From assembly GCA_032718475.1 (NCBI GenBank), contig JAUCBJ010006784.1, positions 1-45,241 on the forward strand: a stretch of DNA of 45,241 nucleotides, in the 5' to 3' direction. A program made the translations under genes and the position numbers. The notes under the pieces are model-generated. The model saw only the letters and a list, made by a program, of their open reading frames with translations. It was not told the DNA's origin and ran no database searches. This DNA is from Nemertoderma westbladi. Its lineage: Eukaryota > Animalia > Xenacoelomorpha. Position 1 is the stretch's first letter, and each line of letters starts with the position of its first letter. This document shows, one piece after another, positions 1-45,241 of this stretch.

Positions 1-51
1 ATACACATAGAGGTCACAAAAACCAATTGACCAAATATCTATTTGCACACA

Positions 52-210
52 ATGTGGTATTTTACATATTGGCACACACTGTAGGTCTAGGCCTACTCCA
101 TGTGGTATTTTACATATTGGCACACACTGTAGGTCTAGGCCTACTCCAAGTGGTATTTTACATATTGGTACACACTGTAGGTCTAGGCCTACTCCAAGTG
201 CCATTTTACA
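52..210. repeat. 48-bp tandem repeat, about 3.3 copies
   Basis: Unit atgtggtattttacatattggcacacactgtaggtctaggcctactcc is repeated; explains the periodic ORF 27..227. Confidence 0.9.
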
Positions 211-669
211 TTCACTTTACAGTATAAGTTACAATTCCTATAACATTCCAAACTGGCCACATAGTCATTATCCTAACAGCAGCTGACATCACCTGTCACT
301 ATCACACCTGTCGCTGTCACTGTCACGAGATACAATAGGCCTACCTGAGGTTATAAGTGTAATTTACAACACTAATCCACCGCACGGCGCCTATAAGCCA
401 ATTTATAGGTTAATATTATCATTAAGTAATAATATTAATTCAGTATCAAAAAGTATAACATCATAAGCCGCTCTTGTGTATTAACTTTATTTAAATTGTG
501 ATAATACAATAACAATTATTATTATTTTATACATCGAAATATATTTTACATTTATTTAGTAATGGCAACATTTAATTCAATATTCATTATTCATCTATTA
601 GTTGTTAACAATTAATGCACATATAGTATCATTTTTACATTAATCATGGGACTGGTAATAGAGGACAGG

Positions 670-1525
670 CGCCCTCTATCGTTACATGGGTACATTGGTT
701 CCACTGCGCCATCTATCGTTACATGGGTGCATTGGTTCCACTGAGCCCTCTATCGTTACATGGGTGCATTGGTTCCACTACGCCCTCTATCGTTACATGG
801 GAGCATTGGTTCCACTGCGCCATCTATCGTTATATGGGTGCATTGGTTCCACTGCGCCATCTATCGTTACATGGGTGCATTGGTTCCACTGCGCCATCTA
901 TCGTTACATGGGTGCATTGGTTCCACTGCGCCATCTATCGTTACATGGGGGTATTGGTTCCACTGAGCCCTCTATCGTTACATGGGGGTATTGGTTCCAC
1001 TGAGCCCTCTATCGTTACATGGGTGCATTGGTTCCACTGCGCCCTCTATCGTTACAAGGTTGCATTGGTTCCACTGAGCCCTCTATCGTTACATGGGGGT
1101 ATTGGTTCCACTGAGCCCTCTATCGTTACATGGGTGCATTGGTTCCACTGCGCCATCTATCGTTACATGGGTGCATTGGTTCCACTGCGCCCCCTATCGT
1201 TACATGGGTGCATTGGTTCCACTGCGCCCCCTATCGTTACATGGGTGCATTGGTTCCACTGCGCCCCCTATCGTTACATGGGTGTATTGGTTCCACTGAG
1301 CCCTCTATCGTTACATGGGGGTATTGGTTCCACTGAGCCCTCTATCGTTACATGGGTGCATTCGTTCCACTGAGCCCTCTATCGTTACATGGGTGCATTG
1401 GTTCCACTGAGCCTTCTATCGTTACATGGGTGCATTGGTTCCACTGCGCCCTCTATCGTTACATGGGGGTATTGGTTCCACTGCGCCCTCTATCGTTAAG
1501 TGGATGCATTGGTTCCACTGCGCGC
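670..1525. repeat. 37-bp minisatellite, about 23 copies
   Basis: Unit ctctatcgttacatgggtgcattggttccactgcgcc is repeated head-to-tail with no unique spacers. Confidence 0.95.
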
Positions 1526-1645
1526 CCATCCGAGTTACTTTCCAATCGTTTAATTCCTCGAAAACCTAAAATATAGAAAATACATTTCTAGAATCCTCCG
1601 AGAAGTCAATTTTTCCTTCAAATCAGAAAAGTGATAACTGCAAAG

Positions 1646-1762
1646 TGTCAAAGTGCCAACCGCGGTGGTATGAAGCCATTATTCTGTCAAGGTGCCAACC
1701 GCGGTGGTATGAAGCCATTATTCTGTCAAGGTGCCAACCGCGGTGGTATGAAGCCATTATTC
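1646..1762. repeat. 39-bp tandem repeat, 3 copies
   Basis: tgtcaaggtgccaaccgcggtggtatgaagccattattc at 1646, 1685 and 1724. Confidence 0.9.
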
Positions 1763-1899
1763 CTTAATGATTAAATCCGCATACGGCACCACACAATACA
1801 TTTTGTTGTAGAAATGTTTCTGTGCTAATGCTATTGGAGAACTTGTTCCACGGTTGGTATTCTTTCCTCATTACTGGTGGCTTTTAAGATTGCGTGATT

Positions 1900-1939
1900 T
1901 TATAATGACCCTTTGATCGTTCCCGGTTTTTGAGAAATC
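1900..1939 (-). CDS. Possible terminal coding exon of the GPCR (ISQKPGTIKGSL*)
   Basis: Strong minus-strand acceptor (T-run then acag) at 1940. It is phase-compatible with a GT donor at 3119. No homology support. Confidence 0.3.
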
Positions 1940-2367
1940 CTGTAAAAAAAACTGTCAAAATACCTAACTAATACTACTTTTTAATTCCCAAATGGATTTT
2001 TCTCTCAACACCTCGCCCATCATGCTGTCAAAAAAATATCTGAAATGACAACATTAGAACAACTTAGAGTAACATATGAGCTGGCGTGCGCCCTAATCCG
2101 ATGTAAGTCTCTCCCTCCTCTAAGGTTCGCAAAGGCAAACTATCTGTCAAGACAAGGCATGGGTGTCAAAATCAAAATTCTTCATGCTCGAATAATAAAT
2201 TCTGAGTCAATAGAAAAAAAGTAAGTTACATAGTAATTCTGAAATTTTAATTCCCAATTTAAGGCGAACAATGTATGAAGGTATGGTTTAGACAAAACAT
2301 TAATAATAATTTAACAACACTAATTTAAATATTCGTATAAAAAATAATAACAGTAAAATGTGATTAT

Positions 2368-2740
2368 AATATAGTAAAATATAATAATGAACGATATCGC
2401 CAAAGAAATAATTCTCCACTTCATTTCAAATCAAATTAATATTAAATTAAACAATAACAAATACATAATAAGACATACAGACATGAACCAACGTTTAAAC
2501 TCAAAATAGAGCCATCTTCAGGGTAAGTAAAACAACTGCCTATTCTAATACTGGATTAACGGTACAACAAATACAGGCCTAAGTAAATTATTACCTAAGT
2601 AAATTACAGGCCTAAGTTATCGTTTAATTTAATATTAATTTGATTTGAAATGAAGTGGAGAATTATTTCTTTGGCGATATCGTTCATTATTCTATTAAGA
2701 TTTCCCTCATCAAAAACTGTTTCCGAATAATATAGTAAAT
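2368..2740 (-). mobile_element. Probable Penelope-like element remnant: 76-bp inverted repeat enclosing a degenerate minimal hammerhead ribozyme
   Basis: Arms 2383-2458 and 2616-2691 (one mismatch). Minus strand 2486-2525 reads ccCTGAAGAtggctc-tatttt-gagtt-tAAACgttgg. Flanking direct repeat taatatagtaaa at about 2368 and 2727. Confidence 0.55.
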
Positions 2741-3119
2741 AGTAAAATGTTTTACGATTGTAAGTACACGGTGTGGATTATTATTATCCATTCATCAGAC
2801 AGACATGACTGTAAGAGAGTTGGCCTTATTCATAATAAAACTGAAAGTTTATGCTTATGCACTCCTTATACGTGCTAAAAGTATAGGTTAGAAATAAAAA
2901 ACAATTTTGTTATTTTCATAACAATAACACGGTAATGTTTTTGCATCCCAACCACTTAAAAATAACTACATTGAATGAAATATATACTGTATGTAAAGTT
3001 GCGGTTATTTTTTTGCATCCGAAAGTCACTATATTGTTATAAATATTTAACTATGCAGTTACATATATTACTACTACCAGATAAGTACACCAGTAATATA
3101 AATATAAGTGGTTACAAAC

Positions 3120-3288
3120 CGAAAGGTTAATCTCGAAGATAGAGTATATCTGTTGGATGTTGTCCCTCTAGCGGTGCTATGCGGACGGAATTTCATACAA
3201 AGACAGCAGGGAAATCTCGCGAATTCTTCTCTGAATTCCTTGTTCAGCCATCCGTATAGGAACGGGTTGCAACATGTTGAGAGCATCG
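3120..3288 (-). CDS. Class A neuropeptide-type GPCR, TM7/helix-8 exon
   Basis: AMLSTCCNPFLYGWLNKEFREEF (NPxxY motif, NPY/PrRP-receptor-like). Acceptor ttttcag at 3289 is in phase with the 8452 donor. The 3' boundary is uncertain; the frame could read on to the stop at 3074. Confidence 0.85.
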
Positions 3289-4789
3289 CTGAAAACAAAA
3301 CAACCGTTCGAGATAAACTATAGAGATTGTTACAATGTAGGGTAGGCCCTCCCGTTCCAAATCAATTTATTATTCTACCATTTCTACTGAGAGGTTGAGG
3401 TTATAAAGTTGAAGAGACAATCAAAACAAATAATAATTACGGGTGGTTGTCAAGTAATAGGAGGGATATTCATAATACAGTAAAGTATAAAATACAGATA
3501 CTAGAAAGTCTAGATTTTATTTTATGACTTCTTGTTCTTTATTTTGTAACTGCTACATCATTTTTATATGATAAATATTTTGAGATTTTTTTTGTTAATG
3601 ATGCCATACAATTTTTCATACAACTACATTACTACCGGTACTGTTTATCGGCCAGCTGCATTGAAACTGCACATAGAGATGCTATGCTGGCTTAACAAAT
3701 ATATTTTTGCCACCACCATACAATCCACAATTGGCATGTTGCAATGCAGCGTGCATTAAGAATGCTATACCGGCTTGAATACAATACTGAAAGACTCAGT
3801 CAGACATACAGTAATAGTTTTTGTAATAATAATTGGATTTCGTTGTACAGTACTACAGTATGTGTGATGTTACGTCTACAGTAATTCATTCATTAATTCT
3901 AAGTATTGCGTTACATTTTCGTCCACATGGTGCCATTATTTTTAATTATAACAGGATACAGCGCACAACCTCGGCGAAAATCGCACGATAATATGTTGCA
4001 AATGTTAGATTATGTTACCGTTGCACGTGATTATTATATAGCAAATAAGGAGTTATTGAAACGTAATGAAGTAACGGCTTCGGTGTTCTTCAAACAGGAA
4101 AGGCCGGAGGCAACCCAAAGGCTCCTCCGTATCAGTTGTTACCTATAAGACAGGGGGGAGCACACGTTATCTCCCATGGGTGAAGGGTAAACAGACGAAA
4201 TCCGGGGGGGGGGGGACGCAAATCACATCTCGGCACGTGGCACAGTTATTCTAACCAAAACAATAAACTAAAGTCAATAGAACAGGTTACGAGCTGATTT
4301 TTTTTGAGTGATCAGCTGTTATTTCCGTCGAATTTCCCCTGGAGAGGGATGAATTTTTATTGAGTCCATGTCCGCCTCTATCTATAACAACCCCTTCTTT
4401 AACTTCCACTGTGTGAAATACTGTAGTATGGTTGTTGCGTGAAAAAATTGTTGGGCTAGAAACAATTATAAATAAAGGGAAACTGGGTAACAAAGGTGCC
4501 CTGCATCGAGTGGCGAAGTGTGTTTTTTGTAAAATCACGAGGAAACGGTGTGTCATCTGAATGGCATCGTTGAAGAGCAGACCTGTTTTAAAATATTCCA
4601 GGACCGGTATGTCACTTATATTATTGTTATTGTTAAAACAGTTCTGCTCTGGGAATTACAATAAAACCTGTCTCTACTGGGCAGGAATCTGCCTAAGCTG
4701 CTAAGCGGAATATGCAGGGTGCTGGACACTTCGCCACACTGCCATTTCGACACAGGTCACTTCGACACAGGTCACTTCGATACAGGTCA

Positions 4790-5560
4790 CACAGAACAAG
4801 TGGATGCTCTACAGAGGAATGCATCCGTTTCTGTCTGTCTCTAGATAAACGCGCCCATATCGATGCCAACCACTTCGTCGCCATGAACTGGCTGCCAATT
4901 AAAGAGCGAACGATCCAAATTTATCTATCCCACATGTACAACACACCCCGAGTCCGCACAGCAATATCTCCGTGATCTGTATCGTTTGACGAGACTTCAG
5001 CGCACTTAAGAAGTGGCTCTGCACACGCGCAACAATACCACAAAAACTCACAGTCGCGGGCGCACTATCAATATCGTACGTTGGGCCGCAGTTATGGAAC
5101 AACTTGCCCGCGGAAATCCAACAATCCCCGACATCCGAGACTTTCAAAGAGTGAAAGCGCATTTACTTAAGGGCATTGTTGAAAACCATTTGAGCAATTT
5201 TACTTAACTTTGTTTTTATGCTACAACGCACGATTTTTATAACCGTATTTGTATTTTTTTTACCCTATTGTTTCATTCATTATTTATTCACCATTGTATT
5301 TTTACTATACCACCTCCTGCCTATAATTTAGTTATATTTACTTATATAGTATCTTCATTAAAGTACTGTACAGTTATTTTTACTCAATATTGTATTTATA
5401 CTGCAACACACGAACCTGATGCCCGCACGTCTTACTTCTATTTTTATCCTTGGGGTAGTTCACCCTTGTGTTTTTTTTACACGTCCTACTTATCTCCTGT
5501 ATATTGGGGACCCCCATGGAAACGAGACTCTGTCTCTTGGGGCTATCCCCGACATTAGAT
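4790..5560 (+). mobile_element. Degenerate 3' end of a CR1/L2-type LINE (ORF2 C-terminus and 3' UTR)
   Basis: Frameshifted peptides CIRFCL...NWLPIKER, HMYNT and SYVGPQLWNNLP are typical of LINE ORF2 C-termini. Preceded by 15-bp repeats (cacttcgacacaggt) at about 4725-4790. Confidence 0.6.
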
Positions 5561-6425
5561 ACACCACTATTATCTTATAAAATCACAACACATCAGTTCT
5601 GCCGTGATATGATCAGGACAGAATTACCCTTGCGAACACCATTATGAACCAGGACTGTAAAGTGACCGACTGCATCGTGACCGTACTGTATGTATATGTG
5701 TAGGTCTATAAATCGACAATTTTATTCACACTACGTATAATTTGATATTTTTAAATTTTATTTATGTCATACAGCCATACTATTTTCACATGTTCATTGT
5801 TTATAATGGTTATACGTGTATTTTGTATATGTTCTTATTGTTATTATTAGCTCTATTTTATTTTTTATATTTAATGTCAATTAAACAATTCCAATTCCTA
5901 CTATGTATGTACCACACTACAGCACTACTCCACTAGGCCTATATTCCAGGACATGGTGTACCGGTACTACTGTACTACAGTCACCCTATACTGCTATATA
6001 CCGGTACTGCTATATTTCTCGCTTTCAGTATAGTCAGTACAGCAGTAAATCAATCTATCAGTCTATTAGGTAAACAAATTGGGGCCCATACGAATTTTTT
6101 TCAATATAAAAATTCGGCAAGTCTGCTGGATATCCCGCCAGCGCTAAACCCCAACCTGGCTTGGGTGAAGAACTGAAGAATACCTAATTTAGTACGTACA
6201 GTACTGCAGTACAGCAGTACTGCAGTAGTAATCACGTTAATCTAAAACAGTAAGCTGGTAAGAACGGTAAGCACAGAAGCAAGAACGGTCAAACGGTAAG
6301 AAGTGCCATTCGCGACATTCCTATTACTGTATTAATAAATATTTTGTACTGTTGTATTAAATGTTAATTGATAGTAGGCTGACCGTAGGCTAATACTGCA
6401 GTAGGCTATTGTACTAGTAGGCTAC

Positions 6426-6760
6426 CAGAAACTATATAACTTTGGAGGTGTCTCATTGGTTCCCCCAAGCTTGACACTAGAACAAAATCGCCTCCGCTTT
6501 GCAGGACATTGCTTTCGCCGTGAGGACCAGCCAGTGCAAAATCTTGTACTTTGGCAGCCTCATGGAGTGAATAAGCATGGTGGACAGCCCATGACTTTCT
6601 TGAGACGTATCTTAAAGGACACTGGCCTTAAAGATGCGGATGATCTAGCAAATGTCATGGGTGATAGGGCAGTAGGGAGTTGTGGCGGTGTAATTTTGTT
6701 GACAAGCCGGCACAGCATTCTTAAAAACGCAGCTGCAATGCAGCATGCCGATCCTAGTAG
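6426..6760 (+). mobile_element. 5'-truncated RTE-type LINE copy 1
   Basis: RLRFAGHCFRREDQPV...LVLWQP, near-identical to the copies at about 10160 and 12657. (TAG)n tail; flanking duplication tagtaggctac at 6415 and 6758. Confidence 0.8.
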
Positions 6761-6873
6761 TAGGCTACTCCTACTGTATTAGTCCATTCTGCCATTACAG
6801 CATTAGGCCGACCTATTGCTGGTTTCCTATGTCTAGGCCTATGCTGCCAGTAAGGTGATCTGGTAATCGGAAG

Positions 6874-7404
6874 ATGAGTTTAAATATACCAGGTGTGACT
6901 CTGGATGAGAATGAACGAATGTTACTGGAAACCTTGCCTCTATCTTTTCTCAAGGACGTCGAGCATCTGTATGTAGAGGCCACCAAAGAAGGCGCTGTAG
7001 ACAGGGATCTGGCATTCCAATACGGGATTTCTTTGTCCAAAAGTGAATACAAAGAAGACCACGTTAGAGGTCTACAAATACTCGACAAGTTATTTAAACA
7101 ATCTAGGAGCGAGAGTCAGAAATATCGTAGTCTTGGATTCGAGAGGGATTGTCTTTATTACATGGCCTTTTGTCATGTTCGTTTAAAACAATACGAGAAG
7201 GCGAACCATGTTGCTTTAATGGCGGATAAAATGCAGCCAAATAACCCTCAGACCAAGCAACTCATTGTTATTATCAATAAACTCTTGAAAAAGGACGGGT
7301 TATTGGGCATGGCCACCTTTGGTGGTGGTCTAGCCTTGTTGGGTATTGGAGGAATAGTTGCCGCTGGTGCAGTTATTCTGTTAACGAAACGTCGGTCTCG
7401 GTAG
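6874..7404 (+). CDS. FIS1: Mitochondrial fission 1 protein (TPR-like domain, C-terminal tail anchor), intronless, nested antisense in a GPCR intron
   Basis: 176-aa ORF with FQYGISL.KS, RDCLYYMA, RLKQYEKA, QPNNPQ and KKDGLLGMA followed by a Gly-rich TM segment and basic tail KRRSR. Confidence 0.92.
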   Translation: MSLNIPGVTLDENERMLLETLPLSFLKDVEHLYVEATKEGAVDRDLAFQYGISLSKSEYKEDHVRGLQILDKLFKQSRSESQKYRSLGFERDCLYYMAFCHVRLKQYEKANHVALMADKMQPNNPQTKQLIVIINKLLKKDGLLGMATFGGGLALLGIGGIVAAGAVILLTKRRSR

Positions 7405-7745
7405 GCCTCTCCTCTAGGTAGTGCGGGAGAGTCTATCGGTAGGCCTCTAGGTAGTGCGGGAGATGCTATCGATTCTATCGGTAGGCCTCTAGGTAGTGCG
7501 GGAGAGTCTATTGGTAGGCCTCTAGGTAGTGCGGGAGAGTCTATCGGTAGGCCTCTAGGTAGTGCGGGAGAGTCTATCGGTGGGCCTCTAGGTAGTGCGG
7601 GAGAGTCTATTGGTAGGCCTCTAGGTAGTGCGGGAGAGTCTATCGGTGGGCCTCTAGTTAGTGCGGGAGAGTCTATCGGTAGGCCTCTAGATAGTGCGGG
7701 AGAGTCTATCAGTAGGTCTCTAGGTAGTGCGGGAGAGTCTATCAG
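7398..7745. repeat. 33-bp minisatellite, about 10 copies, starting at the FIS1 stop codon
   Basis: Unit tcggtaggcctctaggtagtgcgggagagtcta. Confidence 0.9.
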
Positions 7746-8451
7746 CTATCTATATTTAGTATAACACTCAATCGCTCAAGTGGTCTTCGTTATGGTGCAT
7801 ATACCCTGCATATCTGCCTAGTGTATGTATATTTATACTCTATATAATTATTTTTATATTGAAGTGAAGAGTTTCAGTTGTTATGGAATTATAACATGAT
7901 TAAACTTTGTCACTTAGAATTTACCTGATGTACTTTATTATTATTAGTTAAATATTATTTCTAAATATAATACAATAAAATGTGAATAAATGATAACCTA
8001 ATACCAAATATGATAATATATTTGTTAATATTATTGTAATATTGTAGATAATATTGCTCACGTCACGACGCAATATCCATCCCTCCCCATGGGAAAATCC
8101 GCGAAAATAACAGATGATTACTCTCAAAAATAAAACTGTAACCAGTTGTATTGACTTTAATTAGTTTATTGTTTTGATTATAATAACTTGCCACTGTAAC
8201 CTGCTCCTTCTTTCCCTTCCTGTTTTCCTTCTTGATTTCTTCCTGTCTCGTGTGGGACAAATCATTCCGAATTGCCTTGGCTATGTAATTAACAGAGTAA
8301 CCATCGCTATAACCTCCACACACTCCAATAAACTTTTCCGACCCTGTGCATGCAATTTATCTCTTCGTTTTTTGGCCGAGATTTCTTGAGGTTCAGTAGT
8401 AAAAAATCAATTAGTAACACGAAAAATTTGTAAAAAATAAAAAAAACTTAC

Positions 8452-8972
8452 CAATTATAAATAGAATGGTTTGGCATACTGGATCCACGATGTAGAAGAC
8501 CTGGCCTATTTGGAACGGTAGCCAGAACACGACAAACAGCACCACGATCATAAACAACATGAGGACTGCTCGGGATCGCTTCTGCTCCTCGTTCTCTCTA
8601 ATTCTCTCGGTAACCTCGCCCGGTTGAACGTACCGCCACAGTTTGATGAATATCATCCCGTAACAGACAGCTATTATTGCTGTGGGTAATGCGAATGTAA
8701 CAAATAGCAAGACCATGGTGTAGGTGTATTGCTTTGAAGAGTTTGTGGTGGGATCACCACCATAGTTCTCTGTACACCGTATCAGCTCCATCATCCCATA
8801 CATTCCCTGTTCCTTAAGACGATCAAGAGCTTTTTCTCTATTATGGTCTGAATAATTGGCAAATATTTGGCGAAATACTTGGTTTGGCGTATAAGTCTGT
8901 CCGTAAATGGCCATGGGGAGAGCAAGAACTCCCGACAATATCCACAGAAGGATTGCTACTCCGAAAGCCTCT
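8452..8972 (-). CDS. GPCR exon TM4-ECL2-TM5-TM6
   Basis: EAFGVAILLWILSGVLALP...YTMVLLFVTFALPTAIIAVCYGMIFIKLW...LFVVFWLPFQ. Acceptor tttcag (8973) and donor gtaag (8451) are phase-consistent with both neighbouring exons. Confidence 0.9.
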
Positions 8973-8996
8973 CTGAAACAAAATCATATTGTTGGT

Positions 8997-9495
8997 AAAC
9001 CAGAACACGTTAACAATGCTGAAACAGTTTGACAAGAACACGTTAACAATGCTGAGACAGTTTGACCAGAACACGTTAACAATGCCGAGACAGTTTGAAC
9101 AGAACAAGTTAACAATGCCAAGACAGTTTGACCAGAACGAGAACATGTTAACAATGCTGAAACAGTTTGGCCAGAACACTAACAATGCTGAGACAGTTTT
9201 ACCAGAACACGTTAACAATGTCGAGACAGTTTGACAACTGCACTTTAACAATGCCGAGACAGTTTGACCAGAACACGTTAACAATGCTGAGACAGTTTGA
9301 CCAGAACACGTTAACAATGCTAAGACAGTTTGGCAAGAACACTTTAACAATGCCGAGACAGTTTGACCAGAACACGATAACAGTGCTGAGACATTTTGAC
9401 AAAAACACTAACAATGCCGAGACAGTTTGACAAGAACAAATAACACGTTAACAATGATGAGACAGTTTGACAAGAACACGTTAACAATGCCGAGT
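8997..9495. repeat. 33-bp intronic minisatellite, about 15 copies
   Basis: Unit ccagaacacgttaacaatgctgagacagtttga with small indels; ends about 25 bp from the GPCR splice acceptor. Confidence 0.9.
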
Positions 9496-9544
9496 CTTAC
9501 ACCCCACAAACTAACAAAAAACATAGATATTTTATATATATACA

Positions 9545-10482
9545 ATAGCCCCCTGTTAGTCAGTACGTCGACCTTTAATTATCATTTCATGATGGCGATG
9601 GGGTGATGGTAACTCCACCTACTGGCTCCAGAAGTCGAGGAAATCGCAAGTACCTAACTGATCTAGACTTTGCTGATGACTAGGAGTACTCTCAGAATCA
9701 CTAGAGGGAGCCCAACGGCTCCTCAGCTCATTAGAACAGGCTGCTTCTAGTGTTGGTGTTTTTATTAACTCCAAAAAGACCAAAAGTTTTGACAGTTAAC
9801 TTTGAAAGAACTCGGCAAGTCTCTGACCGGATGAGCATAAGCTCAAAGGATGGTATGCTTGAGCATGTGGACGAGATCTGTTACCTGGGATCATGGATCC
9901 GTAAGTCAGGTGAGGACCTTCGAATACGTAAGGGAAAGGCATGGGTAGCCCTGAATAGGCTTTCCAGGATTTGGAAGTCACAGAGATAATCGGAAACTTA
10001 AGGTCCGATTATTCAGAGCCAGCAGTAGTTCCAGTACTCCGCTATGGGAGTCCATGTTGGGCTCTAACTGCTGAGGACACCAAATCTCTGGATGGCACAT
10101 TCACAAGAATGCTACGCCGGGTTCATTGTCTCAAGAATAATACACACATCTCCAACCAGACACTATATACTATTGGAGGTGTCTCATTGGTTCCCCCAAG
10201 CTTGACACTAGAACAAAGTCGCCTCCGCTTTGCAGGACATTGCTTTCGCCGTGAGGACCAGCCAGTGCATAATCTTGTACTTTGGCAGCCTCATGGAGTG
10301 AATAAGCATGGTGGACAGCCCATGACTTTCTTGAGACGCATCTTAAAGGACACTGGCCTTGAAAATGCGGATGATCTAGCAAATGTCATGGGTGATAGGG
10401 AGTTGTGGCGTGCAATTTTGTTGACAAGCCGGCACAGCATTCTTAAAAATGCAGCTGCAATGCAGCATGCCGATCCTAGTTT
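9545..10482 (+). mobile_element. 5'-truncated RTE-type LINE copy 2 (RT C-terminal part)
   Basis: YLTDLDFADD, YLGSWI, RIRKGKAW..LNRLSRIWKS, LDGTFTRMLR and RLRFAGHC, interrupted by stops and frameshifts. Confidence 0.85.
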
Positions 10483-10609
10483 AGGCCTAGTAGTTATCTG
10501 TATGACAGGGGTGGCGACAACATTAATGTGTCGTCCATAGGGCCACAACAGTTAACATCTGTGTCGTCCATAGGTGTAACCACTCCTACACCGCCGTGTG
10601 TTGACTCAC

Positions 10610-10779
10610 CTGATTTTCAGTCTGCGTTGTAACGGAGGTCTCAGAATAAGACGTGCTCGATCCACGGCAATAACCGTAAGCGTTGCTATGCTAACGTAGG
10701 TAGCTGTGGCCTGAATGAACAGCATAAATGTACACAAGGTGTCTCCGAAACACCAGTCCTGTAGAACCATGTTAATTCC
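10610..10779 (-). CDS. GPCR exon ECL1-TM3-ICL2
   Basis: WCFGDTLC...VSIATLTVIAVDRARLI (DRY motif as DRA). Acceptor ttccag and donor gtgagt. Exons for TM1-TM2 were not identified. Confidence 0.88.
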
Positions 10780-12653
10780 CTGGAACAAATAAAATATAAC
10801 TGAACACATTAAGAATCGAATCGCTCAAAAAGTCTATAAAACTTTACGGAATGACGTTTCTTGTCAATGGGATTGGGCGTGAAAAAATATATTTATATAT
10901 TACGTATATACCTCACTCAGCAATAACGAGGGACTCTACGAGGTGGTCCACGGTCCCTAACCACCCCCCGATACTCATTGTGCTTTTTATATTTAGTAGT
11001 TTAGATTAGTTATTTTATACACAATATGTAGTCCTAAGTTACTTTTATATAACTATAGTCTTACATATATTATTTACTTATTAAGAAAAAAATAAAATAA
11101 ATACATAAAAAATAAACTATTTGTAGTAAATAATAAAATATATATGTAGTCTATTTTGTTTTGCAAATTAACTAGGTCTGTGCAATATAGATAGGTCTTG
11201 GCTAATTTCTAGTCCAGCTGATAAGAGAGTCGGGGATTAGCGTATACTGGTCTCAGGCTTTCCAAACGCACCCATATTTTTTGTAAAATTGATTAATTTT
11301 CTTCCACCTAATTGGCACTTCCCTTTTTGCGACTGACAAACGTCAATAATTTTTCTAATAAATATATATAATTATAGATACGCCCACTATCGGGGCAAAC
11401 GGTAAAATGTAAAATTGCACTCATTATAAAATTAATTAAAATATATATAAAAACTATTTACGTGTGGCGTGGGGGGGGGGGGAGTTACAGTGCCGTGGAT
11501 AGAGAGGAGTTACAGAGACGCAAGGGCTGGTAGTGTGGGGCTCTGTGTGCCGTGGGTAGGCGGGGAGGGGGGGGGGGGGGGTTACAGAGTCGCAAGGACC
11601 GGTAGTGTGGGGCTCTGTGGGCACATGAGAGCGTGGTAGCGGTTTTCGCAGGAGTCGCCACAGAATCTCCACTCACAGCTTGCAGCAAGTTCGTGAAACG
11701 GTTGAGAGTTACTGCAGAGTTTGTGGTGGAACCCGTGGGAGGTGCACCGGGTTAGTATGTGCCGGTTTCGCTGCCCTGGACGTCTCCAGGTGCGGTTGGT
11801 GAACGCGGGACCAAGGGAGTATCTTTCCTCTGTATAGTTTGTTTCGCGTTCACCGCGGAAGTTCTGATAGGCAGTTAAAACGTCGGTATTGAATACGGTT
11901 GGAGATTTCGAAATTATATCATTGATGAATGTATCCGACGAATGTATTCTAATAAATATAGGTTGTAGTTAAATATTTAAAATAATGGTATCATTTAGTT
12001 TATTTGGTTTGGATAGGGCGTAGGTTAAATATATAAGAGGTAGTTTATAGGTGTGAGAGTGTATTTGGAGAGGTGGTGGGGTGGTGTTGTTGGGGCCAGG
12101 CCCTGACGAGTTCACGATTATACATTTGAACATTTTTCGTATAGTCCTGGAAATACTATCTGATACCTTGTATGTCCGCAATTTACCTCCTCATGGCCTC
12201 CCATCTGTCATACCATCATCTGCTGCCACTGTGCTCAACTCTACAGTACTTGGCCGTCTTTAACCACTCGCTACAATGAAATGGTAGTGTATATTAACCA
12301 TGAACCATCACGGCCACAATGATTAATCATACACTCTAGCTACTAATTTAGGCAGGACAGTTTACACCAATGGAGAGTAAGACTCTCAACTCGGAGGTCA
12401 CTAGTTCGATCCCACCTGGACGTTATTGCCGACTTTGCAAAGCTGTGCCCAACAAAAGTTATTATAATTATTTTTATTAGTGTCAGGATTGTTTTGGAAT
12501 AAGTTGACCTGTAACCTAGATAATAAGATTATTATATTTTATTACAATGTTTCATCAATTAAAATATGGTTATTATCAATCTAAAAATAATTAAATTCAG
12601 GATCAACTGTCTTACATGTTGCTAACGTCAGACAATAATTTTCCAACCAATCA

Positions 12654-12896
12654 GAGACCGTGAGGACCAGCCAGTGCATAATCTTGTACTTTGGCAGCCT
12701 CATGGAGTGAATAAGCATGGTGGACAGCCCATTACTTTCTTGAGACGCATCTTAAAGGACACTGGCCTTAAAGATGCGGATGATCTAACAAATGTCATGG
12801 GTGATAGGGAGTTGTGGCGGCGCAATTTTGTCGACAAGCCGGCACAGCATTCTTAAAAATGCAGCTGCAATGCAGCATGCCGATACTAGTAGTAGT
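12654..12896 (+). mobile_element. 5'-truncated RTE-type LINE copy 3
   Basis: Same 3' sequence as copies 1 and 2, (TAG)n tail, 9-bp target-site duplication aaccaatca at 12645 and 12897. Confidence 0.85.
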
Positions 12897-14825
12897 AACC
12901 AATCAAAACTTTTTGATTGAAATCAAAACATTTTATAATAATATATGGAATCTTTTATTAAAAATTTGTATTATTATTATAATTATATTTGAGTAACATT
13001 TTATAGTCTGCCTCTGTTTTATTATTATCTTATTATGATGGTTGAATTGTAGGACCGTCGACTTTGTTATTATAGTCTCCGATGTCGTTGGGTTCCCGCG
13101 GGTTGTATGTACTTGCCCATATTTTCAGTAATTGTAACTAAGGAATCTATATTTTCCGGGCCATTAATTAAACTATCACTCTACCAATATAGCTTGTAGA
13201 TGACAACTTTACCTATAATATAGCTTGCTACCCATAGAGCTAATGGTTTAAGGTTGCGGTAACCAAAAAAATTGGTATTGTTTCGATTGTAACATCTGCT
13301 GCCCGGCAGTGTGATTACCAAACTGCGCACTATTGCGACATAGTTTATGTTATTTACAGACACACAACAGGGTATAAATCATTTTGATTAACATAAATTA
13401 ATGACACAGGATATAATGGAAGTATTGTACAGATATGCATTGGTGGTAAAACCGAATGCAGAGAAAATTACCTAAAATTGATGGAAGGAAATTAGAATTT
13501 ATAATTTTGTGGATAATAATTAGGAACGGGAAGTGAATACTAGAGCTTCTACTGTACATAGACGACTTGTCTACCTGAAAGGGAGTTAATGACAGTAAAA
13601 TAAAGTCTTACCAAGATGGGTTGGAGTTACTTCTATGGGGAACACAATATACCTTATGTTGTTGTGTGGCAGTGTCGTGATTAGTAATTAATTACACTTC
13701 ATAGAATGACAATACATGTCAGTTAACATTTTTCTATGGAACTTTTGGGTAAATTAATTATTAGAGAGAGTTACATTGAATTTTTTTGCTTAAATGATAA
13801 ATGAATACGTTAAAATATCTTTAAATATTATTGCATGGATGGATTTCGGTGGGGGTATGTATGAGAACTGGTGGTACTGGAGCCCAGGACCTCTGTTAAG
13901 GCTTTTACGACTAAAAACTCACATTTTATTAGCAATGCGCCGTCTTACTCCAAAACCATAGAACTAATGAGTAAGATTTATCAAATCTCTAAAAGCCACA
14001 CGCCCTGCCGTGTTCATTTTTGGTATCCTCTTTAGTATTCTCTAACCTCCTTCTTAGTGGTGGAAATGCGGCCAATAAGATACAAACTGACACAAATACT
14101 GAATTGATTGTGGGGCGAGCCACGAAGTGAGCGAAGCCTTAACATATAGGTGCCATTAACGAGTTGTCTGTCGTCGTCGTCGTCGTAAATTTTTGAACGC
14201 TAATAACTCAGTTATTCCTCGATGAAATTAAACGAAACTTTGTACGTGTATATTCCGGCAAAAGTTTAGAATGAATCGGAAGTTTGGTAAAAAAAAACGA
14301 ACGAACGCAACGAGTTTACAGTGGATACGAGTATCTTTTATTTTATTTTAATTTTATTCCACGCCTAACGGCACATAGTAAAAACGAAGTAGCACAATAT
14401 TATAATTATATATAAATACATAGCATAAAATTAATTAATTTGCTGACCCTACACTACAGACTACGCTATTCTAGAACAAGGACTACACACTGTCTATACC
14501 GCACGAAGCAAATAATTGTTCGAGTCTGTAACTCGGCCCTTAAGACTGGTACGGCATTTATATATTATATGACAAAACATAGGTATATTTAAGACACCAA
14601 AAGTGAGAGATATACTGGTTGGCTAATCGTTTGTCAAACGAGGAACCTTAAAAAGAAGCCTAGCACAGTTGTTATAAGCAACCCTCAATTTATCAAAAAC
14701 ACGCTGGGTGTAATTACGTCGAGCCCATAGACTACAACAATAAATTGGCGTTATATAAGCACGAAAAAGTGCCACTTTAACGGCAGTAGATGCATTACTA
14801 AATTTCCTAGCTAGTGTATTATTAT

Positions 14826-15346
14826 TTTGATAAGCACTACATGAGTCAGTTACTGTTCTCTTTATATATGATAAAATTCATTGACAGTCGGCAAATTAGT
14901 GAGCAGTATTGTGTGTTACCGGTAGTGTGCATGATTGTGACTGATAACTAAGCATTTCCTAAAGAATGCGCCTCATACGTGAATCATAAGCCTTACCGAC
15001 TTACCGTTGTGATTAGTATAGGTCATATCTCTGTTTATCTAGATAGAGCGCCACGTCCTAAAGGAACTGTTAATATTTCCCGAAAGTGAATAATATTAGT
15101 CAGAAATTATTTATTAACGATCAATCGAATAATACAGTAAGCTTACACTGCAATAATAATCTAAGCCCTCAGAATCCAGTCTCCCAGGTATATCCAGCGG
15201 GTGAATGGACGCGCACTAGGCTGGCTTCTGCTAATGTTGTGTTTATTGGTATTAAATATTTGTCAACTTCTAAAGTCTATTTATCAACCAAAAGACATAT
15301 AAATTTTGGCAGGTTAAACTGCTAAAGGTCTTCAAAAGCGCGTACA
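14826..15346 (+). repeat. Element B 5' LTR remnant (3' 521 bp only)
   Basis: Nearly identical to 40987-41507 (two substitutions noticed); ends gcgcgtACA. Confidence 0.9.
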
Positions 15347-15357
15347 ATAACAGTTAT
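15347..15357 (+). promoter_or_regulatory. Non-tRNA primer-binding site of B (ataacagttat)
   Basis: Directly follows the LTR, lacks TGG, and is the reverse complement of ataactgttat at 40754-40764 in B's 3' LTR. Confidence 0.75.
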
Positions 15358-16655
15358 AGTCTTTATTGCAGTAAGCCATAAAGTTGAAAGTACCGGTCGA
15401 CCAGTAAACCTGAACCGGTACTTCTGTAGGTCAGTAGGCCCAACTGCCAGAACCGGTACTGCTGTAGGTCCAACTGCCAGAACCGGTACTGCTGTAGGTC
15501 TGTAGGCCCAACTGTCCTAACCGGTACTTCCAGTATAAGTACATTAGTATTATTCGATTTTGATTATTGTATACCGGTAGGTCTTAGTATTTAATCAGGG
15601 ACGGCCGCCCTGGTTTTTTATTGAGATTTTACTTATTTCTGTCGGTTTTATTTATATGTAAGTTAATATTGAGCTGAAGACGTGTAAGTCTGCTCAGATT
15701 GTTCAGATAATTGTAGGCCGGACTGTTGTCGGATTGTTGTTGGGTTTGGAGAGATTACTGCGTGTGTAGAGTTTGTCCGATAGAGTGCCAGTTAGTAAGT
15801 TGGGGCAGCCATAGCTGTAAGGTCAATCCCCTCTTAAAGAATAAGTCGTACTACTGTGTTAGAACGCATACTAACTAACCATTTTGGAATCTGCACATAC
15901 TGTAGTTTATTTAGGCTTGACAGTATTCTGCCAACGTTTTGGCCTGTGTTTGTTTGTGTGGTCTGTTCAGGTACCGTAATAGTTATTACTCAGATATTTT
16001 GTAGGCTGGATTGTTGTCTAGCTATTATTAGGTCTGAAGAGATTGCTGCGTGTGTAGAGTTTGTCTGATAAAGTGCCAGTTAGTAAGTTGGGGCAGCCAT
16101 AGCTGTAAGGTCAATCCCCTCTTAAAGAATAAGTCGTACTACCGTGTTAGAACGCATACTAACTAACCATTTCGGAATCTGCACATACTGTAGTTTATTT
16201 AGGCTTGGTGGTAGTCTGCCAGCGTTTGGTTTGTATTTTGTTTGAGTATTCTGTACGGGTAGCGTAATATTTATTATTCAGAGTTTATGCGATTATTCGC
16301 AACATTCATGTCCCCAAGTTTATTCCTACAGTAATTGTGTTTGTTACACATACCGTTATAGTTAAATTAACCCCGGTACTACACGGGCTGCTTGGCGTAG
16401 GAAAAGACTGGTGACTTTGTGCTTCGGTCACTCCAGCAGATGCCGTGGTTCTTTTAACTGTTCAAGTATATTTAACTACTGATTATTTGTTGTACCAGTA
16501 CTTGTACCTAATTTAGGGTTTAGTGTACAGTGCTATCCGAAGTAATTAGTGTGTAGGCAGTATATTTGTGTTGTAAAGTGGTTAATAGGCACGTTGGATC
16601 TGGTAGTCCGCGGTAATTAACTTCCAGGTAGGAACACTCCGTGATACATAACGTA

Positions 16656-17943
16656 TGTAAAAGCTTCTGTGGGATGCAACTGGTCCTTCGCCCCGCGATC
16701 CAGTTTTTCCCCCATACGCTGAAATACTCTGAAACCTGCTGTAAAAGCGTTTACAGATATAATTGGATCCCCTAGCCCTCGGGGTGCTGTATAAGTGTTT
16801 TTAACGGACATAAAATAGATTCTTCTGAATGTGTGCTTTATGCGGACGTAGCAGGGTACACAACCCGCAATGCGGCATTTCACTGTCACTATGTCAAGGG
16901 AAGGATTCTGATTACGACATCTCCCAGCTGGATGATGACGTGGAGGGAGCTCTCATTGGACTCCTGGTTCCTTTGTTTTGGTCTAACAACCAATCAGGGT
17001 GATTTGCGTTTTCCTTGAAGAGATACCTACAGCAGCTCCCAAACTCAGTGTTTATGTCGTTCCATACTGCCTGAAGATCGGCTGGAATGACGCAATGTTT
17101 CTGCCTTTTTATAAGAACATTAGTAGGCTAAATTATAGAAAGCATAGCTATTATCGATTCGATCCGATTCGATCCGATTCGATTCGACACGATTCCAATT
17201 TATAACTTAACGATTCAATGCAATCTAATTATATCTTAACCTACCGTCATACTGCTTTTACTGTTTGTAATTTTGTATCAGTATAATTGGATGTTATTAG
17301 TTGAAGAATATCAATAATCAACCCACATTTTCCCAATATCTTTGATACACTACAGGTTAGAGAGAAAGGTTATGTACAACAATTGCGACTTTATTATTGT
17401 GTTTGTAGTGAATCTAATGTTGTTTGACAGACACTACCTGAGTCCAGTGCATATCTCTTTATACCTGATCAAAGTCAGTAACTGTCGGCATATCAGTGAG
17501 CAGTGTTGTGCGTTACCGGTAGCGTGCGTGATTGTAAAGTGATTGGATCTGATAATAAAGCATTCCTAAAGAATGCGCCCTATGCTTGAAATTTAAGCCA
17601 TATCGTTGTGTGTAGTATCAGTCATAACTCTGTTTACATAGGTAGAGCGCCACGTCCTAAAAGGAACTGCTAATATTTCCCGAAAGTGAATAATATTTGT
17701 CAGAGATTATATATTAGTAATCAATCGAATAATACAGTAGGCTTGACCGCAAATAAATTTAAGCCCACGAATCCAGTCTCCCGGTGTTATAAACGGGTCA
17801 TTTGGACGCGCATGGACTGGCTTCGGCTAATGTTTTTGGTTTGTTTTGTATTAAATCTTATCATCTTACAAAAGGCAGATTATCAATAAAGACATATAAA
17901 TTTCGGCAGGTTAAACTGCTGAAGGTCTATAAAAGCGCGTACA
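16656..17943 (+). repeat. Element A 5' LTR
   Basis: Direct repeat of 27216-28503 (offset 10560). TATAAG at 17110, AATAAA at 17885. Confidence 0.95.
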
Positions 17944-17954
17944 ATAATAGCTAT
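17944..17954 (+). promoter_or_regulatory. Non-tRNA primer-binding site of A (ataatagctat)
   Basis: Directly follows the LTR and is the exact reverse complement of atagctattat at 17144-17154. Confidence 0.78.
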
Positions 17955-19938
17955 CGATCTTATTTGCGGTAAGCAATAAGATTGAAAATACCGGTACTAC
18001 TACCGTAGGTCCGTAGGCCCAACTGTCATAACCGGTACTGCTGTGCAAGTACATTAGTATTATTTCGATTGTGATCTATTGTATATTGTGGGCTGCCAGG
18101 GGAATAGGGATTGATCACCCCTCATTCTTTTGTATAGTTTACTTATTTCTGTCGGTTTTATTTACTAGTAAGTTAATATTGAGCCGAAGACGTGTAAGTC
18201 TGCTCAGATTGTTCAGATCATTGTAGGCTGGACTGTTGTCTGACGGTTGTTAGGCTTGAAGATTACAGCGTGTGTAGAGAGTCTGATAGGTGCCAGTTAG
18301 TAAGTTGGGGCAACTCGTAAGTTGTAAGGTCAACCCCTATAAAGAATAAGCCGCGCTACCTTATTAGCACGCATACTCACTAACAAGTTTCGGAATCTGC
18401 ATATACTGTGGTTATTTAGGCTTGATAGTAGTCCGTCAGCGTTTATCCTGTATTGTTTGTATAGTCTGTTCAGATACCGTAATATTATTCAGATATTTTG
18501 TGGGCTGGATTGTTGCCTAGCTGTTGTTGGGTCTGAAGGAATTGCTACGTGTGTAGAGTAAGTCTGATAAAGTGCCGTTAGTAAGTTGGGGCAGCCATCG
18601 CTGTAAGGACAATCCCCTCTTAAAGAATAAGTCGTACTACCGTATTAGCACGCATACTAACTAACAGTTTCAGAATCTGCACATACAGTAGTTTGTTTAG
18701 GCTTAGTGGTAGTCTGTCAGCATTTTAGTTTGTATTTTATTTGAGTATTCTGTACGGGTAGCGTAATATTTATTATTCAGAGTTTATGCAATTACTCGCA
18801 ACATTCATGTCCCCAAGTTTATTCCTACAGTAATTGTGTTTGTTATACATACCGTTATAGTTAAATTAACCCCAGTACTACACGGGCTGCTTGGCGTAGG
18901 TAAAGACTGGTGACTTAGTGCCCCGGTCACTCCAGCAGATGCTGTGGTTCTTTTAACTGTTCAAGTATATTTAACTACTGGTTATCTGTTTTACAAGTAC
19001 CTGTACCTAATTTAGGGTTTAGTGTACAGTGCTGTCCGAGAGTAATTAGTGTAGGCATTATTGTGTTGTAAAGTAGTTAATAGGCACGCTCGTTCTGGTA
19101 GACGGCGGTAATTAACTTCTAGGTAGGAACACTCCGTAGATACATAACGTTGTACCTATAGCGCTACGGCTGTAGGTCGTCAGGCGGTGGTATTTTCCTA
19201 TCTAGACAACGCAATATTTACTTCTGCTTATTATTTTCAAATACCGTAGTATCCTGTCCGTTGAAATAACCAGGAGATCTAACCCTTTGTTAGACTGGTT
19301 AGTAGTTTCCCTGTAAAATTGCCCTAAAAATCTGTACGTACCGTTTTTGTGTGTTTATTAGAGATTGTAATCTCACCAATAGTAAGTAACTAGTAAATAA
19401 GTAACGTAGGCCAGTAGAATTATTCTGTTTAGTGTCCCATAAGTAGCACTTCACTGAAAGCGCACAGCTTCTGTGTAGTGGTATTTTACCGGAAATAGTA
19501 ACACCTATTTCAATCTTGTAACAAATCCCTTATCAGGGTATATATATATTATAAATCAACTCCAAAGATTTATAAATCAGTAGGCCTGTCATACAACAAG
19601 TAGGTCTCAATATCAGTTGGACTACTGCTTACATAACGGTAACAGAGTAAACTCAAGTAACTAAGTAACCTTATAATTTCAGAAATTCAATTATCCTAAA
19701 TAATTGATATACCGGTATCTATAATAGGCTTAATATATATTTGTATATATTTGTACTGAAATTATATACCGGTACTCTGTGACAAACCTAGTCTGCAATA
19801 ATTATATATACTGTGGGTGTATACCGGTATCCTAATATATCGTAATTAATTACCGGTACTAGGCCAACAGTCCTACTGAATTACTGGACTTGCTTTAACT
19901 GTAACTATAGCAGTAGGCATTCAACTGTATAACTAAAC

Positions 19939-22900
19939 ATGGCTGACATAAAGAAAACTCTGTCAGATAGTCTTTTAGAAACAACAGCCTGTTTCTCAGA
20001 TCAAAGTGTAGAGAATCCTAGACCGAGATCTGAGACCCCTCCTACTGTAAGAAGGGCAACCCCTGCAGTAGTTGTGTCAGAACCTAGGTTGGTAGAAGCG
20101 ATTTCGCAATTTGCTAAGTTAGTGAAGCGCCGTAGGTCTGCCATAGGCACTCGGGCCCAAGTCAAACGGAACCCAGAGGAAGCTGTCCTATCGCAGCAAC
20201 ATCCTGATCACGAACCTAGTCCCCAGCGACCCGATAGCTCCAGTAGTTCGGAGACTGTTGAGCGGACACCCGAACGCGGAGCGAAAATGGTGGATACGGC
20301 TTGTGATGAGCGGCCAACCTTTGAAGAATCAACCGACGCCCCTTCTTCTCAAGTAGAAAGCGAAGTGGAAAGCGAAGTGGAAAGCGAAGTGGAAAGCGAA
20401 GTGGAAAGCGAATTAACACCAGAAGGACCACAAAAGAGAGATGCAATTGATACCTATTTGTCAGATTATCAGCGATTCATAGGAGACAAGGAGTTGAGAA
20501 GAAGACTGCATGGATTTACACCTAATAGTGCAGGGGCTAAGCGTGTATTGGACGAACTCGATGCTGAGATGTTAGCTAAAGATCAAGCTAAATTTGATGA
20601 GGAAAGACGCATCGCTAGAGCCCAGGAAACACAAGTCCAGAAAAAACAAATAGAAGATCGAAAGGCAGCAGCAGCGGCAGAGGCAGAGGCAGCAAGCAAG
20701 CTAGCAGCGGCAGAGGCAGCAAGCAAGCTAGCAGCGGCAGAGGCAGAGGCAGAAAGAAAATTGACAGAAGCGGAAAAGAGAGCTTCTGACGAGATCGCCC
20801 AACTAGAGTTGGCAAATCTGCAAGAGACACATGATTACATCAATAAACGCGACACAGAAAGTCGAATGAAGATACTGAGTCGATCTACTTCGAAACGCCA
20901 AGGTTTTACATCCTCAGAAGAAGGAGACACTACCGACACTGAAGGTGGAAGAAATAGATCCCGTCTCAGTAGGCGTAAAAGAATGTCTCCACGTCAGAAA
21001 TTGCCTGATTTGCCTCCAGCTGTTAAGAGACAACTAGCTAGCATAGCAGTAGATAGTACAGAACCCACAGACCAAACTATTACCATTACCAGACTCCCTA
21101 CTATAGTAGATGAGCCGGAAATAATTAGGCCTGTTCTAGAAAACACCCCTTCGGTGAGAGAGACCCCTGTACTCCCCAAATCTACTACCAAACTCCCTTT
21201 ACACAGTACTATTAAATTAACGGCACCTGGTGGAGCAGCCCAAGTCCCGGTTCTGGAGACTGAGAGAGACATACAAGATCTGTCTCCCGTCGCCCCGATA
21301 CGGCCCGCTACAACGTTGGCGACTCCCGCTTCGGCGGTCGAGTGGGTTGAGAAGGGACGGCGGGAGATGAGTCTCTTGCTCGGTCAAATGCGAGAACAGC
21401 GAGACTGTTCCTCGCAACAGATCCGGGACTTAGAAGGGACTGTCTACCAACTCAAGGGAACCGTAAGGGATAGTAGGATAGAGCTGCAAGAAGTGCAGCA
21501 AAATATCGCTCTCGAGCGCGACAAATTAGTCAATATACAAAGGGGAATACCAACACCCCCTGTAACCCTGTGTCAACCTGCTAGGTCGGAAGTGTATCAT
21601 GCGCGAGGTGTGTCGCCTACACGCATATATACTGCTAGCAAAGTAGAAACACCCCCTATAACCCTGAGTCAACCTGTTAGGTCTGAAGTACATCATGCGC
21701 AAGGTGTGTCGCCTATACGCATATATACTGCTAGCGAAGTAGAAACTCCTATAGTAAACCCTATTACGGGAGACTACAAACCTGTGAATAATGATATTCC
21801 CTATAGACCTGATAATGATCTGAAAAATTTATATACCGATAATTCGATATTAAATAACACGATGGCCCAAGAAAGCTTTACGCGTCAGATGGCTAGAACA
21901 GAAGCCCGCCAAGCGGTCAAAGTGGGAGAAATTGTCAAATTCAACGGTGATGAGATGAAATGGTTACCTTTTAAAGAATATTATGAAGATAGCATACAGA
22001 ACTCTGTACTATCTAGCGGAGAGAAACTGAGATTCCTCATCAAATGTTTGGAAGGACCTCCCAAGTTAATGGCGTTGAAGTTTATTGGACATCCAAATGG
22101 ATTAAGACAAGTCTGGGATACATTAAACACCAGGTATGGTAATAAAGATAATATCGCTAAGTATTTGTATGCAAAACTGGTAGCCCCTCGAAAGTTCCTT
22201 AGTAACGAGATTATAGAGTTTTCCGATGAGATTCAAGAAATCTGCCGACAATTGGATTGGTTAGGTAAGTCCCATGAATATCAGAGCTCCATGGTCATCG
22301 GAGCCATAGTCTCTACTTTGCCAAAGGGTGGAGTATGTACACGTTGGGACAAGAAGGTGTTGCATATGATGGAGCAACAACGACGGAGCCCCACCATGGT
22401 GGATCTCATGTCATTCCTAGACCGTGAGGTCAAACTACAACTAATAAAGCAATCCAGGGAAAAAACATCGGAAAATCAGGTAAGTGAAAAACCCGTTTCT
22501 AGGAAAAGAATAATACCCGTATGTTATACTGACGACGGCGAAAGCCAGACCTCCCATGAAGAAGACAGCGGGAAAGACACAGCAAGATCCTACGATGACC
22601 ACAAAACCCCGAGAGACGTAAGTAAATACCAGCCTCGAACCAATGATAGGAGAGACAAGCTTACCAAGACCCCTCCTCAGTCTCCCAAAGGAATTCAGGT
22701 AAGCAAGCCCGAAGAACGAGCGAAAGTGCACAGCATTGCCCAAGTTAAAGTGAGTAACATCAAACCAAAATGTGCGCTGTGCGACGGGCCCCACCGTTTG
22801 AGTGCGTGTGCGGAATTCCAAAAGAAATCCCTGGCAGATAGACGTGGAGTCCTGTGGGATAAGCGGTTGTGTTATAACTGTCTCAGACGCGGACACCAGC

Positions 22901-24204
22901 GGCGAACCTGTTACTCTGACGCAAGGTGTGCTAAGTGCGGCGCGAAACATCATAGCTTATTGCACACAGAATTCGAACGAAACCACCCGAGTCAGGTAAG
23001 TGAGCCCAAATCACATGTCCAATTCAGTGATGTGAACGACACTGACCAAAGTTCTGAGTGGGAAGGATTCTATACTGACGAATTCTCTGATGCCAACGAA
23101 TCCTGTTATCTAATAAACACCGCAGTGTATCGAGCACTTACGTACGAAAAGGATAACGACACGGAGTTTCCATCAACCTCCTTGGACAAGCAACCATCTC
23201 GGAAAACTCCAACATCCAACATAGGAATACGAGAATTTCCGGTAGTCCAGGTAAGAGTTCACGGTCCCAACAAAAGTTACATAGTGAACGCCCTCCTTGA
23301 CTCAGGTAGCACCGGAACATTCATCGACAAGGAGTTAGCCGAGGATATTTTTGCTGGACAACCCAAATTCCGAACTAAGTTAAATATGTCCGGAATTATG
23401 CAGGTTTGGAAATCTACCTTAATGGCAGATTATTATATCGGCGCATTGTCCACTCCACAGGATAAATTAGGGGAACAAAGTATAGAGTCAGTAAAAATGG
23501 TGGCAATAAAGAACTTCGCTACTACTCAAGTAGAACCTTATGACTGGGACGAGGACGAGAACATCCAACATTTGGGAATACCTCGATTCCAAACTGATTA
23601 TCCTGGAGTACAAATCCTTATCGGCCAAAACGCGCATGAGGCGCTCGAGACGTTAGAGAAACAGCCTGCTCAACCGCAGCCATTACAACCTTATGCGGTA
23701 AGAACTCGAGTAGGTTGGTACTTCACTGGCCCTTCCCGCAGAACCCTTGAAGAAAGACTGTCACAAGACCGGATACTTCAAGTAAAAGCTTGGGAAGAGG
23801 AGAGCAGTGAGGTGGACGAAGCCACTGAGGGAACAACATACTCCTCAGATAGCGACGATATCAACTCCAATGTAGATCAATGGAGACATCGACCCGAGAC
23901 GATTAATCTAGCCGACATCGCTTCCAGAGGAGTAACTCCTCAAGAACGGATAGATACTCCCGGCTGGTTGGGTGGACCCGACTCCCTAAGTAAAGAAGAA
24001 GAAGAATGGCCTCCTCGTCTTGCCGCGGCGGAGATTAGACAGGCCAAGGGAGCGGAGGAAATATCACGACGGCCTAATCGCCCAGCTGGTCGTTTAGGTT
24101 TACCGGGAAGAGACCGAAAACTGTCCGGAAACCATGGAAGGCAAGATACTCTTCCTACGACCACTTCCCTAATTCGACAAATATCTAGGGACTCCATCAC
24201 GTAA
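19939..24204 (+). CDS. gag: BEL/Pao Gag-protease polyprotein (1421 aa); RT, RNase H and integrase core deleted in frame
   Basis: DUF1759-like KFNGD..KW..F...LS.GEKL.FL, the BEL triple Cys/His knuckle (CALCDGPHRLSAC, CYNCLRRGHQRRTC, CAKCGAKHHSLLH) and protease ALLDSGS. No YxDD or DDE motif. Confidence 0.92.
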   Translation: MADIKKTLSDSLLETTACFSDQSVENPRPRSETPPTVRRATPAVVVSEPRLVEAISQFAKLVKRRRSAIGTRAQVKRNPEEAVLSQQHPDHEPSPQRPDSSSSSETVERTPERGAKMVDTACDERPTFEESTDAPSSQVESEVESEVESEVESEVESELTPEGPQKRDAIDTYLSDYQRFIGDKELRRRLHGFTPNSAGAKRVLDELDAEMLAKDQAKFDEERRIARAQETQVQKKQIEDRKAAAAAEAEAASKLAAAEAASKLAAAEAEAERKLTEAEKRASDEIAQLELANLQETHDYINKRDTESRMKILSRSTSKRQGFTSSEEGDTTDTEGGRNRSRLSRRKRMSPRQKLPDLPPAVKRQLASIAVDSTEPTDQTITITRLPTIVDEPEIIRPVLENTPSVRETPVLPKSTTKLPLHSTIKLTAPGGAAQVPVLETERDIQDLSPVAPIRPATTLATPASAVEWVEKGRREMSLLLGQMREQRDCSSQQIRDLEGTVYQLKGTVRDSRIELQEVQQNIALERDKLVNIQRGIPTPPVTLCQPARSEVYHARGVSPTRIYTASKVETPPITLSQPVRSEVHHAQGVSPIRIYTASEVETPIVNPITGDYKPVNNDIPYRPDNDLKNLYTDNSILNNTMAQESFTRQMARTEARQAVKVGEIVKFNGDEMKWLPFKEYYEDSIQNSVLSSGEKLRFLIKCLEGPPKLMALKFIGHPNGLRQVWDTLNTRYGNKDNIAKYLYAKLVAPRKFLSNEIIEFSDEIQEICRQLDWLGKSHEYQSSMVIGAIVSTLPKGGVCTRWDKKVLHMMEQQRRSPTMVDLMSFLDREVKLQLIKQSREKTSENQVSEKPVSRKRIIPVCYTDDGESQTSHEEDSGKDTARSYDDHKTPRDVSKYQPRTNDRRDKLTKTPPQSPKGIQVSKPEERAKVHSIAQVKVSNIKPKCALCDGPHRLSACAEFQKKSLADRRGVLWDKRLCYNCLRRGHQRRTCYSDARCAKCGAKHHSLLHTEFERNHPSQVSEPKSHVQFSDVNDTDQSSEWEGFYTDEFSDANESCYLINTAVYRALTYEKDNDTEFPSTSLDKQPSRKTPTSNIGIREFPVVQVRVHGPNKSYIVNALLDSGSTGTFIDKELAEDIFAGQPKFRTKLNMSGIMQVWKSTLMADYYIGALSTPQDKLGEQSIESVKMVAIKNFATTQVEPYDWDEDENIQHLGIPRFQTDYPGVQILIGQNAHEALETLEKQPAQPQPLQPYAVRTRVGWYFTGPSRRTLEERLSQDRILQVKAWEEESSEVDEATEGTTYSSDSDDINSNVDQWRHRPETINLADIASRGVTPQERIDTPGWLGGPDSLSKEEEEWPPRLAAAEIRQAKGAEEISRRPNRPAGRLGLPGRDRKLSGNHGRQDTLPTTTSLIRQISRDSIT

Positions 24205-25838
24205 TAATATATGGAGTGGGTGTGTGACTATATTATTTTATATTTGTTTTTATTTTATATTTATGTATGTATTACTATGTATTTTATTATAATCGTTTTA
24301 TTTAATTTTATTTAGTAGAGTGTTATTTTAGATTATTTAGTAGATTAGTGCAATATATTAGTGTTTATTACGTAATTACATAATATACTTAGTGCGACGG
24401 CGAGAAATAATTATTTTCTCTTTCCTTACTGTCCGTATTATATTATAAATGCGAGACTACAGTAAGATGAAATGTCCGTACTTATTAAAGTACAATAAAG
24501 CCACTACTATATTTTCAGTATTATTGGTAGGCAGAGTATTAGGAATGCAAAGTTCAAATCCTCGTGTCTCGGCTAAACCAAGCTCTGGGTAGACCTTGGA
24601 AACGACTTGCCTCTTCACACTGACATTGCCTTGTGCGATATTGCTCTTCTACCTATATTAAATAATACATATAGTAGCGTGATGTCCCTTTAACAGTAGC
24701 GTAAAACGCAAATAAATCTGTTAAACTTTTGACCATCTGTAATTCTAGTCGATTAAGATATCGTGGCACCCACCGATATACTTGAAAGACAAATTCTAGA
24801 ATCAGTGGTTAACGTCCCCAGACAAGTTCTGGAATAAATCGGTGCCCATCTTAAATATTAATTTAATATTTATTAAAATCTGTCAAATTCAGATCCTTTA
24901 AAATTTCTAGTTAATTAAGATATCGTAGCACTTACCGGTATTCTTAAAAGACCATTTTATAGAATTAAGGATCTTATGTCCCCAGATATGTTCTGGAATC
25001 AAAATTGTGTCAATCTTACCATCAAATAATAAAATTCACGGGAATAAATTTAAAATTCATATTTTATGAATTTAATAAATTGTCATTTTGCACAATTTCT
25101 AATATTCCCAAAATTCCACTAATTAATAGATCACGGGAGCGGAGATTAATCCTATTGAGTGTATTAGAGTGCAAGAATCTCCAACATATAGTCAATAGCC
25201 GACAAAATTCATAAAATCATGTATAAAGAGGATCTTGACAATTAAAGACTTACTATCAAACAGCATCCCAGATCTGTATGCATGAGAATTACCCTAATTC
25301 TACCGCTAGCTTTACATAATGTCACCATAGCAACACCCACGCTAGAATTAGAAACGAGTTAACAGAATTAGAAACGAGTTAACAGAACAATAGAAAGCTT
25401 GCCCATTGCCTAGCATAGTGATTACATAGCACACTGTTGGTATCCAAGGATACACAATAACAACGTGACATTTTGGAAAGCACTGACTAACGGACAAGTG
25501 GCCTGTATGATTGTAGTTGGTAGCTGTTGTGTGGAATTTGTGCGTTTGTAGGTGAATGTTACTGCTAAAGTGTGTTTACCGTAGCTAGTCGCAATTGTAA
25601 AGTAGCCCAACTCTCCCATAGCAAGAACCTCAAGTGATTTCAAGACTTTGGGACGGACAGTGGAGTGACTTGTGCCGGTTATCGTTGTCGTGCTGTTGCC
25701 ACAACGTTGGCGTAAACACGCGACAACGGTGCATCGGCGCTGAGGATCCCACTGTCCGGGGGCAGAGAGGGGTAGGCAGCGACGCCTGCTCGCCTAAAGC
25801 CAAACTCCTTCTAATATTGGTAAACTCATATAACAGAT

Positions 25839-27137
25839 ATGACGGAGTTGATAGAAGATGATCTTGGTATTAGAGAGGGATATACTCTACCTTTACAAGC
25901 GTTTGTGGATAGCTTGATACGCAGTGAAGCTGATCCAACTACTACCGAGGACGATGGTAGTTATATCGAACCACCTATGTCCCAGGAGCAACTTGCGCGT
26001 GGGTTGGACTGTAGCAAGTTCACCGCTCGCTATACGCATATTAATGGTATATATATGGACTTTTTAACTACCTGCTATTCTATCGACTTACACGATACGG
26101 ACTATGTCAACACAAAAGGGAAATGGTATTATTTAAATATCCTACCCAGCGGAGTCGTAACAATGAACTTAAATTCGAATGCGAAAATTCTATGCGAAGT
26201 CTACGCGAAAGAAAAGACGTTCAAGAAGCGGATAAACGCGGTAACTCCAACGTATATTTAGAATTCTTGAGAGAAGCATTGTAACACCAAATAAATATCA
26301 CTCGCGTTTCCCCTACAAGACGTGTGTCTTGGTATTATTACGATGAATGCCTAAGACCAACCAACAAACGGAAAGACATAAACGTCAACGGAGACGAAGC
26401 TTTAAACACGGTTTGCTCGCTGTGTTTGCGGGAGTTTCGAGAGAAACTTGTTCGATGTGTCACCCACGCTTTCTCGGCTCGGGCGATCCTTGAGTAGACC
26501 TATGATCTGAGTTCCTGAATGCTCGGTCAGACCTCCTCCTTCCTTAGTTAGACCTCGGACTCTTGATCCTAATAGTATCGCGGATCCTCATGAACTGTGC
26601 TTACCGTTCCGAGATCCAGTGTTGCCCGAGCCGTTGGTTGGTGGCACTCAGGTTAATGGCTCCCTAAATATCCGCCTATCTTACCTGGCCGGATTGAGGC
26701 ACGGACACCCATTGTTGCCATTCAACCGTGTAATCGGGATCGTTCCCGTTTAACCCGCTACCACCCGTCATCAAGGTAGAGGAGAGCGTTGTCCGAAACG
26801 AGTTAGACGCTATTCCACAAAGATCAGGAAAGAAACCTGCGTTTGTTCAGATAACTTAAACTAATCTCTAAGAAGATATCGAACTTGGACGACTCTATTC
26901 TCCGCGAGATTTTTTGGACGAATGTATCCACCGACGAGCAGAGGAAAATCAGCTCGAGGAGAAGCATATCGAAACGGCGGATACCCCGACTATAAGCCTG
27001 CACCCTCTGATGCAATTATATTGCACCTTTCACCCAGGAGTTATAGCCCTCCTTGTAAAGTGGTTCGCCCCAAAGAGAAAAGGACTCTGGCCAGCTTTAA
27101 AAAACTGCGTAAACGCCGTCCGCGCAAGAAAGACTAA
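25839..27137 (+). pseudogene. Accessory 3' ORF of element A (disrupted)
   Basis: N-terminus MTELIEDDLGIR... and C-terminus ...KKLRKRRPRKKD* are shared with B 38940-40246; the middle is unrelated to B and interrupted. Confidence 0.55.
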
Positions 27138-27207
27138 CGGTTTAGAGTATTTATGTATATTAGAAACTGTGATCTCGTATATTTTATAGACTTCAATCCC
27201 ATTTTCT

Positions 27208-27215
27208 GGGAGCGG
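27208..27215 (+). promoter_or_regulatory. Polypurine tract of A
   Basis: gggagcgg immediately precedes the 3' LTR; identical in B at 40316-40323. Confidence 0.7.
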
Positions 27216-28503
27216 TGTAAAAGCTTCTGTGGGATGCAACTGGTCCTTCGCCCCGCGATCCAGTTTTTCCCCCATACGCTGAAATACTCTGAAACCTGCT
27301 GTAAAAGCGTTTACAGATATAATTGGATCCCCTAGCCCTCGGGGTGCTGTATAAGTGTTTTTAACGGACATAAAATAGATTCTTCTGAATGTGTGCTTTA
27401 TGCGGACGTAGCAGGGTACACAACCCGCAATGCGGCATTTCACTGTCACTATGTCAAGGGAAGGATTCTGATTACGACATCTCCCAGCTGGATGATGACG
27501 TGGAGGGAGCTCTCATTGGACTCCTGGTTCCTTTGTTTTGGTCTAACAACCAATCAGGGTGATTTGCGTTTTCCTTGAAGAGATACCTACAGCAGCTCCC
27601 AAACTCAGTGTTTATGTCGTTCCATACTGCCTGAAGATCGGCTGGAATGACGCAATGTTTCTGCCTTTTTATAAGAACATTAGTAGGCTAAATTATAGAA
27701 AGCATAGCTATTATCGATTCGATCCGATTCGATCCGATTCGATTCGACACGATTCCAATTTATAACTTAACGATTCAATGCAATCTAATTATATCTTAAC
27801 CTACCGTCATACTGCTTTTACTGTTTGTAATTTTGTATCAGTATAATTGGATGTTATTAGTTGAAGAATATCAATAATCAACCCACATTTTCCCAATATC
27901 TTTGATACACTACAGGTTAGAGAGAAAGGTTATGTACAACAATTGCGACTTTATTATTGTGTTTGTAGTGAATCTAATGTTGTTTGACAGACACTACCTG
28001 AGTCCAGTGCATATCTCTTTATACCTGATCAAAGTCAGTAACTGTCGGCATATCAGTGAGCAGTGTTGTGCGTTACCGGTAGCGTGCGTGATTGTAAAGT
28101 GATTGGATCTGATAATAAAGCATTCCTAAAGAATGCGCCCTATGCTTGAAATTTAAGCCATATCGTTGTGTGTAGTATCAGTCATAACTCTGTTTACATA
28201 GGTAGAGCGCCACGTCCTAAAAGGAACTGCTAATATTTCCCGAAAGTGAATAATATTTGTCAGAGATTATATATTAGTAATCAATCGAATAATACAGTAG
28301 GCTTGACCGCAAATAAATTTAAGCCCACGAATCCAGTCTCCCGGTGTTATAAACGGGTCATTTGGACGCGCATGGACTGGCTTCGGCTAATGTTTTTGGT
28401 TTGTTTTGTATTAAATCTTATCATCTTACAAAAGGCAGATTATCAATAAAGACATATAAATTTCGGCAGGTTAAACTGCTGAAGGTCTATAAAAGCGCGT
28501 ACA
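27216..28503 (+). repeat. Element A 3' LTR
   Basis: Direct repeat of 16656-17943. Confidence 0.95.
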
Positions 28504-29535
28504 ACGTAGTACCTATAGCGATACGGCTATAGGTCGTCAGGCGGTGGTATTTTCCTATCTGGACAGTGCAATATATTTACTACTACTTATTATTTTCAAA
28601 TACCGTAGTACCCTGTCCGTTGTAATAAACAGAATTCTAACCCTTTGTTAGACTGGTTTGTAGACTTCCTGTAAAATTACCCTAAAATTTCGTACGTAAT
28701 ATTTTGTTGTATTTAATTAGAGATTTAATCTCACCCGTATCGTAAGTAATTTGTAGTATTAAGTAACTTAGGTAAATTAGAATTATCAGTTTTTAATGTC
28801 CAATAAATAGCACTTCACTGAGAGCGCACAGCTTCTGTGTAGTGACTTCCCCCAGAAATAATAACATTTATTTCAAGTATTGACAAAACCCATTTTAAAC
28901 GGGTATATAAATATTATAAATCAACTCAAACGATTTATAAATAGTAGGCCTGCCATACAACAACTAGGTCTCAATATCAGTTGGACTACTGCTTAAATAA
29001 CGGTAATAAAGTAAGTTAAAGTAACCAAGTAACCCTAAAATATTCAGAAATTCAATTATTCTAAAATAATTGATATACCGGTATTTACCATAGGCTTATT
29101 ATATTTATTTCTATAAATTTGTGCTGAAATCATACCGGTATTCTGTAATTAATTCTAGTTCATAATTATACTTATATATACTATAAGTGTAAGCTGCATA
29201 CCGGTATTCACGATAGGCCTATTATATATTTATATATATTTGTGCTAAAATTATATACCGGTATTCTGCGACAAACCTAGTCTGTAATAATACTTATATA
29301 TATTGTAAGCATACCGGTATTCTAATATATTGTATATATATCACGTTACACTGAGTAACGGTATCGGTAATCAATCGCTAGGCTTGCGGTCATACTGAAT
29401 TACCAGACTTGCTTTAACTGAAACTATAGTAGTAGACATTCAACTGTATAGCTAAACATTGTTCAAGAAACTTGTTCCCAGCGATCAGATAGCTCCAGTA
29501 GTTCGGATACTGTAGAGCTGACCCCCGAATGCGGA

Positions 29536-32500
29536 GTGCAGATGGCGGCTACAGCCTACTCGGATCCCCTTCTCACCCTTCCTGCCGCAGTGCTAACTAC
29601 TATATTGATTGCGGTGGAGGAACATCAAGCCGATTGGGTGAGAAGTAAGCGAGCGACCCAAGATAGTTATGCGGGATACGCCAGGGAAGAATTGATGTCT
29701 ATTGTCGAGTCACAATGGAACTTTCCCGGACCCGGACTCCCGTTAGATTTGTCCAAAGCTACTTGGGAAGATATACACAGGATGGGAGTGGCTAAAGATA
29801 CGATGGATCCAGCTGTTTGGAAGAGGTCGGCAGCAGGATATGTGCAGGGATTCTTCGGCTCCTTGGAGCGATTGGAAGAACAACTGTTTCGACAACCCCA
29901 AGGACCTCAAGAGCAGGAAGAGCTGCTATATCAAGTACGCGAAAGAACCCTACGCATTAGACTAATCCTATCAGCCTTTGAGGAAACTTCCAAAAGAAGA
30001 CAGGACACGTCGCTGCAGGTTGCTGTCAAAACTTGGTTCCAGCGGGTAGGTCTCAAAGTACAAGAAACGGACCAGTGGAAATCTCAGCTGTCTGAGAGAC
30101 TAACCTATGAAGAACCAACCGATGCCACCCTTTCTCAAGTGGAAGGCGAAGAGACCGCAGAGAGACCACGAACGAGAGACGCCATCGACATTTATCTGTC
30201 CGACTATCAGCGATTCCTAGGAGACGAAGAGTTGAGGAGACGGCTGTCTGGACTTTCCCCTAATAGTGAAGGAACCCAGCGTGTGTTAGACTCAATCGAT
30301 GCTGAAATGTTAGCTGCTAACCAAGCTGAATTTGATGAAAAACTCCGCCTCACTAGAGTCCAAGAAGAACAAGTAAAGAAAAAACGGATAGAGGACCGAA
30401 AGGCAGCTGCAGTAACAGCGGCAATGGCCGAAGTGGAAGCGGAAAGAAAGGCAGCGGCGGCAGAAGTAGAAGCAGAAAGAAAGGCAGCGGCGGCAGAAGC
30501 AGAAGTAGAAAGAAAGGCAGCGGCGGCAGAAGCAGAAGCAGAAAGAAAGGCAGCGGCGGCAGAAGCAGAAGCAGAAAGAAAGGCAGCGGCGGCAGAAGCA
30601 GAAGCAGAAGCAGAAATAAAAGCAGCAAAGGCAGTGGCAGAAGCAGAACGGAGAGCCTCTGAGGAGACTACCCAACTGGAGTTGGAAAATCTGCAAGAGA
30701 CGCAAGACAACATAAATAAACAGTTAACTGCTAGTCACATGCAGATGATGAGAAGATCTACTACCAAACGCCAGGGATATACGTCATCGGAGGAAAGCGA
30801 AACCACCGATCCTGAAGGCGGAGGAAATAGATCTCGTCTAAGCAGGCGTAGAAAAACATCTTACCGTCACAAATTGCCTGATTTGCCCCCAGCTGTGAGA
30901 AGACAACTAGCTAGCACAGACTAAAGTAGAATAGAACCTACAGACCAAATTATTAAGGTCAAAAAACTCCCTACTATAGTTGATGAGCCTGAAATAATTA
31001 GGCCTGTCGTTCCCAAAGTCACTCCTGTGCTAGAGACCCCTGTACTTCCAGAGCTTAACTCTAAGTTCCCTTTACACAGTACTACACTGCCTGTACCCGG
31101 TAGAACAGTCCATGAGAATATCCCTGTCCTGGAAGCTGAGAGAGAAATCAAAGATTTGTCTCCCGTCGTCCCGCGTCAGCCCGCTACAATGTTGGCGACT
31201 CCCGCTTCGGCGGTCGAGTGGGTAGAGGAGGGACGGCGGGGGATGAATTTCCTGCTCGGACAGATGCAGGAGACTGTCCACCAACTTAAGGGAACAGTAA
31301 GGGAAGGTAGGGCCGAATTGCAAGAAGTGCAGCAAAGTATCGCGCTAGAACGCGACAAATTAGTCAATATCCAAAAAGGGATGCCAATACCCCCTGTAAA
31401 ATTGTGTCAACCTGTTAGGTCTGAAGTATTACATGCGCAAGGTGTGGAGCCTACACGCATCTATACTGCTAGTGAAGTAGAAACTCCTATAGCAAACCCT
31501 ATTAAGGGTGATTATAGACCTGTTGTTAATGATATTCCTTATAGACCTGATAATGATCCGAGAAATTTATATACCGATAATTCGATATTAAATAACACGA
31601 TGGCCCAAGAAAGCTTTACGCGTCAGATGGCTAGAACAGAAGCCCGCCAAGCGGTCAAAGTGGGAGAGATCGTCAAATTCAATGGAGATGAGATGAAATG
31701 GTTACCTTTCAACGAATATTACAAAGACAGCATACAGAACTCTGTGCTATCTAACGGAGAGAAACTTAGGTTCCTCATCAAGTGCTTGGAAGGACCTCCC
31801 AAGTTAATGGCGTTAAAGTTTATTGGACATCCAGAAGGATTAAGACAAGTTTGGGATACATTAAACATCAGGTATGGTAACAAGGATAACATAGCTAAGT
31901 ATTTGTATGCAAAATTAGTAGCCCCCCGAAACTTCCTTAGTAGCGGGATTATAGAGTTTTCCGATGAGATTCAGGAGATCTGTAGACAATTGGACTGGTT
32001 AGGTAAGTCTCATGAATATCAGAGTTCCATGGTTATTGGAGCCGTAGTCTCTACTTTACCAAAGGGTGGAGTATGTACACGCTGGGACAAGAAAGTGTTG
32101 TACATGAATGAACAACAACGACGAAGCCCTACCATGGCTGATCTCATGTCCTTCTTAGATGGTGAAGTAAAACTACAACTCATCAAGCAGTCCAGAGAGA
32201 AAACATCGGAAAATAAGGTAAGTGAGAAACCCGCTTCTAGGAGAAGAGTAACACCAGTGTGTTACACTGACGACGGCGAAAGCCAAGCTTCTCAAGAAGA
32301 GGACAGTGGGAAAGACACTGGTAGATCTTACTACATTGACAAAACCTCAAAAGACGTAAGTAAATACAAAGCTCGAACCAACGATAGGAGAGAACAGGTT
32401 GCCAAGACCCCTCCTCAGTCCTCTAACAGAATGCACATAAGAAAGCCAGAACAAAGAACGAGAGTGCATCAGGTTACCCAAGGTAAAGTGAGTAACATAA

Positions 32501-35500
32501 AACCTAACTGTGCGCTGTGCGACGGTACCCACCGTTTGAGTGCGTGTGCTGAATTTCTAAAGAAATCCCTTGTAGACAGACGTGCAGTCGTATGGGATAA
32601 GCGGTTATGCTATAATTGCCTCAGACCAGGACACCAACGGCGAACCTGTTACTCCGACGTAAAGTGTGCAAAGTGTAGCGCGAAACATCACATCTTGTTA
32701 CACAGTGAGTTCGACCGAGACAACCCGAGTCAGGTAAGTGAGCCCGAACTACATGTCCAATTCAGTGATGTAAACGACACTGATCAAGAATCTGAGATGG
32801 AAGGATTCTATACTGACGAATTCTCCGACGCCAACGAATCCTGTTATCTAATCAATACCGCAGTGTATCGAGCACTTACTTATGAAAAGGACACCAACAA
32901 TGAGTTTCCCCCAACTACTTTTGCCAGACAACCATCTTGGAAAGCTCCAACTTCCAACGTAGGAATCAGAGAATTTCCTGTAGTGCAGGTAAGAGTTCAC
33001 GGTCCTAACAAAAGTTACATAGTGAACGCACTCCTTGACTCCGGCAGCACAGGAACATTCATCGATCAAGAACTAGCCGAAGATATCTTTGCTGGACAAC
33101 CCAAATTCCGGACAAAATTGAATATGTCAGGAATTATGCAGGTTTGAAAATCTACCCTAATGGCAGATTACTATGTAGGTGTGTTGTCCACCCCCCAGGA
33201 TAAATTAGGAGCACAAGGTATAAGGTCGGTAAAAATGGTGGCTATAAAGAACTTCGCTACTACTCAGGCAGACCTTTATAATTGGGACGAGGATGAGAGC
33301 ATTCAACATCTTAAGATACCTCGATTCCAGACAGATTATCCTGGAGTGCAAATACTCATCGGCCAAAACGCGCATGAGGCGCTCGAGACATTGGAGAAAC
33401 GGCCTGCTCAACCGCAGCCACTGCAAACCTATGCGGTAAGAACTAGAGTAGGTTGGTACTTTACTGGCCCTTCCCGCAGGACTCTCGAAGAGAGAATGCC
33501 ACAAGAACGAATATACCAAGTAAACGATTGGGAAGTGGAGAGCAGTGAGGTGGACGAACTAACTGAGGGAACACCATACTCCTCAGATAATGACGACATC
33601 TACCAACTCTTCGATGAAGAGAACACAATCGACCTACTTACAGAAAACCAAACTTGGAAAAATCAGGTGAACCTATGTCAACTGATTCGCCCATCGGAAC
33701 CCATCGCTTACAATGACGAACTAAACGATGAGATAGAGCGCTACAACGCTAGAACTCGGGACGAACTAGCCGTACGATTCTTTACTCAAGAACTGGTAGA
33801 GCCCAATTCATATGATAAGGCCCTATCAATAGAAGAAGAAAGAGCCAAGCAAATCCAGGAAACAACTACACGTTTTTTAAAGGACCAAGGTAGATATGAA
33901 ATCGGCCTACCATTTCGAAAACGAGAACCTAGATTTTTAAATAACAGACCCTTGGCAGAGAAAAGAATCGCTCAATTACATCGACGCCTTACGGCTAATG
34001 CTTCAGCTAAAAAAATGTACCAAACTCAGCTGAAGAAATTTATAACAAAGGGATACGCGGAGCGAGTACCGGAAGGAACACCAGTGACTGAGAGAACGTA
34101 TTACTTAACACATCATTACGTTCCCAAACCCGGTAAACCCCACGAAGTACGAGTCGTATTCGATGGCTCCGCCCTATATATGGGCCAATCCCTCAATTCC
34201 GAGTTGTTACCAGGACCCAACTTACTCCAATCTTTGTTGGGAATACTTTTAAGATTAAGACAATATTCCATCGCGTTCGCCTCCGATATAGAAGGAATGT
34301 TCTTACAAGTCAAGGCGCTGGATAGAGATAGAGACAGCCTGAGATTTCTGTGGTGGCCTGAAGGAGACCTCAATCAGAAACCGGTAGAGTACTGGATGAC
34401 CATCCAGGCTTTTGGAATCATATCAAGCCCTTCCAACGCCTGCTCCGTGGTGCGAACCACTGCGAATGACAACCGAGACTCCTTCTCAAAAGAGGTGATA
34501 GACAACATCAAACGGAATATATACATGGACGACAATTTAAGGTCCCTTCCATCAGTAGAAGAAGCCATAGATGTCGCGAAAGGAACGGTAGAGTGTTTGA
34601 AAAGAGGTGGATTTCGACTGACGAAATTCACCAGCAACTCCCGTGAGTTTCTGGAAGCGATACCGGTAGAAGACCGAGGAGCGAAAGACCTAGACTTAAT
34701 AAAGGACGATCTTCCTGAAACCAAGACGCTTGGCTTGAAGTGGGACACTGAAAGAGACATCCTGTTTTTTCAGTTAAAACAGCGAGATAATCCAGTTCGG
34801 ACCAAACGGATTTGTTTAAGTATCCTGAGCACTTATTTCGACCCATTGGGATTTATTAGCCCAGTTATATTGATTGCTCGGAGTTTAGTAACAAATGTGG
34901 CTTGAAAACCACTCATGGGACGATCCGCTTAAGGGAGAACTGTTAAAGAAATGGATGAAATGGGAAGATTCTCTACCTGCCATCGAGAACTTTATAATTT
35001 CCCGTGCATATTTTGGTCATGTTCTTCCTACGTATTCCTATCAACTCCATGTGTTTGGAGACGCCAGCGACATGGGAATAGGTATAGTAGCATATCTGCG
35101 AGTCGAAACTCCGGATGGAATCAAAGTCGCCTTGGTTACCTCTAAGGCATTGATTAACAACAAGTTAAAGGTTCCTCGAGCGGAGTTAAAGGCGGCTTTA
35201 TACGCTACAGCCATCGGCCGGAACGTAACAGAACAAATCGACTATCCACTGGAGAAAACGGTTTATTGGACCGACGCTTTACTCGTGTTGGAGTATCTAA
35301 CCAATGAAGTCTGTCAGTTCAGCGTTTTTGTTACTAACAGAGTAGCTATTATTCTTAGTCGCACAAAGATAGATCAATGGAGACATTGCCCTGGTACGAT
35401 TAATCCAGCCGATATCGCCTCCCGGGGAGCAACTCCACAGGAACTGATAGATACTCCAGACTGGTTGGGTGGACCCGACTTCCTGAGCAAGGAAGAGGAT

Positions 35501-37315
35501 GAATGGCCTCCTCACCTAACTACGGCGGAGATTAGACAAGCCAAGGGAGCGGAGACAGTCAAACCTAAAACCCGGGCGAGTAAATCGAAGTTATTTAAAC
35601 CGACTATCGATCTATCTGTATTACATACTTCCGGGAATGATGCTTCGGATCCACAATCCCTCAACACAAATAAGTCTGTTGTGGAAATTAGAGATAGAGA
35701 CTGGAAATCTGGAATACCAGACATCTCGCAAGGAATCTCACCCCTGCTGCAGAGAGCAATGCATCACTACAGTTCCTGAATTGGCTCTGTAAAGCCGTCA
35801 CGTATTTAAGGAGATGTTTTCATCATCACTACTCCAGGACGAAGACCATTAGTGATACCGCTCCATTGACATCTGCGCAAGTTCATGTTATTAAAATTTT
35901 ACCCAAATATAAAACATCCGACCGGTTTCTAAAGGAGAAAATTAGTTACCAGGAGCATGAAGAAACCAATAAGCAGATACTGAGACTCCTGCAATGCTAT
36001 GAGGATTCCGATAAGTATTTCCTATTGTTGAGAAATCCGCAGATGCGCTTAAGGGATCGATTCTCTAGCACAGTGATAGATGGGTTAATACGTGTTGGAT
36101 GTTCACAGTAAACTTTATCATGCTGGTAGAGAACGAGTTCTTAGCGAAATTCGAACTCGCTATTATTTTGATAAACCCCGTAGAGCTCTGAACCAAGTTC
36201 TTAGGAATTGCATACCCTGTAGGAAAGCATTCAGTAGGCCTTTAACACAGCGAGAGGCAGAATTACCTAGGGAACGAGTAAGCTTCTATGAACCACCTTT
36301 TACTAATACTGGTGTAGATTTATTTGGCCCTATTGAAGTATATCGTGCTAGGACTATAGTCAAGAGATGGTGTGTCATCTTCGTATGCATGACTTGTAGA
36401 GCCATCCATCTCGATATGGTGAACGATCTATCTACCAACAGCTTCGTCTTAAGTTTACGACGACAGATCGCTCGCTTCGGGACGAGTAATACCATGAGAT
36501 CGGATAAGGGAACGAACTTCATTGGTGCCAACAACGAAATACAGGCTTACGTGAAGGACTGGAACCAAAGACAGGTGGACGACCAGCTAAGGATAACAGC
36601 GTCTAGCTGGACCTTCAATGCCGCCGACGCCCCTTGGTGGGGAGGAAGTTGGGAGAGATTAATTCGAAGTGTCAAAACCGCATTTCACTTTATAGTGCCA
36701 TGCTGCGCGTATCTCACCGACGAACTTTTGCGGACGTTAATGGAGGAAATAGCTGCCTATCTCAACGAGAGACCGCTTATGCCAGTCTCATTGAGTCCCG
36801 ATTCCCTGGAAGCGCTAACACCCGCGCACTTCCTACTGAAGAAACCTGTAGCCATGCTCCCACGATCGGAGATTGCCGACGGAGACGAATACTGCCGTCG
36901 AACTTGGCAACTTATGCAGTTGCTATCCCATCGTTTCGCTGACCATTTCGAGAAACATTATCTGCCCACGCTACAACTTCGAACTAAGTGGTTTGCGCAG
37001 CAAGAAAACGTCAGCGCCGGAGATATGGTGCTTATTGTAGATCCAGACCTCCCACGTAAATGGTGGCAGACAGGTCGTATCATCGAGACTCACATCTCGG
37101 ATGATGGTTTAGTACGCTCGGTAGAACTCGTCGTCATGCGGCGTAACTTCAAGAAGCCAGGCATAATCTTTGAGACGCAACAACTCAATCGCCCAGTTGG
37201 TCGTCTATGTTTACTGGAAAGAGACAGAGAACTCTCTGGAAACTATGGAAGGCAAGACACTCTTCCCACGACCACCTCCCTAATTCCTCAAACATCTAGG
37301 GACTCCCCAACGTGA
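29536..37315 (+). pseudogene. gag-pol: Disrupted BEL/Pao gag-pol of element B
   Basis: Gag knuckles, LDSGS, RT (RVVFDGS, DIEGMFLQV, YMDD), RNase H (LHVFGDAS, YWTD) and integrase (GVDLFGP, SDKGTNF, PWWGGSWERLI). In-frame stops at 30922, 33145 and 35777, frameshifts near 34890 and 35780, and an apparent deletion near 36100. The start codon region is lost relative to A. Confidence 0.93.
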
Positions 37316-38939
37316 TACGTCTGGAGTGGGTGTATGACTATATTATTTTATCTATTTTATTATATTTTTATATGCGAACTTTATTATGTACTTTATTATA
37401 ATCGTTTTTATTCAATTTTATTTAGTAGAATGTTATTTTAGTGATTATTTAGTAGATTAGTGCAATATATTAGTGTTTATTATGTACGTAATTACTTATA
37501 ATATATATTTAGTGCGACGGCGAGAAATAATTTTTTCTCTTTCCTTACTGTCCGTATCATATTATAAATACGTGACTACAGTAAGATGAAATGTCCGTAC
37601 TTCTTAAAGTACAATAAAGCCACTACTATATTCAAGTATTATTGGTAGGCAGAGTATTAGGAATGCAAAATTCAGATCTTCGTGTCTCGGCTAAACCAAG
37701 CTCTGGGTAGACCTTGGAAACGACTTGCCTCTTCACACTGACATTGCTTCGTGCGATATTGCTCTTCTACCTTATATTAAATAATACATATAGTAGCGTG
37801 ATGTCCATATAACAGTAGCGTAAAACGCAAATAAATCTGTTAAACCTTTTGACCATCTGTAATTCTAGTTGATTAAGATATCGCGGCACCCACCGATATA
37901 CTTGAAAGACAAATTCTAGAATCAGTGGTTAACGTCCCCAGACAAGTTCTGGAATAAATCGGTGCCCATCTTAAATATTAATTTAATATTTAGTAAAATC
38001 TGTAAAATTCAGATCCTTTAAATTTCTAGTCAATTAAGATATCGCAGCACTTACCGATACTCTTAAAGGACAATTGTCATAGAATTAAGGATCCTATGCC
38101 CCCAGACCTGCTCTGGAATCAAATTGTGTCAATTTTAACATCAAATAATAAAATTCACGGGAATAAATTTAAATTCATATTTTAAATGAATTTCATAAAT
38201 TGTCATTTTGTGCAATTTATAACATTCCCAAAATTCCATTAATTAATAGATCATGGGAGCGGAGATTAAACCTATTGAGTGTATTAGAGTGCGAGAATCT
38301 CCAACATATAGTCAATAGCCGATAAAATTAATAAAATCATGCATAAAGAGGATATTGACAATTAAAGAATTACTATTAAATAGCATCCCAGATCTGCTAG
38401 CGGTAGAATTACCCTAATTCTACCGCTAGCATTCCATAATGTCACCATAGCAACACCCACGCTAGAATTAGAAGCAAGTTAAAAGAACAATAGAAAGCTT
38501 GTCCCATTGCATAGCATAGAGAGTACATGGCACACTGTTAGTATCCAAGGATACACAGTAATAACGTGACATTCTGGAAGGCACTGACTAACGGACAAAT
38601 GGCCTGTATGTGTACAATTGGTGACAGTTGTGTGGAATTTGTGAGTTTATAGGTGAATGTTACTGCTAAGGTATGTTTACAGTAGCTAGTCGCAATTGTA
38701 AAAGTAGCCCAACTCTCCTATAGAAAGAACCTAAGTGGATCTAAGCCTTTGGGACGGACAGTGGAGTGACTTGTGCCGGTTATCGTTGTCGTGCTGTTGC
38801 TACATGTTGGCGTAAACACCGCGACGACGGTACATCGGCGCTGAGAATCCCACTGTCCGGGGGCAAAGAGAGGTAGGCAGCGACGTCCGCTCGCCTAAAC
38901 ATAAACTCATTTCGATATTAATAAACTCAGATAGCAGAT

Positions 38940-40246
38940 ATGACGGAGTTGATAGAAGATGATCTTGGTATCAGGGAGCGATATACTCTACCTTTACAAG
39001 CATTTGTGGATAGCTTGATACGCGGTGAAACCGATCCAACCATTACGGAGGACGATGGTCGTTATATCGAACCGCCGATGTCCCAAGAGCAACTTACGCG
39101 TGAATTGGACTATCGAAAATTCACCGCTCGCTATACGCATCGTAATAGTACGTATATGGACTTCCTAACTACCGGCCATCCTATCGATTACATGATACGG
39201 AAGATGTAGACACCGAAAGGGAAATGGTTCTATTTAAATATCATACCCAGCGGAGTCGTAACGATAAACCGAGAATAGATCACGAAAATTCTATTCGTAA
39301 CAGACTGGGAAGACGAACCAATATGCCTAGAATCGGAGGAGATTCAGCCTATCGCGCCCGGAACAGCGACAACGATTACATCCTAGAATGGTATCAAGGT
39401 CCACAGTGTCTCACTGCGTACAATTATCACCATGCCAACTATGTTTCTCGGCAACGTTGTCGGTTATGCGCATCGAGAGACCATGTTACGCCCATGGACA
39501 CAAACGTCCGCTGTTCCTATTTCCACGAACAACCGGTGATGGAAATTTATTGCGCGTATTGCAGACTCAATAACTTGCACATTTTTGCGGTTTGCCCTCA
39601 ATTTATGACTCAATGTCACCATTGTCAACTAAAGGGACACGCTAGTTTCGATTGCCCTTTTAATCACGATTTGGAAAGCGTAGATGAAATGATCACACTA
39701 CGTTACATCAGAGCTTGGGAAGCGAACGCTGATTTACATTGTGATTCGCGCCATCGCCATTATCCTGGACGCGCTTATGAAGGAGTTTATGCGTTCCATC
39801 CTTATCTATTCGCTTCTGTCGAACAGAAATCACGCATATCGAGTTACGAGCTACTGAAGCGCGTCGGAGAATGTATATCGACGGCCTTACGAATACCGAG
39901 CCCGCGAACGCGAGTTGGAAAGAACCATTAAACCCCGGAGGTTTCTAACTGCCTATGGTCCACCCACGGCTCTCGTTCAGACCACTCGTAAAGGACCCGT
40001 AAGAGCGGCTGTCTTAAAACGCGCTCTCAAAGCCGTTAGACCCGCTCCCCCAATGTTGATGTCAATCAACCCGGCACTTCGACTGGCGGATACACCGACC
40101 ATAATCCTACACCCTCTGATGCAATCATATTGCACCCTTCACCCAGGAGTTATAGCCCTCCTTGTAAAGTGGCTCGCCCCAAAGAGAAAAGGACTCTGGC
40201 TAGCTTTAAAAAACTGCGTAAACGCCGTCCGCGCAAGAAAGACTAA
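38940..40246 (+). pseudogene. Accessory 3' ORF of element B: Cys/His (CCHC knuckle) protein with basic tail, frameshifted
   Basis: ORFs 38940..39209 and 39224..39931 join if a 1-nt deletion near 39188 (seen relative to A) is repaired. Motifs CRLC...H, CAYCRLNNLHIFAVC and CHHCQLKGHASFDC. Confidence 0.65.
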
Positions 40247-40323
40247 CTGTTTAGAGTATTTACATATATTAGAAACTGTGATTTTGTATATTTATAAACT
40301 TGAATCCCATTTTCTGGGAGCGG

Positions 40324-41507
40324 TGTAAAAGCTTTTGCGGATATACTCAGTCCCCCTCGCCCGCAAGGTACCGTTATAGGTGTTTTAACGGACATAAAAG
40401 TCATTCTTCGATATGTGTGCTTTGGTGGACATGGTAAGGCAAAAAACCCGCAATGCGTAAAATACCCTGGCACAGCTTAGCCTTGATGATTCAGATTACG
40501 ACATCTAACAGCTGGTTGCTGACATGGAAACGGCCATTGGACACATGGTTCTTTGTTTAGCGTAACAGCCAATCAGAGCGATTTTTTCTGTCGATGTGGA
40601 GCTTTTTGGCAGATCATGCTAGGAGTGTTCAGTCTTACTGTTTTTTCTTGATACTTTGTGTTGTTTCTATCTAGGCCAGGAACACCGGCTCTAGAGTCAA
40701 TTCGTTTTCAGACTTTTAGAAGAAACATTAGTAGGCTTAAGATTATAGAGCGTATAACTGTTATCGGTCCATATTAGTTCAATTCATAACATATCATATC
40801 TTAACCTACCGTCTTAATGCTTTTTACTGTTGTCATATTTTGTATCAGTTGGTTGAATATTATTTGGAGAACATTTATAAAGAACCCAAATTTCACAATT
40901 TTCTTGATAAACTACAGGTTAGAGAGACGGGTTATATATAGCGATTGCGACTTATATTATTGTGGTTTGTAGTGAATTTAATGCTATTTGATAAGCACTA
41001 CATGAGTCAGTTACTGTTCTCTTTATATATGATAAAATTCATTGACAGTCGGCAAATTAGTGAGCAGTATTGTGTGTTACCGGTAGTGTGCATGATTGTG
41101 ACTGATAACTAAGCATTTCCTAAAGAATGCGCCTCATACGTGAATCATAAGCCTTACCGACTTACCGTTGTGATTAGTATAGGTCATATCTCTGTTTATC
41201 TAGATAGAGCGCCACGTCCTAAAGGAACTGTTAATATTTCCCGAAAGTGAATAATATTAGTCAGAAATTATTTATTAACGATCAATCGAATAATACAGTA
41301 AGCTTACACTGCAATAATAATCTAAGCCCTCAGAATCCAGTCTCCCGGGTATATCCAGCGGGTGAATGGACGCGCACTAGGCTGGCTTCTGCTAATGTTG
41401 TGTTTATTGGTATTAAATATTTGTCAACTTCTAAAGTCTATTTATCAACCAAAAGACATATAAATTTTGGCAGGTTAAACTGCTAAAGGTCTTTAAAAGC
41501 GCGTACA
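40324..41507 (+). repeat. Element B 3' LTR (1184 bp)
   Basis: TGTAAAAGC...GCGCGTACA, same termini as A's LTR and internally diverged from it. Confidence 0.92.
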
Positions 41508-41768
41508 GCACAGATCATCAGCGTATATAATATGGTTAATTCTGATTGATCCAATTAGACATCCAGTTCCACTGGCATTTAACTGTGTGCTAAGATCGTT
41601 TATGTATACGTTATAGAAGAGGGGGCTTAAGACCCCGCCCTGTCTAGTGCCATTAGTAACTTGGAATGGTAACGAGATAATACCATCCCAACATACACGA
41701 AGTAACTGATTGCGATACCAAAAACGAATTAACAACCGTACTATATAAATTGGAATGCCACGATTCAA
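41508..41768 (-). mobile_element. Non-LTR (LINE) reverse transcriptase fragment cut by the element B insertion
   Basis: NGTRQGGVLSPLFYNVYINDL...HIIYADDL ends at the LTR boundary. Confidence 0.85.
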
Positions 41769-42690
41769 TAATTTATTAAATTATTATTTAATTAATAAAA
41801 TTCTATCGTTAATTCTATCCATCTGCGATAAATCAGCAGTTACTCTCACAGTTTCGAGACTTTGCAAAGTTATAAAGGTCGTTAGTCTCCGTTTAGGAAA
41901 ATTATTTTAAGACAAAACAGGACGAGCGCAACGAGGCTAATCAAGGAGAAGAGTATTGTAAAACTAAAAATGTCATACTTAACTTAAATAGCCCTCGTTA
42001 GAAGGTTTACAAATGACAGTTAAAGTGTGTAAGGGCAAACTGAAGTGGATCTCTGTTTTTACAACTAGTTTATCACAAACTGATAGCATCGCCTTCACTC
42101 ATATATATTTTGGGAAAGACAGTTTTTGTATATCTAATAGAGATTAGTATAATGTACTTTCTAATATAGGCTCTCGTGCTGCGTGAAGGCCCCACGAACG
42201 TGTATTGATTTACTGTTGTACCTTTTGATTTTGTTATATTTGATTACGTATTGTTAACTATATGGAGATTCTACTATATTAATACCGCTGTTGCCGTTAT
42301 CCCAACACCAGGGGGGAAAAACGCCGATGCTGGAGACGTGACTTTACAGACCACCGAGCCCCGGCCAGTCACCGGATATTGATTGTGGAGAAGGAATGTT
42401 TTCTGAGATGCAAGTTTGCGGTTGATAAAAAGCTGCATTAGTTGGATATACTCTTTAATGTAACTTCCTATAGTTGAAACCTGTTCAACATCATTGAAAC
42501 CTGATTAAGAATAATTTTGGGCTTCCCCAAATCAATATACACCAAATATTCACAATAATTATACACGATAATATAAATCCCTACGGTATATTATTTAATT
42601 ACCCACTGTTCGCTCAGATTTTAGCCTACCTAATGTTCCCCAGATTTTTCCCTTGGTCCTAGTCTTAGTGCCATAGTGTCGGTGTCGGTC

Positions 42691-43853
42691 GACCCTGTCG
42701 CGTGTCCGTTCCACCCCTCACGAACCCCGAAGGGAACGATCATCGAGAACCAGCACGGCTTGGCTAAGGGTCGGTCCAGTCGGTAGACTCTGTCGCGTAT
42801 CCGTACCGCCCCTCTCAAACCCCGAAGGGATCGGTCATCGAGAACCAGTACGGCTTAGCTAGGAGTCTGTCGTGTCGGTGGACCCGTTCGCGTGTCCGTT
42901 CCACCCCTCACGAACCCCGAAGGGTTCGATCATTGAGAACCAGAACGGCTTGGCTAGGGGTCCGTCGGTTCATCGCAGAAACCCAACCACCTAGGCTTTC
43001 CGAGTCCCTTTCAGGCTCGTAGTCGCTTCGGCAGCCGAGAAACTGCTCCGAACAGTCGGTAGGCCAGTAGAGTCTAGTCCTTTGTCTTTCGACCCCGTCG
43101 CGTGTCCGTTCCACCCCTCACGAACCCCGAAGGGAACGATCATCGAGAACCAGTACGGCTTGGCTAAGGGGTCTGTCGTCGGTTCCCGTCGCAGATCCCG
43201 GTACAAGCAGTCAGCGTTCCGAGTTCTTTTCAGTCTCGTAATAGCTGCCGTTGACCAGAGACCGCTAAGGGCAGTCCTCGTCAAACCCGTCCTGTGGCCA
43301 GCCCTTTCGCATGTCCGTCCCACCCCTCGCGAACCCCGAAGGGATCGGTCATCGAGAACCAGTACGGCTTAGCTCAGGGGGCAGTCGTTAGTCGGCCACC
43401 CGTTCGCGTGTCCGCTCCACCCCTCACGAACCCCGAAGGGTTCGATCATCGAGAACCAGAATGGCTTGGCTACTAAGGGGCTGTCGTTTCCCGTCGCAAA
43501 TCCCTGACACAAGCAGTCAGCGTTACGAGTTCTTTTCAGTCTCGTAATAACTGCTGTTGGCCAGGGACCGCTAAGGGCAGTCCTCGTCAAACCCGTCCTG
43601 TGGCCAGCCCTTTCGCATGTCCGTCCCACCCCTCACGAACCCCGAAGGGATCGGTCATCGAGAACCAGTACGGCTTAGCTCAGGGGGCAGTCGTTAGTCG
43701 GCCACCCGTTCGCGTGTCTGCTCCACCCCTCACGAACCCCGAAGGGTTCGATCATCGAGAACCAGAACGGCTTGGCTACTAAGGGGCTGTCGTTTCCCGT
43801 CGCAAATCCCTGACACAAGCAGTCAGCGTTCCGAGTTCTTTTCAGTCTCGTAA
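42691..43853 (-). ncRNA. Array of eight 82-87-nt structured repeats (kink-turn plus cUUCGg hairpin) with structured spacers; family unknown
   Basis: Units at 42691, 42785, 42880, 43091, 43301, 43395, 43607 and 43701, with compensatory stem changes and a 306-bp higher-order duplication. The repeat is certain; RNA function is inferred. Confidence 0.6.
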
Positions 43854-43965
43854 TATAATTTTGTTACAATGTTACACTAATACAGCCGGTAGCATAAACA
43901 CAGACTGAATTCCGACTAGCGTAACTTTTCGGTCGTGTCGAATTCGGCTCATCCGACGCTAGTGA

Positions 43966-43973
43966 TCTCTTCC
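43966..43973 (+). promoter_or_regulatory. Putative TCT initiator / 5' TOP start of RPL12
   Basis: Pyrimidine tract tctcttcc about 55 nt upstream of the ATG, as is typical of metazoan ribosomal protein genes. Confidence 0.5.
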
Positions 43974-44022
43974 ACGTTTCTGACAACCGTAAATCCAAAG
44001 GTAACATATTTTGATACACAAT

Positions 44023-44520
44023 ATGCCGCCTAAATTCGATCCTAATGAGATAAAAGTCGTATGTCTGCGAGTCGTAGGCGGAGAAGTTGGAGCAACTTCC
44101 TCGCTCGCTCCCAAAATCGGTCCTCTGGGTCTGTCTCCTAAGAAAGTCGGTGACGACATAGCGAAAGCAACCACCGAATGGAAAGGTCTCCGGATAACGG
44201 TTAAACTCACAATCCAAAACCGACAGGCGCAAATATCCGTCGTACCTTCGGCATCCGCTCTCATTATAAAAGCACTGAAAGAACCTCCGAGAGATCGTAA
44301 GAAAGTCAAGAATATTTCCCACTCCGGGAATATAACAATGGATAACGTCTTGGAAGTGGCGCGTATAATGAAAGATCGATCCATGTCTAAAGATTTCACC
44401 GGCACTGTTAAGGAAATCCTCGGCACCGCGCAGAGTGTTGGGTGTAGAGTCGACGGTAAACATCCTCATGATGTTATCGACGAGATTAACGACGGGGAAT
44501 ACGATATTCCCGACGCGTAG
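44023..44520 (+). CDS. RPL12: 60S ribosomal protein L12 (uL11), intronless
   Basis: [47 protein letters not shown]...[12 protein letters not shown]; intact 165-aa ORF. Confidence 0.97.
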
Positions 44521-45241
44521 ACTGGCTGTCCTGTCGGTTTAGTGATAGCCCTATCGTACTGGAGTATGTTGCGTCGGTAGGAGATGTCAATGGATTAAGG
44601 TGCTTCTATTTATCTCTATAGCCATTGTTTTGGTGTATATAAATTCTTGTACGCCAGTATAAATGCAATAATACAATATATACTAATAATAATGGCTGTT
44701 ATAAGTTTTGAATTTTAATTGTGAGTTTTGCTGGTGATTGATACAATTACTATTTCTAAATAGTTTTATTAACAAAGAGCATATAAAAGAAGCACTTGCC
44801 TGTTACAGGTTCTAAAAAAAAGTCCTTTAGGCCTGGCGCATTACCAAATCCACCCCTACAGGCAGCAGGAAGTTGGCCAGGGCCTAATAGTACTCAGGCT
44901 AACCTGAATACTGCTTGCATTTTCCATCCCCCCCTGGCCCTTATAACTATGAAATTATTCCCGTACCCTGTAAGTTGCCCCAAAGTTCGCCCATAAATCG
45001 CCCCCAGTTTATTGAATGTGCCCAAAACCCATGGTCCCGCACCCAGTAGTAATATCAGAATAATCAATTTTAAATAAATACAAAGATATTCAACTCGCGT
45101 TATGGAAAGTTGAAATACCGCGAACAACCGCATAACTTCCAACTTGTTTATATTTGTATTATACGAGGTAAGCTTTGGGCGGCAAATTATCAGTTTCAGT
45201 TCACAATTCAGTGGTGTGCGTGAGAATACATGTTATCTGAT

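Follow-up and report, generated by a model that had tools for sequence, protein, structure and literature searches.

Two related LTR retrotransposons of the BEL/Pao type in a contig of the xenacoelomorph Nemertoderma westbladi (JAUCBJ010006784.1; the whole stretch analysed, 45,241 nucleotides, is called the window below) likely use a fragment of their own transcript to prime reverse transcription, in a Tf1-like manner, judging from the complementarity encoded in their sequences. Furthermore, we think it probable that they belong to a large aquatic-animal lineage of BEL/Pao elements that dropped tRNA priming and splices its primer within the 5' LTR, such that splicing would gate reverse transcription and the unspliced 3' LTR would pass the intron on. 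The family in the window would then be an intron-free branch with a Tf1-like "pretzel", and the lineage would represent a third independent origin of self-priming beside those in gypsy and copia. The proposed mechanism is a known one, here in a superfamily described as tRNA-primed, and in the full-text literature searched we found no account of the splice-dependent variant predicted for the relatives. The first-pass annotation of the window had proposed a self-priming BEL/Pao lineage, and this idea stands, given the lack of a tRNA site, the compensatory pairing, the conservation in distant families and the candidate flanking helices of the Tf1 type; the intron-interrupted primer suggested for the relatives is a larger pattern beyond that proposal.

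According to the self-comparison of the window, the two related elements, which we call A and B, are nested, with A lying in the leader of B, and they are the only ones in the window that carry the site under study (Table 1). The LTR ends of A and B were set independently, from the divergence between the two LTR copies. A spans positions 16656-28503; its LTR copies (1288 bp each) exhibit 0 differences and it is flanked on both sides by the 5-bp target duplication ACGTA (16651-16655 and 28504-28508), and thus inserted very recently. Most of the RT, RNase H and integrase is deleted from its pol region relative to B, hence A is non-autonomous. The LTR copies of B show 2 differences over 521 bp, and the two elements align with 83% identity over 809 aligned bases around the site. 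Their assignment to BEL/Pao, already made in the first-pass annotation, is borne out by the Pfam domains DUF1759, Peptidase_A17, Integrase_H2C2 and DUF5641, found in the expected order (in B: DUF1759, protease, RT with the YMDD motif, Pao RNase H, i.e. Peptidase_A17, integrase H2C2 and DUF5641), as well as by the TG..CA ends of the LTRs, the target duplication and the purine tract. There are 1627 relatives at E up to 1e-30, and all 120 of those listed carry PF05380; among the matches listed, the nearest proteins share 40-47% identity across the RT region, and the named ones belong to fish, sea urchins, corals and a bivalve.

Table 1. Features of elements A and B in the window.
Feature	Position	Strand	Basis or remark
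A 5' LTR, TGT...ACA, 1288 bp	16656..17943	+	LTR-copy divergence
A predicted self-primer	17144..17154	+	exact complement of 17944-17954; 3' LTR copy at 27704-27714
A helix H2, LTR arm	17741..17756	+	pairs with 17960-17974; pretzel-type, crosses primer duplex
A helix H4, LTR arm, 6 bp	17806..17811	+	pairs with 17935-17940 at LTR end
ATTAAA, only poly(A)-signal-like hexamer common to A and B LTRs	17850..17855	+	inferred signal
A hairpin H3 near LTR end, 9 bp	17901..17924	+	one double change vs B 15304-15327
A primer-binding site, without TGG	17944..17954	+	directly at LTR end
A helix H2, leader arm	17960..17974	+	just downstream of primer-binding site
A open frame: Gag (DUF1759, zinc knuckles) and protease	19933..24204	+	domain search
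A purine-rich tract	27208..27215	+	no spacer before 3' LTR
A 3' LTR	27216..28503	+	LTR-copy divergence; followed by ACGTA at 28504-28508
B 5' LTR remnant	about 14826..15346	+	upstream part with primer missing
B primer-binding site	15347..15358	+	
B Gag-Pol, six pieces	29452..37315	+	stops, frame breaks
B purine-rich tract	40316..40323	+	adjoins 3' LTR
B 3' LTR, 1184 bp	40324..41507	+	
B predicted self-primer	40753..40764	+	read from 3' LTR

Several other features of the window deserve a mention. The LTR of A starts with an 84-nt extra piece (16656-16739) that is absent from B and opens with TGTAAAAGC, the same letters being found again at 16740; positions 16681-16690 match the complement of a tRNA-Tyr 3' end over 10 nt, probably by chance and not at a primer position. 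The leader is unusually long, about 2 kb (17955-19932 in A; 15359-16655 plus 28504-29451 in B), with internal repeats of 288 nt and of 30-38 nt. The region between the integrase and the 3' LTR comprises about 3 kb (37316-40323 in B, 24205-27215 in A, which differs over part of it) and, in B, includes a possible accessory gene, a frame of 260 aa (39149-39931) that shows Cys/His clusters and matches zinc knuckles weakly. Elsewhere, a frame with both Fis1 TPR domains (6859-7404), a host gene or a captured copy, lies between tandem arrays, 246-nt repeats occurring at 6424, 10155 and 12564, and a G+C-rich array occupies 42684-43855, with 95-nt units within a 306-nt higher-order repeat.

In both elements the 5' LTR is followed by a short stretch that is complementary to the element's own LTR. 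The four 11-mers that the first-pass annotation had located, two sites and two LTR partners, are indeed exact reverse complements, and in B the complement extends to 12 nt. The LTR partners are homologous in the alignment of A and B, and the two differences between the elements are compensatory, both as originally reported; since the 5' LTR of B lacks the part with the 11-mer, this comparison rests on its 3' LTR. Complements of the observed length were reached by 1 of 2000 dinucleotide-shuffled LTRs for each element, and among decoy positions within the elements, 11 nt were attained at 1 of 3080 and 0 of 3927. Thus, A and B both possess the complement of at least 10 nt to the own LTR, placed after the LTR, that is taken to characterize self-priming of the Tf1 type. 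A tRNA-type site is lacking, as had been noted: there is no TGG within the first 30 nt after either 5' LTR, nor is the 18-nt tRNA primer-binding site of the ICTV profile present in A or B. The window contains no tRNA gene, and there is no Rfam match between 14000 and 42000. In folds that run from 17100, 17122, 17140 or 17144 to 18010, the mean pair probability of the duplex in A is 0.79, 0.72, 0.88 and 0.87, respectively. The use of the TATAAG motif as a cue to the transcription start did not hold, because B reads TAGAAG at this place, and hence the motif does not fix the start site. The ATTAAA hexamer, if it served as the poly(A) signal, would make R about 700 nt long. A (TCGAT)n microsatellite (17154-17195), present in A only, starts exactly at the predicted 3' end of the primer.

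Besides the primer duplex, three further helices near the site are common to A and B. The four helices taken together have 41 pairs in A and 40 pairs in B, all intact; at four pairs both partners have changed, and one further pair is gone from both arms. Of the two flanking duplexes expected by analogy to Tf1, the one represented by H2 shows a significant run of pairs and covaries (both partners changed at one pair, and one pair gone from both arms): its 11 bp in A were matched by 5 of 500 shuffles and its 10 bp in B by 8 of 500, and by duplex energy it is significant in A only (p 0.04, compared to 0.36 in B). H4, on the other hand, is invariant in B and alone is not significant. H2 and H4 were chosen by folding these very sequences, which builds some bias towards pairing into the comparison. 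Significant flanking helices were found in 0 of the 12 relative families described below, and an extension of the duplex upstream of the primer is not significant in A, B or any of these 12.

The relatives were collected with an alignment of 33 RT-bearing sequences, which yielded 79 loci in metagenome contigs (the best 80 of 528) and a further 18 in genome contigs, with 69 families among the matches listed. The 5' LTR end could be fixed by the divergence between two LTR copies in 12 families; L067, L068, L069 and L081 (unclear ends) as well as L001 and L093 (second copies) were left out, the start of the LTR in L018 was placed manually, and L010, L018 and L073 are closely related, with sites that resemble each other. 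None of the 12 families has TGG in the first 5 nt after the LTR, and three have it at 10-12 nt. Their contiguous self-complements are mostly 6-9 nt long (11 nt in L039). If, however, an LTR segment bounded by GT..AG is skipped, 10 of the 12 families reveal a perfect complement of 10-16 nt across the junction, starting 0-4 nt past the LTR; the shuffle p is 0.02 or lower, and no more than 7 of 300 decoys do as well. GT-AG ranks among the top 8 of the 256 possible boundary pairs in all 10 families that pass the strict test; the predicted donors are gtaag, gtgag or gtacg, with pyrimidine tracts preceding the acceptors. In L039 a weaker donor was picked by the strict rule, and a gtaagt donor, with 15 nt paired, by the duplex rule. 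L085 was missed by the strict test because its predicted intron is 451 nt long, and has an 11-nt match across it; L080 matches at 10 of 11 positions, with one mismatch. The strict rule was then applied to held-out loci, 52 of the 69 outside the 12 families having enough sequence: 12 loci (11 families) gave a match, compared to 2 of 520 shuffled decoys, and 40 gave none, many of these being without an LTR or leader. A looser search of 15 loci added L003 and L023/L027 and returned nothing convincing for L068, L076 and L086. The 3' end of the predicted primer is A-C or A-T in A, B, 10 of the 12 relative families and all 12 held-out matches, which independently hints that the duplex acts as the primer.

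These results suggest that in the relatives the primer is interrupted by an intron, and therefore is not simply the first 11 genomic nucleotides of the transcript. In A and B, the complement is contiguous and has no convincing donor, so that a splice-built primer is predicted for the relatives and not for the window. A candidate intron in or around the A/B primer was rejected: B offers an 11-nt spliced alternative, which has a poor donor, is absent from A and is equalled by 54 of the 256 boundary pairs. Another interpretation, in which the sites of the relatives begin with an initiator-type "AGT" and a G:U pair, was dropped once matching donors appeared. An insect-type control, L095, has TGG 4 nt after the LTR and no self-complement, and its site matches 10 nt of a tRNA end listed in the supplements of PMC13524379. 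No relatives were found in viral contigs. Some of the records are peculiar in other respects: the L095 element (7824-13435), a full BEL/Pao element with a tRNA-type site, resides in a Wolbachia chromosome record, reflecting host contamination or a real insertion, and L080-L094 are animal BEL/Pao elements in records filed as bacterial MAGs, most likely misbinned host contigs. The L026/L027 contig shows three identical BEL/Pao copies head-to-tail that share single LTRs, which may be an assembly artefact; similar tandem arrays are reported for integrase-independent insertion of Tf1.

The screen of related families, proposed together with the original prediction, thus shows that self-complementarity is kept with different letters in distant families. 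The letters of the site differ in nearly every family, yet in the table of cognate and non-cognate pairings the own LTR is the best or jointly best match in all 10 relatives compared there. This argues against the alternative that the pairing serves packaging, dimerisation or translation control as a real RNA structure, while a host RNA (tRNA half or another small RNA) or some unknown route accounts for priming. This explanation, which we regard as improbable, draws on the partly palindromic nature of both sites, since dimer-initiation sites are palindromic: the B site is a near-palindrome, whose LTR partner is also identical at 10 of 11 positions as a direct repeat, and the A site holds an 8-nt palindrome. 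However, the A site is not a full palindrome, and its 11 pairs are kept nonetheless. It is also true that tRNA halves prime some Ty1/copia lineages that lack a TGG site, according to PMC6317226. Against this, the last 8 nt of either primer are absent from the published table of metazoan tRNA ends (PMC13524379 supplements).

The position of the site also speaks against this explanation, as it starts 0-5 nt from the LTR end, and its offset tracks the spacer at the other cDNA end. In 19 of the 20 families scored (7 + 12, none discordant; Spearman 0.87; the end of the purine tract was defined after the data were seen), the duplex starts at the LTR end if, and only if, the purine tract adjoins the 3' LTR. 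Such a link would follow from a duplex that sets the cDNA end, with both cDNA ends being made blunt or overhanging together. The offset trait changes only 4 times on the tree, so that well supported branches offer just 2 independent pairs (p 0.5). In the tree, another check that had been proposed, B groups with 77 aquatic-type rows against L095/L096 (support 100) but is a long branch. Quick trees do not separate loss of the intron in A/B from its never having been present (AU p 0.47). All trees were calculated without L093, L094 and L097, whose matches are short.

Self-priming could also operate in trans, with the primer supplied by a separate short or processed LTR transcript, originating from solo LTRs, early termination or, in the relatives, a spliced small RNA. 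Plentiful LTR-derived RNAs are to be expected, as the family is very abundant in four host sequencing runs (assembled contigs); moreover, the loop of about 800 nt is long and the relatives are without pretzel helices. Nonetheless we find this variant very hard to favor, because the compensatory changes are in cis, each element's LTR matching its own site, the fold predicts the cis duplex with high probability, and a precise 3' end would still be needed. The run search listed eleven runs, all as contigs and none recorded as RNA; the four compared reveal a subfamily that splits off just past the primer (joint 17155-17194), and the joints in the run contigs are not GT..AG; in runs X1 and X3, 7 other letters replace the (TCGAT)n of A in this subfamily. 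Run X1 holds no variant at a frequency of at least 4% in either 11-mer and adds no covariation, the family being known from two alleles only (A and B). Finally, chance complementarity of A+T-rich, partly palindromic sequence, to which the mere two elements in the window, their A+T-rich LTRs and their near-palindromes might point, is scarcely credible and largely refuted by the shuffles, the decoys, the homologous position, the double changes and the replication of a self-complement with the own LTR in more than 20 other families.

Self-priming in cis can be envisaged as follows. In Tf1, RNase H cleavage frees the primer. In A, RNA polymerase II would start at or somewhat upstream of 17144, and the 5' part of the transcript would fold back over about 800 nt onto 17944-17954, where the flanking helices would keep it. 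The element's RNase H would cut after 17154 and free a 3' OH, from which the RT would copy U5 and R back to the cut before jumping to the 3' repeat, which would restore the primer sequence. The fold-back and transfer steps are modelled on Tf1, as described in PMC4600332 and PMC10085805. In the relatives, where the GT..AG intron in the LTR would split the primer, splicing of the cap-proximal 5' copy only would form it. As the cut would lie downstream of the intron and copying would stop there, the 3' copy would serve to complete the new LTR, and an unspliced 3' copy would thereby hand the intron on. This 3' copy would have to stay unspliced for the intron to persist, and its splicing would yield an intron-free family like that of A and B. 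The best reading of A and B is as a putative intron-free form of the split-primer scheme.

The replication of BEL/Pao elements is described as poorly understood and assumed to be tRNA-primed (PMC8742986). We found no description of self-priming or of a spliced primer in BEL/Pao in the full-text literature (subscription journals, Repbase Reports, GyDB and bioRxiv supplements being outside its scope). If our scenario is true, each of the three main LTR superfamilies includes self-priming elements, and animals harbor them on a large scale. Programs that require a tRNA site would overlook or misname such elements, and silencing by 3' tRNA fragments would find no target site in them (PMC12853362). 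The split form would also explain the persistence of an intron in an element copied through RNA; it predicts one exon junction per family, and this junction should mark the 5' end of the genomic RNA but be missing from the 3' end.

With the Belpaoviridae, A and B share the DUF1759 Gag with a triple zinc knuckle, the order protease, RT, RNase H and integrase, the LTRs, the purine tract and the 5-bp duplication; the profile of that family, however, gives an 18-nt site for tRNA-Arg or tRNA-Gly and priming by a host tRNA (PMC8742986), which A and B lack; this site is a descriptive trait, whereas the family itself is defined by its RT. The host range reported for Sinbad/Sailor and Suzu coincides with the aquatic animals that harbor the nearest named proteins of A and B among the matches listed. 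Sinbad/Sailor as their clade is thus a lead only, set by host range, and the main text of the four papers that report this range makes no mention of a PBS or tRNA. Self-priming has been predicted for plant lineages of gypsy (Tcn1) and copia (TAR/Houba/Osr-1), as opposed to the BEL/Pao elements studied here. The rule used for those predictions (PMC6317226) is a complement of at least 10 nt starting 0-5 nt after the LTR; A and B conform to it, and split primers would escape it, since the contiguous match in the relatives is mostly 6-9 nt.

The closest parallel is provided by Tf1/Tf2/Tj1 and the Tf1/sushi group, in which, as in A and B, a short site directly after the 5' LTR is complementary to the element's own LTR. 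The Tf1 pretzel consists of three duplexes, and its helices join the sequence adjacent to the site to the LTR downstream of the primer (PMC10085805); A and B may be alike in this respect, H2 having the matching geometry. The start of the site is similar, ATAAC in Tf1 according to PMC11042837, ATAAC in B and ATAAT in A. On the other hand, the loop of about 800 nt is unlike that of Tf1, and the start and cleavage in A and B are predicted ones. The relatives of A and B appear to have an intron-split primer, a feature that the published descriptions of Tf1/sushi, in the parts examined, do not report. The Tf1/sushi elements are Ty3/gypsy chromoviruses, whereas the domains of A and B are of the Pao type, and hence the two elements, though they would work like that group, are not members of it.

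Follow-up and report, generated by a model that had tools for sequence, protein, structure and literature searches.

The window analysed here, a stretch of 45,241 nucleotides, is animal DNA carrying broken BEL/Pao elements, a Fis1 frame, a GPCR fragment and an intronless RPL12. The Fis1 frame (6874-7404) runs uninterrupted for 176 codons and is possibly another processed copy. Two related BEL/Pao elements, 74-88% alike, were found at 19939-24204 and 29536-40328; one has a long internal deletion and the other is split into several frames. Extra shared frames lacking a Pfam match follow the BEL/Pao elements (39224-40328). Around these elements lie near-identical direct repeats at 16656-17954 and 27216-28516 (99.7%) and at 14826-15346 and 40987-41507 (99.6%), which are perhaps the long LTRs of the BEL/Pao elements.

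Near the right end of the window we found an array of hairpin units of two types, A and B, inside a 2,838-bp insertion (42289-45126, minus strand). The insertion has TGTT...AACA ends and is flanked by a 5-bp target-site duplication, reading ACCGC on the plus strand at both 42284-42288 and 45127-45131. Its termini are inverted-complementary at 13 of 18 bases. TG...CA ends with short inverted repeats and a target duplication of 4-6 bp are features of LTRs, and all of them were found here; the wider TGTTRNR/YNYAACA consensus, as given in the accessible part of PMC3601003, is matched only in part by the element ends. The BEL/Pao elements of the window have different ends and do not share this putative LTR. 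No second copy of the element was found in the 45-kb window. The flank hit by the insertion (42000-42217) is itself a high-copy repeat.

The element is dispersed in many copies with sharp ends: depth rises at 42289, at which point the flanks of other copies differ, and flank-to-flank joints across the element were found in public runs. In DNA run X1, the summed contig depth was 25,000-126,000 over 42327-43852 and 35,000-62,000 over 44834-45160, compared to a depth of 27 over RPL12 and 20 at the unique flank. In run X2, single contigs reached about 10,000 over the element versus 17 at the unique flank. Depth is not a copy count, and these values point to an element present in hundreds of copies or more. 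In addition, other copies in the public runs showed joints skipping 306-934 bases within the array, and one 886-nt contig contains one B and one A unit only. The number of A and B units therefore varies between element copies.

An earlier, sequence-only reading of the array had raised both a mobile-repeat origin and a displaced rDNA spacer. The ends, the target duplication and the repetition support the former. The latter is contradicted by the TG...CA ends, the target duplication, the differing flanks in other copies and the absence of any rRNA match in the 45 kb. That reading had missed the LTR-like boundaries, the B hairpins and the RPL12 insert; the mobile element reaches far past the coordinates given in it, and the units within are thus no separate ncRNA gene.

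Consensus matches on the minus strand revealed a TATA-like TATAAG (44940-44945) as candidate LTR promoter and, at 42594-42599, an ATTAAA followed by a GT-rich stretch as candidate polyadenylation signal. A second ATTAAA is found at 42454-42459. A predicted 10-bp hairpin (44889-44912, minus strand), which follows the TATA-like box after about 30 nt, is a candidate for the start of R. No poly(A) or poly(T) end near 42575 was present among the ends listed. LTR-like positions are likewise occupied on the plus strand, by a TATAAA (42572) and an AATAAA (45073). In the 886-nt contig, a run of seven Gs is located two bases outside the minus-strand 5′ end, which is the position of a polypurine tract; the LTR polarity is read from this one contig, of depth 5.7 and from a run labelled as another organism. 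We saw no internal coding region tied to the LTR, and neither a primer-binding site nor gag-pol between LTRs was present among the loose ends listed. The termini, the depth step, the joints and the G-run suggest that the whole element, with its RPL12 insert, is probably a solo LTR of minus polarity.

Public run X5, recorded as "DNA?", behaves like RNA, with a poly(A) loose end at 44821, a very high depth over RPL12 and an uncovered unique flank. Contigs of this run cover the element; such contigs show neither strand nor level, and DNA carry-over could equally produce them.

The RPL12 insert

The intronless RPL12 (uL11; Pfam PF03946 and PF00298) occupies 43856-44821 on the plus strand, with its CDS at 44023-44520, and ends in an A8 tail. 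The insert of 966 bp has no introns in the coding region, is antisense to the inferred LTR and takes the place of roughly the first 29 nt of B1. In runs X1, X5 and X6, we found a joint leading from 43584-43588 to 44822-44828 without RPL12, which means that other copies of the element do not carry this gene. The same finding led us to reject the idea that the RNA arises from a bidirectional RPL12 promoter. The template-switch retrocopy described in the accessible part of PMC5131818 has no tail, and the poly(A) remnant of RPL12 appears to fit non-LTR retroposition better. Compared to runs X1 and X5, the CDS has at least three differences, all those listed being at third codon positions, as might be expected for a working allele. 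The RPL12 protein is at most 81% identical to the listed proteins, with echinoderms among the best, and neither the RPL12 nor the Fis1 protein had an exact match in the protein look-up. As regards the array, RPL12 is a passenger.

Several further observations were made on this insert. In run X1, there is one intronless RPL12 contig, which has single-copy depth and shares the poly(A)-to-LTR junction. Upstream of 43885 it carries 487 different bases, and no other RPL12 cover was seen there, with the caveat that the filter may conceal exon contigs. The intronless copy may be the working gene, and its 5′ side may vary from one individual to another. The first 30 bases of the insert (43856-43885) resemble a 3′ splice site (T-rich, CTAAT, ACAG) and end at the point where the X1 contig diverges. 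A TCT-like CTCTTCC is located within the insert near 43968, and X5 contigs reach upstream of it. A 201-codon frame antisense to RPL12 (43864-44469, minus strand) has no Pfam match and is most likely a shadow frame.

A units and B hairpins on the minus strand

The eight A units of about 85 nt each that had been noticed from the sequence were confirmed at 42691-43787 on the minus strand. The 5′ half of a unit consists of a closing stem, GCYAAG, an 8-bp stem, GU, UCUC, RAU, GA, the 3b position, a 7-bp stem and UUCG; in the 3′ half, the 7-bp stem is followed by the 3n position, GA, GGGG, the 8-bp stem, AYAYGCGA and the closing stem. By motif reading, A1 (43704-43787) contains a receptor-like loop, a kink-turn (k-turn) with U:U at 3b:3n, and UUCG. 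The corresponding 3b:3n pair is C:U in A2 (43607-43688), U:U in A3 (43398-43481), C:C in A4 (43301-43382), U:U in A5 (43091-43173), U:U in A6 (42880-42963), which has an AAU bulge, C:A in A7 (42786-42867) and U:U in A8 (42691-42772). GA/GA is invariant and UUCG is carried by all eight units, in agreement with the near-fixed bases reported before.

All A units further have the RAU bulge and C:G at both -1b:-1n and 4b:4n, and the variation among them falls on L1, 3b and 3n. These are the positions free to vary under the k-turn rules given in the accessible part of PMC8191799, and the k-turn identity claimed earlier is borne out in so far as the sequence of all eight A units fits the consensus published there. 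At 3n, the units of the window have U, C or A, and G was found in other copies at 8-14% of depth in four runs. The occurrence of all four bases fits a position that would not be Watson-Crick paired. Among other copies, we also found a G-to-A change in the basal GCGA (4-11% of depth). P2 and the stem below UUCG both accommodate mismatches.

In a scripted k-turn test, which was written post hoc with the A units already seen, all eight units passed on the minus strand and none on the plus strand. Between 0 and 4 of 3000 dinucleotide shuffles passed per A unit, and none of 3000 when the k-turn and the UUCG hairpin were combined, for each unit. In the rest of the window, 0 of 890 tiles passed. Since the eight A units have one common ancestor, this result counts as one event and not as eight.

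The array had been described as consisting of eight units. The units themselves stand, but they are not alone: four B hairpins of about 105 nt are interleaved, giving the minus-strand order B-A-A, B-A-A, B-A, B-A-A-A. An identical hexamer (AGTCCT on the plus strand, at 43076, 43273, 43579 and 44821) marks where each module begins. From sequence and fold, B1 (43788-43855) is a 5′-truncated hairpin and B2 (43482-43584), B3 (43174-43278) and B4 (42964-43081) are long hairpins, all on the minus strand and with a GAAA tetraloop. The internal loops UAUUA/GAAC, found in B1 and B3, and GACUA/GAAA of B4 are presumably of loop-E type; in B2, the loop-E-like 3′ strand is UAAC. The predicted energies of the single long hairpin are -45.0 kcal/mol for B2, -44.7 for B3 and -46.2 for B4, that of B3 being 0.1 kcal/mol above its minimum-energy fold. 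B4 has diverged (67 of 114 aligned bases are equal to B2) and, despite this, keeps the CGAG/CUCG stem, the GAAA tetraloop and the loop-E-type internal loop. A basal A-GC...GC-GA motif is common to A and B.

The 11-nt GAAA receptor has the signature CCUAAG...UAUGG. The internal loop of the A units, GCYAAG...YAYGC, shares with it at most 8 of 11 bases (best in A2, A4 and A7), and exact receptor strands are absent across the array. As in the receptor, all A units have C2:G10, the AA platform, G6, A8 and the spacing, and the GAAA loops of all B units would correspond to the other half of a tetraloop/receptor pair. In contrast to the receptor, C1:G11 is inverted in all eight units, C replaces U3 in five and G:C replaces G6:U7 in seven, the latter pair being kept in one. 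Changes at C1:G11 and G6:U7 destabilise the receptor or weaken docking, according to the accessible part of PMC2275092, and the main text of PMC11571812 gives no receptor-variant sequences. Judged from its bases, the internal loop of the A units is similar to the 11-nt GAAA receptor without being identical to it.

We folded nine segments covering six of the eight A and three of the four B units; A1 and A2 were omitted because they nearly duplicate A3 and A4, and B1 because it is truncated. In all nine, the minus strand had the lower energy and the lower z-score. Only five of the nine had a z-score of -2 or below, and the least redundant stretch, B4-A6-A7-A8 (391 nt), had a folding z of -1.27. 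Together with the k-turn consensus, the strand preference supports the earlier suggestion that the minus strand specifies a multivalent, structured RNA. The claim of compensatory stems held up in part: two of 29 pairs do change on both sides, but both of these lie in A7, and 253 of 500 shuffles reach the same level. In four of the eight A units, the P2 position that varies lacks a pairing partner.

A slipped structure, in which UUCUC pairs two bases out of register and buries the second GA, was computed to be better than the k-turn by 3.4-4.4 kcal/mol in all eight A units. In the nearest-neighbour ensemble, whose model contains no k-turn term, the slipped fold dominates and the k-turn C-G pair has a probability of at most 0.004. 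For the slipped structure, two of 31 pairs change on both sides, which is matched by 271 of 500 shuffles. These pair counts cannot tell the k-turn from the slipped register. Free variation at 3n points to the k-turn, whereas the computed energy points to the slipped pairing. Box C/D k-turns form upon protein binding (PMC5689011, accessible part). On the folding model, the k-turn of the A units would either form only upon protein binding or not be formed.

The single-stranded linkers between the units (42680-43800, minus strand) appear rich in CGAC/CCGAC words. These could be repeated protein sites, e.g. for nucleocapsid.

The comparison with Infernal and Rfam that the sequence-only reading had called for returned no family, with no matches in the window at the gathering score. 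With Rfam 15, no match at E up to 10 was found over 42300-44100 and 44700-45241, and no tRNA was found. When model R1 was run on the window, five of the eight A units were returned (overlapping neighbours being dropped), together with one further weak match at 31163-31254 (13.5 bits, E 0.16). No relatives with the exact-core pattern were found in viral or metagenome contigs. A loose pattern gave 88 viral stretches, and none of the 80 of these that were listed and scored fits model R1. A geometry pattern gave ten metagenome and three prokaryote loci, none of which (0 of 13) fits the model either.

Possible roles of the array

We give an even chance to the array being an RNA element that acts in cis within the retrotransposon transcript and binds proteins in a multivalent manner. 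With a probable location in U3 or R, the array would be carried in the 3′ untranslated end of the genomic RNA; a transcription start behind the TATA-like box at 44945 would place it at the 5′ end as well. In each A unit, a host protein of the L7Ae family, most likely 15.5K/Snu13, would find a k-turn, and its binding would draw the unit away from the competing slipped pairing. SBP2 is less suited than 15.5K/Snu13 to a 3-nt bulge with a protruding U (PMC1874613, accessible part). 15.5K on C/D-type kinks suppresses intron excision, as reported in the accessible part of bioRxiv 10.64898/2026.08.03.742641. Receptor-like loops of A units, whether in the same RNA or in a second one, may be docking sites for the GAAA loops of the B hairpins, resulting in compacted or paired genomes. 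The RNP might then protect, export or package the unspliced RNA, like structured 3′ retroviral elements, and template slippage could add units and thereby raise the valency.

A further-reaching reading, which we regard as rather doubtful, is that this LTR family evolved a modular RNA scaffold, tunable by copy number and loaded with 15.5K/Snu13, or else that A and B form a new class of ribozyme. As a scaffold, B-A docking would pair genomes, and k-turns switched by protein would keep the RNA unspliced and protected.

It is unlikely that the array is a relic, i.e. that the LTR took up a structured RNA of host or foreign origin a single time and that template slippage then multiplied it, with a fold no longer under selection. 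Such an origin would be consistent with covariation not above that of shuffles, with the modest z of only -1.27 over the whole stretch and with the tolerated mismatches in P2 and the UUCG stem. The listed variants also fit, being of similar density in the A8 region (7 in 95 nt) and in the flank (33 in 392 nt; 40 of the 43 listed), and RPL12 was likewise taken up by the element copy in the window. However, Rfam contains no donor family, and B4, about 60% alike to B2 and B3, has kept the fold and the GAAA loop. Moreover, five of the seven listed variant sites of the A8 region are at positions that vary among the units of the window, and none of the seven is on GA/GA or UUCG. We see little chance that the repeats act as DNA, as a U3 enhancer, or that the LTR is a plus-strand one with the hairpins in antisense RNA or without a role. 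Tandem repeats are common in U3 (PMC3601003, accessible part), TATAAA and AATAAA occupy LTR-like positions on the plus strand, and RPL12 lies on that strand, as template-switch capture would yield. Yet UUCG, GAAA, the k-turn and the G-U pairs are RNA motifs of the minus strand, and the G-run flank favours minus polarity. The poly(A) remnant of RPL12 would fit a non-LTR retroposition indifferent to strand (PMC5131818, accessible part).

It seems quite improbable that either A or B represents a new class of self-cleaving ribozyme and that cleavage in each LTR would release circular or unit-length RNAs as in retrozymes. Plant retrozymes carry ribozymes within their LTRs, and a GAAA loop, a receptor-like loop, a k-turn and a loop-E-like motif are the tertiary kit of compact folded RNAs; A and B have a kit of this kind and share the basal A-GC...GC-GA motif. 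On the other hand, no CUGANGA is found on either strand of the element, nor are a hairpin-ribozyme loop B strand or a minus-strand HDV L3 motif present in it, and no Rfam ribozyme family was matched around the element at E up to 10. Twelve cleavage sites per LTR would also fragment the genomic RNA. The CUGANGA block is needed by hammerheads, permuted forms included (PMC10085705, accessible part), so hammerheads of any permutation are excluded, and with them retrozymes as defined, which the sequence-only reading had brought up. Free-standing H/ACA- or C/D-like guides, SECIS-like recoding signals or a fragment of an rDNA spacer have scarcely any chance of being the right explanation, although the AUGA/GA core and the stem-pocket-stem-kink layout are alike. 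In H/ACA RNAs, each hairpin is followed by an ACA box at a distance of about 14-16 nt from the pocket. Here, the pocket is near-invariant and ACA is inconsistent, being found 19-20 nt after the start of the 3′ strand of the pocket in five of the eight A units and absent within 40 nt beyond the closing stem in three, which speaks against an H/ACA-like guide. A box C (RUGAUGA) is absent from either strand, the A units reading RAUGAYC and NGA, and their C:G at 4b:4n means that there is no box C/D. SECIS elements have a 14-15-bp helix 2 and an apical AAA/G (PMC2761289, accessible part), as opposed to the 7 bp and UUCG above the GA pairs in the A units. The rDNA reading is opposed by the lack of rRNA in the window and the transposon-type ends. 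The guide, SECIS and rDNA readings are thus largely excluded.

The proposed cis-acting RNA element bears on a subject that has been little mapped, namely RNA signals for export, protection and packaging in invertebrate LTR retrotransposons. If the k-turns bind 15.5K/Snu13, the transposon would use a core protein of the host snoRNPs and U4. Hundreds of copies differing in unit number would, if the proposal is true, provide a natural dose series of RNA valency versus transposon success. In addition, dispersed copies would plant k-turn arrays, motifs reported to affect splicing, in host introns.

Comparison with known systems

The A units share with the standard k-turn of the L7Ae family, as described in the accessible part of PMC8191799, the RAU bulge with its protruding U, the tandem G:A/A:G pairs and C:G at -1b:-1n. 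Unlike standard k-turns, they occur in eight tandem copies in a mobile element, have a weak C-stem with two G-U pairs and have a more stable slipped alternative. The k-turn of U4 carries its hairpin on the non-canonical side, and so do the A units. Eukaryotic SECIS elements are similar in having an AUGA/GA k-turn core and in the likely location in a 3′ untranslated region, but they have a large internal loop in place of the 3-nt bulge (PMC2761289, accessible part).

Like plant retrozymes, the element is a high-copy retroelement sequence with a structured RNA inside a terminal repeat. Animal retrozymes are non-LTR and linked to Penelope, unlike the present element with its TG...CA ends and 5-bp duplication. 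As a scaffold, the array would be a natural counterpart of the designed tectoRNA. We found no description of a k-turn or tetraloop-receptor module in an LTR in the literature searched, which was mostly without subscription papers.

Among retroviral elements, the accessible part of PMC12789967 describes the MPMV CTE and the MMTV RmRE, located at the 3′ LTR or overlapping it, and a repeated element of RSV; these structures recruit proteins for the export of unspliced RNA. Elements of the CTE/RmRE type bind NXF1 or a viral Rev-like protein and are not described there as k-turn arrays. Like the CTE, the RmRE and the RSV direct repeats, the array would be a structured cis RNA of an LTR element, likely at its 3′ end. 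It differs from them, by description only, in that its units, of two types and variable in number between copies, lie inside the LTR. As a structured cis-element of an LTR, the array would be of a known kind; its modular build from A and B units is unusual.
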